This document shows positions 1-64,000 of a DNA stretch of 64,000 bases, piece by piece. Where the stretch lies: the NCBI GenBank assembly GCA_046306055.1, contig JBKDXR010000039.1, positions 65,039 through 129,038 on the forward strand, written 5' to 3'. Origin of the DNA: Flavobacteriales bacterium (lineage in GTDB: Bacteria; Bacteroidota; Bacteroidia; Flavobacteriales_F; PHOS-HE28). The notes under the pieces were generated by a model, which saw nothing but the letters and a program-made list of their open reading frames with translations, made no database searches and was not told the origin of the DNA. The translations under genes and the position numbers were made by a program. Numbering within the stretch: the first letter of the stretch is position 1; every line of letters starts with the position of its first letter.

Positions 1-295
1 GGCAAGTATGGAGGCCATGATCGCGCGCCAGCGACCCGAGGCCGTGGCCGCAGCCGCCTTGGGCATGAGCGAACGACCCGACCGGCATCACGTGCTGCGC
101 AGCTGTACCGTGCCCGCACTGGTGATCACAGGCAGCCATGACGCACTGATGCCCCTGCCCACCAGCCAGGCCATGGCCGATGCCCTGCCCAACGGACGTT
201 TGGTGATTTTGGAGCAGACGGGTCACCTGAGCAATCTGGAGGCCACAGAGGCCTTCAACGGCACGGTGCGCGAGTTCGTCGAAATGATTCCCTGA
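1..295 (+). CDS. alpha/beta hydrolase, C-terminal fragment (5' end outside window)
   Basis: The ORF runs in from the window edge and lacks an N-terminus. Its C-terminal region (VITGSHDALMPL...GHLSNLE) is typical of the alpha/beta-hydrolase fold near the His of the catalytic triad. Confidence 0.55.
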   Translation, partial: ASMEAMIARQRPEAVAAAALGMSERPDRHHVLRSCTVPALVITGSHDALMPLPTSQAMADALPNGRLVILEQTGHLSNLEATEAFNGTVREFVEMIP

Positions 296-386
296 GGAAC
301 AGGGAGGTGGGTTCCCAAGGAAAGCACATGGGGCGACATTGGACCTTGGGCCGTCGGATTACCTTCACGCCACCTACGGCAGACCC

Positions 387-2453
387 ATGCAACAACGCCA
401 CAAAACCCTTTTGGCCACTGGCCTGTTAACGGCACTCGCTGTCACCGCACAGGCCCAGTGCCCCGCCGGTGAAGTGAGCGTGGAGATCAACGTGCTCACC
501 GACGATTACGGCAACGAGACCTACTGGCAGTTGGTACCCACTGGCAATGCCTGCGGCACCGGCACCATCTATTCCGGCGGCAACCCTGCTTTGGACTGCA
601 CCTCGGCTGGCAGCCAGACCTCCCCGGCCGGAGGCTACGGCAACAACACCACCATTTCCACCGGACCGTGGTGCCTCTCAGAGGGCGCTGCGTTCGACAT
701 CATCTCCATCGACAGTTATGGGGATGGACAGGCCACGTTCCAAGTGTTCGTGGAAGGCGGTGTGGTGGGCACCTTCAACGCGGCCGGCGGGTTGAACGTT
801 TGGACCTTCACTGCCTTGCCACCGCAGGAATATGACCTGGGTGTATCGAAGCTCACCACATCCATCTACAGCGAAGTGGGTGCAACGGTGGAAGTGCACG
901 GAACGATCTTCAATTTCGGTTCGGCCACGATGGACAGCTACACACTGAACTACCGTATTGATGGTGGCGCCACCGTTAGCGAGAACTTCACTGGCATTGC
1001 ACTGGTCAGCGGTGCATCAAGCTCCTTTGAGCATTCCGTTCCTTGGACGCCGAACAGCGAAGGCAGCGTATTGCTCGAAGTGTGGGCCAGCGACCTCAAC
1101 GGACAGCCTGACCAGGCACCAGCGAACGATGTGCTCACCGCACAGCTGGTGGTGAACCCGGCCATTCCCGACATCATGGACCAATACCTTGAAGCACCGC
1201 CCACACTGACCGTGGTGGCCGATGATGATGAGGACCTGCTGGTGCCCCGTGATCTTGACTTCCACCCCGACCGCTCGCGTAACGAGCTGTGGGTGATCAA
1301 CAAGGACGTGGAGCAGAGCGGAGGTAGCACCGTGCGCTTCTTCAACCCTGGTGAAGCGAACATGGACTTCCTCTGGCAGCGCGACCCCAACGCATGGCAC
1401 TTCATGAGCCTGCCCACCGCCATCGCCATGGGCGACAACGGCAATTTCTCCACCAGTCCTGGCGTGTTTGATGCCAATCACAACGGTGGCACGCCCTTCA
1501 CGGGCCCTACGCTCTGGAGCGCCGATCCCGCGATCTACGCACAAGGAATTTTCGGTCCGTTGGGCAGCCACCTGGACATGCTCCACGTGAACCCGAACAG
1601 CCAGGGCATCGCGCACGAGCAGTGGAACCGCTTCTGGGTCGTGGATGGCTACGTGGGCGACATCGTAATGAACGACTTCCGCGAGGACCATACGCCCGGC
1701 ATGAGTTACCACGGCGATGCGCTCATTCGCCGCTACGCCGACTTCACCATCACACGCGACCCCAACGACCATATTGTCAGCCACAACGTGTTCGACAAGG
1801 CCACTGGCTGGCTTTACGTGGTCGATCACGGCGGGCAGCGCGTGCTACGCATGGACACCCGCACAGGCACCGTGGGAGGCACCCCCACACTGGGCCCTTG
1901 GGAGAGCTATGTGGAATATACCATGGTGACCGGCTACACCTGGGAGGAGATCATCACAGAGGGACTGGTGGAGCCGGCCGGTATCGACATCATCGGCGAC
2001 CATCTGCTGGTGAGCGACCACGCCACGGGCGATATCGTGATCTATGACAAGAGCGGCGCCAACGTGGTGGAGCTCGGACGCATCAACACCGGTTCCGCGG
2101 GCATCATGGGCATCAAGGTGGGCCCCGATGGCCGCATCTGGTATGTGAACGCCACAACACATGCCTTGGTGCGCTTGGACCCGGCGTTGAACGTGGGCAT
2201 TGCGGACGCGCCCCCGACCAACGACCTGCGCCTGCACCCCAACCCGGCCACCGATCGGCTGTACATCACGTTCACGGGTGCTGCCAACAGTGGCACACGC
2301 ACCGTGCAGGTGATGGACGCCGCCGGCCGCAATTGCCTGCAGCAAATGACCAATGACCTGCGCCAAGGCATCGACGTGTCGGCACTGGCCAATGGCACCT
2401 ACGTGCTGCAGATCGATGGCGGTGAGGCACAGCGCTTCACCATTTCGCGCTGA
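387..2453 (+). CDS. T9SS (type A CTD) secreted protein with beta-propeller-like repeats
   Basis: Signal peptide MQQRHKTLLATGLLTALAVTAQA. The C-terminus (LHPNPATDRLYITF...GTYVLQIDGG) matches the Por secretion tail. Repeated hydrophobic-DHxxG motifs suggest an NHL/SMP-30-like propeller. The start was chosen at the M preceding the signal peptide. Confidence 0.7.
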   Translation: MQQRHKTLLATGLLTALAVTAQAQCPAGEVSVEINVLTDDYGNETYWQLVPTGNACGTGTIYSGGNPALDCTSAGSQTSPAGGYGNNTTISTGPWCLSEGAAFDIISIDSYGDGQATFQVFVEGGVVGTFNAAGGLNVWTFTALPPQEYDLGVSKLTTSIYSEVGATVEVHGTIFNFGSATMDSYTLNYRIDGGATVSENFTGIALVSGASSSFEHSVPWTPNSEGSVLLEVWASDLNGQPDQAPANDVLTAQLVVNPAIPDIMDQYLEAPPTLTVVADDDEDLLVPRDLDFHPDRSRNELWVINKDVEQSGGSTVRFFNPGEANMDFLWQRDPNAWHFMSLPTAIAMGDNGNFSTSPGVFDANHNGGTPFTGPTLWSADPAIYAQGIFGPLGSHLDMLHVNPNSQGIAHEQWNRFWVVDGYVGDIVMNDFREDHTPGMSYHGDALIRRYADFTITRDPNDHIVSHNVFDKATGWLYVVDHGGQRVLRMDTRTGTVGGTPTLGPWESYVEYTMVTGYTWEEIITEGLVEPAGIDIIGDHLLVSDHATGDIVIYDKSGANVVELGRINTGSAGIMGIKVGPDGRIWYVNATTHALVRLDPALNVGIADAPPTNDLRLHPNPATDRLYITFTGAANSGTRTVQVMDAAGRNCLQQMTNDLRQGIDVSALANGTYVLQIDGGEAQRFTISR

Positions 2454-2553
2454 TCTGAGCGTCCAACGGAAGGGGCGGCGTACTGACCAGTGCGCCGCCC
2501 TTCGCATGAGCACCTCTGCCACTTGACGAGCAGTAGCCCATTTCCTTTGCACC

Positions 2554-3993
2554 ATGCCCATCAATATCCAACAGGACAAGGCCTACATCAACGGCAAATG
2601 GACCACGGCCGCGGACGGACGACGGTTCAGAGTGAACGACCCGTACACCGATGAGCCCATCGGCGACGTACCGGACCTTGGACCCGCTGAGACCCAGGAC
2701 GCCATTGTCGCAGCGCATGCAGCGTTCGCACCTTGGTCGAAGAAGCTGGCGGTGGAACGGGCCGATGTGCTGTGGCGCTGGCATCAGCTGGTGCTGGAAC
2801 ACACCCGCGAACTGTCGGAGCTGATCACCCGCGAGTGCGGTAAACCACTGGCCGAAAGCATCGCTGAGGTGCGTTATGGGAACTCCTTCATCCGCTGGAG
2901 CGCGGAAGAAGCACGCCGCCTCCATGGCGAGGTGATCCCCTCGGACCAGGCCGACCGGCGCCTGTTGGTGCTGAGGCAGCCGCTGGGCGTGGTAGCTGCC
3001 ATCACGCCATGGAACTTCCCCTTCAGCATGATCACGCGCAAGGTGGCCCCCGCGATCGCAGCAGGGTGCACGGTGGCATTGAAGCCCAGCGAGGAGACCC
3101 CGCTCTCTGCACTGGCGCTTGCTGCACTGGCCCATGAAGCGGGCCTGCCTGCCGGTGTATTGAACGTGCTGACCACCACCAATGCCAAGGGTGTGGGCGA
3201 GGTGCTGACCACCCACCCGCTCGTGCGAAAGGTCACTTTTACCGGTAGCACCTCAGTTGGCAAACAACTGATGGCCCAGGCCGCCGGCACGGTGAAGAAG
3301 GTCTCGCTGGAACTGGGGGGCAACGCCCCCTTCATCGTGTTCGATGATGCCGATCTCGAGGCCTCAGTGGAAGGCGCCATGGCCAGTAAGTTCCGCAATG
3401 CGGGACAGACCTGCGTGTGCGCCAACCGCATCCTCGTTCAACGCGGCATTTCCGATCGCTTCGTGCCCATGCTCGCCGAACGGATCCGCACCTTACAGAT
3501 CGGCCATGGACTGGAGCCGGGTACACAAGTGGGACCCTTGATCAGCGACAAGGCCCTTGCCAACGTGGAACGTGTGGTGGCCGATGCCGTGGCCCAAGGC
3601 GCACAAGTGCTTTCCGGTGGCACACGCGCGGGCAAACGGGCCTTCCACCCCACACTGCTTACCGGTGTTACACCCGGAATGGCGTGCTTCAGGGAGGAAG
3701 TGTTCGGTCCTGTCGCCCCCGTAACGGTGTTCGACACGGAAGAAGAGGCCATCACCTTGGCGAACGACACGCGCTATGGACTGGCCGCCTATGTGTATAC
3801 GCGTGATCTGGCGCGGAGCTGGCGCATGGCCGAGGCCTTGGAATACGGCATGGTGGGCCTCAACACCGGCTTGATCAGCACGGCGGTGGCGCCCTTTGGT
3901 GGTGTGAAGGAGAGCGGAATGGGCCGGGAGGGCTCGCACCATGCCCTCGAGGAATTCACCGAGATGAAATACCTTGCCATGGCCGGACTGTGA
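2554..3993 (+). CDS. gabD: NAD(P)-dependent succinate-semialdehyde dehydrogenase (aldehyde dehydrogenase family)
   Basis: Near-colinear similarity to E. coli GabD. Diagnostic motifs: ITPWNFP, ELGGNAPFIVFDDADL, catalytic Cys in GQTCVCANR, C-terminal EYLEIKY-like tail. Confidence 0.9.
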   Translation: MPINIQQDKAYINGKWTTAADGRRFRVNDPYTDEPIGDVPDLGPAETQDAIVAAHAAFAPWSKKLAVERADVLWRWHQLVLEHTRELSELITRECGKPLAESIAEVRYGNSFIRWSAEEARRLHGEVIPSDQADRRLLVLRQPLGVVAAITPWNFPFSMITRKVAPAIAAGCTVALKPSEETPLSALALAALAHEAGLPAGVLNVLTTTNAKGVGEVLTTHPLVRKVTFTGSTSVGKQLMAQAAGTVKKVSLELGGNAPFIVFDDADLEASVEGAMASKFRNAGQTCVCANRILVQRGISDRFVPMLAERIRTLQIGHGLEPGTQVGPLISDKALANVERVVADAVAQGAQVLSGGTRAGKRAFHPTLLTGVTPGMACFREEVFGPVAPVTVFDTEEEAITLANDTRYGLAAYVYTRDLARSWRMAEALEYGMVGLNTGLISTAVAPFGGVKESGMGREGSHHALEEFTEMKYLAMAGL

Positions 3994-4052
3994 GCAATAA
4001 ACCTTTGGCACGGTCCGTGCGTCTTATCTTTCGAAACAACGACCAGACCAAC

Positions 4053-4469
4053 ATGAAACGTATCCTCCTCGCCTCCCTGCTCATCGCCTCCCTGGGCGTG
4101 CACGCCCAAACGACCACCCAGCCGACCGTGGCCACCAAGGCGCAAGCCGAAAAGACATCACCCGAGGCCCGCGCAGACCAACTGACCGCTGAAATGGTGA
4201 AGGAGCTCGGGTTGAACGATGAGCAAGCCACCCAGCTCGCAGGCATCAACAAGGACCACGCCGCCGCCATGGACCAACTGAACAAGGCCGGTCTGGAAGG
4301 CGAGGCCAAGAAGGCCCGCGCACAGGTCCTCGCCGACAAGTACGATGGTCGCGTGAAGGCGCTGCTCACGGCCGAACAATACGAGAAATTCGTAGTGATG
4401 CGCAAGGCGAAGCGTGATGCAGCCATGGAGAAGCGCCAGCAGCTCCAGGCCGCACCCTCGTCGAAGTGA
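4053..4469 (+). CDS. small periplasmic LTXXQ-motif (Spy/CpxP-like) protein
   Basis: Signal peptide MKRILLASLLIASLGVHAQ. Helical, Lys/Glu-rich, with LTAEM/LTAEQ motifs. Start set at the internal M before the signal peptide. Confidence 0.5.
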   Translation: MKRILLASLLIASLGVHAQTTTQPTVATKAQAEKTSPEARADQLTAEMVKELGLNDEQATQLAGINKDHAAAMDQLNKAGLEGEAKKARAQVLADKYDGRVKALLTAEQYEKFVVMRKAKRDAAMEKRQQLQAAPSSK

Positions 4470-4491
4470 TCACATTCAGGTGTCAAGTACG

Positions 4492-4520
4492 GAACGCGCC
4501 CAATGGGCGCGTTCTGCTTT
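4492..4520 (+). terminator. rho-independent terminator (10-bp perfect stem GAACGCGCCC / GGGCGCGTTC, loop AAT, U-rich tail)
   Basis: Perfect inverted repeat read directly in the sequence, 23 nt after the stop of the 4053-4469 gene, followed by tgcttta. Confidence 0.6.
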
Positions 4521-4564
4521 ATGGCACATCGCAAAACATCAGGACTTTTCAGGGTCCGACGAGA

Positions 4565-5029
4565 TCAACGCGGCTCGTATTGCAAGGGCAGTCGTAACAA
4601 CGTACGCACTGCGCGGCCGTCCTTGGCACCCGGCGTGAACCGCTGCAAGGTCCCTGCGGCACAACTTGCATGGCGGCGCAACGCAGCGTCCACTGGCTCG
4701 TCGATGGTCAATTGCGAGACCGAACCGTTCGCTTCCACCACGAAGCGGAGCATGACCTTGGTCCGCGCCATCCCATCGGCGTTCCATCCCTCCAGCACGC
4801 AACCAGGCGCCTGCGCCAAATGCCCGAACAAGGCCCCATCGCCACCTGGATAGACCGGTGCCACGTCCACTGCGGCCAGTTCGTGAACCGTGGTATCAAT
4901 AGGAGCTGAAGCGCGTTGGACACGCTGGTCGAACACCCGCTGACCGGCATCGGAAGAGGAACGCAAAGGTGCTACCCCGGTCTGGGCCGATACGGAGCCC
5001 ATGAACAGGAGGCACACACACACGGACAT
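4565..5029 (-). CDS. TonB C-terminal domain-containing secreted protein
   Basis: Signal peptide MSVCVCLLFMGSVSAQ. VDVAPVYPGGDGALFGHLA...VMLRFVVEANGSVSQLTI matches the energy-transducer TonB C-terminal fold signature. Start chosen at the M before the signal peptide; the ORF continues upstream to 5155. Confidence 0.6.
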   Translation of the reverse strand: MSVCVCLLFMGSVSAQTGVAPLRSSSDAGQRVFDQRVQRASAPIDTTVHELAAVDVAPVYPGGDGALFGHLAQAPGCVLEGWNADGMARTKVMLRFVVEANGSVSQLTIDEPVDAALRRHASCAAGTLQRFTPGAKDGRAVRTLLRLPLQYEPR

Positions 5030-5147
5030 GCGGGGCAACAGCATGCTTCGAAGGTATGCCACCACGGCACTGACCGCGATCAGGACCGGTACACCGGTGC
5101 CGGTTACATTTGGCGCGGACCCTTTGAAGCGTGGTCCCTGTAAGCGT

Positions 5148-6152
5148 ATGAGCAACGTGTACTACCCCGACTACCTGCAACTGGACAAGATCCTGGGCGC
5201 GCAGGCCCCTGAGAGCGACAAGCACGGCGTGAAGGCGCACGACGAGATGTTGTTCATCGTGATCCACCAGGCCTATGAGCTCTGGTTCAAACAGGTGCTG
5301 CACGAGGTGGGTAGTGTGATCGAGTTGTTCTCCGACCACCATGTGGATGATAATGGCGGGGAGTTGAACATCGCCGTGCATCGCATGCATCGCGTGAAGA
5401 CCATCCTTGGTGTACTGGTGCATCAGATGGACATCATGGAGACGATGACCCCGTTGGATTTCCTGGACTTCCGCGACCTGCTTCGGCCGGCCAGCGGTTT
5501 CCAGAGCATGCAGTTCAAGGTCTTGGAGGCACGGCTCGGCCTGCGCATGGAGGCACGCTTCGGTAAGCAGTACTACACCAGCCAGCTGAAGCCCGAGCAC
5601 AAGGCGCAGATCGAAGCTTTGGAGACCATGCCCACTTTGCTCGAACTGGTGAACAAGTGGCTGGAGCGCATGCCGTTCCTGGAAGCGCGCTACTGGCCGC
5701 AGGGAGGCAAGGCCTTCTTCCAGCAACTGGAGGAACTCTATTCCGCCAGTCTGGTGCAGGGCGAGACCGAGAACGCCGCCCTATGGAAGAAGATCTTCGT
5801 GGATGGCGATGCGGATCGCAGGCTATCCCCCGCTGCGGCCCGCAATGCGCTCTTCATCATGCTGTACCGCGACGAACCGATCTTTCAGCAGCCCTTCCGG
5901 TTCCTGGAGATTTTGCTCGACATTGATGCGGGTATGGCCGCCTGGCGCAGCCGCCACATCAACATGGTGCACCGCATGATCGGACTGCGCGTGGGCACCG
6001 GAGGAAGCACGGGCAAGGCCTACCTCAAGGGCGCCATGGACAGCCACTACATCTTCAGCGAGGTGGCCGACCTGAGCAGCTTCCTGTTCGAGCGGCGCAA
6101 ATTGCCCGCGCTACCATCTGAACTTCGTAGCGTGCTCGGATTCCGGAGCTGA
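5148..6152 (+). CDS. kynA: tryptophan 2,3-dioxygenase
   Basis: YYPDYLQLDKILGAQ, MLFIVIHQAYELWFKQ and the C-terminal GGSTGKAYLK region are TDO hallmarks. Start taken at MSNVYYPDY (ATG at 5148). Confidence 0.85.
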   Translation: MSNVYYPDYLQLDKILGAQAPESDKHGVKAHDEMLFIVIHQAYELWFKQVLHEVGSVIELFSDHHVDDNGGELNIAVHRMHRVKTILGVLVHQMDIMETMTPLDFLDFRDLLRPASGFQSMQFKVLEARLGLRMEARFGKQYYTSQLKPEHKAQIEALETMPTLLELVNKWLERMPFLEARYWPQGGKAFFQQLEELYSASLVQGETENAALWKKIFVDGDADRRLSPAAARNALFIMLYRDEPIFQQPFRFLEILLDIDAGMAAWRSRHINMVHRMIGLRVGTGGSTGKAYLKGAMDSHYIFSEVADLSSFLFERRKLPALPSELRSVLGFRS

Positions 6153-6208
6153 GCTTTGAACACCGCGCTTACCAGGGTGCCGACCCCGGTTCACAAGGAA
6201 GTGACCCC

Positions 6209-8326
6209 TTAACGCACCAGTGTCACATGCCCCAACTGGCGTTCGAGCTCCTGTGTGCAGGGGTTCTTGCGTTCCACAAGCACGGCATACACGCCCACCT
6301 GCGCCTGTTCGCCGGAAAGACTGCCATCCCACTGCACCAAGGGGTCGGTGGTGGTCCATACCTCCGCACCCCAACGATCGAAGATGCGCATGGTGTAGTT
6401 GGATGGATCATCGTAGACCACTGCAGGGAACACATCATTGATCCCATCATTGTTGGGCGAGAAGGCGTTCGGCAGGTAGAGCAGCGGTTCCTCGGCGACC
6501 GAAACCTGCTGCATCAACGTGTCGTTGCAACCATCCAGGCGGTAGGCGAAATAGACCAGGTCGAAGTCGCCCTCACTGGGCAATACCACGCTCACGAACC
6601 CGTCGCAGGCGGTGTTCACCAGTTCATCGTTCAAGAAGAGCGCACAACTGTCGGACCGTTGCGCATCGAGCAGGAACCGTACTTCGTTCGAACACGTCAC
6701 GGGATTGATGCGCAAGGAGGCCAGCGCCGACTCCCGCACGAACACACTATCCACAATGAGCGGGCTCGGACACCCTACCTCCTGGAACGCTTGGAACGTG
6801 ACCTCGTTCCATCCGGGTGTCTGGAAAACGGCAAGCGGCACCGCATCGTTGCTGAACCCATCATCACCCCAGGTCCACACCAACGAATCGGCTCCCTGCA
6901 CGAAGGCCTGTAATACGATGCCAAGACCGGCGCACGCCGTATCGGCCACCGCGATGGTGGCGATCGGCGCCGGTTCCGTATCCACCAGCACGTTGGCCGT
7001 CACGGAGCAACCTGTTGCATCGGTCACCGTGAGCGTGTATTGCGTGTCGTTCAACGGGGCCACCGTCTCGGTCTCACCCGCACCACCAGAGCTCCACGCA
7101 TACTGGTAGGGCTCCGTGCCTCCCTCAACATCCGCTTCAAGCAATGCCGGACTGCCCGCACAGACAACACCTGGTGCGAATACCTGCACGTTCATGGGGT
7201 CCGGGTCGGTGAGCACCCGCGTGATGGTGGTATCGCACACATCATTGGCCACGGTCACTGTATACGTGCCTGGTCCCAGATCGGTAATGGTGGCGGTTGT
7301 CTGCGGAGGTACGGTGTTCCAGGTGTAGGTGAACGGTCCGGGGCCGGTGGCCGAAGCGGTGAGGCTGCCATTGTTCGCTCCGGCACAGGTGATGGCCGTT
7401 ACAGCAACGTCCGCATCGAGCCCGCAGCAAGGCAGCACCACGATGGTATCACTGAGGTAGTTGGTGTTGATGTTGGTGTGGCAATAGTCGGTGGCTGTGA
7501 ACCAGTAGGTGCCCGGCTGTGTCACCGTGAGCGTTGGGCCGGTGGCGCCGGTGCTCCAGAGATATCCGGTATAGGCCGGCGGTTGCACCAGCAACGGATA
7601 AATGGCGCCTGGGTTCAGCGTGATGCTGGGCGTGCAGAGCACTGTATCGGGCGGAAAAAAGGAATACTGGTCGCGGTCCACGTAGATGGGATTGATCGTC
7701 CCCGAGGGCGCTTGAAGGCAACAGGTGCCTCCATCGCTCACATTGAGGGTACCTGGAAAGCAGTTGTAATCGGTCCAATGGGCATACAGCGAACTGCCTG
7801 GCCCGAAAATGTCCAGGTAAAAAGCCACGATCTGCGGGCTGCTGTTGCCGCCACCGGTGTTCAACTGGTTGCAGGCATCACCCGAAACGATGCAGTTCAC
7901 CAGCGAAACGCCTCCGATGACCTGCCCCAGGTGCGTGGCAATGGGCACATCGCCGGCGGAGATGCTGTAGTTGCTGACGATGTTCGGAGGTACACCGATC
8001 ATGGAGACCGCAGGGATGTTGGGGCCGCAAGCGGTGTTGTTCACATCGCCGTACCCGGCATACACCACCTCGGTGATGTTGCCCACAAAGGGTCCTACGA
8101 AGGTGACCTGTGTGGCCTCGTAAGTGGTGATGCCGACCTTCAAGTTCGGGATGTTCTGGTCCACGTTGATGGTGAGGTAGCCACCCTCGTAGTTCGAGTA
8201 GATCAGCACATTGCCCGCGGGGTCACAGATGGGCTGAGCGACCGCGGTCGTCGCGAAGAACATGGCCAACAGATGGAAGGTGCACCAAAGCCTTCCTCGA
8301 ACACCTGACATGACTTCCTTCAACAT
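6209..8326 (-). CDS. T9SS type B (gliding-motility C-terminal domain) cell-surface protein with SprB-type repeats
   Basis: Signal peptide. CxGxNNGSxTAxATGGxGPFTYTWN-type SprB repeats. The C-terminus (PNAFSPNNDGINDVF...FDRWG...GVYAVLVE...GHVTLVR) is the CHU_C/type B CTD. Confidence 0.8.
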   Translation of the reverse strand: MLKEVMSGVRGRLWCTFHLLAMFFATTAVAQPICDPAGNVLIYSNYEGGYLTINVDQNIPNLKVGITTYEATQVTFVGPFVGNITEVVYAGYGDVNNTACGPNIPAVSMIGVPPNIVSNYSISAGDVPIATHLGQVIGGVSLVNCIVSGDACNQLNTGGGNSSPQIVAFYLDIFGPGSSLYAHWTDYNCFPGTLNVSDGGTCCLQAPSGTINPIYVDRDQYSFFPPDTVLCTPSITLNPGAIYPLLVQPPAYTGYLWSTGATGPTLTVTQPGTYWFTATDYCHTNINTNYLSDTIVVLPCCGLDADVAVTAITCAGANNGSLTASATGPGPFTYTWNTVPPQTTATITDLGPGTYTVTVANDVCDTTITRVLTDPDPMNVQVFAPGVVCAGSPALLEADVEGGTEPYQYAWSSGGAGETETVAPLNDTQYTLTVTDATGCSVTANVLVDTEPAPIATIAVADTACAGLGIVLQAFVQGADSLVWTWGDDGFSNDAVPLAVFQTPGWNEVTFQAFQEVGCPSPLIVDSVFVRESALASLRINPVTCSNEVRFLLDAQRSDSCALFLNDELVNTACDGFVSVVLPSEGDFDLVYFAYRLDGCNDTLMQQVSVAEEPLLYLPNAFSPNNDGINDVFPAVVYDDPSNYTMRIFDRWGAEVWTTTDPLVQWDGSLSGEQAQVGVYAVLVERKNPCTQELERQLGHVTLVR

Positions 8327-8331
8327 ATGCC

Positions 8332-9765
8332 TCAGATCACGAAATGTTCGCCGTTGCGTGGAATGGCAATATCCTTGAAGCCTTGCTGCATGAACAGGTC
8401 CTTGAGCCCCAGCAACGCGCGCTCCACGCCATGGACCAGGAACAACTGGCGCACCTTTTCAGGTCGCTGGCAGGAGAGAAATCGTACCAGTTCGCCCCGA
8501 TCGGCATGGGCACTGTAGAACTCCATCCGCAGGATCTCGGCGTTCACCGGCACCGGTTCGCCGAAAATGCGCACCTCGCGCGCACCGCTCAGCAGTTCGT
8601 GCCCCAGCGTGCCAGGCGCACAGAACCCCACCGCCAGGACCGCATTGTTGGGGTCGGGCAGTGCATGCCGCAAATGATGTCGTACACGTCCTGCTTCCAT
8701 CATGCCACTGGCACTGATGACGATGCACGGACGCTTGACGTTGTTCAGCCGTTTGCTTTCCTCCGGCTCACGTACGAACTGCACACCAGGGAACGAGAAC
8801 AGGTCCGGGTCGCGGAACAGTTCCTCACGCACCTCCTCGCGGAACAAATGCGGGTAACGACGTACGATCCCGGTGGCACTGATGGCCAGCGGACTGTCCA
8901 CGAAGACCGGGATGCGCGGCAGGCGACCTGCATTGCTCAGTGCGTTCAGGGTGTACAGGATCTCCTGGGTCTTGCCAATGCTGAAGGCAGGGATCACCAA
9001 TCGGCCCTGGCGCTCCACGCACACCTCGGTCACATGGCGCAGAAGCTCCTCCTCGGCCTCGGCCACGGGAGAATGGTCCCGGTCGCCGTAGGTGCTCTCG
9101 CAGACGATCACATCCGCCTGCGGAAAGCGGACCGGCTCGGGTAGTAGGCGGTCCACGTAGCGCCCCACATCACCGGTGAAGGTGAACCGCACCACCTCCG
9201 TGCCATCATCGATGGTAAGATGAACGGCCGCGCTGCCAAGGATGTGGCCCGTGTCCGTGAACAACAACGTGATGCCCGGTGCGATCTCCCTGGGTTGCGC
9301 GTAGTCAAGCGCTTCGAACAGGGCCAGCGCCGGTGGCACATCGGCGCTGGTGTACAACGGACCCTCGTGCTCCAAGGCACGGCCACGTTTGCGGGCGCGC
9401 TTCACCTCGAACTCGAAATCGTACTCCTGAATGCGGGCGCTGTCCTCCAACATGATCGCGCACAGGTCGCGCGTGGCCGGGGTGGACCAGATGGGGCCGT
9501 TGTAGCCCTCGGCCACGAAGCGCGGGATCAGCCCGCTGTGGTCCACATGGGCATGACTGAGCACCAGCACATCGATATCCGTCGGGTCGAAGCCGAAATG
9601 CCGGTTGGGGTCGCGGTGGCGCGATGCCGCCAAGGCCTCCCCTTGGAACATACCACAGTCCAGCAGCAATCGCGTGCTGGAGCCATCCGCTCGTTGAACC
9701 TCCAACTGGTGTTTACTGCCCGTAACGGTACCCGAGGCGCCAAAACTGGTGAAATGGATGGCCAT
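8332..9765 (-). CDS. MBL-fold beta-CASP ribonuclease (RNase J / CPSF-like)
   Basis: Metallo-beta-lactamase motif HAHVDHSG, LLDCGMFQG, and a C-terminal beta-CASP/RNA-specificity region. Start at MAIHFTSFG (ATG complement at 9765). Confidence 0.8.
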   Translation of the reverse strand: MAIHFTSFGASGTVTGSKHQLEVQRADGSSTRLLLDCGMFQGEALAASRHRDPNRHFGFDPTDIDVLVLSHAHVDHSGLIPRFVAEGYNGPIWSTPATRDLCAIMLEDSARIQEYDFEFEVKRARKRGRALEHEGPLYTSADVPPALALFEALDYAQPREIAPGITLLFTDTGHILGSAAVHLTIDDGTEVVRFTFTGDVGRYVDRLLPEPVRFPQADVIVCESTYGDRDHSPVAEAEEELLRHVTEVCVERQGRLVIPAFSIGKTQEILYTLNALSNAGRLPRIPVFVDSPLAISATGIVRRYPHLFREEVREELFRDPDLFSFPGVQFVREPEESKRLNNVKRPCIVISASGMMEAGRVRHHLRHALPDPNNAVLAVGFCAPGTLGHELLSGAREVRIFGEPVPVNAEILRMEFYSAHADRGELVRFLSCQRPEKVRQLFLVHGVERALLGLKDLFMQQGFKDIAIPRNGEHFVI

Positions 9766-9838
9766 GGGCCCAAAGTTCGGGTAAACGCACCAACGGTGCC
9801 GACCGCTATGTTCGCATCCGGACAACCACCGCCGAACC

Positions 9839-10282
9839 ATGGACCTGCGCTACACCCTGGCCGTTCTTCACCTGCTCCCGCTGGCCATCGGGTTGGCGGC
9901 GGTGTATGCCCGCGCCAGGGCCCTCCGGCGCACAACGGACACCAACGATCTGCCAGCCGTGTTCCTGGCGGACAATTGGTACGGCGTGGCCGCGCTATTG
10001 TGGTTGACCACCGGCCTGTGGCGCGCGTTCGGAGGCCTGGAGAAAGGCACCAGCTACTATGTGGAAAGCCCTTGGTTCCTGGCCAAGATGGGGCTGTTCG
10101 GTCTGGTGTTCCTGTTCGAGCTGTTGCCCATGGTCACACTGGTGCGCTGGCGCATGGACCTGCGAAAGGGCCGTGTGCCCGGGCTTTCACAAGCACCCCT
10201 CCTGGCGCTGCTTTCCCTGGCCCAGCTGCCCCCGTTGATCCTGATGGTGGCGATGGCCTCGGCCATGGCCCGGGGCATGTGA
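9839..10282 (+). CDS. small integral membrane protein (DUF2214-like)
   Basis: Four hydrophobic helices and no recognisable catalytic motif. Confidence 0.45.
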   Translation: MDLRYTLAVLHLLPLAIGLAAVYARARALRRTTDTNDLPAVFLADNWYGVAALLWLTTGLWRAFGGLEKGTSYYVESPWFLAKMGLFGLVFLFELLPMVTLVRWRMDLRKGRVPGLSQAPLLALLSLAQLPPLILMVAMASAMARGM

Positions 10283-10362
10283 ACAACACGAACAGGACAC
10301 CATTTGTATCGAATGTTCCACCGTCTATCTTGGAGCCCGACTCCACTGAACACCCCACGCGG

Positions 10363-13290
10363 ATGAAGGCCGATACACAGCACTTGTCGCGAATCCTGCA
10401 CCTGGCCATCCTGCTTTTCCTCTCTGCTGCCATGCAGGCACAGACGCAGCGGTTACGCGGCATGGTCACGGATGCCGTTACCGGCGAGACCCTGATCGGG
10501 GCGAACGTGGTGCTGAAGGGCACAACCACCGGCGCCGTGACCGACATCGATGGCAAGTTCGACATGACCGTGGAGACGGCACTGCCCTGCACGCTCACCG
10601 TGAGCTTCATCGGATATACCGCACAGGACGTGGTGGTGAAGACCACCGACCAACCCATCAAGGTGAAGCTGGGCACTGATCAGGTACTGCTGAAAGAGGC
10701 CGAGGTGGTGGGAAGCCGCATCACTGAAAAGCAGAAGCAGGCACCGCTCACCGTGGAAAGCATGGATGTGCTCGCCATTCGCGAGGCCCCGAGCGGCGAC
10801 TTCTACGAGAGCCTGGGCACATTGAAAGGTGTGGACATGACGGCTGCCAGCATGGGCTTCAAAGTGATCAACACCCGCGGCTTCAACAGCACCAGCCCGG
10901 TGCGCTCCCTGCAACTGATCGATGGGGTGGACAACCAGAGCCCCGGGCTCAATTTCTCGTTGGGCAACTTCCTTGGCGCCAGTGACCTGGACGTGATGAA
11001 AGTGGAGGTGATCGCCGGGGCCAGCACGGCCTACTTCGGCCCGGGTGCCTTCAACGGGGTGATCAACATGACCACCAAAAGCCCCTGGATGTTCCCCGGG
11101 CTCAGCATCAGTGCAAAGGCCGGCGAACGCAGCCTGTTGGAAGGCGCCGTGCGCTGGGCAGAGGTTTTCAAGGATAAGAACGGAAAGAACCGATTTGCCT
11201 ACAAGCTCAACCTGTTCGCCATGCAGGCCGAGGACTGGTATGCCGAGGACTACCGGGCAACGGTCAACTCGCCAACACCAGTGGGCAACCCTGGCCGCTA
11301 CGATGCGGTGAACATCTACGGGGACGAGAACACGACGGTGAACAACAACTACAGCCGCACGGCCGCCGAACGTCGCGACTACCATGGTCTCGGCATCTTC
11401 CTGCGCCCCGGCTATAAGGAGACCGACCTGGTGGATTACGGCACGAACAACCTTAAGGCCGGCCTTAGCCTGCACTATATGATCCGTGACAGCGTGGAAG
11501 CCATCCTGGCCAGCAACTACAGCACGGGCAGCACGGTATATCAAGGTGAGAACCGCTACCGCCTGCAGAACGTGCAGTTCTTCCAGCACCGCTTGGAATT
11601 CCGCAAGGAGGGTACCTGGTTCGTACGGGGTTATGTCACACATGAGGATGCCGGCCAGACCTACGACATTTTCACCACCGGCGTGCGCCTCCAGGAAGCA
11701 AGCGGTACAACGAAGGATTGGAACACGGCCTATTTCAATCTTTGGGACAGCTGGATCGGTTCGGCGTTGAACCCCGGACTGTTGAACGAGACGGTGCCTG
11801 GGTATTACACCCCATCCGAAGCACCGGCACAGGGCATCACCTCGGCAGAAGCCTATGATGCGTACATCACCCAGTTCGTGGCCGACAACCAGGACCTGTA
11901 CACCATGTACCACCAGATGGTGGCCGATTCGGTGAACCGCCTGAACAGCGCCCAGGTCCGCCTCACACCGGCCTATCTCGTGGGCACACAGCGTTTCGAC
12001 GATAAACTGGCCGAGATCACTGGCAAGCGTTTCACGGAGGGAGGCTCCCTGTTCTACGATCGAAGCATGCTGGCCCATGGCATGGGCGAATACCGCTTCA
12101 AGCCGGCCTTCGGCGAAGTGATCCTCGGTGGAAGTTACCGCCAATACCTGCCCAACAGCGCGGGCACCATTTTCCGCGATACGGGCAATGTGGTGATCCG
12201 CAACAGCGAATTCGGCGTGTATTCCGGTCTGGAGAAGAAATTCATGGAGAACAAGTTGAAGACCACGGTCACGATCCGGATGGACAAGAACCAGAACTTC
12301 AACGCCCTCTTCTCCCCTGCTGCCACGCTGGTATATACACCGAAGGAGGACCGCGTGTTCCGCGTTTCGTTCAGCAGTGCCATCCGCAATCCCACCCTGG
12401 CCGACCAGTACCTGTACTACAACGTGGGCCGGGCGATCCTGTTGGGTAACGTGGATGGCCAGTTCGAGGCCGGAAAGGACAGCCTGATCACCATTGAAAG
12501 CTTCAATGAATATCGTTCGACACCCTCCCTGCTGGAAGGCCTGTCGAAGCTGGAATACTTCAATGTGGACCGGATCCGTCCCGAACAGGTGAGGACCATT
12601 GAGGCCGGTTACCGTGGAACGCATTGGGAGAAATTCTACATCGACGCCAGCGCCTACAGCAGTTGGTATACCGACTTCATCGGATTCATTTTCGGGGTGA
12701 GCGCACGGTTCGATGATCCGTTGGCCCCAGGATTCCCTTCCGGTGGGATCCAAGCCTATCGCCTTTCGGCCAATGCCACCAGCATGGTACGGACCCAGGG
12801 GGCGAACCTCGGCGTGAGCTACTACCGCAAGAAAATGACCTACGGCGTGAACTACAGCTACAACAAGCTGGTGACCGGTGAGGACGACCCCATCATCCCC
12901 GCCTTCAATACGCCCGAGAACAAATTCAACTTGAGTTTCACCGGCCATGACCTGAAAGTGCCGTTCACAGGCAAACCCAACCTTGGGTTCGGCATCAATT
13001 GGAAATTCGTTCAGGGCTTCACGTTCACCGGCTCACCCCAGTTCACGGGCCCGATTCCGAGCTACGATATGGTGGACGCACAGGTGAACGTGCGTTTCCC
13101 CGTGCAGCATCTGACGGTTAAACTGGGGGCCAGCAACCTTTTGGGCCTGGTGCCCCTGTTCGACCCTGAAGTGCCCGGGGATGAGCGGTTGGACCGCATG
13201 GTGGACAACCGCGTCCTGATGGTGTTCGGCGGACCCTTTGTGGGCCGACTCGCCTACCTCCAATTGGTTTATGAACTGGACAAGCGCTGA
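10363..13290 (+). CDS. TonB-dependent outer-membrane receptor (CarbopepD_reg-like N-domain + plug + barrel)
   Basis: Signal peptide. GMVTDAVTGETLIGANVVLKGT...TDIDGKF (carboxypeptidase regulatory-like domain), a plug region and a C-terminal aromatic-rich barrel. The 1356-aa ORF in the track has a spurious 5' extension antisense to the RNase gene; start set at MKADTQ (ATG at 10363). Confidence 0.85.
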   Translation: MKADTQHLSRILHLAILLFLSAAMQAQTQRLRGMVTDAVTGETLIGANVVLKGTTTGAVTDIDGKFDMTVETALPCTLTVSFIGYTAQDVVVKTTDQPIKVKLGTDQVLLKEAEVVGSRITEKQKQAPLTVESMDVLAIREAPSGDFYESLGTLKGVDMTAASMGFKVINTRGFNSTSPVRSLQLIDGVDNQSPGLNFSLGNFLGASDLDVMKVEVIAGASTAYFGPGAFNGVINMTTKSPWMFPGLSISAKAGERSLLEGAVRWAEVFKDKNGKNRFAYKLNLFAMQAEDWYAEDYRATVNSPTPVGNPGRYDAVNIYGDENTTVNNNYSRTAAERRDYHGLGIFLRPGYKETDLVDYGTNNLKAGLSLHYMIRDSVEAILASNYSTGSTVYQGENRYRLQNVQFFQHRLEFRKEGTWFVRGYVTHEDAGQTYDIFTTGVRLQEASGTTKDWNTAYFNLWDSWIGSALNPGLLNETVPGYYTPSEAPAQGITSAEAYDAYITQFVADNQDLYTMYHQMVADSVNRLNSAQVRLTPAYLVGTQRFDDKLAEITGKRFTEGGSLFYDRSMLAHGMGEYRFKPAFGEVILGGSYRQYLPNSAGTIFRDTGNVVIRNSEFGVYSGLEKKFMENKLKTTVTIRMDKNQNFNALFSPAATLVYTPKEDRVFRVSFSSAIRNPTLADQYLYYNVGRAILLGNVDGQFEAGKDSLITIESFNEYRSTPSLLEGLSKLEYFNVDRIRPEQVRTIEAGYRGTHWEKFYIDASAYSSWYTDFIGFIFGVSARFDDPLAPGFPSGGIQAYRLSANATSMVRTQGANLGVSYYRKKMTYGVNYSYNKLVTGEDDPIIPAFNTPENKFNLSFTGHDLKVPFTGKPNLGFGINWKFVQGFTFTGSPQFTGPIPSYDMVDAQVNVRFPVQHLTVKLGASNLLGLVPLFDPEVPGDERLDRMVDNRVLMVFGGPFVGRLAYLQLVYELDKR

Positions 13291-13335
13291 TACGCCGATC
13301 CGCACCTACCTTTAGCCACACAAACGATCGACCAC

Positions 13336-15003
13336 ATGAACCGAACGCTACCCCTTGCCCTTGTAACCGCGGCACTTGGCCTGGCCACTGCGGCCAGCGC
13401 CCAGCAGCGATACATCAACGAGGTGTTCACGAACGCCCAGATCACCATCACCAACGATGTGACCTACGGCACCAACGTGAACTTCCTGACCTCGAACCTT
13501 TCCTCGCCCCTGGTGCCCACCGATCTGGTGGCGCTGCAGACCGCAGTGTCCTTGGGCCAGCCCATCCCCGCTGCCTACTTCAACCCAGCGGACCCCAGCA
13601 CGGCAGTGAAAGTGTTGGACATCAAGATGGATATCTACCAGCCTGACCAGGCCCTCGACGCTGTAACGGAACGTCCGCTGGTGATCTACGTGCACACCGG
13701 CAACGCCCTGCCCCCGCCCATCAATGGCAGCCCGAACGGGACCCGCAAGGACAGCAGTGCCGTGGAGATGTGCAAGCGCATGGCCCGCCGTGGCTATGTG
13801 GCCGTGAGCATGAGCTACCGCGGCGGCTGGAACCCTTTGGCAGCCACCGAACAGGAGCGTCGCGGGCAGTTGCTCAATGCCATCTACCGGGCCGTTCATG
13901 ATGTGCGCCAGTGCACCCGTACCCTGAAAGCCGATGCGAACACCTACCGGATCGATCCTGACAAGGTGATCGTGATCGGTGAGGGTACTGGCGGTTACAT
14001 ATCATTGGCCAACGCTACGTTGGACGAGGGCGCCGAACTTTTCATCGAGAAGTTCCGGCCTGATCCGTTCAATCCCAATGTGAGCTACGTGGACACGAAC
14101 CTGGTGGGTAACCTGGACGGTTTCAATGGCCAACTGACCTTGTATCGCCCTAATGGCCAGAACCACGACGCCCAGTTCTGCGTGAACATGGGTGGCGCCT
14201 TGGCCGATACCAGCTGGCTCGCTCCTGGCGATGCGCCGATGGTGGCCTTCCACACGGTGTTCGACCCCTTCGCTCCCTTCACCGAGGGGATCGTGATCGT
14301 GCCCACCACCGGCGGTCCTGTGGTTCCGGTGCAGGGTTCGAACCTGTTCATGCAATTGGTGAACACTTACGGCAACAACAGCAGCTTCGATAACCTGCCC
14401 AGCAACAACCCCTTCACCAACCGCGCACGTGCCCTCTACGGCACCACGCAGACGCACGCCGCCAACAGCGTGCTGATCAACACCGGTACAGAAGGCCTGT
14501 TCCCGATGGTCCGCCCATTGTGGCCAGCACCCGCCCAGGAAGAGGCCAGCCCCTGGCAGTGGTGGGACCCGAACAGCGCCATCGCCCAGACCGAAGTGGC
14601 CCCAGGCATCACTGCGCACATGGCCAGCTTGTCCAGCAACCCGGACATGAGCCCCACCAAGGGCCGCACCTACATCGACACCGTCATGGGCTACATGAAC
14701 CCGCGTATCGTGTGCGCCCTGCAACTGGGCCCCTGCTCTTTGGTGGGTATCGATGAGGCCAGTGCCATCGCCCAAGGTGTGGAGCTGTACCCCAACCCGG
14801 CCAGCGATCGCTTCACGGTGACCAGCGCCGAGGCCATCATCCAGCGTTACGAGATCTACGACATCAACGGCCGCCTGGTGCGTACCGCCAACGTGAACGG
14901 TCGCCAGGTCACTATCGAGCGTCAGGGCCTCACCGCCGGTGCCTACCATGTGAGCTTGCGCTTCGCGGAGGGTGCCGTGACCCGCAAGCTGATGCTTGAC
15001 TAA
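13336..15003 (+). CDS. T9SS (type A CTD) secreted protein, possible esterase/alpha-beta-hydrolase-like
   Basis: Signal peptide. Por secretion tail (LYPNPASDRFTVT...YHVSLRF). Central LVIYVHTGN / VIVIGEGTGG segments resemble hydrolase-fold motifs, but no clean GxSxG. Confidence 0.6.
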   Translation: MNRTLPLALVTAALGLATAASAQQRYINEVFTNAQITITNDVTYGTNVNFLTSNLSSPLVPTDLVALQTAVSLGQPIPAAYFNPADPSTAVKVLDIKMDIYQPDQALDAVTERPLVIYVHTGNALPPPINGSPNGTRKDSSAVEMCKRMARRGYVAVSMSYRGGWNPLAATEQERRGQLLNAIYRAVHDVRQCTRTLKADANTYRIDPDKVIVIGEGTGGYISLANATLDEGAELFIEKFRPDPFNPNVSYVDTNLVGNLDGFNGQLTLYRPNGQNHDAQFCVNMGGALADTSWLAPGDAPMVAFHTVFDPFAPFTEGIVIVPTTGGPVVPVQGSNLFMQLVNTYGNNSSFDNLPSNNPFTNRARALYGTTQTHAANSVLINTGTEGLFPMVRPLWPAPAQEEASPWQWWDPNSAIAQTEVAPGITAHMASLSSNPDMSPTKGRTYIDTVMGYMNPRIVCALQLGPCSLVGIDEASAIAQGVELYPNPASDRFTVTSAEAIIQRYEIYDINGRLVRTANVNGRQVTIERQGLTAGAYHVSLRFAEGAVTRKLMLD

Positions 15004-15025
15004 GGTCATCCTGAACTACCTGAAG

Positions 15026-15058
15026 AAAGGGCTGCCTCCGGGCGGCCCTTTCCTTTTC
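15026..15058 (+). terminator. rho-independent terminator (AAAGGGCTGCC tccg GGCGGCCCTTT + TCCTTTTCC)
   Basis: Hairpin with one G·U pair followed by a T-run, 23 nt after the stop codon at 15003. Confidence 0.5.
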
Positions 15059-15081
15059 CGGTGAACGATCTTTGCACCACC

Positions 15082-15891
15082 ATGGAACGTCTCACCGAAA
15101 GCACCTCGCGCTATAACGATCTGGAGCACATGTCCACAGGCGACCTGCTCCGCCACATGAACACCGAGGACCGCAGTGTGCCCCTGGCCGTGGAAAAGAC
15201 CTTGCCGGCCATTGAGGCATTGGTGGACGCGATCGTAGAACGCATGCGGCGCGGTGGCCGACTGTTCTACATCGGTGCCGGTACCAGTGGACGGCTGGGC
15301 ATTGTGGATGCCAGTGAGTGCCCGCCCACTTTTGGCGTACCGCACGGGCTGGTGATCGGTATCATAGCCGGGGGCGACACCGCCATCCGCAAGGCCGTGG
15401 AGTTCGCGGAGGACGACACCCAACAAGCATACATGGACCTTCAGGAGCACCACATCGGCCCGGACGATACGGTGATCGGCATAGCGGCCAGCGGAACCAC
15501 ACCTTACGTGATCGGAGGGCTTGAGGAGTGCAATGAGCACGGAGTCCTTACCGGCTGCATCACGTGCAACCCGGGCAGTCCGGTGGCCGCCATCGCGAAG
15601 CATCCCATCGTGGTGGCCGTTGGACCGGAGTTCGTGACCGGAAGTACCCGCATGAAGAGCGGCACCGCCCAGAAGCTGGTGCTGAACATGATCAGCACCA
15701 GCGTGATGATCAAGCTTGGACGCGTGAAAGACAACCGCATGGTGGACATGCAGCTCAGCAACAACAAGCTCATTGATCGGGGAACTCGGATGGTGATGGA
15801 CAGCCTGAAGGTGGACTACACCAAGGCCAACGAAATGCTGCGCCACTACGGGAGTGTGCGTCGCGCCATTGAGGCTGGACACAACCTCTAA
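15082..15891 (+). CDS. murQ: N-acetylmuramic acid 6-phosphate etherase
   Basis: SIS-domain motifs GAGTSGRLG, ECPPTFG and the C-terminal GSTRMKSGTAQK are colinear with E. coli MurQ. Confidence 0.85.
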   Translation: MERLTESTSRYNDLEHMSTGDLLRHMNTEDRSVPLAVEKTLPAIEALVDAIVERMRRGGRLFYIGAGTSGRLGIVDASECPPTFGVPHGLVIGIIAGGDTAIRKAVEFAEDDTQQAYMDLQEHHIGPDDTVIGIAASGTTPYVIGGLEECNEHGVLTGCITCNPGSPVAAIAKHPIVVAVGPEFVTGSTRMKSGTAQKLVLNMISTSVMIKLGRVKDNRMVDMQLSNNKLIDRGTRMVMDSLKVDYTKANEMLRHYGSVRRAIEAGHNL

Positions 15892-15932
15892 GCCCTCCAC
15901 AGGGAACAGGCATCACCCTTTCACTCCCGGTC

Positions 15933-16508
15933 ATGCACGACATCGAGCCATTCTGGAACTGGCGGCACAAGTACACCGCCGAGGAGGATGACCGCTCCCC
16001 CTTCTTCGGAGAGGAGCATAGCGAGTTCGAGTTCACGAATGCCGTGTACGACCATGTGATCCATCCCCAGTGGGAGAGCATCGGCAGCGCCACGCTCTAC
16101 CTGAAGCAGCTTTACACCGACTACGACGAAGGCTATGTGATCCTGGAGCTCATCGGCGAGTGGAACGACCTGCTGCATAACGACATCATGATCTTGAAGC
16201 GCAACATCGTGGAACACCTGATGGCGCAAGGGATCGGCAAGTTCATCCTGATCGGCGAGAACGTGCTGAACTTCCACGCGAGCGACGAGGAGTACTATAG
16301 CGAATGGTTCGATGAAGTGAACGACGCGGATGGATGGATCGCGCTGCTCAACTTCAGGCCGCACGTGCAGGAGGACCTGCAACGCGCCAACATCGATCAG
16401 TACTTCCTGCTGGGAGGAAAGCTCAATGCCCTGCAGTGGCGTACGCTGGAACCCGACGCGTTGTTCGAGCGCGTCGAATCGTTCGTGATGCGGAGGCTTG
16501 GGGCCTGA
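15933..16508 (+). CDS. hypothetical protein (acidic, no recognised domain)
   Basis: Clean ORF with coding-like codon usage immediately downstream of murQ. No motif recognised. Confidence 0.45.
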   Translation: MHDIEPFWNWRHKYTAEEDDRSPFFGEEHSEFEFTNAVYDHVIHPQWESIGSATLYLKQLYTDYDEGYVILELIGEWNDLLHNDIMILKRNIVEHLMAQGIGKFILIGENVLNFHASDEEYYSEWFDEVNDADGWIALLNFRPHVQEDLQRANIDQYFLLGGKLNALQWRTLEPDALFERVESFVMRRLGA

Positions 16509-16539
16509 CGCCAGCCCAGTGCGCAGTAAAAGATGCCGA

Positions 16540-17181
16540 TCAGAACACGCCGAACTTGAGCGTCATTCTACCCATGGCCGTTCGGAGCAGATCGGCCGAG
16601 GTGGCGGGCAGGTCCAGGTCGCTCGTGTACAGGAACGATCCACCCACGCCGAGCCGGAGCGCGCTCACGATGCTCAGTTCCAGCTCAAGGCCCGGTTCCA
16701 AGGCGAAGAAGGCCTGGCCGTCCGTACGGTTGCGCTGGTAATTGTTGCTGTTCGGTGGTGGATAGCTGTAGGAAACACCACCAACGCCAATGATCACCGG
16801 CACGGACAGGTGCACTGCGGATCGATGGAAGATGATGGGTTCAATGAGGAAACCACCATATCCGTAGCGCAGTTCCAGGCCCGATAGGTCGATGTTCGGT
16901 TCGCGTTCGCGCAGCACCTGCTCATAGGCCGGGTTCTTCAGCACGCTTGTGCTCCAACAACCGGCCAGACCGATGTTGATCCGATGACCAATGACAACAC
17001 CACCGCTGAATCCCAGCAATACGGCATCATTGGACAGCACATTGGTGTAACGCGCGGTCATACCGAAATAGCCGCCGGTCAGGTCCAGGCTGTCGCCGAA
17101 CAGGGTGCGAGGTTGACCGGCAGGCTGCGCGATCAAGGGGAACACTGCAAGGAGCAGGAAGAGGACAACGATGTATCTCAT
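16540..17181 (-). CDS. outer-membrane beta-barrel protein (OmpW/porin-like)
   Basis: Signal peptide MRYIVVLFLLLAVFPLIAQ. Alternating hydrophobic beta-strands. C-terminal ...LKFGVF aromatic terminus typical of OMPs. Confidence 0.6.
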   Translation of the reverse strand: MRYIVVLFLLLAVFPLIAQPAGQPRTLFGDSLDLTGGYFGMTARYTNVLSNDAVLLGFSGGVVIGHRINIGLAGCWSTSVLKNPAYEQVLREREPNIDLSGLELRYGYGGFLIEPIIFHRSAVHLSVPVIIGVGGVSYSYPPPNSNNYQRNRTDGQAFFALEPGLELELSIVSALRLGVGGSFLYTSDLDLPATSADLLRTAMGRMTLKFGVF

Positions 17182-17238
17182 GAGCAATGTCGATCGGTGG
17201 ACGTTTACCAAAGTTAGTCGCTCGACCAACCCTCTGCA

Positions 17239-17673
17239 TTAGCCTCCCACCAGCATCCGCCACACGACCCGATCGATGGGCAGGCTGAGCAGCTCCTCCT
17301 TGTCCTGCAGGAGGGGAACCCACCGGAACACCTCCGGACCACCTGGCGTTACCAACCCTTGGAAGGGCTCGTCGACCACCGGGATCGAGGACGGATCATG
17401 CACACGGAACAGGTAGTACACACTGATCACCTGAAGGGGATCATGGTGGAACGCGCTCTGCTGGAAGAAGTCGGTGGTGTAGAAATGCCGGACATCCAAG
17501 GCCTCGACCCCGATCTCCTCCCACACCTCGCGCACCAGGCAGTCCTTCAGTCCCTCACCATATTCCAATCCTCCTCCCGGGAACTTGGTGATGCGTTGCC
17601 CCTTGATCAGCTCATCAGAGACCAGCACACGCCCGCTCTCGATCAACAGGCCATAGACGCGAATGGTGAACAT
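17239..17673 (-). CDS. NUDIX hydrolase
   Basis: Nudix box GGGLEYGEGLKDCLVREVWEEIGV. Confidence 0.8.
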   Translation of the reverse strand: MFTIRVYGLLIESGRVLVSDELIKGQRITKFPGGGLEYGEGLKDCLVREVWEEIGVEALDVRHFYTTDFFQQSAFHHDPLQVISVYYLFRVHDPSSIPVVDEPFQGLVTPGGPEVFRWVPLLQDKEELLSLPIDRVVWRMLVGG

Positions 17674-17724
17674 GGTCAGGGTTAACGTAGGTATCGCTAC
17701 AACAACTGGACCGGTCGTTCCAGT

Positions 17725-18414
17725 TCACATGGGTCGTTTGGTGGCACGGAGCATTTCGCGTTTACCGGGCGGTCCCTGCAAGCGCTCCACGTGGAATCCG
17801 GCGGCCTGCATGGTGCGGCGCACATCGCCTTTCGCGCAATAGGTCACCAGCACTCCCCCCGCACGCAACGCACGATACATCCGGTCGAAGACCTCCTTCG
17901 TCCACATACCGGGTTGTGTGTCGGGACTAAATGCATCAAAGAAGACCACGTCATAGGCATCCTCCTCTTCCAGTTCCTGCACGGGCGTTGCCATCCTCCG
18001 GAAGGCGAGACCACCCATGGGCTCCTGCCATACACCCGATCGGGCCGTCATGTTCCTGATGAAGGGCTCATGCAGTCCGGGCCATGCCAGTTCCTCACAA
18101 TGCCCCAGTTCATCCAGTCGATCCTGCGATAACGGGAATGGCTCCAAGGCGGTGTATCGAACGGTCCATTTCCCTTCGAGGCATCGTACCCAGGTCAGCA
18201 GCAGGTTCAAACCGGTACCCAGGCCCACTTCCAGCACGTCCAGTTCGCGCTTTTGGACATGCTCGGCCCCGGCCTTGATGAAGACGTGCGTGCTTTCCTG
18301 AACGGCACCATGCATGCTGTGGTACTGCTCACCCCATTGCGCACTGCGCAACGTGAGCGAACCGTCGGCCGTTCGTAACGGGGCGGGATCCCCTGGCGGA
18401 GTGGTGATATCCAT
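17725..18414 (-). CDS. mnmD: tRNA (mnm5s2U34) methyltransferase, stand-alone MnmD (MnmC N-domain-like)
   Basis: SAM-MTase motif LEVGLGTGLN and the DAFSP motif characteristic of the MnmC methyltransferase/DUF752 domain. Confidence 0.7.
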   Translation of the reverse strand: MDITTPPGDPAPLRTADGSLTLRSAQWGEQYHSMHGAVQESTHVFIKAGAEHVQKRELDVLEVGLGTGLNLLLTWVRCLEGKWTVRYTALEPFPLSQDRLDELGHCEELAWPGLHEPFIRNMTARSGVWQEPMGGLAFRRMATPVQELEEEDAYDVVFFDAFSPDTQPGMWTKEVFDRMYRALRAGGVLVTYCAKGDVRRTMQAAGFHVERLQGPPGKREMLRATKRPM

Positions 18415-18447
18415 GCGCAGCCGCGCCTCTTGGGCGCAGCGCCAAAG

Positions 18448-19800
18448 TTACCGGGTGGTGGCGGGCACCACGCTCGCCACTTTGTCCATGATCACATGGT
18501 ACAGGTCGTCGTCGCCCATGCCTTCGGACCGTATGGAACTGAAGTAACCGGAATGCCCATCGGGCGACAGTACGAAGTACAGATCATCGTCCGGCGAGTT
18601 GATCGGCCACCCCAGGTTCTCCGGCTTGGTCCAGCGACCATCCACCAATCGCGTACGGAAAATGTCGTAGCCGCCCATGGTGGCATGACCCCGGCTGCTG
18701 AAGTACAAGGTCTGCCCATCGGGATGTAGGAACACGCCCTCCTCATCGTGAATGGTGTTCACATCGGGGCCCAGGTTCTCTGCTGGTCCCCACGCGTTCA
18801 AGGTGGCGTCCCAGCGGCTGCGGTAGATGTCCTGGCCGCCCACATTGTCGTCCGGGCGGTCGCTTACGAAGTAGATCCACTGCCTGTCCGCGCTGAGCCA
18901 GGCACTGCTTTCGTGTGCAGCTGAATTAATGGCGGGGCCGAACGGCACCGGTGCGGACCATTGGCCATTCAGTTGATGGCACTCGAAAAGATCACCTTTC
19001 CCCTTCATATCCCGGTACAGGATCATGGTGCCATCGCTGGCGAGCAGACCCACGCTGGCATCATTCCCAGGAGTGTTCAAAGGGGCAGGCTCGGGCACGG
19101 GTGCCGTCCACTGACCGTTCACCAGGCGGCTCACCAGGATCTCCTCGAAATGGTCACCGGTGGCCTTGTTCACTTTGGCATCGTCGCTCAGCTTCCTGCG
19201 GGAGGTGAACCAGAGCGTGTTCCCATCGGCGGACAAAAGGGCCCCATAATCCGAACGATCGGAATTCAGGTCCGTGCCAAGGCCGCGCACTTCGGCCTGC
19301 ACAGGACCGCCCATGAAGGTGCGGCCGTTACGGCATTCGGCCAGGTGCTTGTCGGCCATGTTATAGCGTGGATCGGTATCGGGCATCACATTGGCGCGCT
19401 TGTGCCGCTCGTAACACGCAATGGCGTTGTCCCACTGGGCATTGAGCTGGTAGGCATAACCAGTGAGAAAATGGATACGGGGCTGGTCCGGCGCGAGCTC
19501 CTGTGCCTTGATGAAATAGGCAAGCGCCTTGTGGCGATGCGGTCCGTTCAACTGGCAAAGGCCCATGCGGGTGTTCAGTTCCACGTTGTCGGGGTCCAGC
19601 TTCAGGGCCTCCTCGAACAGGGTCTCAGCGTGAACGAACTGGGCTGGTCCGGCCTGTGCGGCACGGTCGGCCTGCTTCATGAGCTCGGCGGCGCGCTTGC
19701 TGCTCGCAGGGTCCGTGGCGCCTGCGGATTGGGCACTGAGCGGAAGCATGGATAGCGCCATGAACGCTACGAACAGAAGGCGATGCAATGCGTTGAGCAT
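18448..19800 (-). CDS. TPR + TolB-like (PD40/WD40-like beta-propeller repeat) periplasmic protein
   Basis: Signal peptide, N-terminal TPR-like helices, then repeated PD40-type motifs (LSADGNTLWFTS, LASDGTMILYRD, LSADRQWIYFVSDR, LHPDGQTLYFSS, LSPDGHSGYFSS). No OmpA domain present. Confidence 0.7.
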   Translation of the reverse strand: MLNALHRLLFVAFMALSMLPLSAQSAGATDPASSKRAAELMKQADRAAQAGPAQFVHAETLFEEALKLDPDNVELNTRMGLCQLNGPHRHKALAYFIKAQELAPDQPRIHFLTGYAYQLNAQWDNAIACYERHKRANVMPDTDPRYNMADKHLAECRNGRTFMGGPVQAEVRGLGTDLNSDRSDYGALLSADGNTLWFTSRRKLSDDAKVNKATGDHFEEILVSRLVNGQWTAPVPEPAPLNTPGNDASVGLLASDGTMILYRDMKGKGDLFECHQLNGQWSAPVPFGPAINSAAHESSAWLSADRQWIYFVSDRPDDNVGGQDIYRSRWDATLNAWGPAENLGPDVNTIHDEEGVFLHPDGQTLYFSSRGHATMGGYDIFRTRLVDGRWTKPENLGWPINSPDDDLYFVLSPDGHSGYFSSIRSEGMGDDDLYHVIMDKVASVVPATTR

Positions 19801-19930
19801 GGGTCATGCATGTTAATACGGCGCTGTTCATACGCGATCGGCTCTTTCAAGGTTCCCACACGATGAGTCGGATAGCTTTGCCGGGCATCCGATAGGATCA
19901 CCGCTCGTTGACCGAACGTACCATTCCACC

Positions 19931-21031
19931 ATGGCCAAGAAGACCACCACCAAGAGCATACTCGACCAGAAAGCGCTTGATTTCCTGGAACGCTACCTGA
20001 ACAACCCCTCACCCACCGGCTTTGAGAGCGAAGGCCAGAAGCTGTGGTTGAACTACGTGAAGCCCTACGTGGACGACCACATCGTGGACCCCTATGGTAC
20101 CGTGGTGGGCGTGATCAACCCGGAGGCGAAGTACAAGGTGGTGATCGAAGCCCATGCCGACGAGATCAGCTGGTTCGTCCACTACATCACCAAGGAGGGC
20201 TTCATCTATGTGCGACGGAACGGGGGAAGCGACCACATGATCGCCCCCAGCATGCGGGTGAACATCCACACGGAAAAAGGCATTGTGAAGGCCGTGTTCG
20301 GGTGGCCTGCCATCCATGTTCGCAATGGCAAGACGGAGATCGTGCCCACCACGGAGAACATCTTCCTGGACTGCGGTTGCGACAGCAAGGAGGAAGTGGA
20401 GAAACTTGGTGTACATGTGGGCTGCGTGGTCACTTTCGTGGACGAGTTCATGGTGCTGAACGGCCGCAACTTCACCGGGCGAGCGCTGGACAATCGCATG
20501 GGCGGCTTCATGATCGCGCAGGTGGCCCGCATGCTGAAGGAGAGCCGGACCAAGCTCCCGTTCGGCCTGTACGTAACGAACAGCGTGCAGGAGGAAGTCG
20601 GCCTCCGTGGCGCTGAAATGATCGTGGAACGGATCAAGCCCGATCTGGCGATAGTGACCGATGTAACACACGACACGCAGACCCCGATGATGAACAAGGT
20701 GCAGAGCGGGGACATCGCCTGCGGACAGGGCCCCGTGCTGAGCTATGCACCGGCCGTGCATAACAAGTTGCTCAAGCACATCGTGAACGTTGCCGGAAAG
20801 GAGAAGATCCCCTTCCAACGGCTGGCGGCGAGCCGCGCCACAGGTACGGACACAGATGCTTTCGCCTATGGAGCTGCGGGCGTGCCCAGCGCCTTGATCA
20901 GCCTGCCCTTGCGCTACATGCACACCACCGTGGAGACCGTCCACCGTTCCGATGTGGAGAACGTCATCCGCCTGATCCTGGCAGCGGTGAAGGGCTTGAA
21001 GCCGGGCGACGATATGCGCTATTTCAAATAA
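19931..21031 (+). CDS. M42 family glutamyl aminopeptidase (FrvX-like)
   Basis: M42 family motifs (IEAHADEISWFV, LDNRMGGF, EEVGLRGA). Confidence 0.85.
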   Translation: MAKKTTTKSILDQKALDFLERYLNNPSPTGFESEGQKLWLNYVKPYVDDHIVDPYGTVVGVINPEAKYKVVIEAHADEISWFVHYITKEGFIYVRRNGGSDHMIAPSMRVNIHTEKGIVKAVFGWPAIHVRNGKTEIVPTTENIFLDCGCDSKEEVEKLGVHVGCVVTFVDEFMVLNGRNFTGRALDNRMGGFMIAQVARMLKESRTKLPFGLYVTNSVQEEVGLRGAEMIVERIKPDLAIVTDVTHDTQTPMMNKVQSGDIACGQGPVLSYAPAVHNKLLKHIVNVAGKEKIPFQRLAASRATGTDTDAFAYGAAGVPSALISLPLRYMHTTVETVHRSDVENVIRLILAAVKGLKPGDDMRYFK

Positions 21032-21032
21032 C

Positions 21033-21707
21033 ATGAAGGCCGAAGGGTCGGACAATGCGCGGGAGGCCTTCCAGTTCCTGGCGCTCGCATTGGGCCTCGT
21101 TCTGGCCCTACGCTTGGGCTATTGGGGACTGGAGCACTGGATGAGCCCGGCATCGGACGATGCCCTCGGCCATGCGTTCGCACCGTTCCGCGCCGGATAC
21201 TTGGTCGATACCAGGACGCTCGTGCTTTCCGCCGGACCGCTTCTTGAAAGGCTCGGCATTGCCGTGCTTCTCGCGATCGGTAGCGCAGCCGGGTTCGCTG
21301 TATTGGCGGCCGGGCTGGCGCGCCCTTTGGGCGGCGATCAAGTGAAATGGTCGGCCAGGTCCGCGCGCTGGTCGCTGATCATCGCCCTCCCCCTCCTGGT
21401 CGTTGGCGCCTTGGCCCTACCCGAACGTTCCGTTCATGTTGACGGAGAAGGGTTCCGGTTGGTTGAACGGACATGGTACAGCGCCGACCTCATGGATCAT
21501 TCAACCCTCTGGACCTGGCATGCCGTGCAAGGGTTCACTGCAGCGCAGCACTTGCCGGACGGTGACGGTGCCGGTCTGCTGATGAAGGTCTCGGACGGCA
21601 GCACGATCACGCTGGACCTGGGGGAACAGGTCCACATGAGCGACCTGGAACACTTGGTCGCCGCATTGGAAGGCGAGGTGCGATCCCGTCGGACCGAACA
21701 ACACTGA
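21033..21707 (+). CDS. hypothetical membrane protein
   Basis: Two or three TM helices. Start overlaps the stop of the upstream gene by a 1-nt frame offset (operon-like coupling). Confidence 0.45.
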   Translation: MKAEGSDNAREAFQFLALALGLVLALRLGYWGLEHWMSPASDDALGHAFAPFRAGYLVDTRTLVLSAGPLLERLGIAVLLAIGSAAGFAVLAAGLARPLGGDQVKWSARSARWSLIIALPLLVVGALALPERSVHVDGEGFRLVERTWYSADLMDHSTLWTWHAVQGFTAAQHLPDGDGAGLLMKVSDGSTITLDLGEQVHMSDLEHLVAALEGEVRSRRTEQH

Positions 21708-21710
21708 GCC

Positions 21711-22145
21711 ATGCATGTCGTGCGCATCACCGCCGAGGAAACGCACCCACTGCGTTTATTGGTGCTGCGGCCTGGCGGCACCTTGGACGATTGCCACTGG
21801 CCAATCGACCAGGCCACTGATGCGTTCCACCTTGCCGTGGAAAGGGACGGCAAACGCATCTGCATCGCCTCCTTTCAGCCCGCGTTGCACCCTGCACTCC
21901 CAGGCGAACGCTCCTGGCAACTGCGTGGCATGGCCACCCATCCCGTTCATCGGGGTATTGGGGCCGGTCGGCTTCTTGTGGAACAGGCCCTAGAAGAACT
22001 TCGTGGCCTTCACGCCGACATCCTTTGGTGCAATGCCAGGCTGCTAGCGCTACCGTTCTACGAGCGGCTCGGCTTCAGCACCATCGGCCCCTCGTTCGAG
22101 ATACCCGGGATCGGAACGCATTATGTGATGTGGCGCACAGCGTAG
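21711..22145 (+). CDS. GNAT family N-acetyltransferase
   Basis: Acetyl-CoA binding motif HPVHRGIGAGRLLVEQA. Confidence 0.75.
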   Translation: MHVVRITAEETHPLRLLVLRPGGTLDDCHWPIDQATDAFHLAVERDGKRICIASFQPALHPALPGERSWQLRGMATHPVHRGIGAGRLLVEQALEELRGLHADILWCNARLLALPFYERLGFSTIGPSFEIPGIGTHYVMWRTA

Positions 22146-22168
22146 GCCACCTGGTTAGCTTCGCGCGG

Positions 22169-23584
22169 ATGTCGGCCATTACCCGAACGGAACGCCTGTT
22201 CCTACTTGTGTTCGTGCTGCTCAACCTGGCGCTCAAACTGGCGTGGCTCGGCGTGAACGAACTGGCACACGATGAGCCCTTCACGGTGTTCTGGTCGCAA
22301 GCAACATGGGAGAGGCTTGGGACCATGTTCCGCACAGAGAACAACCCGCCACTCTATTTCCTGCTGATCAAGGCTTGGAGCGCGCTGGTACCGTTCGAAG
22401 CGGCCTGGCTTCGTTTTCCGTCAGCCGTGTTCAGCGCATTGGCGGTCTGGCCCCTGTTCCTGCTGGCGCGCCACCTCGGCAGCATGCGCGTGGCCGTGTT
22501 GGCGAGCATCCTTTTCACCTGTAGCAACTACCACTATGGCTTTGCCCATGAGGTGCGCGCCTATTCGCTCTTCACCCTGTTGACCATAACGGGCATGTGG
22601 GTGTTAGTGCGGGCCACGGAAAGCGCTGAACGCCCAGGAGGTCCCATGCGGCACATGCTGCACCTTTCCATGCTGAATGTGCTCCTGGTCTACACCCACT
22701 TCTTCGGCTGGCTGGTGGTGGGCTTGCAGGGCCTGCTGGTCCTTACGATGCCGGAATTGCGTCCACTTCGGCGCGGCTTTCTCTACAGTGCCATGTTCAC
22801 GATGGTCTGGTTCCTTCCCTACGGCCTCATCTTCGCTGAACGCTTCTCCCAGAGCGCAGGTAAAGGGACCTGGCTTACGCCTCCGGTCCCGGAGGAGTTA
22901 TACAACATGGTCTGGCGGTGGAGCAATGTCCCGGTGCTCGCCGTCGGTTCCCTCGTGCTCATCGCTGCGGCCTGTGTAAAGGACCGCTGCCGTTCGCTCG
23001 GCATGCGCTGGGGCCTGGTCTGGGCCTTCATTCCAATGTTCGGCATGTTCGCAGTGAGCTTCGTCGTTCCCATGTTCCTGGACCGCTACCTGGTGTACGC
23101 TGCGCCTGGTTTCGCGCTGTTGGCAGCCCTTTCCGTGGAAACCATTGCCACCATGGACCGGCTTCGGAACGTGCTCGCGACCTTGATCGGGCTGGGCATG
23201 GTGGTCACCTTTACGCCTTGGAAGGACAATGGGCTTCATCCGAGCCGTGTAGTGCAACAGGTGGAAGCTTGGCGGTCGCCCGGCGCCCCTGTGCTCCTCT
23301 ATCCCTGGTACTACATGCATACCTATGCCTGGCATGCCGACCGCGATCTATTGGACGTTCCAGAGAACCTTCAGGCCAACCTGGCCAAGGGCTTTGTTTA
23401 CCCGGTGGATGAGCAAGGCGAACTTCCGGTGGACCTCGGAGCGCGGAAGACCTGGGTGCTGGTGGTGGCCGCGAACGAGGTCGAACGAACGACCGCGTTA
23501 CGGTCAGGGCTGCGGAGCAGCTTGCCAGAGGTCGATTCCGTGGAGGCGGACCACAAGGTGTGGGTGTACCGCTTCGGTCGGTAA
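22169..23584 (+). CDS. glycosyltransferase family 39 (ArnT/PMT-like) membrane protein
   Basis: Multi-TM protein with DEPFTVFWSQ and NPPLYFLL motifs typical of GT39/PMT_2. Confidence 0.7.
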   Translation: MSAITRTERLFLLVFVLLNLALKLAWLGVNELAHDEPFTVFWSQATWERLGTMFRTENNPPLYFLLIKAWSALVPFEAAWLRFPSAVFSALAVWPLFLLARHLGSMRVAVLASILFTCSNYHYGFAHEVRAYSLFTLLTITGMWVLVRATESAERPGGPMRHMLHLSMLNVLLVYTHFFGWLVVGLQGLLVLTMPELRPLRRGFLYSAMFTMVWFLPYGLIFAERFSQSAGKGTWLTPPVPEELYNMVWRWSNVPVLAVGSLVLIAAACVKDRCRSLGMRWGLVWAFIPMFGMFAVSFVVPMFLDRYLVYAAPGFALLAALSVETIATMDRLRNVLATLIGLGMVVTFTPWKDNGLHPSRVVQQVEAWRSPGAPVLLYPWYYMHTYAWHADRDLLDVPENLQANLAKGFVYPVDEQGELPVDLGARKTWVLVVAANEVERTTALRSGLRSSLPEVDSVEADHKVWVYRFGR

Positions 23585-23682
23585 GGCCCAACTGCTCATC
23601 CCTCGCACCAACCGTCCATGGAGTTTAGTGCCTCCATTGGTCCCCGGAGCGCACCTTTGAGGTCACTTTCACCACAACCAGC

Positions 23683-25653
23683 ATGAAAACCCTTTGTTCC
23701 ATGACCCAAGGCAGGCACTTCGCCGTGGCCGTGGGTATTACCGCAGCCCTGTTCACCGCCTGCGGCGATGGCAAGCAGGAGGCCGCCAATACCGTGGTCC
23801 CTCCCCCCATCATCGCCATGAAGGACTTCTTCAAGAACCCGGAGAAGGCGGGATTCCGCATCAGCCCGGACGGTCAGTACTTCAGCTACCGGGCGCCTTG
23901 GAATAACCGCATGAACATCTTCGTGCAGAAGATCGGCGACAGCACCGCCACGCAGATCACCCAGGACACCGTGCGCGACATCGGCGGCTACTTCTGGAAG
24001 GGCGACCGCATCGTGTACAGCCGCGACATCAACGGCGATGAGAACTTCATCGTGTTCAGTGTGGGCACCAATGGCGCCGACGCCAAGCCGCTCACCCCTA
24101 CCAAGGGCGTACGAGCAGGCACCTTGGACGACCTCCACAACATCCCGGGCATGGAGAAGCACATCATGGTACAGATGAACCAACGCGACCCCGGCATCTT
24201 CGACCCCTACCTCATCAACGTGGAAACGGGCGAGGCCAGGTCGCTGTACGACAACAAGGAGAACTATGAGAGCTGGATGACCGACCACAACGGCGTGATC
24301 CGCATCGCCACCCGCACCGAGGGTGTCACCAGTGTGTACTACCACCGCGCCAGCGACAAGGAACCCTTCAAGGAGTTCATGCGCACCGACTTCAAGGACA
24401 GCTTCAGCCCGTTGTTCTTCACCTTCGACAACAAGAACCTCTACGCCAGCAGCAACCTCAACGGCCGCGACAAGAGCGCCATCGTGGAGTATGACATGGC
24501 CACCGGCAAGGAAGTGAAGGAACTGTTCGCCAACGCCGACAACGACGTGGATGGGTTGGACTACAGCCGCAAGCGCAAGGTGCTCACCATGGTCACGTGG
24601 ACCGGCGCAAAAAGCGAGCGCCACTTCCTGGACAAGGAGACCGAGGCCATGTACGCCAAGATGGACGCCAAGTTCGAGGGCTACGAGACCTGGGTCTACG
24701 GATCGGACGATACCGAGACCAAGTCCATTGTTTGGGTGGGCAGCGACCGCATGCCGGGCAAGTACTTCTTCTATGATGCCACGGCTGACAAGGTGGAAGA
24801 ACTGGCCACGCTCTACCCCTGGTTGAACGAGAACGATCTGGCGGAGATGAAGCCGATCAGCTACAAGAGCCGCGATGGCCTTACCATCCACGGCTACCTC
24901 ACCATGCCCAAGGGCCGCGGCGAAAAGAACCTGCCCGTGGTGATGATGGTTCACGGCGGACCCTGGGCCCGCGACCAGTGGGGCTACGACCCTGAGGCAC
25001 AGTTCCTGGCCAACCGTGGCTATGCCGTGCTCCAAGTGAACTTCCGTGGCAGCACCGGCTATGGCCGTGAGTTCTGGATGAAGAGCTTCAAACAGTGGGG
25101 CAAGACCATGCAGGACGACGTGACCGATGGTGTGGAGTGGCTGAAGGCCGAAGGCATCGCCGACCCCAAGCGCGTGGCGATCTATGGTGGCAGCTACGGT
25201 GGATACGCCACCCTGGCCGGCCTGGCCTTCACCCCCGACCTGTACGCCTGCGGCATCGACTACGTGGGAGTGAGCAACCTCTTCACCTTCCAACGCACCA
25301 TTCCGCCCTACTGGGGCCCCTGGCGTGAGGTGTTGTATGAGCAAGTAGGCCATCCTGAGAAGGACAGCCTTATGCTGGCCTCTGCTTCACCCGCCCTTCA
25401 CGCCGACAAGATCAAGGCCCCGCTCTTCGTGGCCCAAGGCGCCAACGACCCGCGGGTGGTGAAGGCCGAGAGCGACCAGATGGTGGAAGCCCTGAAGAAG
25501 CTGGGGGTCACCGTGGATTACATGGTGAAGGACGACGAAGGACATGGCTTCCGCAACGAGGAGAACCGCTTCGAATTCTACGAGGCCATGGAGAAGTTCC
25601 TGGCCCAGCATCTGGCCAGCGCAGACAGCACCAAGGCAGAGGCAGCACACTGA
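23683..25653 (+). CDS. S9 family serine peptidase (prolyl oligopeptidase/acylaminoacyl-peptidase-like) lipoprotein
   Basis: Lipoprotein signal (LFTAC). N-terminal beta-propeller. C-terminal catalytic domain with GGSYGGY (Ser nucleophile), GANDPRV and GHGF (Asp/His). Confidence 0.85.
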   Translation: MKTLCSMTQGRHFAVAVGITAALFTACGDGKQEAANTVVPPPIIAMKDFFKNPEKAGFRISPDGQYFSYRAPWNNRMNIFVQKIGDSTATQITQDTVRDIGGYFWKGDRIVYSRDINGDENFIVFSVGTNGADAKPLTPTKGVRAGTLDDLHNIPGMEKHIMVQMNQRDPGIFDPYLINVETGEARSLYDNKENYESWMTDHNGVIRIATRTEGVTSVYYHRASDKEPFKEFMRTDFKDSFSPLFFTFDNKNLYASSNLNGRDKSAIVEYDMATGKEVKELFANADNDVDGLDYSRKRKVLTMVTWTGAKSERHFLDKETEAMYAKMDAKFEGYETWVYGSDDTETKSIVWVGSDRMPGKYFFYDATADKVEELATLYPWLNENDLAEMKPISYKSRDGLTIHGYLTMPKGRGEKNLPVVMMVHGGPWARDQWGYDPEAQFLANRGYAVLQVNFRGSTGYGREFWMKSFKQWGKTMQDDVTDGVEWLKAEGIADPKRVAIYGGSYGGYATLAGLAFTPDLYACGIDYVGVSNLFTFQRTIPPYWGPWREVLYEQVGHPEKDSLMLASASPALHADKIKAPLFVAQGANDPRVVKAESDQMVEALKKLGVTVDYMVKDDEGHGFRNEENRFEFYEAMEKFLAQHLASADSTKAEAAH

Positions 25654-25674
25654 TCGTAACGACCACTATGGGAA

Positions 25675-25705
25675 AAGGCGGGGCCAAATGGTCCCGCCTT
25701 TTTAA
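25675..25705 (+). terminator. rho-independent terminator (GGCGGGGCC aaat GGTCCCGCC + TTTTT)
   Basis: Hairpin with one G·U followed by a T5 run, 22 nt after the S9 peptidase stop. Confidence 0.6.
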
Positions 25706-25851
25706 TTTATGTTGAGCTCAGGCGCCGAAAGACGGCCCGGGTCCGTCACCCTGCGGGTGAAGCTTAGGAAACCTGTCCTTAACGATCTTCCGTCAGCCTG
25801 CCCCGTGTTGGAATGCCGTACTTTCGTCTACCTGCAAGTCCCTGTCCATCA

Positions 25852-28608
25852 ATGAGAACCGCCCCACTGCTTTGGCTCGCTATGGCGACCATGTGCGTTT
25901 CCAGCATGCAAGCCCAGGTCGTAGTGAACGAGGTATGTGCCTCGAACATGAACGGCTACGCCGACAATTACGGTGAGTTCGAGGACTGGTTCGAACTGTA
26001 CAACACGACCGGTGCCGCAGTGGACATCAGTGGTTGGTGGGTGAGCAACCGCGCCGGCAATCCGTTGAAGTGGCAGGTGCCTGCAGGCACCACCATACCT
26101 GCCGGGGGACGACAGGTCTTCATCTGCAGCAAGCGGAACACGGTGGTGGGCGCCTTCATCCACACCAGCTTCAACCTGAACCAGGCGGAAAGTGACCATG
26201 TACTGTTGAGCAACGCTGCCGGTGACCCGGTGGACGACTTCGAGTTCGCTCCGGATATGCGCACCATGATCGGACACAGCCGCGGCCGCACAACGGACGG
26301 GGCCGCGACCTGGAGCCTGTTCAACAACCCCACTCCTAATGCGGCGAACGCCGGTGCTTCTCCAGAGTACCTGGCCAAGCCCGTACTGAACCCAGGGCCC
26401 GGTTTTTATGGAGGTGCCCAGAACGTCACCATCACAGGCCCTGCGGGTTCCACCATCAGGTATACCCTCGATGGGTCGGCGCCCACAGCGACCTCCACGA
26501 CCTATGCAGGTCCTATTACAGTGAACAGCACCACGGTGATCCGAGCGGTCGCTTTCGGTGGTGGCGGAACGCAACCGAGCTTCATTGAGACCAACACCTA
26601 CTTCATCAATGCAACACATACCGTCGCGGTATTGAGCATTGCTGGTGATCAATTGGACGAACTGTTGAACGGCGACGGAGGTATTCAACCTTTTGGCAGC
26701 TTCGAGTACTTCGGGGAGGACGGGCAATTACGTGATGAGGCCGTGGGCGAGTTCAATGAGCACGGCCAGGACAGCTGGGCCTACGATCAGCGTGGGTTCG
26801 ATTATGTGGTACGCGATCAGACCGGATACAACGATGCCATCCACTATCCGGTGTTCCGCACCAAGGACCGCGACAAGTACCAGCGCCTGATCATCAAGGC
26901 GGCCGCCGGCGATAACCTCAACTTCGGTCCCGGCCAGCCTGCCCACATCCGTGATGCCTATGTACAGGCCCTGAGCCAGACGGGCGAACTGCGATTGGAT
27001 GAACGCAGTTATGAACCCGCCGTGCTGTACGTGAACGGGCAGTACTGGGGTGTTTACGATATGCGCGAAAAGGTGGACGACCACGACTACACCCGCTATT
27101 ACTACGACCAGGACGAGTTCAACATACAGATGCTGAAGACCTGGGGTGGTACTTGGAGCGAGTATGGTGGCGGCCAGGCCCAGACCGATTGGGACAACCT
27201 GCGCAACTACATCAACTCCAACAACATGGGCGACCCGGTGGCCTTCGCCAATGTGGATGCCCAATACAACTGGAAAAGCCTGGTGGATTATTTCTGCCTG
27301 AACAGCTACACCGTATGCGCTGACTGGCTGAACTGGAACACCGGATGGTGGCGCGGGCTTGACCCCAGCGGCGATCACAAGAAGTGGGGCTACATCCTAT
27401 GGGACATGGACGCCACCTTTGGACACTACACCAACTTCACGGGTATTCCCAACCAGTCGGCCACCGCCGACCCCTGCGATGCAGAGCAACTCCCAGACCC
27501 TGGTGGACAGGGACACACACTGATCCTGGAGAAATTGATCGCAGAGAACCAGATGGTCCACGACTATTACGTGAACCGTTACATCGATCTGGGCAATTCC
27601 CTCTTCAAGTGCGATCACATGCTGCCTTTCCTCGACAGTCTGGTCGCCCTGATCGCCCCGGAAATGCCCGGCCAGATCGGACGCTGGGGCGGAAGCATGG
27701 CGGAATGGCAGGCCAATGTCCAGGTGATGCGCAACTTCATCGTGCAGCGTTGTGTGGCCATCGAGGAGGGCATGGTCGATTGCTATGAACTGGAAGGCCC
27801 CTTCGATGTGGTCTTCAATGTAAACCCACCCTTGAGCGGACAGATCGTGATCAATTCCATCCAGCCGGGCACCTACCCATGGAGCGGCACGTTCTATGGA
27901 GGCATCAACACCACCCTGGCGCCGATACCGGCCACAGGTTACGAGTTCAGCCATTGGGAAGTGTTCAGCACCAACACCGTGCTGCCCTCCCTCACCGATT
28001 CGCTCGTGACCATTGACTTCCTCACTGCGGACAGCGTGGTGGCGCATTTCGTGCCACCTGTGCGATATGAGGTGGTGCTGGACGTCATGCCCAAGAGCGA
28101 AGCCGCGACGATCACCTTTGATGGTGCCACCTACTCCACCTTCCCGGTGCTGGTCAGCGCGGCCGAGGGCGTGGATGTGGACATTACCGTGGGACCTGCC
28201 CCCTATTACGACTTCCTCTACTGGACCTTGAAGAACAACCCGTTCATTCCGGACAGCACGGCAACCTCCATTACGGCACAGTTCTTCACCACCGACACCG
28301 TGATCGCCTGGCTGAAGCCCCAGGAGTACGTGTTCTATGCCCCGAACTCCTTCACCCCGAACGGCGATGGCATCAATGATGTGTTCATTCCGGTGAGCAA
28401 CGTGGTGGATCTGCTCAGCTATGAGTTCGACGTGTTCGATCGCTGGGGCGCGGTGATCTACTCCACACGTAACCCGAATGCTGCATGGGATGGAACCGCT
28501 GGTGGTACTCCCCTGCCAAACGGGGTGTATGTGTTCAGGGCCTATGCCGTGGACGCCGTAAAAAAGGACCGGCACGAGCTGTTCGGCCACGTGACCCTGT
28601 TCCGGTAG
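25852..28608 (+). CDS. lamin-tail-domain + CotH kinase-like protein with T9SS type B CTD
   Basis: Signal peptide. VVNEVCASN...WFELYN LTD signature. Central CotH-like region. C-terminal PNSFTPNGDGINDVF...FDRWG...GHVTLFR type B sorting domain. Confidence 0.75.
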   Translation: MRTAPLLWLAMATMCVSSMQAQVVVNEVCASNMNGYADNYGEFEDWFELYNTTGAAVDISGWWVSNRAGNPLKWQVPAGTTIPAGGRQVFICSKRNTVVGAFIHTSFNLNQAESDHVLLSNAAGDPVDDFEFAPDMRTMIGHSRGRTTDGAATWSLFNNPTPNAANAGASPEYLAKPVLNPGPGFYGGAQNVTITGPAGSTIRYTLDGSAPTATSTTYAGPITVNSTTVIRAVAFGGGGTQPSFIETNTYFINATHTVAVLSIAGDQLDELLNGDGGIQPFGSFEYFGEDGQLRDEAVGEFNEHGQDSWAYDQRGFDYVVRDQTGYNDAIHYPVFRTKDRDKYQRLIIKAAAGDNLNFGPGQPAHIRDAYVQALSQTGELRLDERSYEPAVLYVNGQYWGVYDMREKVDDHDYTRYYYDQDEFNIQMLKTWGGTWSEYGGGQAQTDWDNLRNYINSNNMGDPVAFANVDAQYNWKSLVDYFCLNSYTVCADWLNWNTGWWRGLDPSGDHKKWGYILWDMDATFGHYTNFTGIPNQSATADPCDAEQLPDPGGQGHTLILEKLIAENQMVHDYYVNRYIDLGNSLFKCDHMLPFLDSLVALIAPEMPGQIGRWGGSMAEWQANVQVMRNFIVQRCVAIEEGMVDCYELEGPFDVVFNVNPPLSGQIVINSIQPGTYPWSGTFYGGINTTLAPIPATGYEFSHWEVFSTNTVLPSLTDSLVTIDFLTADSVVAHFVPPVRYEVVLDVMPKSEAATITFDGATYSTFPVLVSAAEGVDVDITVGPAPYYDFLYWTLKNNPFIPDSTATSITAQFFTTDTVIAWLKPQEYVFYAPNSFTPNGDGINDVFIPVSNVVDLLSYEFDVFDRWGAVIYSTRNPNAAWDGTAGGTPLPNGVYVFRAYAVDAVKKDRHELFGHVTLFR

Positions 28609-28725
28609 GGCAGTTTGTCATTGATCCGTCATGCTTGTTCGGGTATTTGTCGAAATGCCTGAACAAAATTTTGCGGGCATTGTTCTTGACATGTTGTTGA
28701 ACATAAACCCTAGAACAACACGATC

Positions 28726-29769
28726 ATGAACCGGAAACTCTTCTCTGTCCTAATTGCAGCAGGCATGCTGACCAGCTACGAAGCTTGGTCACAGGCCCGC
28801 GTACAGGTCATCCACAACAGCGCTGATGCCGCTGCTGCCGTGGTGGACGTGTACATCAACGGTGGCGCTCAACCTGCCATCAACGACTTCGCCTTCCGTA
28901 CCGCTACCCCCTTCATCGACCTGCCCGCAGGCGTTGACCTGACGATCGGTATCGCTCCCGGCAACAGCACGGGACCCCAGGATATCATTACCGCGCTGAA
29001 CACCACCGTGAACCTCGCTGATGGTGAGACCTACGTGGTGGTGGCCAATGGCATTGTGAGCCCCACGGGTTACACCCCTGCCACGCCGTTCCAACTGTAC
29101 GTGCAAGCCGCTGCTCGTGAGACCGCCACCAGCGGTGCTGGCAACACCGACATCCTGGTGTTCCATGGCTGCACGGATGCTCCTGTAGTGGACGTGGCAG
29201 AGACCGCTGTACTGGGCGGCGCCACGATCGTGGACGACCTGGCCTACGGTGCCTTTGATGGTTACTTGGAAGTGCCTACGCTGGACTTCACCCTTCAGGT
29301 GCAGACCGCCGATGGTACGCCCCTGCTGAACTACCTGGCCCCTCTGCAGACCCTCGGTCTGGAGGGTACCGCCCTCACTGTGGTGGCCAGTGGATTCCTC
29401 GATCCCTCTGTGAACAGCAACGGTGCTGGTTTCGGCCTTTGGGTGGCCCTGCCCACCGGTGGCAACTTGGTGCAATTGCCCATCGCCACCTCCATCGCCG
29501 ACAACTCCGTGATCAGCAGTGTATCGGCCTGGCCGAACCCTGCCAATGACCTGCTCACCGTTGATGTGGAGACGAGCGAGATGCTGCAGGCTGAAGTGCG
29601 CCTGACCGACATGACCGGTCGCGTGGTGCGCAACCTGGCCGGCAGCAGCCTTGCCAACGGCGCGAACCGTCTTGTGCTTGATGTGACCGGTCTCGCTACG
29701 GGCAGCTACTCGCTGAGCGTTGTGGGCGACCGCGCCATCCGCACCCTGCCTGTGCAGATCGTACGCTGA
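28726..29769 (+). CDS. DUF4397 domain protein with T9SS type A CTD
   Basis: Signal peptide. VQVIHNSADAAAAVVDVYING DUF4397 signature. C-terminal Por secretion tail. Confidence 0.7.
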   Translation: MNRKLFSVLIAAGMLTSYEAWSQARVQVIHNSADAAAAVVDVYINGGAQPAINDFAFRTATPFIDLPAGVDLTIGIAPGNSTGPQDIITALNTTVNLADGETYVVVANGIVSPTGYTPATPFQLYVQAAARETATSGAGNTDILVFHGCTDAPVVDVAETAVLGGATIVDDLAYGAFDGYLEVPTLDFTLQVQTADGTPLLNYLAPLQTLGLEGTALTVVASGFLDPSVNSNGAGFGLWVALPTGGNLVQLPIATSIADNSVISSVSAWPNPANDLLTVDVETSEMLQAEVRLTDMTGRVVRNLAGSSLANGANRLVLDVTGLATGSYSLSVVGDRAIRTLPVQIVR

Positions 29770-29788
29770 TCCCTTCAGGATATTGAAA

Positions 29789-29820
29789 AGCCCCCGCCGA
29801 TCGGCGGGGGCTTTTCTTTT
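29789..29820 (+). terminator. rho-independent terminator (AGCCCCCGCCG atc GGCGGGGGCT + TTTCTTTT)
   Basis: Near-perfect 10-bp GC stem plus T-run, 20 nt after the stop. Confidence 0.7.
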
Positions 29821-29902
29821 CCCGATCGCGAACCTTCCTTCCAGTTCCCTGTTCTTCAATGTCGTTCCCTTATTCCGGAACGACCTACTTTCAACCACTA
29901 CC

Positions 29903-30814
29903 ATGGGCCCTTTCCCAAACCGGTTCCAGATCCGCGACCTCGAGGAGTTCTCGGGGGTCAAGGCGCACACCATACGGATCTGGGAAAAGCGCTACGGGCT
30001 GCTTGAACCGTCACGTACGGATACCAACATCCGGTACTATGGTGCCGAAGACCTCAAAACGATCCTGAACGTATCGTTCCTGAACCAGCACGGGTTCAAG
30101 ATCTCCAAGATCGCGGCCATGGACCGCGCCACCCGGGACCGCATGGTACAGGAAGTGGCCTTGACAAAGGATGAAGTCGGCGATGTGCTGAACACGTTGA
30201 AGATGGCCATGCTCGCCTTCAACGAGGATGAACTGATCCGGACCTCGGACCGGTTCGAACAAGCGCATGGTTTCAGGTCCTTGGTGGAGCGTATCTACGT
30301 GCCTTTGCTGGAACATATCGGCGTGTTGTGGCAGACCAACTCCATCTGCCCCGCCCAAGAGCACTTCGTCAGCAACTTCATCCGGCACAAGATCATTCTG
30401 GCCACATACGCGCTGCCGAAGAACACTACGGCCAATGGCCTCACGCACGTGCTTTACTTGCCTGAGAACGAGATCCACGAGCTGGGCCTGATCTACCTGA
30501 ATTATATCCTTCGCTCGCTTGGCGACCGGACCGTTTACCTGGGCCAAAGCGTACCCCGGGAAGACCTGCGTCAGGTGTGCGATCTTCATCCCGGGCCTTT
30601 GAACCTGGTGAGCGTGCTGATGGCGAACCCTCCGGCCAGTGAGGTTCCGGACTATTTGAAGGAACTCCGGGAACTTGTGCCGGAGGAGCGAGTCACGTTC
30701 TGGATCACCGGAAGCCAACTGGCCAGGATCGAGAAGATGGATGTTCCGCGCGGTATGCGGCTGCACCCCTCCTTGACCGCACTGCTTCAATCCATAGACA
30801 GCGATCAGGCCTGA
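29903..30814 (+). CDS. MerR-family transcriptional regulator with B12-binding-like C-terminal domain (CarH/LitR-like)
   Basis: N-terminal MerR HTH (IRDLEEFSGVKAHTIRIWEKRYGLLEPSRTDTNIRYY). C-terminal ~200 aa resembles the cobalamin-binding Rossmann region. Start at MGPFPNRF (ATG at 29903). Confidence 0.6.
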   Translation: MGPFPNRFQIRDLEEFSGVKAHTIRIWEKRYGLLEPSRTDTNIRYYGAEDLKTILNVSFLNQHGFKISKIAAMDRATRDRMVQEVALTKDEVGDVLNTLKMAMLAFNEDELIRTSDRFEQAHGFRSLVERIYVPLLEHIGVLWQTNSICPAQEHFVSNFIRHKIILATYALPKNTTANGLTHVLYLPENEIHELGLIYLNYILRSLGDRTVYLGQSVPREDLRQVCDLHPGPLNLVSVLMANPPASEVPDYLKELRELVPEERVTFWITGSQLARIEKMDVPRGMRLHPSLTALLQSIDSDQA

Positions 30815-32214
30815 GGGAGCACTTTACCTGGGTTCATGATCCCTTTGGGGTCGAAGGCCTGCTTCACGGCCCGCATCAAGGCCAACTGCCGGGGATTGAA
30901 AGCGATATCCATATAGGGCCTTTGGACCAGGCCGATGCCGTGCTCGCCACTGATGGTGCCGCCCAGGGAAACGGTCAGTTCGAAGATCTCCCGTATAGCC
31001 TTGGGCAGTTCATGCTCCCAGAACGCATCGCTGAGATCGCCCTTGATGATATTAACGTGGAGGTTGCCATCGCCCGCATGCCCATAGCACACGCTGGAGA
31101 ATCCGTGGCGTGCACCGATCGCCTTCACGCCTTGTAACAACCGGGGCAGCTCGAAGCGCGGCACCACGGTATCCTCCTCCTTGTAGACACTGTGGGCCTT
31201 CACGCTGACCGGTACGCTGCGCCGCATACGCCAAAGGGCGTCCTTTTCGGGCGTGGTCTCTGCAAAGAGCACCTCGCCGCATTCATGCGCCTCCATCACC
31301 CCAAGAATGGTCTCACAATCGCGCATCAGCAGATCGCCGTGGTCACCGTCCACTTCGATGAGCAGGTAGGCGCCGGGTTCAGCGCTCAACTGCGTTGGCA
31401 ACCCCTCAGTGAACCGCATGGTCCATGTGATGGCGTCGCGCTCCATGAACTCCAGGGTACTGGGAATGATCCCGGCCCTGAAGGTGGCACTGACCGCCTC
31501 GCAGGCCTTGATCGCACTGGCGAAGGGCACCAGCATCAAGCGGGTCTCCTTGGGCAGCGGCACCAAGCGGAGAACGGCCTTGGTGATGATGCCCAGCGTG
31601 CCTTCACTGCCCACCACCAAACGGGTAAGATCGTATCCCGTGGCGTTCTTCAGGGTGTTGGCCCCGGTCCAAACCACTTCCCCATCGGGCAACACCACTT
31701 CCAAGTTCAGCACGAAGTCACGGGTCACGCCGTACTTCACGGCCCTGGGACCACCAGCGTTCTCGGCCAGATTGCCTCCAATGGTACAGCTGCCGCGGCT
31801 CGATGGATCGGGCGGGTAGTACAATCCCTTTGAAGCCACCGCCTCCTGTAATACCTGGGTGATCACCCCTGGCTGCACCACCACCTGCAGGTTCTGCTCA
31901 TCAATGCGTTCGATGGCGTTCATGCGGTCCAGCGACAGGCCCACGCCACCATGTACACACAAGGCTCCTCCGCTCAGACCGGTCCGTCCTCCGATCGGAG
32001 TGACGGGTATCTGGTGCTGGGAGCACAGCTTCACCACGGCGGCCACCTCGGCCGTGCTCGTGGCGCGCACCACCACCTCTGGCGGATGCACCAGGTCTTC
32101 TGTCTCATCGTGGCCGTAGTGCTCCAGGTCCTCTTGGGACACCAGTACGTCTCCATTGCCGATCGCGTGGCGCAAACGCTCGATGAACGCACCATCAACT
32201 CGCTGAAATACCAT
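30805..32214 (-). CDS. FAD-linked oxidase (GlcD / D-lactate dehydrogenase family)
   Basis: FAD-binding PCMH domain motifs (PIGGRTGLSGGA) and the C-terminal FAD-oxidase domain (HAGDGNLH, GGTISGEHGIG). Confidence 0.8.
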   Translation of the reverse strand: MVFQRVDGAFIERLRHAIGNGDVLVSQEDLEHYGHDETEDLVHPPEVVVRATSTAEVAAVVKLCSQHQIPVTPIGGRTGLSGGALCVHGGVGLSLDRMNAIERIDEQNLQVVVQPGVITQVLQEAVASKGLYYPPDPSSRGSCTIGGNLAENAGGPRAVKYGVTRDFVLNLEVVLPDGEVVWTGANTLKNATGYDLTRLVVGSEGTLGIITKAVLRLVPLPKETRLMLVPFASAIKACEAVSATFRAGIIPSTLEFMERDAITWTMRFTEGLPTQLSAEPGAYLLIEVDGDHGDLLMRDCETILGVMEAHECGEVLFAETTPEKDALWRMRRSVPVSVKAHSVYKEEDTVVPRFELPRLLQGVKAIGARHGFSSVCYGHAGDGNLHVNIIKGDLSDAFWEHELPKAIREIFELTVSLGGTISGEHGIGLVQRPYMDIAFNPRQLALMRAVKQAFDPKGIMNPGKVLPQA

Positions 32215-32254
32215 GGTGCGAAAGTAGCTGCGTAGCGGTCGCCATCTTTGTATC

Positions 32255-33070
32255 ATGTCCAACGAACCATCGAGCTTGACGATCAAAGAGCGCCTGTACC
32301 GCATCATCTTCGGATCGGATACCCCGGCAGGCCGTCGGTTCGATGTGGCCCTGCTCTATCTGATCCTGATCAGTATGGCCTTGGTCATGCTGGAAAGTGT
32401 GCAGGAGGTGGAGCGGGATTGGGGTACCTGGTTGCGCACGGCCGAGTGGTCCATCACCGTCCTCTTCACCGTGGAGTACATCCTTCGCCTTTGGGTCTCA
32501 CCGAAGCCCTGGCACTATGCGACCAGTTTCTTCGGCATCGTGGACCTGCTCGCCATCATTCCCACCTATCTGGGATTACTCGTACCAGGGGCTGGATCGC
32601 TTACGCTGGTCCGCGCATTGCGGCTCGTACGTGTCTTCCGTATCCTCAATCTGTTGGAGTATGTCCGCGAGGCCCGGCTGCTGTTGCTCGCCTTGCTGGC
32701 CAGTAGGCACCGGATCATTGTGTTCATGCTCGCCGTGCTGGCCATGGTCACTGTGTTCGGCGCCATCATGTACGTGGTGGAGACGCCCGGGTCCGGGTTC
32801 ACGAGCATACCCCGCAGCATCTACTGGGCCATCGTTACGCTGACCACGGTGGGTTACGGCGACATCGCCCCGACAACCACCCTGGGACAGACCATTGCCT
32901 CGGCCATCATGATCCTGGGCTACGCGATCATTGCCATACCAACGGGCATCGTGAGCGTGGAGCTCGCCCGGCAGAGCCGCGGAGGGGCGAAAAAGGCCTG
33001 TACCAACTGCGGGCGCACTGAGCACCCGGACGACGCACGCTACTGCGCCTCCTGCGGTAAACCGCTCTAG
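32255..33070 (+). CDS. voltage-gated K+ channel (6TM Kv-like) with C-terminal zinc-ribbon
   Basis: S4 helix with Arg every third residue (LVRALRLVRVFRILNLL). K+ selectivity filter TTVGYGD. C-terminal CTNCG...CASCG zinc-ribbon. Confidence 0.8.
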   Translation: MSNEPSSLTIKERLYRIIFGSDTPAGRRFDVALLYLILISMALVMLESVQEVERDWGTWLRTAEWSITVLFTVEYILRLWVSPKPWHYATSFFGIVDLLAIIPTYLGLLVPGAGSLTLVRALRLVRVFRILNLLEYVREARLLLLALLASRHRIIVFMLAVLAMVTVFGAIMYVVETPGSGFTSIPRSIYWAIVTLTTVGYGDIAPTTTLGQTIASAIMILGYAIIAIPTGIVSVELARQSRGGAKKACTNCGRTEHPDDARYCASCGKPL

Positions 33071-33083
33071 GTGAAAGTCGAAC

Positions 33084-36000
33084 TCATTGCACCAAGGTGA
33101 CGTGCCCGACGAAGTCGCGGGCATCGCCATCCCTTTCCACGATCACCTTCCACACGTAGACGTCGATCACGGTCTCCTGGCCTCCCACCCGGCCATCCCA
33201 TTCCGCCTCGCGGTCGGTGGTCCGGTAGATCTCCTTGCCCCATCGATCGAAGATCAGCAACGTGTAGTTCCATGTACTGAAGCCGTTCAGCACCGGCCTG
33301 AACCCTTCATTGCGTCCATCGCCATTGGGACTGAACGCGTTGGGCACATACACCAACGGATCGGCCCGCACACCGATCAACTTGCAGGTGGTGTCCGGGC
33401 AACCAAGCTCGTTGATGGCCACCAGGCAAGTGGTGAACGGACCGCCATCGGCAGGATACAGGTGCAACGGATGCACGTCGGTACTGGTAGTGGCGTCGCC
33501 GAAGTCCCAGTTGTAGTTCACCGCGCCCTGGCTCTCGTTGTTGAACCGGACCGCATTTCGCACATTGGCCACGGTGTCGGTACTGAACGCTGCCGTTGGC
33601 GTCGGATGCACCAGTACTGCTCCGGGCACAACCAAGGTATCTGCACACCCGCCGGCCCCTGTGGCGATCAGGGTCACGCTGTATGAACCCTCGTTGGCGT
33701 AAGTGTGCTGGGGAGCATCGGCCTGGGATGAGCTGCCATCACCCAGGGTCCATTGATAGCTCTGTGCGTTCACCGAGGTATTGATGAACTGCAGCGGGTA
33801 TCGGGCGCATGCTGGCTGAGGTTGTAACGTGAAGGATGCATCGGGTGTAGGATGCACAATGAACTGCTGCGTGGCCACATGCTCACAACCATACTGGTTC
33901 GTAGACGTGAGCGAGACCGTATAGGTGCCCGGTCCATCGAACGTGATCGAAGGTTCGTTCAGCACCGACGTGTTCCCGTTACCCAGGTCCCACGCGTAAC
34001 CAATGGCCGACTGCGAATTATTGATGGTCTGCACGGTCACAGGTGAAGTACAGCTGGAATAGGCCGATAGCTCGAACGCACTGGTGGGCAAGGGGAATGC
34101 CACCACTGGCATGCTCAGAGTGTCGGTGCATCCATTGAGGTTCTCTGCAACGAGCGTTACCGAATAAGTGTCCGCAGTGGTGTATGTGTGCGTTGGCGTG
34201 GATGAGCCTGAGGTATTGCCGTCACCGAAGTCCCATTGATAGAAATCAGCGCCAGTGCTGCTGTTGGCGAAGTTGACCTCCAGATCAATGCACCCCGATC
34301 CGGGCTGTGGAGTGAATGAAGCCACGGGCGTTGTGCCGACAGTGACCTGTTGCACAAGCGTGGCCGTGCAACCATCGGGCGCTGAGGTGACGGTCAGCGA
34401 CACGGCATAAGTGCCTCCGGTGGCATAGGCATGCTCCGGTGCGGATAGTAGGGAACCGGTGCCATCGCCAAAGTCCCAGCTCACGCTGGCACTGTTCGGC
34501 GTGGTGTTCGTGAAGGTGAACGGCTCACCAGCGCATACCGTGCTTGGAGTGGTGGTAAAGCTGACCGCTGGTGAAGGCAATACAGTGACCGTGGTGGCAT
34601 ACTGATCGAACCCGCAACCGAAAGCGGACAGTTCGATGACGTAGGTGCCAGCGTTCACGAAGGTGTGCGAGGGTGCATCGGCAATGCTGAAGTTCCCATC
34701 ACCGAACGACCACAAGAGAGCGGTATCGCCGCTGCTATAGTTGGTCAGGTCCACTGTGAGCGGACCACAACCCACCACCGGGTCCGTATTGAAAAAGGCC
34801 GTTACCTCGTTAGGCACCACACCGATCACCTGTTGGGCCGTATCGCTTCCACACTGGTTGGCCACGACCAAGGTGATCGTGTAGTGGACCGTGGAATCCA
34901 CATCCACCAAATAGGCATGCGTCACAATGGGACCGGGATCGCTGCTCGTACCGCCATCGCCGAAATCCCACGTGAACGTGTCGGGCAAACCATAGCTCGC
35001 ATTCCCGAAAGGGACATCGCTATAGGCGCAATGCAGGTTCACGTTCGGCCCGAAGACCGCCGTGGGGGATGGGATGACAGTTACCGGGGCACTATCGCTG
35101 TCCGCCCCACAGGCGTTCGTGGCCGTGAGGGTCACGTTGTAAACGGCGGCCTGCTGTGGATCGGGTGGGAAGGTGAAACTGCCGGGCCACTGGTCGGTGC
35201 TACTTCCAAGGCCGCCGAAGTCCCACACATAGGTTAGGCCATCGCCTAACGAGGTATTGTCCGGATCTACGGTCAGGGGGCCGCATCCTTCATCGGTGCT
35301 GAGTGCCAATTGAGCTTCAGGCACATCCCAAACCTGTACCGTACTGTAAGTGGTATCGGAACAACCGGCTCCGGTAATGGCCACCAAGCGTACCGTGTAA
35401 ATTCCAGTTGTTGTGTAGGTGTGCTGTGGCGACATCGCGAACGATACACCTCCGTCGCCGAAGTCCCACTCCGCACTTGTGGCACCAATGCTGGCATTCG
35501 CGAAGCCAAAGGACACACCGGCGCAAGCCACCGGCCCATTCGTGAAGTCGGCCACTGGCAGGGGTTGAACGGTCACGGTGGCCCCGTCGCTATTGCTGCA
35601 ACCGCTGGCTGGATCGGTGTACAGATAGGTCACTGGGTTGCCGCCCGGTAAGGCCAGCAATGGATCGAACTCGCCGGTGATGGGGTCCACTCCCACCCCG
35701 CTCCATGTACCACCGGTTGGCGTAGCTGTCAGCACTTGCACACCACCATCGAGACAAACGGCGATATCGTTGCCGGCATCGACCACCGGCAGATCGTTCA
35801 CCACCACGTTCACCTGGTCCTGAAGCAAGCAGGTGCCCGTTCCAATGGAATAAGTCAACGTGTAGCTACCAGCGACCGATGTGGAGAGCACACCTGCAGG
35901 GCTCACCTGCGGACCGCTCCAGGTGCCGCCGACAGGCGTTGCATTCAATTGCAGCGGACCACTTCCCACGCACACAGCGGTATCGGCTCCCGCATTGGCC

Positions 36001-39000
36001 GGATCGATCACGGGCTGCACGTCCACCGTGGCCTGGTCGCTCGCTGTGCATCCATTGGCATCGACCAACGTGTAGGTGATCACATCAGAGCCCACACCGG
36101 AAGGCAACAGCTCATTGGATGCGTTGATGGTCATCCAACCCGCGCTCCACGTGCCTCCCGCAGGTGAACCGCTCAACGGGAAGGGTATCGGCTGATCGCA
36201 CAGGACCAGGTCCGGCCCTGCGTTCACTGTAGGAATGGCGTTCACCGTGGCATTCACGGTGGCGGTGGAAACGCACCCGTTCGCGTTCTGGTAGGTGTAG
36301 GTCAGCACTTGTGTTCCGGGAGAAACAGCGCCGGGATCAAAGCTCCAGGGCGGCCCTGAAACGCCATTGCCCGTCCAGCTACCTCCTGCGGGAGTACCTG
36401 TCAGCGCAACAGCGGCAGCATCGGCACAACGGCTGAAGGCAGGCATAACGTTGAGCAAGGTTGCGGGCACAACGCTCACTTGTACTTGATCGCTCGTAGC
36501 GCACGTGCCTGTGCCGTAGGCATAGGTCAGCGTGAAATTCCCGGTGGCACTGGGCGTGTACCAACCGCCGGCTGCGGCGCCGGTCCACGTTCCACCGGCC
36601 GGCGACGAACCTTGCAATTGCACGGGTGTGGTCCCCTGACACAAAGTGGTATCCGCACCTGCATTGGCGAACTGCGGAACATCCTGGACCGTTATCGGGA
36701 CCTGGGCCGTGCTCGTGCAGCCATTTGCATTCACGTAGGTATAGGTCAGTACGAACACCCCGAGCGAATCCGGTATCGGGGTGAAGACACCGCCAGCGGT
36801 CACCAAGGGACCGCTCCATGTACCTCCTGTCGGCGATGCGCCCGCCAACGTGACAGGTATGGCCTGGTCGCAAAAGGTCTGAGCGGTGCCTGCTGTGGTG
36901 GGTGTAGGCTGATACACGGTCATGGTCACCGTGGTATTTCCCGGACAGCCACCCACATCACCGGTCACGGTGTAGGTCGTGGTAACGGTCGGAGTCGCCG
37001 TAAAGGTCGGACCCGTACCCACCTGGGTTGATCCGATATACCATTGGTAATTACCCGCGCCGCTCGCCGTGAAGGTGGCACTGCCGCCGTTACACACGGC
37101 CGCGGTATTCGGCGTTACAGAGACCGTTGGTGCCGCAACCACCAGCACGTTCACGATGGTGGCCGGGCTCTGGCAACCATTGCTCACCGCCACCACGGTA
37201 TACTGACCGGCATTGGCAGCCGACGCGTTCGGAATGGTGAATGCCGCCTGGTTGGAGACCACGTTGCCTCCCGGACCGGTCCAGATGTAGCTCACTCCTG
37301 CCCCGCCGTTGGCCGTAAAGGAAATGGTCTGTCCGGCGCATACCGGACTGTTGCTCGATGCAGCAGGCGCAGCAGGTGCCGTGCCAATGGACAGGTTCGC
37401 GTTGGACGTGGCTTGTCCGCATGCATTCACCACAGTGAGGGATAGCGTGGGGTTTCCCGCATTCGCAAAACACACCTGACCCGGTGCCAGCGTGTTCGCG
37501 TTGGCAGGAGTTCCTCCCGGGAAGTTCCACGTGTAACTGGTGATCGGCGCGCCGCAATCCTGCACCGTGGCAGAGGGGTTCACACATTGCCCGGCACAGA
37601 TGCCGCTCAAGGCCGCGGTGCTCACCTGTGGCGGCGCGTTCACCACCACCTGCTGCGTGATCGGCGGTACGTTGCAGGTGTTCACTGCGCGGAACTGAAC
37701 GGTATACGTTCCGGGCTGATCGAACAGGAAGCTCGGCTGGAACGCCGTGGAAGAAATGCTCGTGGCCGTACCCGTGGCACAGGATGATGCAGTGCCGTTC
37801 ACGTTCCACTGCCAGGTGGTCTGGCAACTGTTCGGGCTGTTCGTCGAGTTGGTGGTGGTCACGTTCAGCGGAACACAACCGGTATTGGCGGAAAGCGTGA
37901 ACGCAGGCACCGGAGGTTCTTCCACACAAATGGTGCGCGACAGGGTATGAAGTCCGCAACTATTACCGGTAAGGTCGGTGATGGTGTAGGTGCCCGCCAC
38001 GGTGAACTGCAGGTTCAAGGTGGTACTACCATCGGTCCACAAGCCGGGGTTGGCCGGGTTGCCATTGTCGTTGCCCAAGGTGCCTGACGCAATGTTCCAT
38101 CCCGTGGATGGCGTGACGGACCAGATGTTGCGCGGAGCCGTGGCACAACCCGGTGCTGTAAGCCCGATGCTCTGGTCGGTGAAGCTCACCGTGGTGTTCA
38201 CACAAGCCGTATCGTTCGGCGCCAGGGTGAACTGTGCCTGCGGAGTTTCGCTCACCCGGATGGGGCCGATCTGCCCCTGCGTCTGGTCGCACGGGTTCTG
38301 TGCAGTGAATGTGACGTTGAGCTGCCCTCCAGCAAGGCCGCAGGTGGACGTGGTGTACGTGTGATTGACAACGGCAGGCGGCGGATGGGCCAGGGTCACG
38401 CTATTGCCATCGCCGAAGTTGATGATGTAGGTGGTGCCCGGCGAATTGCCCGCAACGGAATTGATGTAGAAGGGCAGCGTGCCACCCGTACAGATGTTCG
38501 TGTTCGGGTCCGTACTGATACCTCCGCCGGGGTTGGTACCAAGAAAGACCTGGTATTGCTGGCTGCGAATGCATCCGTTCGGGTAGGCGATGGTGTAGGT
38601 CATCGTCCAGAGCCCTTGCGCATAGTTGTGGCTCAAGCTCCATCCTTGCGAGGGGTTCTCGACCGGCGAGCCATCGCCCCAGTTGATGCTGCGCACCGCG
38701 CCCGGTACGTTGGCGCTCTGGTCAGTGAAGCTGAAGTTCCAAGAACCACTGGGATCGCAGATGCTGAACGTGGTGAGGTTGTTGAACGTGGTGATCTGCT
38801 CCGGACCGGTGGTGGTGAGCAAGGCCGGTGGCGCAGGGTTCACGTTGATCGTGATGCTGTCCGTGGCCGTGCAATTGTTGTCGTCGGTGACCGTGAGCGT
38901 GTACACGGTGGTCACCGTGGGTGATGCGCTCGGGTTGGCAACGTTGGGGTTGCTCAACCCTGTGGCGGGCGACCAGCTGTAACTGTAGGGCTGCTGTCCA

Positions 39001-39170
39001 TTATTGGCCGAACCGTTCAATTGCTGCGACGCACCCTCGCAAATGGTATACTGCGTTGGCCCCGCGTTCGCAGTGAAATTACAGGGCTGGGCATGTACGA
39101 CCTGCACCCAGAACAAGGGCACAAGCACGGCAAGCCAGCGTAGCGGACCGTTCATTTTTCGAGCACACAT
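33084..39170 (-). CDS. giant (~2030 aa) PKD-repeat surface protein with T9SS type B CTD
   Basis: Signal peptide. At least 10 PKD-like repeats carrying the WDFGDG signature, plus SprB/Ig-like Cys-containing repeats. C-terminal PNAFSPNGDGRNEGF...FDRWG...GHVTLVQ. Alternative starts at 39176 (GTG), 39170 or 39155 (ATG). Confidence 0.8.
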   Translation of the reverse strand: MCARKMNGPLRWLAVLVPLFWVQVVHAQPCNFTANAGPTQYTICEGASQQLNGSANNGQQPYSYSWSPATGLSNPNVANPSASPTVTTVYTLTVTDDNNCTATDSITINVNPAPPALLTTTGPEQITTFNNLTTFSICDPSGSWNFSFTDQSANVPGAVRSINWGDGSPVENPSQGWSLSHNYAQGLWTMTYTIAYPNGCIRSQQYQVFLGTNPGGGISTDPNTNICTGGTLPFYINSVAGNSPGTTYIINFGDGNSVTLAHPPPAVVNHTYTTSTCGLAGGQLNVTFTAQNPCDQTQGQIGPIRVSETPQAQFTLAPNDTACVNTTVSFTDQSIGLTAPGCATAPRNIWSVTPSTGWNIASGTLGNDNGNPANPGLWTDGSTTLNLQFTVAGTYTITDLTGNSCGLHTLSRTICVEEPPVPAFTLSANTGCVPLNVTTTNSTNSPNSCQTTWQWNVNGTASSCATGTATSISSTAFQPSFLFDQPGTYTVQFRAVNTCNVPPITQQVVVNAPPQVSTAALSGICAGQCVNPSATVQDCGAPITSYTWNFPGGTPANANTLAPGQVCFANAGNPTLSLTVVNACGQATSNANLSIGTAPAAPAASSNSPVCAGQTISFTANGGAGVSYIWTGPGGNVVSNQAAFTIPNASAANAGQYTVVAVSNGCQSPATIVNVLVVAAPTVSVTPNTAAVCNGGSATFTASGAGNYQWYIGSTQVGTGPTFTATPTVTTTYTVTGDVGGCPGNTTVTMTVYQPTPTTAGTAQTFCDQAIPVTLAGASPTGGTWSGPLVTAGGVFTPIPDSLGVFVLTYTYVNANGCTSTAQVPITVQDVPQFANAGADTTLCQGTTPVQLQGSSPAGGTWTGAAAGGWYTPSATGNFTLTYAYGTGTCATSDQVQVSVVPATLLNVMPAFSRCADAAAVALTGTPAGGSWTGNGVSGPPWSFDPGAVSPGTQVLTYTYQNANGCVSTATVNATVNAIPTVNAGPDLVLCDQPIPFPLSGSPAGGTWSAGWMTINASNELLPSGVGSDVITYTLVDANGCTASDQATVDVQPVIDPANAGADTAVCVGSGPLQLNATPVGGTWSGPQVSPAGVLSTSVAGSYTLTYSIGTGTCLLQDQVNVVVNDLPVVDAGNDIAVCLDGGVQVLTATPTGGTWSGVGVDPITGEFDPLLALPGGNPVTYLYTDPASGCSNSDGATVTVQPLPVADFTNGPVACAGVSFGFANASIGATSAEWDFGDGGVSFAMSPQHTYTTTGIYTVRLVAITGAGCSDTTYSTVQVWDVPEAQLALSTDEGCGPLTVDPDNTSLGDGLTYVWDFGGLGSSTDQWPGSFTFPPDPQQAAVYNVTLTATNACGADSDSAPVTVIPSPTAVFGPNVNLHCAYSDVPFGNASYGLPDTFTWDFGDGGTSSDPGPIVTHAYLVDVDSTVHYTITLVVANQCGSDTAQQVIGVVPNEVTAFFNTDPVVGCGPLTVDLTNYSSGDTALLWSFGDGNFSIADAPSHTFVNAGTYVIELSAFGCGFDQYATTVTVLPSPAVSFTTTPSTVCAGEPFTFTNTTPNSASVSWDFGDGTGSLLSAPEHAYATGGTYAVSLTVTSAPDGCTATLVQQVTVGTTPVASFTPQPGSGCIDLEVNFANSSTGADFYQWDFGDGNTSGSSTPTHTYTTADTYSVTLVAENLNGCTDTLSMPVVAFPLPTSAFELSAYSSCTSPVTVQTINNSQSAIGYAWDLGNGNTSVLNEPSITFDGPGTYTVSLTSTNQYGCEHVATQQFIVHPTPDASFTLQPQPACARYPLQFINTSVNAQSYQWTLGDGSSSQADAPQHTYANEGSYSVTLIATGAGGCADTLVVPGAVLVHPTPTAAFSTDTVANVRNAVRFNNESQGAVNYNWDFGDATTSTDVHPLHLYPADGGPFTTCLVAINELGCPDTTCKLIGVRADPLVYVPNAFSPNGDGRNEGFRPVLNGFSTWNYTLLIFDRWGKEIYRTTDREAEWDGRVGGQETVIDVYVWKVIVERDGDARDFVGHVTLVQ

Positions 39171-39303
39171 TAGCACCTACGAAGGTACCCGGACCTGTAG
39201 ACGCGTGCAGCGTCAAGACCACTGGTTATCAACGGCATCGTGTGATCAAGACGTTCGTTTGTGACGAACAGTTGCCCTTTGCGCCGATCAGCAGTTCCAG
39301 CGA

Positions 39304-39954
39304 TCAACTTCCCGTCAAGGCCGTCCGGATGCGCTCGGAGACCTCTGCCGCGCGATCGAACACCATGAAATGGCCACCTCCTTTGACCACAATAGGCTGT
39401 TCGATGTACCCGATGGGCATCAGCCGGTCGTGGTCGCCATGGATATGGACCAGGCCCTTGGCGCGTGCCAAAGGACCATCCCAGCTCAGGCAGGCATTGA
39501 TCTGCACTTTCAACTGGGCCAGCGTGTGCACCATCAGCAGGCCGTCGAAGAGCGTGCTGCTCTCGGCCGACTCCACCCCCATCTGCCAGCGCATGAACGG
39601 CAGCGAACGCTGGATGAACACCTTGGAAAGAATGCGCTCGGGATGTGTGCCACGCAACAACTTCAGCGGCGGCGGCATTTCCTGCGGACCCTTCCAGCTG
39701 GAAACGATCACCACTCGTTCGGGCCTCGACAAAATGGCCAGTTCCTGCGCTACCATACCGCCCATGCTCACGCCGATCAGGGTATGAGGTCGCTTGGTAT
39801 CCACTTTTGCGGCCAATACCGAAGCATAGTCCCGCAAGAGGCTGCCTTCGGGCATTTCCGGCCAATCCAGGTAGTGGATCGTGTGACCGGGCAGATCGAG
39901 CTTGCCGAACAACCGATGATCGGCACCCAGTCCCGGTAACAGGTACAGGTCCAT
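39304..39954 (-). CDS. alpha/beta hydrolase
   Basis: GVSMGG nucleophile elbow, downstream Asp/His region (HGDHDRLMP). Confidence 0.7.
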   Translation of the reverse strand: MDLYLLPGLGADHRLFGKLDLPGHTIHYLDWPEMPEGSLLRDYASVLAAKVDTKRPHTLIGVSMGGMVAQELAILSRPERVVIVSSWKGPQEMPPPLKLLRGTHPERILSKVFIQRSLPFMRWQMGVESAESSTLFDGLLMVHTLAQLKVQINACLSWDGPLARAKGLVHIHGDHDRLMPIGYIEQPIVVKGGGHFMVFDRAAEVSERIRTALTGS

Positions 39955-39956
39955 GC

Positions 39957-41462
39957 TCAGAACAAGGGGCAGCTGCGCACGAAGGCCAGCGCGGCCTCCA
40001 TTCGATCATGCATCACCACATCGGTGCGCACGAAGGCCACCTCCTCCCGGAACGCGGCAACCAACGACTCCAGTTTGGAAGAGCTCCGCTGCGGACGCCG
40101 GAACTCCAGCGCCTGGGCCGCAGTGAACAGCTCGATGGCGAGCACGCGCTCCACATCGTGCACCACCTGCCAGGTCTTGATCGCTGCGGCGGCGCCCATG
40201 CTCACATGATCCTCCTGTCCGTTGCTGCTGTCGATGGTGTCCACGCTGTTGGGCATGCACCGCTGTTTATTGGCGCTTACCAGTGATGCAGCGGTGTACT
40301 GCGGGATCATGAAGCCACTGTTGAGGCCCGGTTCGGCCACCAGGAAAGCGGGCAAGCCGCGCTGACCGCCGATGAGCTTGAAGGTTCGGCGCTCACTAAT
40401 GCTGCCCAGTTCGGCAACGGCGATGGCCAGGAAGTCGAGGGCCAGGGCCAGGGGTTGTCCGTGGAAATTACCGGCGCTGACGATCAGGTCCTCGTCATCG
40501 AACACCGTGGGGTTGTCGGTCACGCTCTCCAGCTCGCGCTCCACCACGCGCTCCACGTAGGCAATGGCATCGCGACTGGCCCCATGCACCTGGGGGATGC
40601 AACGGAAGGAGTAAGGGTCCTGCACGTGGGCCTTCTTCCGTTTGATAAGTTCACTGCCCTTGAGCAGCTCACGGAAATGGCCGGCCACCACCGCCTGTCC
40701 CGGATGCGGACGTACGGCATGCACCGAGGCATGGAACGGCTCCAGGCGGCCATCGAAGGCATCGAGCGAGACCGCACCGATGATGTCCGCCAATTGGGCC
40801 AGGCGTGTGGCCTTCAGTGTGAGCAGCGACGCATAGGCGTTCATGAACTGCGTACCGTTCAACAGGGCCAGGCCTTCCTTGGGCCCCAGTTCCAGCGGCT
40901 TCCAGCCGAGCTTCTTCAACGCCTGTGCACTGCTCATTCGCTTGCCGGCCAGCACCACTTCACCCAGGCCCAGCAAGGGCAGGCTCAGGTGCGCCAACGG
41001 GGCCAGGTCGCCACTGGCGCCGAGCGAGCCGCGCTCGTACACCACCGGTAGCATATCGGCATTGTACATGTCCACCAATCGCTGAACGGTGGCCAGCGCC
41101 ACGGCGCTGTGCCCGAAGGCCATGTTCTGGACCTTCAGCACCAGCATGGCCCGCACGATCTCGGAAGGCACCGGGTCACCGCTGCCGCAGGCGTGGCTCA
41201 TCACCAGGTTCTTCTGCAACTGCGCCAGGTCCTTCTTCGCAATGGACCTGTCGTAGAGCGAACCGAAACCCGTGTTGACGCCATAGATGGGGGCATCGCT
41301 CTGCTTCAGTTTGTTGCTGAGGTAGGCGTGGCTGCGCTTGATGGCGGCCACTGCTTCGGGGCTCAGACCAATGGGGGTACCACTGTTGAGGATGTGGGCC
41401 AGTTCGCTCAGTTCGAGGCCAACGGTGCCGATGGGATGGTGTGTCGGAGGCATGGGGTTCAT
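39957..41462 (-). CDS. hutH: histidine ammonia-lyase family (HAL/aromatic ammonia-lyase, MIO enzyme)
   Basis: MIO-forming ASG triad in GSLGASGDLAPLAH. Overall colinear with HutH. HAL versus TAL/PAL substrate specificity cannot be settled by eye. Confidence 0.8.
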   Translation of the reverse strand: MNPMPPTHHPIGTVGLELSELAHILNSGTPIGLSPEAVAAIKRSHAYLSNKLKQSDAPIYGVNTGFGSLYDRSIAKKDLAQLQKNLVMSHACGSGDPVPSEIVRAMLVLKVQNMAFGHSAVALATVQRLVDMYNADMLPVVYERGSLGASGDLAPLAHLSLPLLGLGEVVLAGKRMSSAQALKKLGWKPLELGPKEGLALLNGTQFMNAYASLLTLKATRLAQLADIIGAVSLDAFDGRLEPFHASVHAVRPHPGQAVVAGHFRELLKGSELIKRKKAHVQDPYSFRCIPQVHGASRDAIAYVERVVERELESVTDNPTVFDDEDLIVSAGNFHGQPLALALDFLAIAVAELGSISERRTFKLIGGQRGLPAFLVAEPGLNSGFMIPQYTAASLVSANKQRCMPNSVDTIDSSNGQEDHVSMGAAAAIKTWQVVHDVERVLAIELFTAAQALEFRRPQRSSSKLESLVAAFREEVAFVRTDVVMHDRMEAALAFVRSCPLF

Positions 41463-41507
41463 TGTGGAATGGTCGACCCGGAGGTCGACGGTGCCGACGG
41501 TGTTCGA

Positions 41508-42845
41508 TCAGTGTTGCTGAAGCCTTTGGATCAGCGCTTCGATGGACATGGCCGTTCCTTTCTCGTTGGCGCCCATGCGTTTCAGCGTTACCAGGCCTTG
41601 CTGCATCTCGCTCTCGCCCACGATGGCCACGAAAGGGATGCCCTTCTTTTCGGCATAGGTGAACTGCTTGGGCAGCTTGGTGGTATCGGGATAGATCTCC
41701 GCCGCGATGCCGGCCTCGCGCACTTGGCGCAACAGCTTCAGGCAATGCATCGCTTCCAACTCGCCGAAGTTGGCGAACAACAATTGCGTGCTTCCACCCA
41801 GCTCTGCAGGGAACTTGTTCGTCTCCAGCAGCACGTCGTAGATGCGGTCGGCACCGAAGCTGATGCCCACGCCGCTCATGCCCTTCAGCCCGAACACGCC
41901 GGTGAGGTCGTCGTAACGGCCGCCACCACAGATACTGCTCTGGAGCGTACCCTCAGCGGCCTTCACCTCGAATATGGCTCCGGTATAGTAGTCGAGGCCA
42001 CGGGCGAGGGTGGGGTCGAACTCGAGCACTGCGCTCTTCAGTTGGCCGACCGCCGCGAAGGTGAACGAGAGGTCCTTCAAGCCTTGCTGTGCCACATCGG
42101 ATGAGGCCAACCATTGTTCCAGTCCGGCCCGCTGCTCGTCCCAACTGCCTTTCAGGTCGAACAAGGGAGCAATGCCTTTGATCGCCGCTTCGCTCACACC
42201 TTTCTCCCGCATCTCCTCCTCCACCTTCTCGCGCCCGATCTTATCCAGCTTGTCAATGGCGGTGACGATATCCACCACTTTCTCCGGCTGGCCGCACACT
42301 TCGGCGATACCACTGAGCACCTTGCGGTCATTGATCTTCACCACCACCTTCAATCCGAGTGTGGTGAAGACACCATCGAAGAGCTGCACCAGTTCCACCT
42401 CGCTCAGCAAACTCGTGCTCCCGATCACATCCGCATCGCACTGGTAGAACTCGCGGTAGCGCCCCTTCTGCGGACGATCGGCGCGCCACACGGGCTGTAT
42501 CTGGTAGCGCTTGAAGGGGAAGACCAGTTCGTTCTGGTGTTGTACCACGTAGCGGGCGAAGGGGACGGTGAGGTCGTAACGGAGTGCTTCATCTGCAAAT
42601 CCCTTGCTGCGGTCCTCAAGGGCGCGATCCAGTTCAGCCCCCCGTTTCAGGACCTTGAATATCAACCGATCCCCCTCCTCCCCATACTTTCCGGTGAGCG
42701 TTTCCAAGTGCTCCATGGCGGGCGTTTCCAGCGGCAGGAAGCCATACTTCTGGAAGACCTTCTCGATGGTGTTGAAGATGTACTTGCGACGCAGCATCTC
42801 CTGCGGACCGAAGTCGCGGGTGCCTTTGGGGATGGAGGGCTTCAT
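41508..42845 (-). CDS. hisS: histidine--tRNA ligase
   Basis: Class II aaRS motifs (KGTRDFGP, FRYDLTVPFARY, GGGRYD) and a C-terminal anticodon-binding domain. Confidence 0.9.
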   Translation of the reverse strand: MKPSIPKGTRDFGPQEMLRRKYIFNTIEKVFQKYGFLPLETPAMEHLETLTGKYGEEGDRLIFKVLKRGAELDRALEDRSKGFADEALRYDLTVPFARYVVQHQNELVFPFKRYQIQPVWRADRPQKGRYREFYQCDADVIGSTSLLSEVELVQLFDGVFTTLGLKVVVKINDRKVLSGIAEVCGQPEKVVDIVTAIDKLDKIGREKVEEEMREKGVSEAAIKGIAPLFDLKGSWDEQRAGLEQWLASSDVAQQGLKDLSFTFAAVGQLKSAVLEFDPTLARGLDYYTGAIFEVKAAEGTLQSSICGGGRYDDLTGVFGLKGMSGVGISFGADRIYDVLLETNKFPAELGGSTQLLFANFGELEAMHCLKLLRQVREAGIAAEIYPDTTKLPKQFTYAEKKGIPFVAIVGESEMQQGLVTLKRMGANEKGTAMSIEALIQRLQQH

Positions 42846-43002
42846 TAAGCGTTAAGCTTCAAGTACCAAGTGGCACGTGTCAATGGGCCCAACAAAGGGC
42901 CTCGACACGACCGTTCGGCGGCCGCGAAGGTAAACGGCACCGGACCTACATGCCCGGTCCGACCGTTACGCGCGGTGGATGAAGTGAACGAAGAACAGCT
43001 AC

Positions 43003-44001
43003 CTATTCCTTCACAAAGCGCACCGGGGCCAAGGTCGGGACCTGCGCGATGCGGGCGACATAGACCCCCGTAGGCAGGGCGGAAAGATCCAACGATACGC
43101 GCTGTGCCTGCGCCGTGGTACGTTCCAGAACAGCACCGCGCATATCCACCAGTTCGATCTGCGCACCCACAGCAGCATCGGGGACGAGCACCACCAGTTG
43201 GTCACCGTCCAGGAACGTGCGAAGACGAGGCGCCTGCTCATCAAAACCGGTGGTCAGCAACGAAACGCTCCGGAAACTGAAGGCTTCGAGGAAGACCCCG
43301 CTGTCGAACACGCCATCACCCACATCGGCAATGGCCACCTTGAAGTGGTACTCCCCATCGGGCTCCACCACCGCGAAGGCCGTAAGGTTCGTGGTGAAGC
43401 CATCGTAGGCCACATGAACTCCCGCAGCGGCCTCGTTGTCATGGAAGTACTCTTCGTTGATCAGCCCGTTCACGTTGTTGATGGCCACGGGTGTACCGTC
43501 CGGGAGTGCAGCCACATTGGTGGGCATTGGGAAACCCGGACCGGTGAGGTAGATGGCGAACACATCGTTGAACGCCGACCCGACGAACTCGGGATACTCC
43601 TCACTACCAAAGCTGAAATTGAACAGCAGCGTATCACCCAAGGGGATGCAATCGAACTCGAGGACACACGCATCGTAGGTGGGCATCATCACCACCTCGA
43701 TATCCAGGTCAGCATCGCCAGGCGTTCCGAGGTAGCCCGATGCGAAGCCACTGACCGGTCCGGCCAGTTGGTCCGCTGTGCCGCTGGTCAGAACAAGCCC
43801 TTCGCTGATCGCCAGTTCGGAGGAACCCGCGAAATGTCCCATGGCCTGGTCGGGACAGTTCACCTCCACGTTCAGGATGCTCACGTTGAGGCCTTCGAGC
43901 AATTGGGCGATGGCCCCTACGGTAAGGCTATCCGTAACGGTGAGCTGTGCCGAGGCGAGCGAGGCTGAACCGGCGAAGACAAGTGCAAGGATCGATCTCA
44001 T
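43003..44001 (-). CDS. choice-of-anchor L domain protein with T9SS type A CTD
   Basis: Signal peptide. SGTADQ...GDADLDI...FSFGSEEYPEFVGSAFNDVFAIYL...NNVN...YFHDN pattern of the choice-of-anchor L family. C-terminal Por tail. Confidence 0.65.
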   Translation of the reverse strand: MRSILALVFAGSASLASAQLTVTDSLTVGAIAQLLEGLNVSILNVEVNCPDQAMGHFAGSSELAISEGLVLTSGTADQLAGPVSGFASGYLGTPGDADLDIEVVMMPTYDACVLEFDCIPLGDTLLFNFSFGSEEYPEFVGSAFNDVFAIYLTGPGFPMPTNVAALPDGTPVAINNVNGLINEEYFHDNEAAAGVHVAYDGFTTNLTAFAVVEPDGEYHFKVAIADVGDGVFDSGVFLEAFSFRSVSLLTTGFDEQAPRLRTFLDGDQLVVLVPDAAVGAQIELVDMRGAVLERTTAQAQRVSLDLSALPTGVYVARIAQVPTLAPVRFVKE

Positions 44002-44259
44002 CGGAGCGGGATGACATGGTGGAATGGAAGGTGAACTTACGGAACTCCTCCTTTCCCATACGCCTGCAACAGACCCCCAGAAACAGCGGAACCGCCCTGG
44101 CTGTGCCTTTGGGCGGTCCGCCGACCAGAACGTACCCTGTTGTTCAGGCAGGGCCTTCGCTCATGCCAAGGTTACGCTGAACGGACCGCATTAGCTTCAT
44201 TGTGGCCTGCCTTCCGCTCGCCGGGATATACACCTCCACCGTCACTGATATATTGCACC

Positions 44260-44928
44260 ATGGTGATGTCCGAACATGAACGAACAGCCCCGGGGTGGGC
44301 CACAGGTATCCTCCCGTTGAAAGGGGTGCTGCTGACTGCGCTCGTTACGCTATCCGTGAGCCCCGCCGCGGCCCAGATCGGCATCAAGCTCATGCAGTTC
44401 AGGCCAACGGGGGACCTGGGGTATGTGGTGGAACGTAAGTGGACACCTGAGTTCCTGTACATCCAGGACTTCGAGGAGAAGACCCGCATGCGCGCTTCCT
44501 TCCTCTACATGAACCTGCAACCACGCCTGGATACCTTCCCGACCACCGGCCTCATTTCGGACAGCAACGGCTTCCGTGTACTACCCGGCTGGCAGACCTT
44601 CTCGAAGATCAACATGTACCTCATCACCGGTGGACTGGACTATGCCGTGGTGGAGCTCTTCGACTACGACCTGGCCCTGTATCCCGGACTCGACATCATT
44701 TTCGGCGGTATCGGCATGGAATACGAGAGCTACACCCCCGAGATCAGTTCAAGCGGGTTCTCCGGCGGTTTCATGATCGGCGGGCTGCGATTGCGTCTTG
44801 GGGCCGAGTGGGCCTTTAACGACCACTTCGGCGCCAACCTGGAATGGAGCACCGCCACCTATTATCAGGAAGAAGGCGGCCGCTACACCTTCAACGACCT
44901 GGGTATCGGCGTCCGCTATCAGTTCTGA
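44260..44928 (+). CDS. outer-membrane beta-barrel protein
   Basis: Signal peptide, amphipathic beta-strands, C-terminal GIGVRYQF. Confidence 0.55.
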   Translation: MVMSEHERTAPGWATGILPLKGVLLTALVTLSVSPAAAQIGIKLMQFRPTGDLGYVVERKWTPEFLYIQDFEEKTRMRASFLYMNLQPRLDTFPTTGLISDSNGFRVLPGWQTFSKINMYLITGGLDYAVVELFDYDLALYPGLDIIFGGIGMEYESYTPEISSSGFSGGFMIGGLRLRLGAEWAFNDHFGANLEWSTATYYQEEGGRYTFNDLGIGVRYQF

Positions 44929-44931
44929 GCC

Positions 44932-45702
44932 ATGAAACACATCACCCTGACCGCCCTTGCCTTTGCTGTGCTGACCCAGGCCTGCAAGAAGCCATTGGAC
45001 GAAATGGCCGACTACTATCCCACTGTGCGCACGGAATCGGTGACCCTGATGCCCAATGGCACCGTGAAAGTGGTGGGACGCATACTCTCCGAAGGCGATG
45101 CCCCGGTGGAATATGTCGGCTTTTGTGCGGATACCACGGCCAAACCGGAAATGCTCGATGGCCAGGCCATAGCCGAGCTGAACGGCGATCAGTTCACGGC
45201 CATCTATAGTGGTTTCGACCCCTACGCCACCTACTATTTCAGGTCATGGGCCACCAATGAACATGGCTACAGCTACGGCAATGTGCTCTCGCTGGACAGC
45301 ATCGCTGCCGTGCCGGTGGAGCCTCCCTGCATGCCCGCGAACAACACGGCCAGCATTGGCACCGGTACTCCTGCCCAGACCTACTACCCCATTGAAGCCC
45401 CGGAGGAGTACTTCAACGTGTGGAGCTTCCAAGCGAACACCAACGCACACTTCATTACGTACCGGTTCGGGGGCGGCATGGGCACTGGTATCTACACCAC
45501 CACCACGAACATGGACCCCGCCCCTGGGTACGCACGCATCAGTTTCTTTTCCGGGTTCTACAACGGTGTTCTTGCATCAGGCTCATCGGTGTACATGGAA
45601 CAACTGTCGCCTACCAGTTGGCGCATCACGGTTTGCCAGGCCCCATGGACCACCGGTTCCAGCACGTTCTATTTCAACACGCGGTTCACGGTTAACAGTT
45701 GA
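44932..45702 (+). CDS. hypothetical lipoprotein
   Basis: Lipobox LTQAC. Starts 3 nt after the upstream gene's stop. Confidence 0.5.
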   Translation: MKHITLTALAFAVLTQACKKPLDEMADYYPTVRTESVTLMPNGTVKVVGRILSEGDAPVEYVGFCADTTAKPEMLDGQAIAELNGDQFTAIYSGFDPYATYYFRSWATNEHGYSYGNVLSLDSIAAVPVEPPCMPANNTASIGTGTPAQTYYPIEAPEEYFNVWSFQANTNAHFITYRFGGGMGTGIYTTTTNMDPAPGYARISFFSGFYNGVLASGSSVYMEQLSPTSWRITVCQAPWTTGSSTFYFNTRFTVNS

Positions 45703-45762
45703 ACCCCGGCCCGGTCTTTGTCCCGAAAGTCGCACGAACTTTGCACCGACCCGGGTCCCCCC

Positions 45763-46497
45763 ATGGCACTTTCGCGCACCTTCTCTTTCCTCGTTCTGCT
45801 TGCGGCGCTGGCCGTGGGCACCAATGCAGCCGCCCAGCACCTTACGTATGCCGAGTGGCAGGAACGTTCGGCCAAGGACCTGCGGCTGCTTCCGCGCTAT
45901 GGTAACAAGGAAAAGACCGCGGAACAAGTGTTGGCAGACACGGTGCTGGTTCAGCGCGTGATGGAATCGGAACCCGATCGGCGCAAGGCATCGGACCGAC
46001 TGGCAGGCATGGGCATGGGACTGCTCGCGGGCGGCGACATGGTGAGCGCGATGTACCGCTTCAACCACGCCTTCCTGCTGGACCAGCACAACCCGATGGT
46101 GTTCAACGGCTATGGCGCCTTCTTCATGGCCCTGGACCGCACCACAGAGGCCGGACAGCAATACCTGGAGGGCCTGACCTACGACAGCACGAACGTGCAG
46201 CTCCTGAACGGGTTGGCCACGGCGTTCATCGCTGAACAATATGCCCAACGACCCACGGATGCCACACGCGCCGACCAATCGACCAAGGCGGCATTGGAAC
46301 TGCTGCAACGGGCACAGAACAGTGATCCACGCCACGCGGACAGCGCTTACAAACGCTCAGTTTGCCATCTGTTGCTGAAGGAATGTCCTGCGGCATGGGA
46401 GTGGTACCGGAAGTACCTGGAACTCGGCGGTGCCACGGCGTCTTCGAGCTATCGGCAGCAGCTGGAAACAGCCTGCCCTCCGACCAAGGACCGCTGA
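45763..46497 (+). CDS. hypothetical secreted TPR-like protein
   Basis: Signal peptide MALSRTFSFLVLLAALAVGTNAAAQ. Helical repeat character. Confidence 0.45.
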   Translation: MALSRTFSFLVLLAALAVGTNAAAQHLTYAEWQERSAKDLRLLPRYGNKEKTAEQVLADTVLVQRVMESEPDRRKASDRLAGMGMGLLAGGDMVSAMYRFNHAFLLDQHNPMVFNGYGAFFMALDRTTEAGQQYLEGLTYDSTNVQLLNGLATAFIAEQYAQRPTDATRADQSTKAALELLQRAQNSDPRHADSAYKRSVCHLLLKECPAAWEWYRKYLELGGATASSSYRQQLETACPPTKDR

Positions 46498-46549
46498 ACC
46501 CTCGGCTTTCGGGCTGAAATGGCGACCTTTGCCGCCCGAAAGCCCCACC

Positions 46550-46993
46550 ATGAAGAAGATCATCGACAGCCGCAAGTTGCTCGGCGCCACCGCCAAGAGC
46601 GACCTGCAGGAACTGGCCAAGCTCTACAAGGGGCTGATGAAACAGCACCATCCGGACCGTTTCCAGGACGAGACCGAGCGCGCCGAGGCCGAGCAGTTGA
46701 GCACCAAGATCATCGAGGCCTACAAGTTCCTGGAGAGCATTCACCCCGAGACCCACGCGGCCAACGCCACCGACTTCGAGGCCACCGTGGCCACCAACAT
46801 CTCCAACTGGCACTACCAGCACCAGACCCTGCATCTTACGTTCGGCGATGGCAGCGTGTACGAATACTACAGCGTGCCGGCCAACGTCTACAACAAATTC
46901 GTGGCCACCAATGGCCAACCCCGTTTCGCCCGTCGCCACATTTTCGGATCATACGCCGGCCGTAAGGTGAGCGGACCGAAGGCGAAGGAATAA
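46550..46993 (+). CDS. J-domain (DnaJ-like, HPD motif) protein fused to KTSC domain
   Basis: LYKGLMKQHHPDRF...EAYKFLE (J-domain helices II-III with HPD). C-terminal LHLTFGDGSVYEYYSVPANVYNKFVATNGQPRFARRHI (KTSC-like). Start at MKKIIDSR. Confidence 0.65.
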   Translation: MKKIIDSRKLLGATAKSDLQELAKLYKGLMKQHHPDRFQDETERAEAEQLSTKIIEAYKFLESIHPETHAANATDFEATVATNISNWHYQHQTLHLTFGDGSVYEYYSVPANVYNKFVATNGQPRFARRHIFGSYAGRKVSGPKAKE

Positions 46994-47019
46994 GCCAACG
47001 GCACACCATGGAATGTGGA

Positions 47020-47054
47020 GAAGCCCGCTGCTGAGCGGGCTTCTGCGTTCTTTG
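47020..47054. terminator. bidirectional rho-independent terminator between convergent genes (GAAGCCCGCT gctg AGCGGGCTTC + T-rich)
   Basis: Perfect 10-bp stem with a 4-nt loop, T-rich on the plus side. Sits between the stop of the J/KTSC gene (46993) and the stop of the giant helicase gene (47120). Confidence 0.65.
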
Positions 47055-47119
47055 ATCATTCTTCGACCGGCACCGCACTGGCCACTTTCGCCTGCATCTG
47101 CGGAAAAGGTCATTGTTCG

Positions 47120-50100
47120 TCATACCCGCCGATAGCCCTTCTCCACCTTCTTCGCACGCACCTTTTCCATCTCTCGGCGCGCCGAGGTCTCGTCGACGAA
47201 TTGCTTGGTGAGCGATTGACCGGCTGTTCCGATCCGACCGTAGCGTACGATGTAGGATGCGCCTTCCACCCTCACCTCCCAGAACTTGCTGCTTCCATCC
47301 TCCACGCATTCGTAGCGCTCGAAGGCTCTGTCGCTCTCTGTGACCAGAGGCTCGGGCATGGGTTCAACAGAAGCCGTTGAAGGCTTCGGGGCTGTTGGTG
47401 TTAGAGCGCCCGGCACTTGCTCAACACCAGGTCCAGGCGCCACGACCACCTCAGGCGCGACCTCCTCCACGCCAGCAAGTACACGATCCAAGCGCCCCAT
47501 CACCTGTTCCGGATCATTGAACCAATCCTTGGCGAGGATAGTGATCACCTGCCAACCGAAGGCGCGCAGCAAGGCCGGGCGCTGGCAGTACTGCTCCAAT
47601 ACATTGTCGTTGCGGTAGTGCACATCGGAATCGATGAGGATGCCGAGGCGGTAGCCCTTGCCATCGGTAGCACGTACGGCCAGGTCGCACCGGAAATAAG
47701 AACTGCCCACGTTGCGATCCACCTGTAGGCCTTGGGCCTGGAGCCGTTCCTCGATCCGCGTGGTCACTGAGGATACCTGATCGCTGCTGTGCTCTGCGCC
47801 ACGCAGGGATAGCCCATCAAGCACAGTGGCCGCGCCATCCTGCTCACCCGCCGATAAGCGCTCGGCATATTGCAGGAACCGCCGCAGGTAATTGGCCCCC
47901 TCGTTGTGCTCGTTCTTGATATCGTTGGCGGTGATGCTGCTCACCACGGCCATGTGTCGCTTGGCCCGCGAGAAGATCACATTCAGGCGCTTCTCCCCGC
48001 CCCTACGATTGATCGGCCCGAAGTTCATGAGCATCCGGCCGTTCGCATTGGGCGCATAGCATACGCTCATGATGATCACATCGCGTTCATCGCCCTGCAC
48101 GTTCTCCAGGTTCTTGATGAAAAGCCCCACGAACTGATCGTCCTCCACGCGCTGGTACTCCTCTTCCAACCTGGCCTCGAACGCCTTGTCGGCGGCCGCC
48201 AGTTCCTGCAACGCCTCTTCGATGGCCGATTGCTGCTCGATGGAGAAGGCCACCACCCCGATGCTGCGACCCTGGCCGATGAGCTGTTGAATGAGCAGGG
48301 CGATGTAGCGTGCTTCCTGGTCATTGCGTCGCTCGTGGTACACGCCGTTCCGCAGGTGGTGGAAACTGATGGGGCGGTCGGACAATGCGTTAACATGCCG
48401 TACCGCATCCGCTGGATCCACAACGCTGATGGGAGCTTGTTGGGCCTGCAGCAGTTGCTGGTCCGGGATGGTGAGCAGTCCGCGCCCGTAGAACGCCGCG
48501 TTGCTGAAGCTGATGAGGCTTTCATGACGACTGCGGTAGTGCCAGCCCAGCATCACGCCCCGCAACTTGCGAACGCCCTGGCTCAGCAGACTGTCCGCAT
48601 CCAAGGCAATGCCGATTCGTTCCTCGGTGGCCTCCTCTTCCTCGTCCACATCGCCGCTGGTGGTGTTGAAGAAATTAGTGGGCGGCATCTGCATCTCATC
48701 GCCCACGATGATGGTCTGCGCGGTGCGGAACAAGGCGGGCACTCCTTCCTCCAAGGTGATCTGGCTGGCCTCGTCGTAGATCACCACATCGAAGAGCTTG
48801 GTGTCCAGCGGCAGGATGTCCGATACGCTTTGCGGGCTCATCAGCCATACGGGTTTCAGGCCCATCACCACCGGACCGCTCTCTTTACCGATCAGCTCTC
48901 GTACGCTCTTGTAGCGCATCGACTTGCCGAACTCGTTCTCCAGGATGCGCCGACCTGCGGTCCACTCCTTCTTGATGGACCGCTCCTCTGGTCCCATGCC
49001 CGTGACACTCGTATCCGATATCCGTACATGGTGCTTGAAACGGGCCCGTACCGTTGAACGGATCAGGTCCGCGTTCACATCGAGGTAGCGCTTCTCCAGG
49101 GCATTGAGCTGCTTCACGCTTTGGAGAATGGACAGCCCGTCCAGGCGATCGAACAGCCGGTCGGTACGGTACACCTCGTGCAATGACCTGTAGGCCGTGA
49201 GGTAAGCCATGGCATCGGCACTGATGCGCTGCCTGGTGATGAAAGCGCGCAGGCGTGGCTCCAACGCCGCGATCTCGCGCACATAGGGAACCAGGCCACT
49301 GAACCCGTTCAGCGCTTTTCTCGCAGCCACCATCCATTGCTCAACGCCATTCAGCGGAAGCTCTTCGCAGAAGGTGTTCAGGGTGCGCGCCTGCTCGGTA
49401 AAGCGATCGAGGTCGGCACCGAGCTCCACCAGCTCAGCGATCTCCGAAGGCGGCATGGCGAGCAGGGCGTTCCACTTGGCATCGCGCTGGCGATCACGCA
49501 GGGCGCGCACCAGTTCACGGCTCAGCGTATTGTCCTCCAGGCCGTAACGATCCTGCATGCCTTGCTCCAGGTCAGCAAGTTTCTCCGACGCTTCATGATC
49601 CGCACAGAGGTCGTCCAGCAAGCGCGCTATCTCAGGGGCCACCTGGTGTTTACCGAGATCATAGCTTCTCGCGACCATCGCCTTGATGCGCCGATAGGTG
49701 CCGTTCAGGAACTTGAAGAAACCCTTGTTCACGCGCTGCCATTGCTCGCGTGCTGCCTGCGCATCCGCAGCGTTGGGCCTCTGCTTCCAGTGCACCGTGG
49801 CCTTGGCGGCTTTCGCCAACGCCTTCCTCTGGCGCTCGATGGAATCCACATCCGTATCGTAGCGGCGCGCATCCTCATGACCGTTCTCGAAAATGCCGAG
49901 CCTGTCCCGCGCGGCCACCGGCCTCAATTGGCGCGCACCACCCACCAGCATCATCAGCTCGCCCAATGTGGGGCTCAAGCCATCCGGCAGGTCGATGGTA
50001 TCCAATTGTTCGTTGATGCGCTCCCACACCTGTTCGGCTTTCCCCAACGCATCAGCGATGCGTCCAAGGGGCTGCTCGTCGTGCAGCAATTGCGCCTGCA

Positions 50101-52546
50101 CCGCGATCAACGGATGCTCTGCCGGAACGGGGGCATGACCGAGCTCTTTCAATGCCACGGCCAGCTCGTGTACCAGCCGTTCCACCGACAGCCATGCGGC
50201 GTGGTCCGGTATGCGCTCCAAGGCAAGCGCATCCACTTGGTGCAGGCTCTCGTCGCGCTGCGCGATCAAGCGGTCCAACAGGGTATGCAAGGGGATCCCT
50301 GTGGACGCATGGGCCTCACGCATGCGCTGGTGGAAATGCTCCAACCGTCCGATCTCCTCCTCCATCCTGCCTAACACGGCGGCCCGTTCGCGCGCGATGG
50401 AAGCCTCGTCCATGGTGCTCTTCAGGAAGGCATCGTAGGTCTGCTTCAGGTCCTGGATGAAAGCCTTCTTATCGGCCTGCGAGTCGTGTACGCGGCAGCA
50501 GACCTCATCGAGCTCACGTTGCTTCAGGCGATGGAAGACCACGTCGAGCGCTGCGCGTTTCTCGCAGACGAAGAGCACCTTCTTACCAGCACCGACATAA
50601 TAGGCGATGAGGTTGGTGATGGTCTGAGACTTGCCTGTGCCCGGAGGCCCTTGGATGATGTAGCTACCACCGCTCGCCGCCTGTTCGATGGCGCGGGTCT
50701 GTGTGGGATCGGCCTGGATGATAGGGAACCGATCGGCAAGCGGGGCACGCACCGGAGCGGCATCCTGCAACGGTCTTGGTTGATCGCTGAAGAGCATGCT
50801 GAACACGTCATCCTTGGCGTTCGCCTCGATGATGTGGTCGTAATCGCGCACAAGGGACATGCGCCGTGCATTGAAGTTGCCCAGCGTAACGTTGCAGAGG
50901 TCCACCTCCCAATGGTAGGGGTTGGTATCGCCCTCTTCCACCGTGTTGTAAAAGCTGCGACCGCCGTTGCCCTTGGCATGATCGACACCGGGTCGGAGGT
51001 CTTCGTTGATGATGTACTCGAAGGTGCTCGCGGCCGGACGCACCTTGCGCTGGTAGAGCTGAAGGCCCAGCGGCGTGAAGCCTTCCGTGCCGTAAGAATA
51101 GCTGAAGCTGCGCGTATCGCGGCCACTGGCGTGCCGACGCGTGCGACGCAGGATGCGCGAGAACGCCTGCCGTGCAGCGGCATGCACCACTTCGATGCGG
51201 GGCTTGTCCACCAGGTCAAGTTCGATCTCCGACCCGCTGCTCTTGGATTGCTGGCCTATGCTGCTTACCAGGTCCTCCACACTGGACTCCTCCAGATCGA
51301 TGGAGTCAGGCAATTGTATCCCGTACAACTCGCGGAAATAATGGACGAGCACAGGGTTCACCTCGGCCTCTGCGGTGCGGCATTCCAGTACGTACTGGTC
51401 CTTCACGCCCTTGCGCTTGACCAGTTCCACGGGCAGCAGGATTAGCGGCGTATTGATCTTCTCGTTGCCGTAGTCCTTGAAGTTGGTCCACCGCAGGAAG
51501 GCGATCACCAGCCGTAAGGGATCCACGCCGTATTCGTTCACCGCTTTGCGCGCCTCGCTGCGCACTTTGTCCAAGCGTGCGGGCAAGGTGGGGCGCTCCT
51601 TCATGTCGAGGTAGCTGGTAAGCACCAAGCGCTTCTTGCCGATCACTTTGTCCCGCACGGAACCGCTCCATGTGATCAGTGAAGCAGGGTCGATGTTCTT
51701 GTGGTCCAGCAAGGGCGGTACGCTGGCTACGGTGAGGTTCACAAAGCCCTCGGTATCGCGGAAGTAGAGCAGCCTGTTGCGACGGCTCAGATCGAAGAGG
51801 CGCGCCTTGAGCTTGGCAAGGATCCAGTTGTCGCGCGAGCTCAGGTCCTGCTGGCGGAACCCGGAAGTGCGCGTGAGGTCCACATAGTTGTCCGGGTCGT
51901 ACTGCCTGAAGTTCTTCAGCTTGGCGATGACCTCATCGAGGCTGCGCGGACGGTCCTCGCGATAGAGCTGCGTACATTCCGTGATCACGCTCACCAGTGT
52001 GGGGTGCACCTGTTCGTTCAGGGCGAAGAGGTTATCACGACGCTCCACGAAGGCCTCAAGGTCCTCGGGATCGTTGAAGTCCAGACCGAACGCGAGGCTG
52101 GCAAGGATGAGCCCGCAGATATGGATGTCGGTGATGGGGTCGTGATGGCCGATCTCCAGTTCCCAAGCAGCGTAGCCCAGCAGGTATTTCGGGGCGCTCA
52201 GCGTCTCCCCTTCCTGACGGATCAGCGCATTTCGGTAAGCATGATGATCATCGTCCAATTCGGTCACTTCGCGCGTCACCACCACCGGACCTTCCTGCCT
52301 GGGCTTCGTGAACAGAAAGCGCGTGTGGGATATAGGGCCGCTGGTGCGTCCCAGGTCCAGGTACAATCGCCCTTCTTCCACACGTACGGCATCCGCATTG
52401 CGCAAACGGGCCACACGCCCTTCCATGTGTACACCGTGCAATGCTTCCAGCAAGGGCATGACCACGGCGATCACGTCATCGGTGCGCAGGCCGCCCTGTT
52501 CATCGCAATACCGCAGGAACCCTCGGAAATCCAGCCCTTCGTTCAT
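47120..52546 (-). CDS. 1808-aa multidomain protein: kinase-like N-terminus + DUF4011-like + SF1 (Upf1-like) helicase with large insertion + Vsr/DUF559-like endonuclease + Pro-rich linker + WGR domain
   Basis: Walker A [13 protein letters not shown] (aa 631-643). Walker B [9 protein letters not shown] (aa 1254-1262). Motif III [11 protein letters not shown]. Motif V [14 protein letters not shown]. Motif VI [16 protein letters not shown]. DUF4011-like [11 protein letters not shown]...[10 protein letters not shown] (aa ~230-560). Endonuclease-like YFRCDLAV...[13 protein letters not shown]...[12 protein letters not shown] (aa ~1590-1695). WGR signature [41 protein letters not shown]...KKVEKGY at the extreme C-terminus. 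Confidence 0.85.
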   Translation of the reverse strand: [1808 protein letters not shown]

Positions 52547-52549
52547 CGC

Positions 52550-53794
52550 TTATTCCTCTTGCAGGCTTTCCTCACCAACGTCCTTCATCTTCGACAACCC
52601 TTCCAGCGCACGCTCCTTGAGCTGCTTGAGCTCGCGGGCACCCAGCTTCAGCTCCTTGCGCAGGATGGCATCGAACTCCGCCGACAGATCCAACAGCTCC
52701 GCCAGTTCCAACATGTGGCCCAAAGGCACTTCCTCCTGTTCGCTGTCGCAACGGGCCACATCAAGCAGCACATAACTCAGGTAGTTGCGTGTGTCCTTGG
52801 CGGCGCTCTTCACCTGCTCGCGCAAGGCATCGGTCACATAGGTATCCGGGCTGCGCTTCATCTCGGGGAAATAGGACCGGCACAAAGCGGCCACCGCCGT
52901 ACTGAATATCCATCCGGGCTTCACGGCCAACAACAACAGTTCCTGCGTGAGGCGATGCAGCTCCTTCTGCCGGAACAGGTCCAGGTTGTTGATGTCAAGC
53001 GGGCCGCGTATGAGGCGCTCGATGCGCTCGGTGGAGGCCGAAGGATCATTGTGCCAATGGTGCAGTGCCAGGCAGCGCAGGTAATTCTCCGGATGCGTGG
53101 CGGCCTCACTGCCTTCATTCGCGGCGTTCACCACTTCCTCGGCCTGCTGCACGTAGCTGGCGGTGTTCACCTGGGCCAGGCCCGTGTGCAACTTGATCAA
53201 ACAACTGAGCACGGCCTCCGCATCCTGCGCAGCGAGCATGGCCCCGCGGTCGCAGAACAGCTCCATGTAAAGGCTGTAGAGGCGCGCGGTCTCCACGTGC
53301 ACATCCTCGCTACGTTCATCGTTGGCAATGGCATACACCACACGCGCGGTAACCTCGTGCTCGCCTCCATCCAATACATAGAACAGGTAGTGCGCCAGCT
53401 CGTGGCCCAGTAGCGCGAGGAGCTCCTTCTCGGTCAGCAATTCCATCAGCCGGCCGCTGAGCACAATGTGCGCCTCCTTGCCGAGGATGGAGATACCTGC
53501 GTTCAGATGCGTCGTGTTCTGCTCCTGGTACAGCGTCACCACGGCATCGATGTTCAGTGCCTTCACCGCTTGTTCGGCCGATCTGTAGGCACCGGCGTAG
53601 GTCGTCGCGTCCAGCCGATAGGTGTTCTTGAGCAGGGCCGTGCGGTGTGCCTTGGCCTGCTCCTCCTTCACCTGTTGCCCGCTGAACCACTTCCACGTGC
53701 GCTCGCGCTGCTTGAAGTGATCACGCAGTTGGGCGTGGAAGGGGAATGGCACGAGGGCGACCCCGTTGGAAAGGGATGATGCGGATGCTTCCAT
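52550..53794 (-). CDS. HExxH zinc-metallopeptidase-like protein (M48-like signature HELAH ... THPENYLR), C-terminal coiled-coil
   Basis: GHELAHYLFY at aa 130-139 and THPENYLR at aa 233-240 resemble the M48 HExxH and distal Glu elements. No TM segment or signal peptide. Its stop lies 3 nt before the start codon of the 1808-aa gene. Confidence 0.55.
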   Translation of the reverse strand: MEASASSLSNGVALVPFPFHAQLRDHFKQRERTWKWFSGQQVKEEQAKAHRTALLKNTYRLDATTYAGAYRSAEQAVKALNIDAVVTLYQEQNTTHLNAGISILGKEAHIVLSGRLMELLTEKELLALLGHELAHYLFYVLDGGEHEVTARVVYAIANDERSEDVHVETARLYSLYMELFCDRGAMLAAQDAEAVLSCLIKLHTGLAQVNTASYVQQAEEVVNAANEGSEAATHPENYLRCLALHHWHNDPSASTERIERLIRGPLDINNLDLFRQKELHRLTQELLLLAVKPGWIFSTAVAALCRSYFPEMKRSPDTYVTDALREQVKSAAKDTRNYLSYVLLDVARCDSEQEEVPLGHMLELAELLDLSAEFDAILRKELKLGARELKQLKERALEGLSKMKDVGEESLQEE

Positions 53795-53834
53795 GGCGGG
53801 ATCCGAATCTACGGATCGGATGTGAGCTGGGCGT

Positions 53835-53868
53835 GAACGCTGTAGGGATGAGGCTTTCCGCAGCGTTC
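53835..53868. promoter_or_regulatory. 8-bp perfect inverted repeat GAACGCTG-N18-CAGCGTTC in the divergent promoter region
   Basis: Read directly from the sequence. Lies ~40 nt upstream of the peptidase start on the minus strand and ~140 nt upstream of the ATPase gene. Confidence 0.3.
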
Positions 53869-54009
53869 AGGCAGCAGGTTCCAAGAGGGGATACAAGGTT
53901 GCGATGTGCTCCCGGCATTAGCGTTCGTATCCGACCAAAAGACGCCTACGGCATGTTCTTCATTTGTGAGTATTTTAATGTTGTACTTTAGATTTCTCAA
54001 AACAGACCC

Positions 54010-55176
54010 ATGCGCCACATCGACCGCGAACTCGCTCCTGTGCTACTGAAAGCATCGCGTGGCTTCCCTGCTGTGGTGCTCACAGGACCACGGCGGGCGG
54101 GAAAGACCGTGCTATTGCGCAAGCTGTTCCCGAAGGCTTCGTACACCCTGTTGGAGGACCCCGATGTGATCGCGCGGCTTCGGGCCGACCCTCAAGGATT
54201 TCTCGATGGATTGGCCCTGCCTGCGATCCTGGACGAGGTGCAGAACGTGCCGGAGCTACTCTCCTACATCCGCTCGCGGATCGATGCGAAGCCGCGACGG
54301 ACCGGCCAGTGGTTCATCACCGGCTCGCAGGAAGCGCCCTTGATGCGCGGTGTTACGGAAAGCATGGCGGGACGGGCGGCCATCCTGCATCTGTATCCCT
54401 TGTCCACCACGGAATCAGCGAAGGTGGACCTGCTGCACGGCGGCTATCCGGAAGCCGTGGCGCGGCCGAAGAGCTCAGCGCTCTGGTTCAGCTCCTACGT
54501 GCAGACCTACCTGGAGCGCGATGTGCGCGCTGTGACCAACGTGCGCGACTTGGCGACCTTCCGTCGCCTCATGGCGCTGCTGGCCACACGGCACGGTCAG
54601 ATCCTGAACCGCAGCGAATTCGCCGGCCCCTTGGGCGTGAGCGTACCCACGATCAACCAATGGCTTGGCGTGTTGGAGACCACCCAGCAGCTCATCATCG
54701 TACCGCCGTTCTACGACAACCTGGGGAAGCGCCTCACCAAGTCGCCGAAGATCTACTTCACCGACAGCGGGCTGGCCTGCCATCTGTTGGGCATCACCAG
54801 CAAGAGCGAACTGGAACGGTCACCCTTTCTGGGTGCCTTGTTCGAGGGCTTTGTGGCGGCTGAGATCGTGAAGCGGCAGGTGAACGCCGGAGAGCGCCGG
54901 GAACTGTATCACTTCCGCGACGAACAAGGGCTGGAGGTGGACTTCCTGGTACCCGGTCGCAACGGTGCGCTCACCTTGATCGAGTGCAAGGCCACGCGCT
55001 CTCCCTTCCCGGCCATGGCCGGGAACCTGATCAAACTGAAGGCCAACCTCGCCAAGAAACAAAAGACGCGCACGAAAGTGGATGCCGTTCTCGTTCACCG
55101 CAAAGGGACCAAGGACACTTCCCGTGCTCTACTACCGGAGGTTACGGCCCTATCGCTGGAGCGTTGGCTGGGCTGA
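54010..55176 (+). CDS. AAA+ ATPase with DUF4143 C-terminal domain (AAA_14 family ATP-binding protein)
   Basis: Walker A VLTGPRRAGKT. Overall pattern of the widespread archaeal-ATPase-like/DUF4143 family. Confidence 0.8.
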   Translation: MRHIDRELAPVLLKASRGFPAVVLTGPRRAGKTVLLRKLFPKASYTLLEDPDVIARLRADPQGFLDGLALPAILDEVQNVPELLSYIRSRIDAKPRRTGQWFITGSQEAPLMRGVTESMAGRAAILHLYPLSTTESAKVDLLHGGYPEAVARPKSSALWFSSYVQTYLERDVRAVTNVRDLATFRRLMALLATRHGQILNRSEFAGPLGVSVPTINQWLGVLETTQQLIIVPPFYDNLGKRLTKSPKIYFTDSGLACHLLGITSKSELERSPFLGALFEGFVAAEIVKRQVNAGERRELYHFRDEQGLEVDFLVPGRNGALTLIECKATRSPFPAMAGNLIKLKANLAKKQKTRTKVDAVLVHRKGTKDTSRALLPEVTALSLERWLG

Positions 55177-55253
55177 TATCACCGATCTCAAGATATGAGT
55201 TATTTAAAGTTTCACTTTATAATTCTCATAAATACTATGACCCATTACCAAGC

Positions 55254-55281
55254 AAAAAGCCCGGCTCATCACCGGGCTTCG
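55254..55281. terminator. bidirectional terminator hairpin (AGCCCGG ctcatca CCGGGCT), A5 on plus and T5 on minus side
   Basis: Sits between the stop of the ATPase gene (55176) and the stop of the minus-strand gene (55373). Directly follows a strongly AT-rich 80-nt stretch. Confidence 0.55.
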
Positions 55282-55372
55282 TCCTGTTACGTTGACGTGG
55301 ATCAGCTCTGCATGAACTGCCTGTGCTTGTGATCTTGCCGCGTGATGTCGACCAAGAGGTGCTCCCTGGGAC

Positions 55373-55759
55373 TCAGTGAATACGCGTGAACACCTGCCCC
55401 CTGCCGCGCTCACTTCCCTCGTCATACACCTCGGCGATCAAGCGATCGGCACCGGCAAAGTCAGCATAGATGACCTTCTCGCGCTGCGTTCGCCCGTTCC
55501 TCAAGGTGCACTTTACGTGCTTTCCATCCGGATCGAAATGGCAGGCACCGGTCCATCGTTCCTGCTCCGCAGCCTCCTTCCATCCGGTCCCGTCCGAGCG
55601 ATCCGTCTCGATCTCCTTATGCAGGGTCACGTCGCCGTTATTCGCGAACGTGAGAACCTCTGAAAAGACGACACCGAAAATGGAACCACCGTTGTGCATG
55701 TCCGTCAGCACGAGCGGCCCCGCGCGGAAGGTCATACCCAGCACCTTGGTGATCTGCAT
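55373..55759 (-). CDS. hypothetical protein
   Basis: Clean 128-aa ORF 23 nt downstream of ettA, co-directional. No recognised motif. Confidence 0.4.
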   Translation of the reverse strand: MQITKVLGMTFRAGPLVLTDMHNGGSIFGVVFSEVLTFANNGDVTLHKEIETDRSDGTGWKEAAEQERWTGACHFDPDGKHVKCTLRNGRTQREKVIYADFAGADRLIAEVYDEGSERGRGQVFTRIH

Positions 55760-55782
55760 AGCCCCGGGATCAGGCCATCAAC

Positions 55783-57474
55783 TCACCCCCGCACCAGCTT
55801 CTTGTACTTCAGTCGCTTGGGGACGATATCGCCCACACGCTTCTTGTAGTTCTCCTCGTAGTCACTGAAACCGCCCTCGAACCAGTAGACCTTGCTGTCG
55901 CCCTCGAAGGCGAGGATGTGGGTACACACCCGGTCCATGAACCAGCGGTCGTGGCTGATGATCACAGCGCAGCCGCTGTAGTCCTGGATGGCTTCTTCCA
56001 AGGCCCGGAGCGTGTTCACGTCCAGGTCGTTGGTCGGTTCATCAAGGAGCAGCACGTTGCTGCTCTGTTTCACGGTCATGGCCAGGTGAAGGCGGTTACG
56101 CTCACCACCGGACAGTATGCCCACCTTTTTATTCTGGTCGGTACCACTGAAGTTGAAGCGCGAGAGATAGGCACGGGAGTTCATCACCACGTTGCCGAAG
56201 GTGATGTTCTCCAAGCCACCGGTGAGCACTTCATACACGGTCTTATCGGGCAGCAGGTCCTTGTGGCTCTGGTCCACATAGGCGATCTGCACGGTCTCCC
56301 CGATGGTGATGGTACCACTGTCCGGCTGCTCCGCACCCATGACCATGCGGAACAAGGTGGTCTTACCCGCACCGTTGGGACCGATGATGCCCACGATGCC
56401 GGCCGGTGGCAGCGCGAAGCTGAGGTCTTCGATCAACAAGCGGTCGCCGAAGCCCTTGCTCACGTTCTTGAACTCGATCACCTTGTCGCCCAAGCGGGGT
56501 CCGTTGGGAATAAAGATCTCCAGCTTGGCCTCTTTCTCCTTCACGCTCTCGCTCTGCATCTTCTCGTAGTTGGCGAGACGGGCCTTGCTCTTGGTGCGGC
56601 GGGCACTGGCATTGCTTCGCACCCACTCCAATTCCTGCTTCAGTACGCGCTGGCGTTTGCTTTCGCTCTTTTCCTCCTGTGCCAGGCGGGCGGTCTTCTG
56701 CTCCAGCCAGTTGGTGTAGTTGCCCTTGTAGGGAATGCCCTCTCCACGGTCGAGTTCCAGGATCCAGCCGGCCACGTTGTCCAGGAAGTAACGATCGTGG
56801 GTGATGGCGATGACCGTGCCCTTGTAATCGGCCAGGTGGTGCTCCAACCAGGCCACGCTCTCGGCGTCCAGGTGGTTGGTGGGTTCGTCCAGCAGGAGGA
56901 TGTCCGGGCTTTGCAGCAGCAGGCGGCACAGGGCCACACGGCGGCGCTCACCACCGGAGAGCACGCTGATCTTCTGGTCCGGCTCGGGGCAGCGCAGGGC
57001 ATCCATGGCGATATCCAGCTTCTGGTCGATGTTCCAGGCATCCACCGCTTCGATCTTGTCCTGCAGCACACCCTGACGCGCGATGAGCTTGTCCATCTTG
57101 TCCGGGTCGTTCAGGACGTCCTCGTCGGCGAACTTGTTGTTCACCTCCTCGTACTCCTTCAGCAGGTCCATGATGGGCTGTACACCTTCACGCACGATCT
57201 CGATCACGGTCTTGCTCTCATCCAGTTCAGGCTCCTGCTCCAGGTGGCCGATGGTGTAACCCGGGGTGAGGTGGATGTCGCCATCGAAGTTCTTGTCCTT
57301 GCCTGCAATGATCCGCATGAGCGTGGACTTACCCGATCCGTTGAGACCGAGGATACCGATCTTGGCCCCGTAGTAGAACCCGAGGTAGATATCGTTGAGG
57401 ATCTTCTTACCGGAAGGCAGGGTCTTGCCCACCTTCACCATGTTGAAGATTATCTGACGTCCTTCTTCTGCCAT
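55783..57474 (-). CDS. ettA: ABC-F family ATPase, energy-dependent translational throttle EttA-like
   Basis: Two ABC domains (GLNGSGKST / GPNGAGKTT; LSGGERRRVAL / LSGGERNRLHL). N-terminus MAEEGRQIIFNMVKVGKTLPSGKKIL colinear with EttA. Start at ATG complement 57474. Confidence 0.85.
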   Translation of the reverse strand: MAEEGRQIIFNMVKVGKTLPSGKKILNDIYLGFYYGAKIGILGLNGSGKSTLMRIIAGKDKNFDGDIHLTPGYTIGHLEQEPELDESKTVIEIVREGVQPIMDLLKEYEEVNNKFADEDVLNDPDKMDKLIARQGVLQDKIEAVDAWNIDQKLDIAMDALRCPEPDQKISVLSGGERRRVALCRLLLQSPDILLLDEPTNHLDAESVAWLEHHLADYKGTVIAITHDRYFLDNVAGWILELDRGEGIPYKGNYTNWLEQKTARLAQEEKSESKRQRVLKQELEWVRSNASARRTKSKARLANYEKMQSESVKEKEAKLEIFIPNGPRLGDKVIEFKNVSKGFGDRLLIEDLSFALPPAGIVGIIGPNGAGKTTLFRMVMGAEQPDSGTITIGETVQIAYVDQSHKDLLPDKTVYEVLTGGLENITFGNVVMNSRAYLSRFNFSGTDQNKKVGILSGGERNRLHLAMTVKQSSNVLLLDEPTNDLDVNTLRALEEAIQDYSGCAVIISHDRWFMDRVCTHILAFEGDSKVYWFEGGFSDYEENYKKRVGDIVPKRLKYKKLVRG

Positions 57475-57553
57475 CGCTGATCGTGCTGGTTCGCTGTTCG
57501 TGTATCGTGTGGCCGCTGGCCGATGACCGACCGGTCCATCTGGGAACGACTTC

Positions 57554-59137
57554 CTAATGGGTCCCGGCCGAGGCTCCCCTATCGTACCGGGCCGCGAAGA
57601 TCTGTGATCCTTCCCGTTCCCCGACCAATTCAGGTGTGGAAAACGATCCCGGATCGAGCTGGTGCAGCCGAAGCACTTGGTCCACGCTCCAATCCTTGCG
57701 GTCGCTGAGCACCACAAAGACCTTCCCCCCGGGTCCTGGAGGCCCCTTCAACTGGGCCAATGGGACGCCTTCGCACCGAAGCATGAACCTGGCCACCGCA
57801 TCGGTCCGGGGTTCGCCCACCACGCGGTCGCTGGCCTCCAACAAGGGACGCACCTGTGCCACCAGCCGCACCACTTCATGCTCACGTGGCACCCTGTCCA
57901 CAATGACCCGTGCACCCGCGAACCCAAGACCGATGAACAATAGGACACTTGCGGCCGCCGAACGCTCCCGTTTGCCCAACGAAGGGAACACCCTTTCCTG
58001 CAGGAATTTCAGCAGGTAGAACAGCGCAATGGCCGAGCTTAAATGGAAAATGAAGAGGGTGTAAAGCCATTTCCGAGGCTGCCCCACATCGGCAATGACC
58101 AGTACCATGGGCACCGCTCCCAGGATCATGGCCAAAAGCAAGGTCCTGAACTTGGTGGAGATATAGGCCGCGTGCACCAGGCCTGCGAAACCCAAAAAGG
58201 CCACCCAAATGGTGGCGGTCTCCGAGAGGTACACCCAAACGTTCAAGGCGGCATCAGCGTGGCCTGCCGCGAATCGGCCCCAGTTCCGTTCGGAATGATC
58301 GCCGTGCCGGAAGACCTGTTCCACGCCCTGGTCCATGATCACCGGCAAATAGAACAGTACGGCCAAGACCAAGGTCAACATGAACGATAGCCCCAACCGC
58401 AACAAGCGACCATCCAACGAACGCTCATAATTGACCAACAGCGAGAGCAGCACCCAGATATAGACCATCAGTATGCCGTACATGGCCGTTGGCACGGACC
58501 ATATCCCAAGTGCAGCGGACAGGCCCATCACCAGTCCGGAGACGAGGTTGTCCTCCTTGATGAAATGCCTGCCCGCCAGCAACGCCATCACCATGAACAA
58601 CCAGGCCAGGCTGAAGCCATGGGAAAGGGCCGAGTACTCCACCAGTCCACCGGAGCCGGCCACCAACGCCAAGGCCATGAGCGCGATGTAACGGTTGAAC
58701 ATGGCCCTGACGAACAGGTAGAACAACGGCATGACCAGCACTCCGGCCAGATATGAGGGGAGCCTCACGGATATCAACGACACGCCGAACAGCCCCGTAC
58801 TGGCCTTCACAAGCATCGTATGCAGAACATGGTTGGTGTAATGGCCCATATCCCCGACAAGCTGACCGACCGGAAGGGTGGCGAAACGCAAATACCCCAT
58901 GGCCTCGTCGGCCGTAATGGGCTGGAACAACATCCAGCCGCGCAACAAGGCACCACCGATCACCAGGAAGGCCACCCAACGCTTGTGCGGTGTGGAGGTC
59001 CGTTTCATATACCGCTCCCGTACATCCTTCAGGTCGGCAACGAACCGCTGCCATACGCTGCCCTGCAGCGGGCGCGGGGCCGAACGCGACCTGCGCCCTT
59101 TGCGAGATGGTTCGTAGTGGCTCTCCGACATGCCCAA
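57554..59137 (-). CDS. multi-TM membrane protein, glycosyltransferase family 39 / PMT_2-like
   Basis: About 10 predicted TM helices, N-terminal Arg-rich cytoplasmic tail. Start ambiguous (59137 or 59008). Confidence 0.5.
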   Translation of the reverse strand: MGMSESHYEPSRKGRRSRSAPRPLQGSVWQRFVADLKDVRERYMKRTSTPHKRWVAFLVIGGALLRGWMLFQPITADEAMGYLRFATLPVGQLVGDMGHYTNHVLHTMLVKASTGLFGVSLISVRLPSYLAGVLVMPLFYLFVRAMFNRYIALMALALVAGSGGLVEYSALSHGFSLAWLFMVMALLAGRHFIKEDNLVSGLVMGLSAALGIWSVPTAMYGILMVYIWVLLSLLVNYERSLDGRLLRLGLSFMLTLVLAVLFYLPVIMDQGVEQVFRHGDHSERNWGRFAAGHADAALNVWVYLSETATIWVAFLGFAGLVHAAYISTKFRTLLLAMILGAVPMVLVIADVGQPRKWLYTLFIFHLSSAIALFYLLKFLQERVFPSLGKRERSAAASVLLFIGLGFAGARVIVDRVPREHEVVRLVAQVRPLLEASDRVVGEPRTDAVARFMLRCEGVPLAQLKGPPGPGGKVFVVLSDRKDWSVDQVLRLHQLDPGSFSTPELVGEREGSQIFAARYDRGASAGTH

Positions 59138-59173
59138 GCTGCGGTTATCCGATCCGGTCCGTGAGCAAAGCCC

Positions 59174-59548
59174 CTACCGGTGTACCTGTTTCATGGAGAC
59201 GATGCTGTCCACCACGAACTTGCTGTGACCACGCCATGGCAAGGAGGCCAGGTACTCCCGGTAATGCAGGTTGAACTGGTTGCCGCTGTTCACCATGAGC
59301 TCCTGGGCAACATGGGGGTCCTGCACTGAGAACAGGAACTCGAAGCTCTCCAGCGTACCGTTCTGGCTGCGAATGCCGGTCTGGATCATCTTGCCTTCGT
59401 AGGTCTTGAACAGGACCCCTTTGTGCACGATGTAATTGAGCTCGCCGGATTTCACGCCGGTGCCGAAGACCCAGAAATAACGCACGTATCCCACCACCCC
59501 GAGCACCAGCACCAGGATCAACAGGACCTTCCACAGGTGTTTTCGCAT
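59174..59548 (-). CDS. small membrane-anchored hypothetical protein
   Basis: N-terminal TM helix KVLLILVLVLGVVGYV. Start at MRKHLW. Confidence 0.45.
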   Translation of the reverse strand: MRKHLWKVLLILVLVLGVVGYVRYFWVFGTGVKSGELNYIVHKGVLFKTYEGKMIQTGIRSQNGTLESFEFLFSVQDPHVAQELMVNSGNQFNLHYREYLASLPWRGHSKFVVDSIVSMKQVHR

Positions 59549-59649
59549 GACCTCCCCTTTGGGCCGAAGATAGCCCGGTCCGATGCACGGGCAGGATGAC
59601 ACCGCTCATCCACTGCTCAATACCGCTCATCACTAAATAGTACTTTTCT

Positions 59650-59680
59650 TTGCATAGTACCAACAGTTACATATATGTTT
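59650..59680 (+). promoter_or_regulatory. Bacteroidetes-type sigma-A promoter (TTTG-N19-TATGTTTG) with overlapping 10-bp perfect palindrome ACATATATGT (59669-59678)
   Basis: -33 TTTG at 59650-59653 and -7 TAnnTTTG at 59673-59680, about 40 nt upstream of the padR ATG. The palindrome is a plausible PadR operator. Confidence 0.5.
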
Positions 59681-59718
59681 GCATCGTCAAGTACCATCCG
59701 CAACAGAACACCGGACGC

Positions 59719-60051
59719 ATGAACGTCGAGAACACCAAGGCACAGATGCGGAAAGGCGTGCTGGAATACTGTATCCTCAGCACCCTTTCGCAGGGAGAGC
59801 TGTACCCCTCGGACATCCTGGCCAAACTGAAGGAGGCCAAGCTGATCGTGGTGGAAGGCACGCTCTACCCCCTATTGAACCGTCTGAAGGACGCCGGACT
59901 GCTCACCTACCGTTGGGAGGAATCGCGTTCGGGTCCACCACGCAAGTACTTCACCCTGACCCCCTTGGGCGAGAAATTCCTCGCCGAACTGGACCAGACC
60001 TGGGACGAATTGAGCCTCGCCGTAAAAAAGACCACCCGCAGGACGCGTTAA
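59719..60051 (+). CDS. PadR family transcriptional regulator
   Basis: Winged-HTH PadR signature (GVLEYCILSTLSQGELYPSDILAKL...EGTLYPLLNRLKDAGLL). Confidence 0.85.
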   Translation: MNVENTKAQMRKGVLEYCILSTLSQGELYPSDILAKLKEAKLIVVEGTLYPLLNRLKDAGLLTYRWEESRSGPPRKYFTLTPLGEKFLAELDQTWDELSLAVKKTTRRTR

Positions 60052-60061
60052 CGAACGACCG

Positions 60062-61843
60062 ATGAAAAAGACCCTCACAGCCAACATCAGCGGCACGGTG
60101 TTCCACATTGAGGAGGACGCCTATGAGCAACTGAGCAGGTACCTCGCCACCATTCGAGGCCAATTCGCAAGCACCGAAGGTCGCGACGAGATCATGGCGG
60201 ATATCGAGGCCCGCATCGCGGAGCTCTTCACCGAACTACTGGGCGGTACGCGCAGCGTGGTGACCATTGCCGACGTGGAGCAGGTCATGCGCACCATGGG
60301 CCGTCCCGAGGACTATGCCGGCGAAGGCACGAACGACCAAGGCCCGACAGGCGCGCAACAAGACCCCGGCTTCCAGCAGGGCTCCGGCCGCAAGCGCCTG
60401 TTCCGGCATCCGCTGGACAAGTGGGTGGGCGGAGTGCTGGGCGGCATTGGGGCCTACTTCGGTACCGACCCGCTATGGCTGCGCATTCTCTTTATCGTAT
60501 TGTTCATCTTCGGCCTGGGCTCCCCCATCCTCATCTACCTCATCCTGTGGATCCTCGTCCCTATGGCCGACAGCGCTGCGGAGCGGCTGATGATGGAAGG
60601 CGAGCCCGTTACGGTGGACAACCTGAAGCGCGCCTTCGAAGAAGGTGCCGACCGGATGAAACGCGGAGCCGAGCAGATGGCCCGCGAAGCCGATGAACTG
60701 GGCCGCAAATGGTCCAGCGAACAGGGTCGGCAACGTCAGCGGGAAGCATTCAGCGGGGTCGAGCGGTTCGCCCAGGGGATCGTCGGGGTCCTCGCCAAGA
60801 TCGTCGGTTTCCTGATGCTCATTGGTGGCGCCGCGATAACCATCGCGCTGTTGGGGCTGCTCATTGGCGGTGGCACCATCACCTACGACAGCATCATTGG
60901 CCTTGGCGATATCGCCATGTTCGACCTGGCCTCCGTGGTGTTCGACAGCGCACAACAAGGCATGTGGTTCACGATCTGCTTCGTGCTGCTTGCGCTGATC
61001 CCAGCGATCGGGGCGTTCATTGGCGGGCTACGCCTGCTCACCGGCCTGCGCGCACCGCAGTGGATGGGCTGGATGATGGGCACTGCATGGATGGCCGCAA
61101 TGGTTGTGGTGATCATCATCGGCATTCGCTTGGGCAACGACATGGGCCACGATCAGCGCATCATTGAAGAGGTCCCTCTGGCCCAGCCAGCAGGCCAGAC
61201 CCTGTACCTCGGTGCCGACGACATGCGTGGCCTGGGACATGAATGGAGCATGAAACTCGATGATGGCCGAGTGGACTGGGACATGGACGGCCTTCGATTG
61301 ACACCGGACAGCATCCACATCGCGTGGGCCGAACTGGACGTGAAACCCAGCCCCGACAGCCTGTTCCACCTGCTGGTACATCGCCGGGGCCATGGCCGGA
61401 GCGACAAGATGGCCACAGCACGGGCCAGTCACATCCACTACAACTATGCGCAACAGGACTCGCTGGTACTGTTCTCCCCGTGGGTGAACATACCGGCCAA
61501 CGACAAACTTCGAGCCCAGTACGTGCGCTTCGTGGTGCAGGTACCCGTTGGACGCGCCGTTCACTTCCAAGGTGGTGTGGGCTTTCTGTTGGACGACGTG
61601 AAGAACGTGACCAATACGTGGGACGAGGACATGGTGGGCCAAACTTGGACCATGACCACCAATGGGCTCAGCAGCAGTGTGAGGCCGGAGGACATCCCCG
61701 ATGACCTTCCCCTACCGAACGGAAATGAACAAGACAAGCCTTCCGCACCCGTGAACACGACCGTGCAGAACAGGTCCGAACGTCAACCGGTGCCTGCAAC
61801 GCTGCCGAACATCATTTCGCTACTGGACCTCTCGGACCATTGA
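60062..61843 (+). CDS. PspC domain-containing membrane protein
   Basis: PspC domain (RLFRHPLDKWVGGVLGGIGAYFGTDPLWLRILFIVLFIFGLGSPILIYLILWILVP) and a long C-terminal extension. Canonical PadR-PspC gene pair. Confidence 0.8.
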   Translation: MKKTLTANISGTVFHIEEDAYEQLSRYLATIRGQFASTEGRDEIMADIEARIAELFTELLGGTRSVVTIADVEQVMRTMGRPEDYAGEGTNDQGPTGAQQDPGFQQGSGRKRLFRHPLDKWVGGVLGGIGAYFGTDPLWLRILFIVLFIFGLGSPILIYLILWILVPMADSAAERLMMEGEPVTVDNLKRAFEEGADRMKRGAEQMAREADELGRKWSSEQGRQRQREAFSGVERFAQGIVGVLAKIVGFLMLIGGAAITIALLGLLIGGGTITYDSIIGLGDIAMFDLASVVFDSAQQGMWFTICFVLLALIPAIGAFIGGLRLLTGLRAPQWMGWMMGTAWMAAMVVVIIIGIRLGNDMGHDQRIIEEVPLAQPAGQTLYLGADDMRGLGHEWSMKLDDGRVDWDMDGLRLTPDSIHIAWAELDVKPSPDSLFHLLVHRRGHGRSDKMATARASHIHYNYAQQDSLVLFSPWVNIPANDKLRAQYVRFVVQVPVGRAVHFQGGVGFLLDDVKNVTNTWDEDMVGQTWTMTTNGLSSSVRPEDIPDDLPLPNGNEQDKPSAPVNTTVQNRSERQPVPATLPNIISLLDLSDH

Positions 61844-61936
61844 CCCCGCGCAGGCGCAGTGAGGGCTGAACACCGCGCGGGACCCATCGCCCTGTCCGCT
61901 ATCCAGTGGACGGGGCGATCTCTTTTCACACCTGTA

Positions 61937-63283
61937 TCAATTCAACTTGACCACGCGGCCGTGGCGTTCCTCACTGGCCGTTGCGATCCGGACCTGGTAG
62001 GTCCCTGCCGGAAGGTCTTCCAGGTCACCGATCCGGACCGATGAACCGTACACCAGCACCACGTGATGTTCAAGCACCACCCGACCATCGGCCGCAAGCA
62101 ACGTGAGCGCGGCCTTGCCGGCCAGTTCCGGTACATCCACGAAGAAGTGGTCCACCACAGGATTGGGCGAAATGCGGCATGGCATGTTCCTGGAGGCTCC
62201 CTCATCAATGCCGACCGGGAGCAGACCGCCCTTGGACACGTTCAGGGTATACGCCGAAGAACCCTGCCGATGGGTGATATAGCCGACCACACGCAGGTTG
62301 CTGATATTCCATTCCACAGGAACGCTTCGCGTGAAGGTGTGGTTGTATACCGTACCAGCGACCGGTGAGGCCGGCACCACACCTGCAACACCCAATGTAC
62401 CTCCCATTACATCGCGCACGATCTGCTCATGCACGTAATTGGCAGAAGCATTGCTCTGAGTACCGGGCATATTGTCCTCCAGCAGGTAGGCGTTGAGGGT
62501 GAATTCTCCACTGAAGGCCGTCTGGAAGTTCACCGAGACCGTTACCGTGAGATCACGCGTCCATTCGTTCACCGTGGAGTTCACCGTTACTGAGACCGGA
62601 GAAACACCCTGCATTCGGGCTTGCGTTTGCGCATCCCATAGGTCGTAGTTCGGGTTGGGGGCGTACATACCATACTCCCCTTGGTCCATGACACCCGCCG
62701 GCGTGTAGGTAACGTCGTACTGTCCGAAATAGGCCGTGCTGGATGGCGACGAGTACTCGTCCACCGCATGATGCTTGGCAACAATGATGTGCGGATCGGT
62801 ATCCAGCAGGTTGCCCATGGTGTTGGCCGGAGGACAGTTCGGGCACCACGTACCGGTCCACGCATCCAGCAACACCGACTTCTCGCTCCACTGGGTGATC
62901 GCCGTCACAGGAAAGAACAAGGTATCATTGGCCGGGTTGGTCTCCCCGAACGTGACCACCCAGATCTTCAACATGCCCGTTCCCGGGGATGCAGGCTCGA
63001 ACGCTACCGGGTGTGTATATGGCCAGTACTGATTCCCAGTGATGCCCGTTGTGTTCTGCCAGAACCCTTCGTTCACCGCACCATTGCCCCAACGCCAATC
63101 CACCCGGAAGGTGAACAATGGCGAACTGCTGTAGTTGCGCACCCGCACATCAATGGTGTTGGGCGCCGCGGTGCGGATGAACCGGGGGATGTAGTAGTTC
63201 GTGAGATACGCATCCTGGGCGCTGGCCATGGTGGCCGCAGCGAACAAGGAGACCATCAACAGGTTACGTGGCATACCGCGCAT
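61937..63283 (-). CDS. T9SS (type A CTD) secreted protein with thioredoxin-like WCPNC motif
   Basis: Signal peptide. C-terminal Por tail (ISPNPVVDHFFVDV...GTYQVRIA). Internal TWCPNCP CxxC motif. Start at 63283 or 63274. Confidence 0.6.
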   Translation of the reverse strand: MRGMPRNLLMVSLFAAATMASAQDAYLTNYYIPRFIRTAAPNTIDVRVRNYSSSPLFTFRVDWRWGNGAVNEGFWQNTTGITGNQYWPYTHPVAFEPASPGTGMLKIWVVTFGETNPANDTLFFPVTAITQWSEKSVLLDAWTGTWCPNCPPANTMGNLLDTDPHIIVAKHHAVDEYSSPSSTAYFGQYDVTYTPAGVMDQGEYGMYAPNPNYDLWDAQTQARMQGVSPVSVTVNSTVNEWTRDLTVTVSVNFQTAFSGEFTLNAYLLEDNMPGTQSNASANYVHEQIVRDVMGGTLGVAGVVPASPVAGTVYNHTFTRSVPVEWNISNLRVVGYITHRQGSSAYTLNVSKGGLLPVGIDEGASRNMPCRISPNPVVDHFFVDVPELAGKAALTLLAADGRVVLEHHVVLVYGSSVRIGDLEDLPAGTYQVRIATASEERHGRVVKLN

Positions 63284-63370
63284 GTGCTGGTTGTTCAGGG
63301 TGGACGAAGGTAATCCGCCGACCTTGGTCGTTCCGTGGGACCTTACCTTCGTGCCTTGCATTCATACGCC

Positions 63371-64000
63371 ATGAGCAAAGCATCCAAGATCAAGCAGTTC
63401 GACCCGAACAGCCCCGCCTCGGCCAGCGCCAATATCTATGGTCTCCCCTTCACGGCCGAAGAGAGCGACATGGTGCTTGTGCCGGTGCCTTGGGAAGTGA
63501 CCACGAGCTATGGCGGGGGTACATCACACGGCCCGGCCGCCATCCGCGAGGCCAGCTTCCAGGTGGACCTGTATCACCCGGAGTTCCCTGACCTGTGGAA
63601 ACGGGGCATCCATTTCGACGAGCTGCCCAAGGCGCTGTTGGAGCAGAGCAAGGCGCTGAAGAAGGAGGCGGCCCACGTGATAGATGTGCTCGTGAACGGC
63701 GGCAACGAGAAGCAGAAAGCCCGTGCCCAAAAAGCCTTGGAAAAGGTGAACGCCGAGTGCGCTGTGATGAACGACTGGGTGGAACAGCGCTGCGGCTATT
63801 GGATGGACCAGGGCAAACTGTTAGGCCTGGTCGGCGGTGATCACAGCACGCCATTGGGCCTCTTCCGCGCCCAGGCCGCACGCCACAAGAAGTTCGGCAT
63901 CCTGCACATCGATGCGCACCTCGACCTGCGCATCGCCTATGAAGGCTTCACGTACAGCCACGCCAGCATTCTGTACAACGCGCTTCCCATCAAGCAGTTG
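63371..64000 (+). CDS. arginase-family hydrolase (formimidoylglutamase/agmatinase-like), 3' end outside window
   Basis: GGDHSTPLG and ILHIDAHLDLR Mn-binding motifs of the arginase fold. The ORF runs off the window end and is therefore absent from the ORF track. Confidence 0.65.
   Translation, partial: MSKASKIKQFDPNSPASASANIYGLPFTAEESDMVLVPVPWEVTTSYGGGTSHGPAAIREASFQVDLYHPEFPDLWKRGIHFDELPKALLEQSKALKKEAAHVIDVLVNGGNEKQKARAQKALEKVNAECAVMNDWVEQRCGYWMDQGKLLGLVGGDHSTPLGLFRAQAARHKKFGILHIDAHLDLRIAYEGFTYSHASILYNALPIKQL

What the first reader, a model, noticed from the sequence alone, without database searches (positions are those of the whole stretch)
47123..47326. WGR domain fused to the C-terminus of a bacterial SF1 helicase-nuclease
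The last ~66 residues ([41 protein letters not shown]...KVEKGY) match the WGR signature. In PARPs this domain contacts DNA break ends. It is preceded by a ~45-aa Pro/Val-rich flexible linker (47327-47461). A break-sensing module tethered to a helicase-endonuclease would fit activation by free DNA ends or nicked DNA.
Basis: partly seen in the sequence, partly recalled or inferred. Interest (0 to 1): 0.6.

Follow-up and report, generated by a model that had tools for sequence, protein, structure and literature searches.

The report
Optional WGR tail on helicase-nuclease
The last 66 residues of a 1808-residue bacterial helicase-nuclease are a genuine WGR domain on a floppy tether, most likely an optional add-on that steers the enzyme to nicked or broken DNA; the fusion is widespread and already labelled in databases, but I found no paper describing it.

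Summary
Residues 1743-1808 of the ORF at 47120..52546(-) match Pfam WGR (E 7e-15, 55 bits against a cut-off of 22). AlphaFold2 models them confidently as a WGR fold, joined to the nuclease domain by a disordered acidic/proline-rich linker of about 45 residues.

The protein reads pseudokinase-like N-domain, DUF4011, SF1 helicase, MTES_1575 nuclease, linker, WGR. It sits in a conserved two-gene operon with an M48-like zinc metalloprotease.

WGR is not universal. It occurs in 28 of 90 near-full-length cluster representatives and 16 of 27 species-level loci of this subfamily, and in 0 of 49 more distant DUF4011 helicases. It has been gained or lost many times. In rare relatives a BRCT domain or a Pol-X 8-kDa helix-hairpin-helix domain occupies the same C-terminal slot.

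Residues invariant in this WGR clade align with PARP2/3 residues that contact DNA breaks.

Best reading: WGR is a tethered, dispensable module that recognises DNA nicks or ends and recruits the enzyme. It is not a PARP-style obligatory allosteric switch. The fusion is already named "WGR domain-containing protein" in databases, but I found no literature on it. Verdict: new variant of a known kind (Hhe/PDC-S37-like helicase-nucleases), moderate interest.

The parts
47123..47326 (-). WGR domain (residues 1741-1808; Pfam envelope 1748-1807). Its last codon directly precedes the stop at 47120-47122.
   Evidence: Pfam PF05406 E 7.3e-15, 55.3 bits. AF2 pLDDT above 95. Foldseek matches to 2ra8 and PARP2/3 WGR. 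Profile hits to 2ra8 and PARP3 WGR.
47327..47461 (-). Disordered Pro/Val/Glu-rich linker (residues 1696-1740) between the nuclease and WGR.
   Evidence: AF2 pLDDT 41-55. Unalignable and variable in length among homologues. Median 45 aa and net charge -8 across 164 homologues.
47483..47758 (-). MTES_1575 restriction-endonuclease-like (PD-(D/E)xK) domain, residues 1597-1688.
   Evidence: Pfam PF18741 E 2.1e-15, 57 bits against a cut-off of 38.2. AF2 pLDDT above 85. Foldseek match to the I-Bth0305I catalytic domain, TM 0.71. D1639, E1651 and K1673-D1674 are invariant in the clade.
47936..50710 (-). SF1 (AAA_11/AAA_12) helicase core with a long helical insertion, residues 613-1537.
   Evidence: Pfam AAA_11 1.3e-18 and AAA_12 1.3e-16. 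GPPGTGKS, DEASQ, VGDxxQxPP and QGDERD are invariant.
51341..51802 (-). DUF4011 domain, residues 249-402.
   Evidence: Pfam PF13195 E 6.3e-18.
51803..52546 (-). N-terminal protein-kinase-like (pseudokinase) domain lacking the N-lobe, residues 1-248.
   Evidence: No Pfam hit. AF2 pLDDT 88, pTM 0.81. All top 50 Foldseek PDB hits are protein kinases. Weak profile hits to kinase C-lobes. The positions I aligned by eye to the HRD and DFG motifs are not conserved in the family consensus.
52550..53794 (-). Partner gene: soluble M48-like zinc metallopeptidase (414 aa; HELAH then ELFCD). Its stop lies 3 nt upstream of the helicase start.
   Evidence: Pfam Peptidase_M48 1.7e-9 and SprT-like 1.1e-6. Sequence and junction. 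Conserved immediately upstream in L001-L005, in 26 of 27 species loci, and in the Ralstonia and BRCT-variant loci. The HhH-variant locus has an unassigned 445-aa gene at that position.
47019..47044 (.). GC-rich hairpin between the helicase stop and the convergent DnaJ/KTSC gene. It is a likely shared terminator.

Best explanation
The segment is a genuine WGR domain. It sits at the extreme C-terminus of an SF1 (DUF4011) helicase fused to a PD-(D/E)xK nuclease, on a disordered, mostly acidic tether of about 45 residues. The gene forms a two-gene operon with an M48-like metalloprotease.

I propose that WGR works as a dispensable, flexibly tethered DNA-discontinuity binder. It would hold on to nicks, gaps or 5'-phosphorylated ends. 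This would raise the local concentration of the helicase-nuclease at such sites, so that the motor can load and the nuclease can cut. It would not act as a PARP-type allosteric switch.

Shown: domain identity, fold, tether disorder, patchy phyletic distribution, operon conservation, and the alignment of clade-invariant residues with PARP DNA-contact residues.

Inferred: DNA-break specificity, the recruitment role, and the biological role of the whole system. The system is probably surveillance of foreign or replicating DNA, as in its relatives Hhe/ProA/PDC-S37. A repair role is not excluded.
For: Identity and fold. Pfam WGR scores 55 bits against a cut-off of 22. The AF2 model and the Foldseek matches to 2ra8 and to PARP2/3 WGR-DNA complexes agree. 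The profile hit to PARP3 WGR has E 5.9e-5 with a clean alignment.

Conserved surface. The invariant or near-invariant clade residues are K1754, W1756, G1770, R/K1771, Q1777, K1795, K1800, G1804 and Y1805. They align with PARP2 K130, Y132, G152, R153, Q159, K178, K183 and, by inference, Y201. Mutating W151, R153, K183, K179, Y201 or N127 in PARP2 abolishes specific break binding (PMC6294510). The WGR is basic (median net +5) and the linker acidic (median -8).

Domain swaps. C-terminal tails are bimodal: 0-31 aa, or 87-232 aa carrying WGR. The three exceptions carry a BRCT domain (Pfam 3.9e-9), a Pol-X HHH_8 domain (1.3e-6), or a decayed WGR. The BRCT variant has the M48-like gene upstream. The HhH variant has an unassigned 445-aa gene in that position. 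From general knowledge, BRCT domains and the Pol-X 8-kDa domain bind 5'-phosphorylated nicks, gaps or DNA ends.

Accessory nature. WGR is present in 118 of the 120 closest homologues. It is present in only 50 of 150 representatives at 50% clustering, 28 of 90 near-full-length ones, and 16 of 27 species loci. An NJ tree needs at least 16 state changes.

System context. PADLOC PDC-S37 hits at 3e-214, and the Hhe and ProA antiphage models hit strongly but below their cut-offs. The gene is strain-variable in Ralstonia (14 of 115 records).
Against: I found no reported experiment showing that a bacterial WGR binds DNA. Comparative-genomics authors describe it only as a predicted DNA-binding domain of MolR-like factors (PMC7824862).

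The Trp that stacks on the 5' ribose in PARP2 (W151) is Tyr or Phe here. Sequence similarity to PARP2 itself is weak: only the GRxGxxGQ core aligns. The Y1805-to-Y201 equivalence is inferred, not aligned.

The HHH_8 hit is just under Pfam's cut-off (29.1 against 30). The BRCT and HhH variants are each a single cluster.

Neighbourhoods of the operon are mostly housekeeping genes, so a defence role is unproven.

AF2 output gave no inter-domain error estimates. Transient docking of WGR on the enzyme therefore cannot be excluded.
Confidence: 0.55

Rival explanations
1. Generic nucleic-acid anchor. WGR binds duplex DNA, or RNA, without any preference for breaks. It would simply add affinity or processivity, as proposed for MolR-like 'transcription factor' WGR domains.
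For: Aravind-group annotation calls WGR an alpha+beta DNA-binding domain of MolR-like factors. The domain is basic. W151 is replaced by Y/F. The closest solved relative, 2ra8, has no assigned function.
Against: The clade-invariant residues coincide with those that read the break and 5'-phosphate in PARP2, not merely backbone binders. The alternative modules in the same slot (BRCT, Pol-X 8 kDa) are end- or gap-binders rather than generic duplex binders.
Confidence: 0.25
2. PARP-like allosteric switch. On binding a break, WGR docks on the nuclease or helicase and relieves autoinhibition.
For: This is how WGR works in PARP1-3. An acidic linker next to a basic domain could form an autoinhibitory pair.
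Against: Orthologues with no tail at all keep the same core, N-domain and partner. The tether is disordered and varies from 24 to 168 aa. No PARP helical or catalytic domain is present.
Confidence: 0.12
3. Non-DNA ligand or protein adaptor. WGR binds a nucleotide polymer such as poly(ADP-ribose), a signalling molecule, or the M48 partner or its substrate.
For: PARP1 WGR has been reported as a PAR reader (abstract of 10.1101/2021.12.21.473685, listed). The partner protease is always present.
Against: The partner is equally conserved where WGR is absent. No ADP-ribosyltransferase lies in the operon.
Confidence: 0.06
4. Chance match or annotation artefact.
For: None found.
Against: E 7e-15. 118 of the 120 nearest homologues have the same precomputed Pfam hit. 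The fold is modelled confidently.
Confidence: 0.01

Closest known systems
WGR domains of PARP2/PARP3 (DNA-break sensors)
   Same: Same Pfam family and fold. The GRxGxxGQ core, the K-aromatic-aromatic strand, the helix lysine and (inferred) the terminal Tyr are all conserved. These are the DNA-break contacts in PARP2.
   Different: There is no ADP-ribosyltransferase or helical regulatory domain. The domain is C-terminal on a disordered tether rather than packed against a catalytic domain. W151 is Y/F. It is about 66 aa, against about 100 aa in PARPs, lacking the insertion before the final strand. It is dispensable in orthologues.
2RA8 (Bacteroides fragilis Q64V53), a structural-genomics WGR-containing protein
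   Same: Closest solved WGR: 34% identity, rmsd 0.8 A, profile E 2.9e-20.
   Different: There the WGR is N-terminal to an unrelated 300-aa region. There is no helicase or nuclease, and the function is unknown.
Hhe (DUF4011 helicase + Vsr-like nuclease; an antiphage protein according to the NCBIfam and PADLOC model names)
   Same: DUF4011, SF1 helicase and C-terminal PD-(D/E)xK nuclease core. PADLOC Hhe 2e-98; NCBIfam Hhe 471 bits.
   Different: The score is far below the family cut-off (2000). None of the 49 distant DUF4011-helicase loci sampled had the kinase-like N-domain, an M48 partner or a WGR tail. I did not check which of those loci are Hhe proper.
PADLOC candidate PDC-S37 and NCBIfam 'anti-phage protein ProA'
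   Same: These are the best-scoring defence-related profiles over the helicase-nuclease core (3e-214; 710 bits).
   Different: Coverage of the profiles is only partial (202-1342 of 1550; best stretch 1253-1716 of 1903) and below ProA's cut-off of 1500. I could not find a paper describing ProA in the library.
Hachiman HamAB (helicase sensor + nuclease that responds to DNA damage)
   Same: Conceptually similar: a helicase-nuclease pair that surveys genome integrity and reacts to damaged DNA (abstract of PMC12278908).
   Different: Different helicase superfamily and nuclease family. It is a two-protein complex with no WGR and no protease partner. This is an analogy only.

Membership tests
WGR domain (Pfam PF05406) | Profile score above the gathering cut-off | tested here: met
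   55.3 bits against 22, E 7.3e-15. The precomputed hit is present in 118 of 120 homologues.
WGR domain (Pfam PF05406) | WGR fold (beta-sheet plus C-terminal helix) | tested here: met
   AF2 pLDDT above 95 with strands 159-198 and helix 202-218 of the model. Foldseek matches to 2ra8 and PARP2/3 WGR at probability 0.95-1.0.
WGR domain (Pfam PF05406) | Trp-Gly-Arg signature | tested here: inconclusive
   Gly is invariant and Arg is R/K. The Trp position is Tyr/Phe (Y1769). The clade's invariant Trp (W1756) sits at the position of PARP2 Y132.
PARP / ARTD enzymes | ADP-ribosyltransferase catalytic domain and helical regulatory domain next to WGR | tested here: not met
   There is no PARP or PARP_reg Pfam hit in the 1808-aa protein or its neighbours.
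Hhe antiphage protein (NCBIfam NF042953) | Whole-protein score at or above the curated cut-off (2000 bits) | tested here: not met
   471.5 bits.
ProA antiphage protein (NCBIfam NF058533) | Whole-protein score at or above the curated cut-off (1500 bits) | tested here: not met
   710.2 bits.
PADLOC PDC-S37 candidate | Full-length match to the model | tested here: inconclusive
   E 3e-214, but only profile positions 202-1342 of 1550 are matched. PADLOC shows no curated cut-off.
PADLOC PDC-S37 / Hhe / ProA (antiphage function) | Protection against phage when expressed | not testable with these tools
   Needs a plaque assay.
SF1 helicase (AAA_11/AAA_12) | Walker A, Walker B and motifs III-VI intact | tested here: met
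   GPPGTGKS, DEASQ, VGDxxQxPP, QGDERD and RLNVxxSRA are invariant.
MTES_1575 PD-(D/E)xK nuclease (Pfam PF18741) | Profile above cut-off and conserved acidic core | tested here: met
   57 bits against 38.2. D1639, E1651 and K1673/D1674 are invariant in the clade. Fold match to I-Bth0305I.
Peptidase M48 (partner gene) | HExxH plus a downstream ExxxD zinc ligand; profile above cut-off | tested here: met
   38.2 bits against 20.3, covering only profile positions 26-76 of 186. HELAH and ELFCD are present. No membrane segments are seen by eye, which is atypical for M48.
Protein kinase (N-terminal domain) | Catalytic HRD Asp, DFG, and ATP-binding N-lobe | tested here: not met
   The fold is kinase-like. 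The domain starts at the helix preceding the catalytic loop. The positions I aligned by eye to the kinase HRD motif read 'APL' in the family consensus, and those aligned to DFG are not conserved. This points to a pseudokinase.

The most novel reading that the evidence does not exclude
The operon is an undescribed bacterial DNA-surveillance system. An SF1 helicase-nuclease carries a pseudokinase docking domain for a dedicated soluble M48 metalloprotease. Interchangeable break-reading modules (WGR, BRCT, Pol-X 8-kDa HhH) direct it to nicks, gaps or ends. This would be a prokaryotic use of the PARP-type break sensor outside ADP-ribosylation. It might act either as antiphage immunity triggered by phage DNA ends or replication intermediates, or as a helicase-plus-protease DNA-protein-crosslink repair machine analogous to eukaryotic SPRTN with a helicase.
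Probability: 0.18. Interest if true: 0.8.

Novelty: new variant of a known kind. Interest (0 to 1): 0.5.

Why it matters
WGR is known almost entirely as the DNA-break-reading domain of PARPs. What its many bacterial copies do is essentially untested.

Here it is attached to enzymes whose substrate is DNA. Natural tail-less and domain-swapped (BRCT, Pol-X HhH) controls exist in sister proteins. This makes the system a clean one for asking whether bacterial WGR reads nicks or 5'-phosphate ends.

The conserved pairing with an M48-like protease and a pseudokinase domain marks out a distinct, widely distributed two-gene system. It is found in Bacteroidota, Verrucomicrobiota, Pseudomonadota, Planctomycetota, Myxococcota and others. 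It is related to the Hhe/PDC-S37 defence helicases, but its biology is unknown.

Tried and rejected
I re-ran with the core, residues 530-1700.

2. Literature searches for WGR+DUF4011, WGR+phage defence, WGR+helicase and M48+helicase+anti-phage found no paper on this architecture. Many 'WGR' hits were the unrelated wGRR statistic. Two searches for 'ProA' found nothing relevant.

3. The M48 partner gave no PDB sequence hit and no NCBIfam or PADLOC family.

4. The UvrA paralogue next to the Ralstonia copy suggested a repair link, but it is absent from all other loci. I rejected it as a conserved feature.

5. PARP2 itself does not reach significance against the clade profile beyond the GRxGxxGQ core. 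The residue mapping therefore runs through the PARP3 alignment and the PARP2-PARP3 similarity.

7. I considered that tail-less proteins might be truncated gene calls. I rejected this because tail-less loci contain no WGR-like ORF within 3 kb downstream and the tail lengths are sharply bimodal.
Full report
**1. Observation**

The window is about 60% G+C. It carries type IX secretion cargo genes and other Bacteroidota-type genes. The nearest named relatives of the protein are from Flavobacteriales MAGs.

The ORF 47120..52546 on the minus strand is intact and encodes 1808 aa.

Pfam finds five domains above their cut-offs:
- DUF4011 at residues 249-402.
- AAA_11 at 613-737.
- AAA_12 at 1328-1537.
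- MTES_1575 nuclease at 1597-1688.
- WGR at 1748-1807 (E 7.3e-15, 55.3 bits against a cut-off of 22; 2.6e-16 on the isolated tail).

An AlphaFold2 model of the last 224 residues was built with 34 homologues. It gives two confident domains: the nuclease (model residues 1-106) and WGR (153-224), both mostly above pLDDT 90. They are joined by a segment at pLDDT 41-55.

Foldseek against the PDB matches the WGR part to 2ra8 (rmsd 0.8 A over 67 columns) and to PARP3 WGR. It also matches PARP2 WGR, including DNA and nucleosome complexes (probability 0.95-1.0). The nuclease part matches the PD-(D/E)xK homing endonuclease I-Bth0305I.

**2. What surrounds it**

The helicase gene starts 3 nt after the stop of a 414-aa gene at 52550..53794(-). 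That product has an HELAH motif followed by ELFCD. It hits Peptidase_M48 and, more weakly, SprT-like. I saw no membrane segments in it by eye.

The pair is followed by a GC-rich hairpin before a convergent DnaJ/KTSC gene.

The first 248 residues have no Pfam hit. They model confidently (pLDDT 88, pTM 0.81), and all top 50 Foldseek PDB matches are protein kinases. A family profile weakly hits kinase C-lobes. The domain lacks an N-lobe. The positions I aligned by eye to the catalytic HRD and DFG motifs are not conserved in the family consensus. I read it as a pseudokinase-like domain.

**3. Related sequences**

*Closest homologues.* A search of 5.8 billion proteins gave 895 hits. The best 120 are all about 1800 aa, and 118 of them carry the precomputed WGR hit. 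Several are already named 'WGR domain-containing protein' by NCBI or 'predicted DNA-binding WGR domain protein' by JGI.

*Operon partner in close loci.* Five loci from relatives at 42-88% identity, including one WGR-less member, all have the roughly 400-aa M48-like gene immediately upstream. Their other neighbours are unrelated housekeeping genes.

*Cluster representatives.* An exhaustive HMMER search used the core only (residues 530-1700, no WGR) against representatives at 50% identity. Among the best 150, 50 carry a C-terminal WGR. Among the 90 that are near full length, 28 do.
- A neighbour-joining tree needs at least 16 changes of WGR state.
- Tails after the nuclease are bimodal: 0-31 aa, or 87-232 aa with linker plus WGR.
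- Three exceptions exist. One has a decayed WGR. One has a BRCT domain (Pfam 3.9e-9). One has the Pol-X 8-kDa HHH_8 domain (1.3e-6, 29.1 bits, just under the cut-off of 30).
- The BRCT variant has the M48-like gene upstream. The HhH variant has an unassigned 445-aa gene at that position.

*Species-representative genomes.* Twenty-seven loci encode the full architecture including the N-domain.
- 26 have the M48-like gene directly upstream. The exception is L010.
- 16 have WGR. They come from Bacteroidota, Verrucomicrobiota, Sphingomonadales, Cupriavidus, Rhodocyclaceae, Anaeromyxobacter, Armatimonadota and Victivallales. In two of them WGR lies in a separate reading frame.
- 11 have no WGR anywhere within 3 kb. 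They come from Planctomycetota, Oceanobacillus, Acidimicrobiales, Variovorax, Allohahella and others.
- The 49 more distant DUF4011 helicase loci lack the N-domain, the M48 gene and any fused WGR.

*Ralstonia.* On Ralstonia solanacearum megaplasmids the pair is annotated 'M48 family metalloprotease' plus 'WGR domain-containing protein'. It is present in 14 of 115 Ralstonia records that had any match.

**4. Does the WGR look able to read DNA breaks?**

The residues invariant or nearly invariant in the clade are K1754, W1756, G1770, Q1777, K1781, E1792, K1795, K1800, G1804 and Y1805. Position 1771 is R or K, and 1769 is Y or F.

The clade profile aligns to PARP3 WGR as follows: SnKFW to NNKFY, ryGRiGtkgQ to RWGRVGEVGQ, and reKlk to REKTK. 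I verified the PARP2 WGR sequence against PDB chains. Its numbering is consistent with the residues named in PMC6294510.

Through that alignment the equivalences are:
- K1754 = K130.
- W1756 = Y132.
- Y1769 = W151.
- G1770 = G152.
- R1771 = R153.
- Q1777 = Q159.
- K1795 = K178.
- K1800 = K183.
- Y1805 = Y201, by inference only.

In PARP2 these residues contact the break. Mutating W151, R153, K183, K179, Y201 or N127 abolishes specific binding.

The domain is basic (median net +5) and the linker is acidic (median -8; 24-168 aa long).

**5. Mechanism**

The best-supported model is that WGR is a tethered, optional module recognising DNA discontinuities. It recruits or retains the helicase-nuclease at nicks, gaps or ends.

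Two independent lines support this. The conserved face coincides with the PARP break-binding face. And the same C-terminal slot is occasionally filled by BRCT or by the Pol-X 8-kDa domain. From established knowledge of LigA, PARP1 and Pol beta/lambda, those modules also bind DNA ends and 5'-phosphates at nicks and gaps.

WGR is not an obligatory activator. Many orthologues with the same core, N-domain and partner have no tail. The tether is also disordered and of variable length.

What the system does as a whole is inferred. The core is most similar to antiphage or candidate-antiphage helicase-nucleases: PDC-S37 at 3e-214, ProA at 710 bits and Hhe at 471 bits, the last two below their cut-offs. 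The operon is phyletically patchy and strain-variable. In this window it lies next to a DUF4143 ATPase matching candidate PDC-S01 that is missing from the syntenic relative.

Against a defence role, most neighbourhoods are housekeeping genes. The protease-plus-helicase pairing also leaves room for a repair role, for example on DNA-protein crosslinks.

**6. Comparison and novelty**

It is a member of the WGR domain family. It is not a PARP, because it has no catalytic domain. It fails the curated cut-offs for Hhe and ProA.

The fusion is common and already carries database names, so the bare observation is not new. I found no paper describing the fusion, the M48 partner or the pseudokinase domain. 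The subfamily with interchangeable C-terminal DNA-end modules is therefore best called a new variant of a known kind.

**7. Verdict**

Interest is moderate (0.5). The natural WGR-less, BRCT and HhH variants make the hypothesis readily testable.

Noticed in passing
window 51803-52546 (-), residues 1-248 of the helicase: The N-terminal domain has no Pfam hit but folds as a protein-kinase-like domain without an N-lobe. The positions I aligned by eye to the HRD and DFG motifs are not conserved, so it looks like a pseudokinase. It co-occurs strictly with the M48 partner gene.
   Followed up: yes
window 52550-53794 (-): A soluble M48-like zinc metalloprotease (HELAH...ELFCD) appears translationally coupled to the helicase, with a 3-nt gap between the genes. 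It is conserved upstream in 26 of 27 species-level loci, whether or not WGR is present.
   Followed up: yes
P0177 / L086 2408-7975 and P0149 / L087 1517-7066: Sister proteins carry a BRCT domain, or a Pol-X 8-kDa HHH_8 domain, in place of WGR after the nuclease domain. P0140 has a frameshifted or decayed WGR.
   Followed up: partly
window 54010-55176 (+): An AAA_14/DUF4143 ATPase matches PADLOC candidate PDC-S01 (4e-100). It lies between the M48 gene and the ABC-F gene and is absent from the otherwise syntenic relative L001. It may be an inserted defence-type gene.
   Followed up: partly
L085 (Ralstonia solanacearum CP047139.1) 14657-20494: A 1945-aa UvrA paralogue lies directly downstream of the M48 + WGR-helicase pair. 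This adjacency was not found in any other locus.
   Followed up: yes
L043 (Aliihoeflea sp.) 7836-8099 (-): A distant DUF4011 helicase without a tail has a separate short ORF with a WGR-like match (E 3e-7) on the opposite strand downstream.
   Followed up: no
L018 7926-8120 and L028 7232-8416: In two MAG loci the WGR lies in a separate reading frame from the helicase body. This could be a frameshift, an assembly error or a split gene.
   Followed up: no
L010 (Chitinophaga sp. MAG): This is the only full-architecture locus with WGR but no M48-like ORF in the 3 kb upstream.
   Followed up: no
window 33084-39176 (-): A 2030-aa protein has nine PKD repeats and a CHU_C type IX secretion signal. Together with other T9SS-tail proteins, it indicates a Bacteroidota host despite 60% G+C.
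   Followed up: no
window 47019-47044: An 11-bp GC-rich hairpin lies between the convergent helicase and DnaJ/KTSC genes. It is a likely bidirectional terminator.
   Followed up: partly

Follow-up and report, generated by a model that had tools for sequence, protein, structure and literature searches.

The window, a stretch of 64,000 nucleotides from a Flavobacteriales bacterium, carries a two-gene unit on its minus strand (Table 1). The larger gene encodes a protein in which a protein-kinase C-lobe domain, DUF4011, an SF1 (Upf1-like) helicase, a Vsr-like nuclease and a WGR domain follow each other from the N terminus to the C terminus. The helicase core has an insert of about 500 residues that separates Walker A from Walker B, and two helicase motifs, one of 24 residues and GGEKRLNV, show a conservation of 90% or more among 71 sequences. 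The second gene, directly upstream, encodes an M48-type metalloprotease, and a gene for a PDC-S01-like ATPase adjoins the unit. A long antisense open reading frame (51701-53413), which lies inside the two conserved genes, is judged to be a high-GC artefact rather than a real gene.

Table 1. Features of the two-gene unit, in window coordinates
Feature	Residues	Position	Strand	Basis and remarks
Whole helicase-nuclease gene	1808 aa	47120..52546	minus	ORF list and translation
Non-catalytic protein-kinase C-lobe domain	1-215	51902..52546	minus	AlphaFold2, Foldseek; PpkA, PHROG and hhalign matches
αE-position helix with His40, degenerate catalytic loop, LDLG at the DFG position	22-66	52349..52483	minus	PpkA alignment, column statistics, AlphaFold2
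Variable insert at the activation-segment position	65-118	52193..52354	minus	Divergence, indels; predicted β-hairpin 92-106
Conserved C-lobe core	119-215	51902..52192	minus	hhalign register against PknB 180-273; AMPK subdomains IX-XI
Linker into DUF4011	216-248	51803..51901	minus	pLDDT about 55; some residues conserved (D223-L224, G229-F230)
DUF4011	249-402	51341..51802	minus	Pfam PF13195, E 6.3e-18
SF1 helicase core (AAA_11/AAA_12)	613-1537	47936..50710	minus	Pfam
MTES_1575 (Vsr-like restriction-endonuclease fold)	1597-1688	47483..47758	minus	Pfam PF18741, E 2.1e-15
WGR domain	1748-1807	47126..47305	minus	Pfam PF05406, E 7.3e-15
Partner M48-type zinc metalloprotease gene	414 aa	52550..53794	minus	Pfam Peptidase_M48, 38.2 bits; cytoplasmic

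Residues 1-215 form a protein-kinase C-lobe without an N-lobe and without catalytic residues. Independent lines of evidence from sequence, profiles and fold confirm this and bear out the first-pass annotation, which had read 51904-52546 (residues 1-214) as a degenerate, C-lobe-only kinase-like region N-terminal to DUF4011. The kinase-fold similarity that the annotation proposed to look for is present both in the predicted structure and in the fold search. The AlphaFold2 model of the domain, built from a 39-sequence alignment, has a pLDDT of 91.2 and a pTM of 0.87; an earlier model from a two-sequence alignment (pLDDT 53.8) was discarded. The predicted elements include a helix at 22-41, strands at 54-57 and 60-63, a helix at the αG position (160-168) and a last helix at 203-211, and the domain spans the C-lobe from the αD/αE positions to its last helix. 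The best 50 Foldseek matches in the PDB are all protein kinases, among them PknB, AMPK, RET, PknG and PKR, with E-values from 4e-4 to 2e-3, a probability of 1.00 and a TM-score of about 0.5 on the query. Fold matches in BFVD are nearly all kinases as well, and are kinases wherever they are named.

Sequence comparisons place the motifs on the same scaffold. With phmmer against PDB sequences, the domain matches the kinase PpkA (E 0.0021) over residues 28-68, which run from the catalytic loop through DFG, and over residues 130-212, which align with PpkA 215-297. In this alignment, residues 45-54 lie opposite LHRDISLDNI of PpkA and LDLG lies opposite LDFG. The motifs quoted in the first-pass annotation are indeed found in the translation at residues 45-54, 63-66 (LDLG), 140-166 and 180-207, and their assignment to kinase subdomains has the register of the PpkA match. 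A Ser/Thr-kinase profile of PHROG matches with an E-value of 7.8e-6. In hhalign, the family profile scores 46.9 (P 2.9e-6) against PknB, PKA and CDK2, in a register that database sequences bear out in the PpkA, PDB-profile and L088 comparisons; none of 20 column-shuffled controls scores above 21.9, and reversing the alignment gives 14.2. A genuine kinase fragment, taken from one of the fetched loci (L088), gives this register again, with an E-value of 1.4e-4. This fragment, a 146-residue Pkinase match, was considered as a related C-lobe protein and rejected, since it belongs to an ordinary frameshifted kinase. A phmmer search for kinase genes in the fetched loci gave none, and the broken gene in L088 was found later.

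About 40 of the 47 weak matches in a profile search of the PDB are kinases, aligned at subdomains IX-XI; each has an E-value above 0.07 (best 0.074), and the search is informative solely through the enrichment of kinases and their common register, no match being significant individually. No Pfam family other than Pkinase recurs, its weak matches being in seven of 39 members (best E 0.064), and the NCBIfam matches of the region are kinases only (MAD6 and PknB-PASTA). In the window protein, Pfam-A finds nothing in residues 1-215, and the gathering threshold of Pkinase is not reached. A chance resemblance would fit this lack of a Pfam-A match, the Pkinase scores of the relatives, which are far below threshold, and the individually high E-values of the profile search. 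It is scarcely credible, however, since independent methods give a single register, the fold search returns kinases and shuffled controls fail. It is equally hard to believe that the segment is an ordinary N-terminal extension of DUF4011, an objection that the first-pass annotation had itself raised, since the Pfam domain covers residues 249-402 only and Hhe, by profile coordinates, is without this segment.

The residues that make a kinase active have been replaced. In the window protein, A46-R47-L48 stand in place of His-Arg-Asp and A53 in place of the catalytic-loop Asn. Among 195 sequences, the window protein and its relatives, the three columns are Ala (79%), Pro (60%) and Leu, Phe or Ile (94%), while position 53 is variable. 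The Asp of the DFG position (D64) is present in 41% of these sequences, and LDLG at this position is confined to the window protein and its close relatives. Since neither the catalytic Asp, nor the catalytic-loop Asn, nor the DFG Asp is conserved, the domain cannot be a kinase. The residues of the scaffold are kept in the same 195 sequences: His40 in 95%, Glu129 in 85% (Asp in a further 13%), Asp140 in 94%, Gly145 in 99% and Arg199 in 100%. From the alignment register, His40 and Asp140, and likewise Glu129 and Arg199, would be in contact and brace the fold.

The core motifs begin with P119-x-Y121...G124-Y125-x-x-W128-E129, which is P+1-like and contains the Glu of the APE motif, and continue with G133-H134-H135-D136. 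Helix F carries D140 and G145, the αG-position helix carries F166 and R170, and H181-P182 and R196-x-x-R199, with the Arg of subdomain XI, follow. Further conserved columns are H134 (95%), H135 (76%), D136 (96%), F166 (98%), R170 (96%), P182 (98%) and R196 (94%). Judged from the alignment, GHHD, F166/R170 and HP are invariant residues specific to this family. The mean pairwise distance of the core (0.46) is similar to that of DUF4011 (0.44) and WGR (0.47), a degree of divergence which indicates that the core is under selection. The insert at the activation-segment position is the most divergent segment of the entire protein, with a mean pairwise distance of 0.75 and with indels and low-complexity expansions among relatives; its pLDDT in the model is 75-94.

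The strongly conserved polar residues H134, H135, D136, R170 and R196 could mark an active or metal site rather than a binding face. In the most explicit form of this idea, His134-His135-Asp136 together with Glu129 and Asp140 would make up a new metal or catalytic site on the kinase scaffold, and polar residues conserved at 76-96% do exceed the usual need of a binding surface. However, His135 occupies a position that is a structural Tyr in many kinases, and is Tyr in 15% of the relatives; the structural roles of Glu129 and Asp140 in kinases are well established; and there is neither a nucleotide-binding lobe nor similarity to any hydrolase family, either in the Pfam search of 39 members or among the best 50 Foldseek matches in the PDB. 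A cryptic enzyme is thus very improbable.

The Gly-rich loop, the Lys of VAIK and the Glu of helix C are absent from the domain, which begins with the equivalents of αD/αE. The first-pass annotation had also seen no Gly-rich loop or N-lobe, and the gene structure agrees. The domain starts at Met1, and an N-lobe hidden further upstream was considered and rejected, since only 3 nt separate the stop codon of the upstream gene from the helicase ATG. The offset of the domain start from the N terminus is only -25 to +26 residues in each of the 194 full-length relatives. With both the N-lobe and the catalytic residues missing, the domain most likely acts as a non-enzymatic module rather than as a kinase.

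A word-index search with residues 1-240 returned one relative only, a frameshifted gene of a metagenome-assembled genome, and an exhaustive search was required to delimit the family, which comprises 268 representative clusters at 50% identity. All 194 full-length relatives carry the domain, and retrieval with the helicase part alone also returns only carriers. Since 54 of the 58 shorter matches run on into DUF4011, they are fragments of the same type of protein. The domain is therefore the constant N-terminal module of a clade of proteins of about 1800 residues, related to Hhe and ProA and built from DUF4011, SF1 helicase, Vsr-like nuclease and WGR, which is found in Bacteroidota, Planctomycetota, Verrucomicrobiota and Proteobacteria and in at least 195 species-level genomes. 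The earlier remark that the fusion is unusual stands in so far as about 215 residues of a widespread family are unassigned in Pfam-A (2025 copy) and NCBIfam (2026); within the clade the fusion is the rule. The sensor role that the annotation gave the domain is a putative one. The two-gene unit also occurs in Ralstonia solanacearum and in Flavobacterium species, in which gene deletions should be feasible.

In 72 of 80 loci, gathered with a 7-sequence alignment, the M48 gene is the immediate upstream neighbour of the helicase gene and shares its strand, and the arrangement is seen in four phyla. Reciprocal look-ups from the M48 gene lead to the helicase in three of three cases, and in all contexts examined the M48 protein stands beside this helicase only. 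The partner exceeds the Pfam Peptidase_M48 cut-off of 20.3 bits and has a SprT-like match in addition. Its motifs H131-E132-x-x-H135, E178, D182 and H234-P235-E236 are invariant in 118 relatives, except for E236 (99%), and by these motifs the protease is catalytically intact. Such an obligate pairing would suit an autoinhibitory cap, in which the protease cuts the linker or the variable insert and frees an active helicase-nuclease; the linker, modelled with low confidence and probably flexible, with some conserved residues, would be a fitting target. However, in a crude mirror-tree test the N-terminal domain and the M48 protein do not co-vary beyond the divergence of the helicase core (partial r = -0.06; other segments up to 0.34), and in four loci the domain is present although no protease gene adjoins it. 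Release by proteolysis is accordingly improbable.

The preferred reading is that the domain serves as a non-enzymatic N-terminal module of the M48-paired clade and most likely binds a protein or peptide ligand, an assignment that is somewhat more probable than all others combined. It would be a kinase C-lobe from which the ATP-binding N-lobe and the catalytic residues were lost, unless it never possessed them. The analogy with kinase C-lobes and KIND suggests that its ligand would bind on the former substrate-docking face, and binding would regulate or target the helicase-nuclease. Candidate ligands are the partner protease, a substrate of the protease, or another protein. This protein-binding or regulatory role, which we infer from the analogy, is plausible because KIND is a precedent for a stand-alone C-lobe as a protein-binding module: the KIND domain of Spir binds the FSI peptide of formin (PMC3415841, PMC11231147).

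Binding could also serve defence. In an anti-phage system, the inactive C-lobe might be a decoy or sensor: it would mimic a kinase or the substrate site of one, a phage protein would bind or modify it, and the helicase-nuclease would be switched on. The remainder of the protein is related to the anti-phage models Hhe and ProA and to the PADLOC candidate PDC-S37, the activation-segment insert is as variable as expected of a recognition surface under diversifying pressure, and the adjoining ATPase gene resembles PDC-S01. The match to PDC-S37, a candidate family with no curated cut-off, has an E-value of 3e-214 over residues 530-1694 only (profile 202-1342 of 1550), and PADLOC Hhe matches with 2.2e-98. 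However, the scores are far under the NCBIfam equivalog cut-offs (710.2 bits against 1500 for ProA, 471.5 against 2000 for Hhe), and the neighbourhoods consist of housekeeping genes, syntenic within Flavobacterium, rather than defence islands. Moreover, no copy is found in 50,697 phage records, plasmid copies are found only on Ralstonia megaplasmids, and the unit has a protease as its conserved partner, for which the single-gene Hhe has no need. A decoy or sensor function is therefore unlikely, even if less so than release by proteolysis.

In its boldest form, the protein-binding reading would carry the KIND principle over to bacteria: the recycled C-lobe would be the head by which a protease, helicase and nuclease machine recognizes proteins. 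The C-lobe would hold a protein substrate or the M48 protease; WGR and the helicase would engage the nucleic acid while the unit finds a protein that is stuck to it or associated with it (a DNA-protein crosslink, a roadblock or a phage protein); and both the protein and the nucleic acid partner would be degraded. This is a speculative extension with perhaps the same modest chance as the decoy. If true, it would define a new, phylogenetically wide two-gene system of genome surveillance.

Compared with Ser/Thr kinases (Pkinase; PknB, PpkA and phage kinases), the domain shares the C-lobe fold, the His of helix E, the Glu of APE, the Asp-x-x-x-x-Gly of subdomain IX and the Arg of subdomain XI. It differs in lacking the N-lobe, the catalytic Asp, the Asn and the DFG Asp, and in having, where a kinase has its activation segment, a variable insert of some 55 residues with a hairpin. 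Described pseudokinases normally retain both lobes. The simplest view is that a bacterial Ser/Thr kinase was truncated independently to give the domain.

KIND, as defined in PMC3415841, is likewise a stand-alone C-lobe without N-lobe or catalytic residues at the N terminus of a large multidomain protein. However, KIND is described only from holozoan eukaryotes, while the present domain is bacterial; the Spir KIND has no helix G (PMC3415841), while the model has a helix at this position; and the partner domains of KIND are actin or phosphatase modules instead of a helicase-nuclease. The Pfam KIND model matches none of 39 members at E-values up to 10, a search in which the HMMER filters may hide very weak matches, and the Spir KIND entry is absent from the best 50 Foldseek matches in the PDB. 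KIND is thus the closest analogue, by convergence and not by membership. A kinase C-lobe can evidently become a free-standing non-catalytic module in bacteria too, which has so far been documented for the KIND of animals.

The partner has the HExxH, the downstream Glu-x-x-x-Asp and the HPE of M48 zinc metalloproteases of the HtpX/Ste24/BepA type, from which it differs in being soluble and about 410 residues long, with a C-terminal half that is helical and conserved. No close relative of it has a solved structure, and it has no NCBIfam equivalog and no match in PHROG or PADLOC. In Hhe (NF042953) and ProA (NF058533), as in the helicase-nuclease, DUF4011 is followed by an SF1 helicase that contains a long insert, and this by a Vsr/MTES_1575 nuclease. 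The start of the Hhe profile corresponds to a point about 195 residues further on, so that Hhe, by profile coordinates, is without the kinase-like domain. The N terminus of the ProA profile is longer and not detectably similar, residues 1-250 giving no match to it at E-values up to 10. The papers searched contain no description of the C-lobe domain or of the two-gene unit, and include none on ProA. In the present clade, a WGR domain at the C terminus and an obligate partner protease of the M48 type are added; together with the C-lobe domain, these features set it apart from the anti-phage Hhe and ProA, and point to a separate, possibly housekeeping, function in the surveillance or repair of nucleic acids.

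The N-terminal 215 residues of the helicase-nuclease are homologous to protein kinases and form a folded kinase C-lobe that is under selection, is non-catalytic and makes up a fixed N-terminal part of the protein. The first-pass annotation had proposed a degenerate pseudokinase C-lobe here, and its four motifs lie as claimed at aa 45-54, 63-66, 140-166 and 180-207. Its kinase register is reproduced by phmmer against PDB sequences, in which aa 1-230 match the PpkA kinase domain (E 0.0021): the ten residues of aa 45-54 fall on LHRDISLDNI of PpkA, LDLG falls on LDFG, and aa 130-212 align with its C-lobe. When 1.84 billion representatives were searched exhaustively with phmmer, 268 relatives emerged, 225 with E < 1e-10, and nearly all matches are N-terminal in proteins of 1600-1900 aa. 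About 40 of the 47 weak PDB matches of a 39-sequence profile are kinases, and all lie at subdomains IX-XI. Pkinase, matched in 7 of the 39 members, is the sole Pfam family matched by more than one. NCBIfam matches for aa 1-250 are weak and to kinases only, and the window sequence by itself matches a PHROG Ser/Thr-kinase profile (E 7.8e-6). In hhalign, the domain family profile scores 46.9 over aa 123-210 (P 2.9e-6, probability 88%) against manually entered PknB, PKA and CDK2 sequences; 20 column-shuffled controls reach no more than 21.9, and the reversed alignment scores 14.2.

A frameshifted real kinase in a Lentisphaerales MAG (locus L088) has a common register with the domain (E 1.4e-4). 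This ordinary membrane-anchored PknB-like kinase gene lies in three ORFs (12988-13797, + strand) downstream of the two-gene unit formed by the M48 metalloprotease and helicase-nuclease genes. The helicase gene there is likewise in two pieces, and these broken genes most likely reflect assembly quality or pseudogenes rather than biology.

The AF2 prediction from a two-sequence alignment is a poor model (pLDDT 53.8); that from 39 sequences has a pLDDT of 91.2 and a pTM of 0.87. In the AF2 model the predicted elements follow the order of a kinase C-lobe. The top 50 Foldseek matches in the PDB are all protein kinases, including AMPK, PknB, RET, PknG and PKR, with E-values from 4e-4 to 2e-3 and a probability of 1.00, and the named ones in BFVD are likewise viral kinases.

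Features of the helicase-nuclease, its N-terminal domain and the surrounding window (aa, helicase-nuclease residues)
Feature	Window position	Strand	Residues (aa)	Remark
Helicase-nuclease ORF	47120-52546	-	1-1808	encodes 1808 aa
Kinase C-lobe domain	51902-52546	-	1-215	
Helices			7-16, 22-41	alpha-D / alpha-E positions, AF2 model
Two short strands			54-63	AF2 model
Loop with hairpin			92-106	AF2 model
Short helix			128-131	AF2 model
Helices			137-153, 160-168, 182-191, 203-211	AF2 model
His40			40	helix E, 95% conserved
Glu129			129	APE Glu, 85%, +13% Asp
Asp140			140	subdomain IX, 94%
Gly145			145	subdomain IX, 99%
Arg199			199	subdomain XI, 100%
Linker, C-lobe to DUF4011	51803-51901	-	216-248	pLDDT ~55, low confidence
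DUF4011		-	249-402	Pfam
SF1 helicase core (AAA_11 / AAA_12)		-	613-1537	Pfam
Insert between Walker A and Walker B	48977-50444	-	701-1190	~500 residues
MTES_1575 Vsr-like nuclease		-	1597-1688	Pfam
WGR domain		-	1748-1807	Pfam
M48 stop, gcg, helicase ATG	52544-52552	-		
M48 metalloprotease gene	52550-53794	-		414 aa
Antisense ORF	51701-53413	+		570 aa
AAA_14 + DUF4143 ATPase gene	54010-55176	+		
PKD-repeat protein gene	33084-39176	-		2030 aa

Residue conservation was taken from column statistics over 195 relatives, and residue roles from the alignment register. The internal braces assigned in this way to the kinase C-lobe fold appear conserved. The catalytic motifs are degenerate, as had been read from the window: the H-R-D positions are occupied by A, P and a hydrophobic residue, the Asn position varies, and only 41% of the relatives keep the Asp of DFG. 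The N-lobe, also thought to be missing, is indeed absent, the domain starting no more than about 25 residues from the N-terminus in 194 of 194 full-length proteins. In the window, the stop codon of the upstream same-strand gene lies 3 nt before the helicase-nuclease start, which leaves no space for a hidden N-terminal extension. Since the catalytic positions are unconserved and there is no N-lobe, phosphotransfer by the domain is excluded on sequence grounds. The family has conserved residues of its own (G133-H134-H135-D136, F166, R170, H181-P182, T192, R196 and R214); that the His-His-Asp motif among them is the basis of a cryptic enzyme is highly improbable. At the activation-loop position, aa 65-118 form the most divergent segment of the helicase-nuclease (mean pairwise distance 0.75), with indels and low-complexity expansions, whereas the C-lobe core has a distance of 0.46, against 0.44 for DUF4011.

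Residues 1-248 have no Pfam match, and the domain is distinct from the canonical N-terminus of DUF4011, an explanation raised in the first-pass annotation, as the Pfam DUF4011 model starts at aa 249. Although modelled with low confidence, the linker has conserved residues, D223-L224 and G229-F230, after the preceding Y213-R214, and could thus act as a short linear motif or be a site of cleavage. That the C-lobe domain is an autoinhibitor removable by the protease is quite unlikely. Further along, conservation among the relatives reaches at least 90% in the helicase motifs and is poor (mean distance 0.71) in the insert between Walker A and Walker B, to which no domain is assigned.

As a whole, the protein is related to, but is not an equivalog of, Hhe (NF042953) and ProA (NF058533), the NCBIfam anti-phage DUF4011-helicase proteins. 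Residues 320-421 correspond to positions 126-232 of the Hhe profile, which places the start of Hhe about 195 residues further on. In the ProA profile they correspond to positions 454-555, and the longer N-terminus of ProA has no match to aa 1-250. A role for the C-lobe domain as an anti-phage decoy or sensor is rather unlikely; the phage collection yielded no copies, and the only plasmids that carry any are the Ralstonia megaplasmids. The domain is universal within its own clade, being present in all 117 proteins retrieved by the helicase part alone. Among the shorter matches, 54 of 58 run on into DUF4011 and are thus fragments of a helicase-nuclease-type protein. The sole word-index match, P0001 (268 aa), seemed stand-alone because the homologous giant gene in Planctomycetia MAG CALOEH010000157.1 (L001 / L022) is called as about eight fragments.

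The upstream gene encodes an M48-type metalloprotease, which is predicted to be catalytically intact: across 118 relatives, its HExxH motif, Glu178, Asp182 and His234-Pro235-Glu236 show 99-100% conservation. One strict peptide pattern, scanned against species-representative genomes, finds 195 that encode a helicase-nuclease relative, including Flavobacteriales, Chitinophagales, Sphingobacteriales, Planctomycetota, Verrucomicrobiota and Deltaproteobacteria; the loci closest to the window are 84-91% identical and mark its source as Flavobacteriales-like. The M48 gene is directly upstream on the same strand in 72 of the 80 loci with enough upstream sequence, displaced or partly aligned in four, and absent in four. 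Three look-ups starting from the protease recovered the pairing, which also occurs in Nonlabens, one gammaproteobacterium, one deltaproteobacterial MAG and Ralstonia solanacearum megaplasmids, in which the two annotations read 'M48 family metalloprotease' and 'WGR domain-containing protein'.

At the gene junction in the window, a single gcg codon separates the TAA stop of the M48 gene from the helicase ATG, all in one reading frame, and read-through would fuse the two proteins; this arrangement is not conserved, the genes overlapping by 4 nt in Ralstonia. The ORF antisense over the junction is taken to be an artefact of high GC (about 60%) and no gene. The genes around the unit are mostly housekeeping, and no further neighbour is conserved across phyla. 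A uvrA-like gene adjoins the unit in Ralstonia (L085, 13657-16606) and in four Planctomycetota loci (L048, L052, L062 and L076), in Nonlabens (L002) an Lhr helicase and an ATP-dependent ligase lie close to it, and L003 has an AlkZ-like gene nearby, which together hint weakly at a DNA-repair setting. The divergent AAA_14 + DUF4143 ATPase gene, matching PADLOC defence candidate PDC-S01 (E 4e-100), is the unit's sole defence-like neighbour within the window. The window also encodes a protein that combines nine PKD repeats with a CHU_C type IX secretion sorting signal, and it holds Por_Secre_tail and Omp28 genes, which fits a Bacteroidota origin.

By analogy, the C-lobe domain would be a regulatory module that binds a protein or peptide ligand through the former substrate-docking face. 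Candidate ligands would be the partner protease, a protease substrate or a foreign protein; a mirror-tree test found no specific co-variation of the domain with the M48 protease. Neither the domain nor the two-gene unit was found described in the literature searched, and the result is a solid assignment for a previously unannotated domain with an intriguing conserved protease partnership. Although homologous to protein kinases, the domain lacks three of their defining features, namely the N-lobe, the catalytic residues and a match above the Pfam threshold. A precedent for a C-lobe-only module is the animal KIND domain, which is found at the N-terminus of Spir, among others, and has a formin peptide as its ligand (PMC3415841, PMC11231147). 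The Pfam matches of the 39 members do not place the domain in KIND, and Spir KIND has no alpha-G, whereas the modelled domain keeps a helix at that position; it may nonetheless work like KIND.
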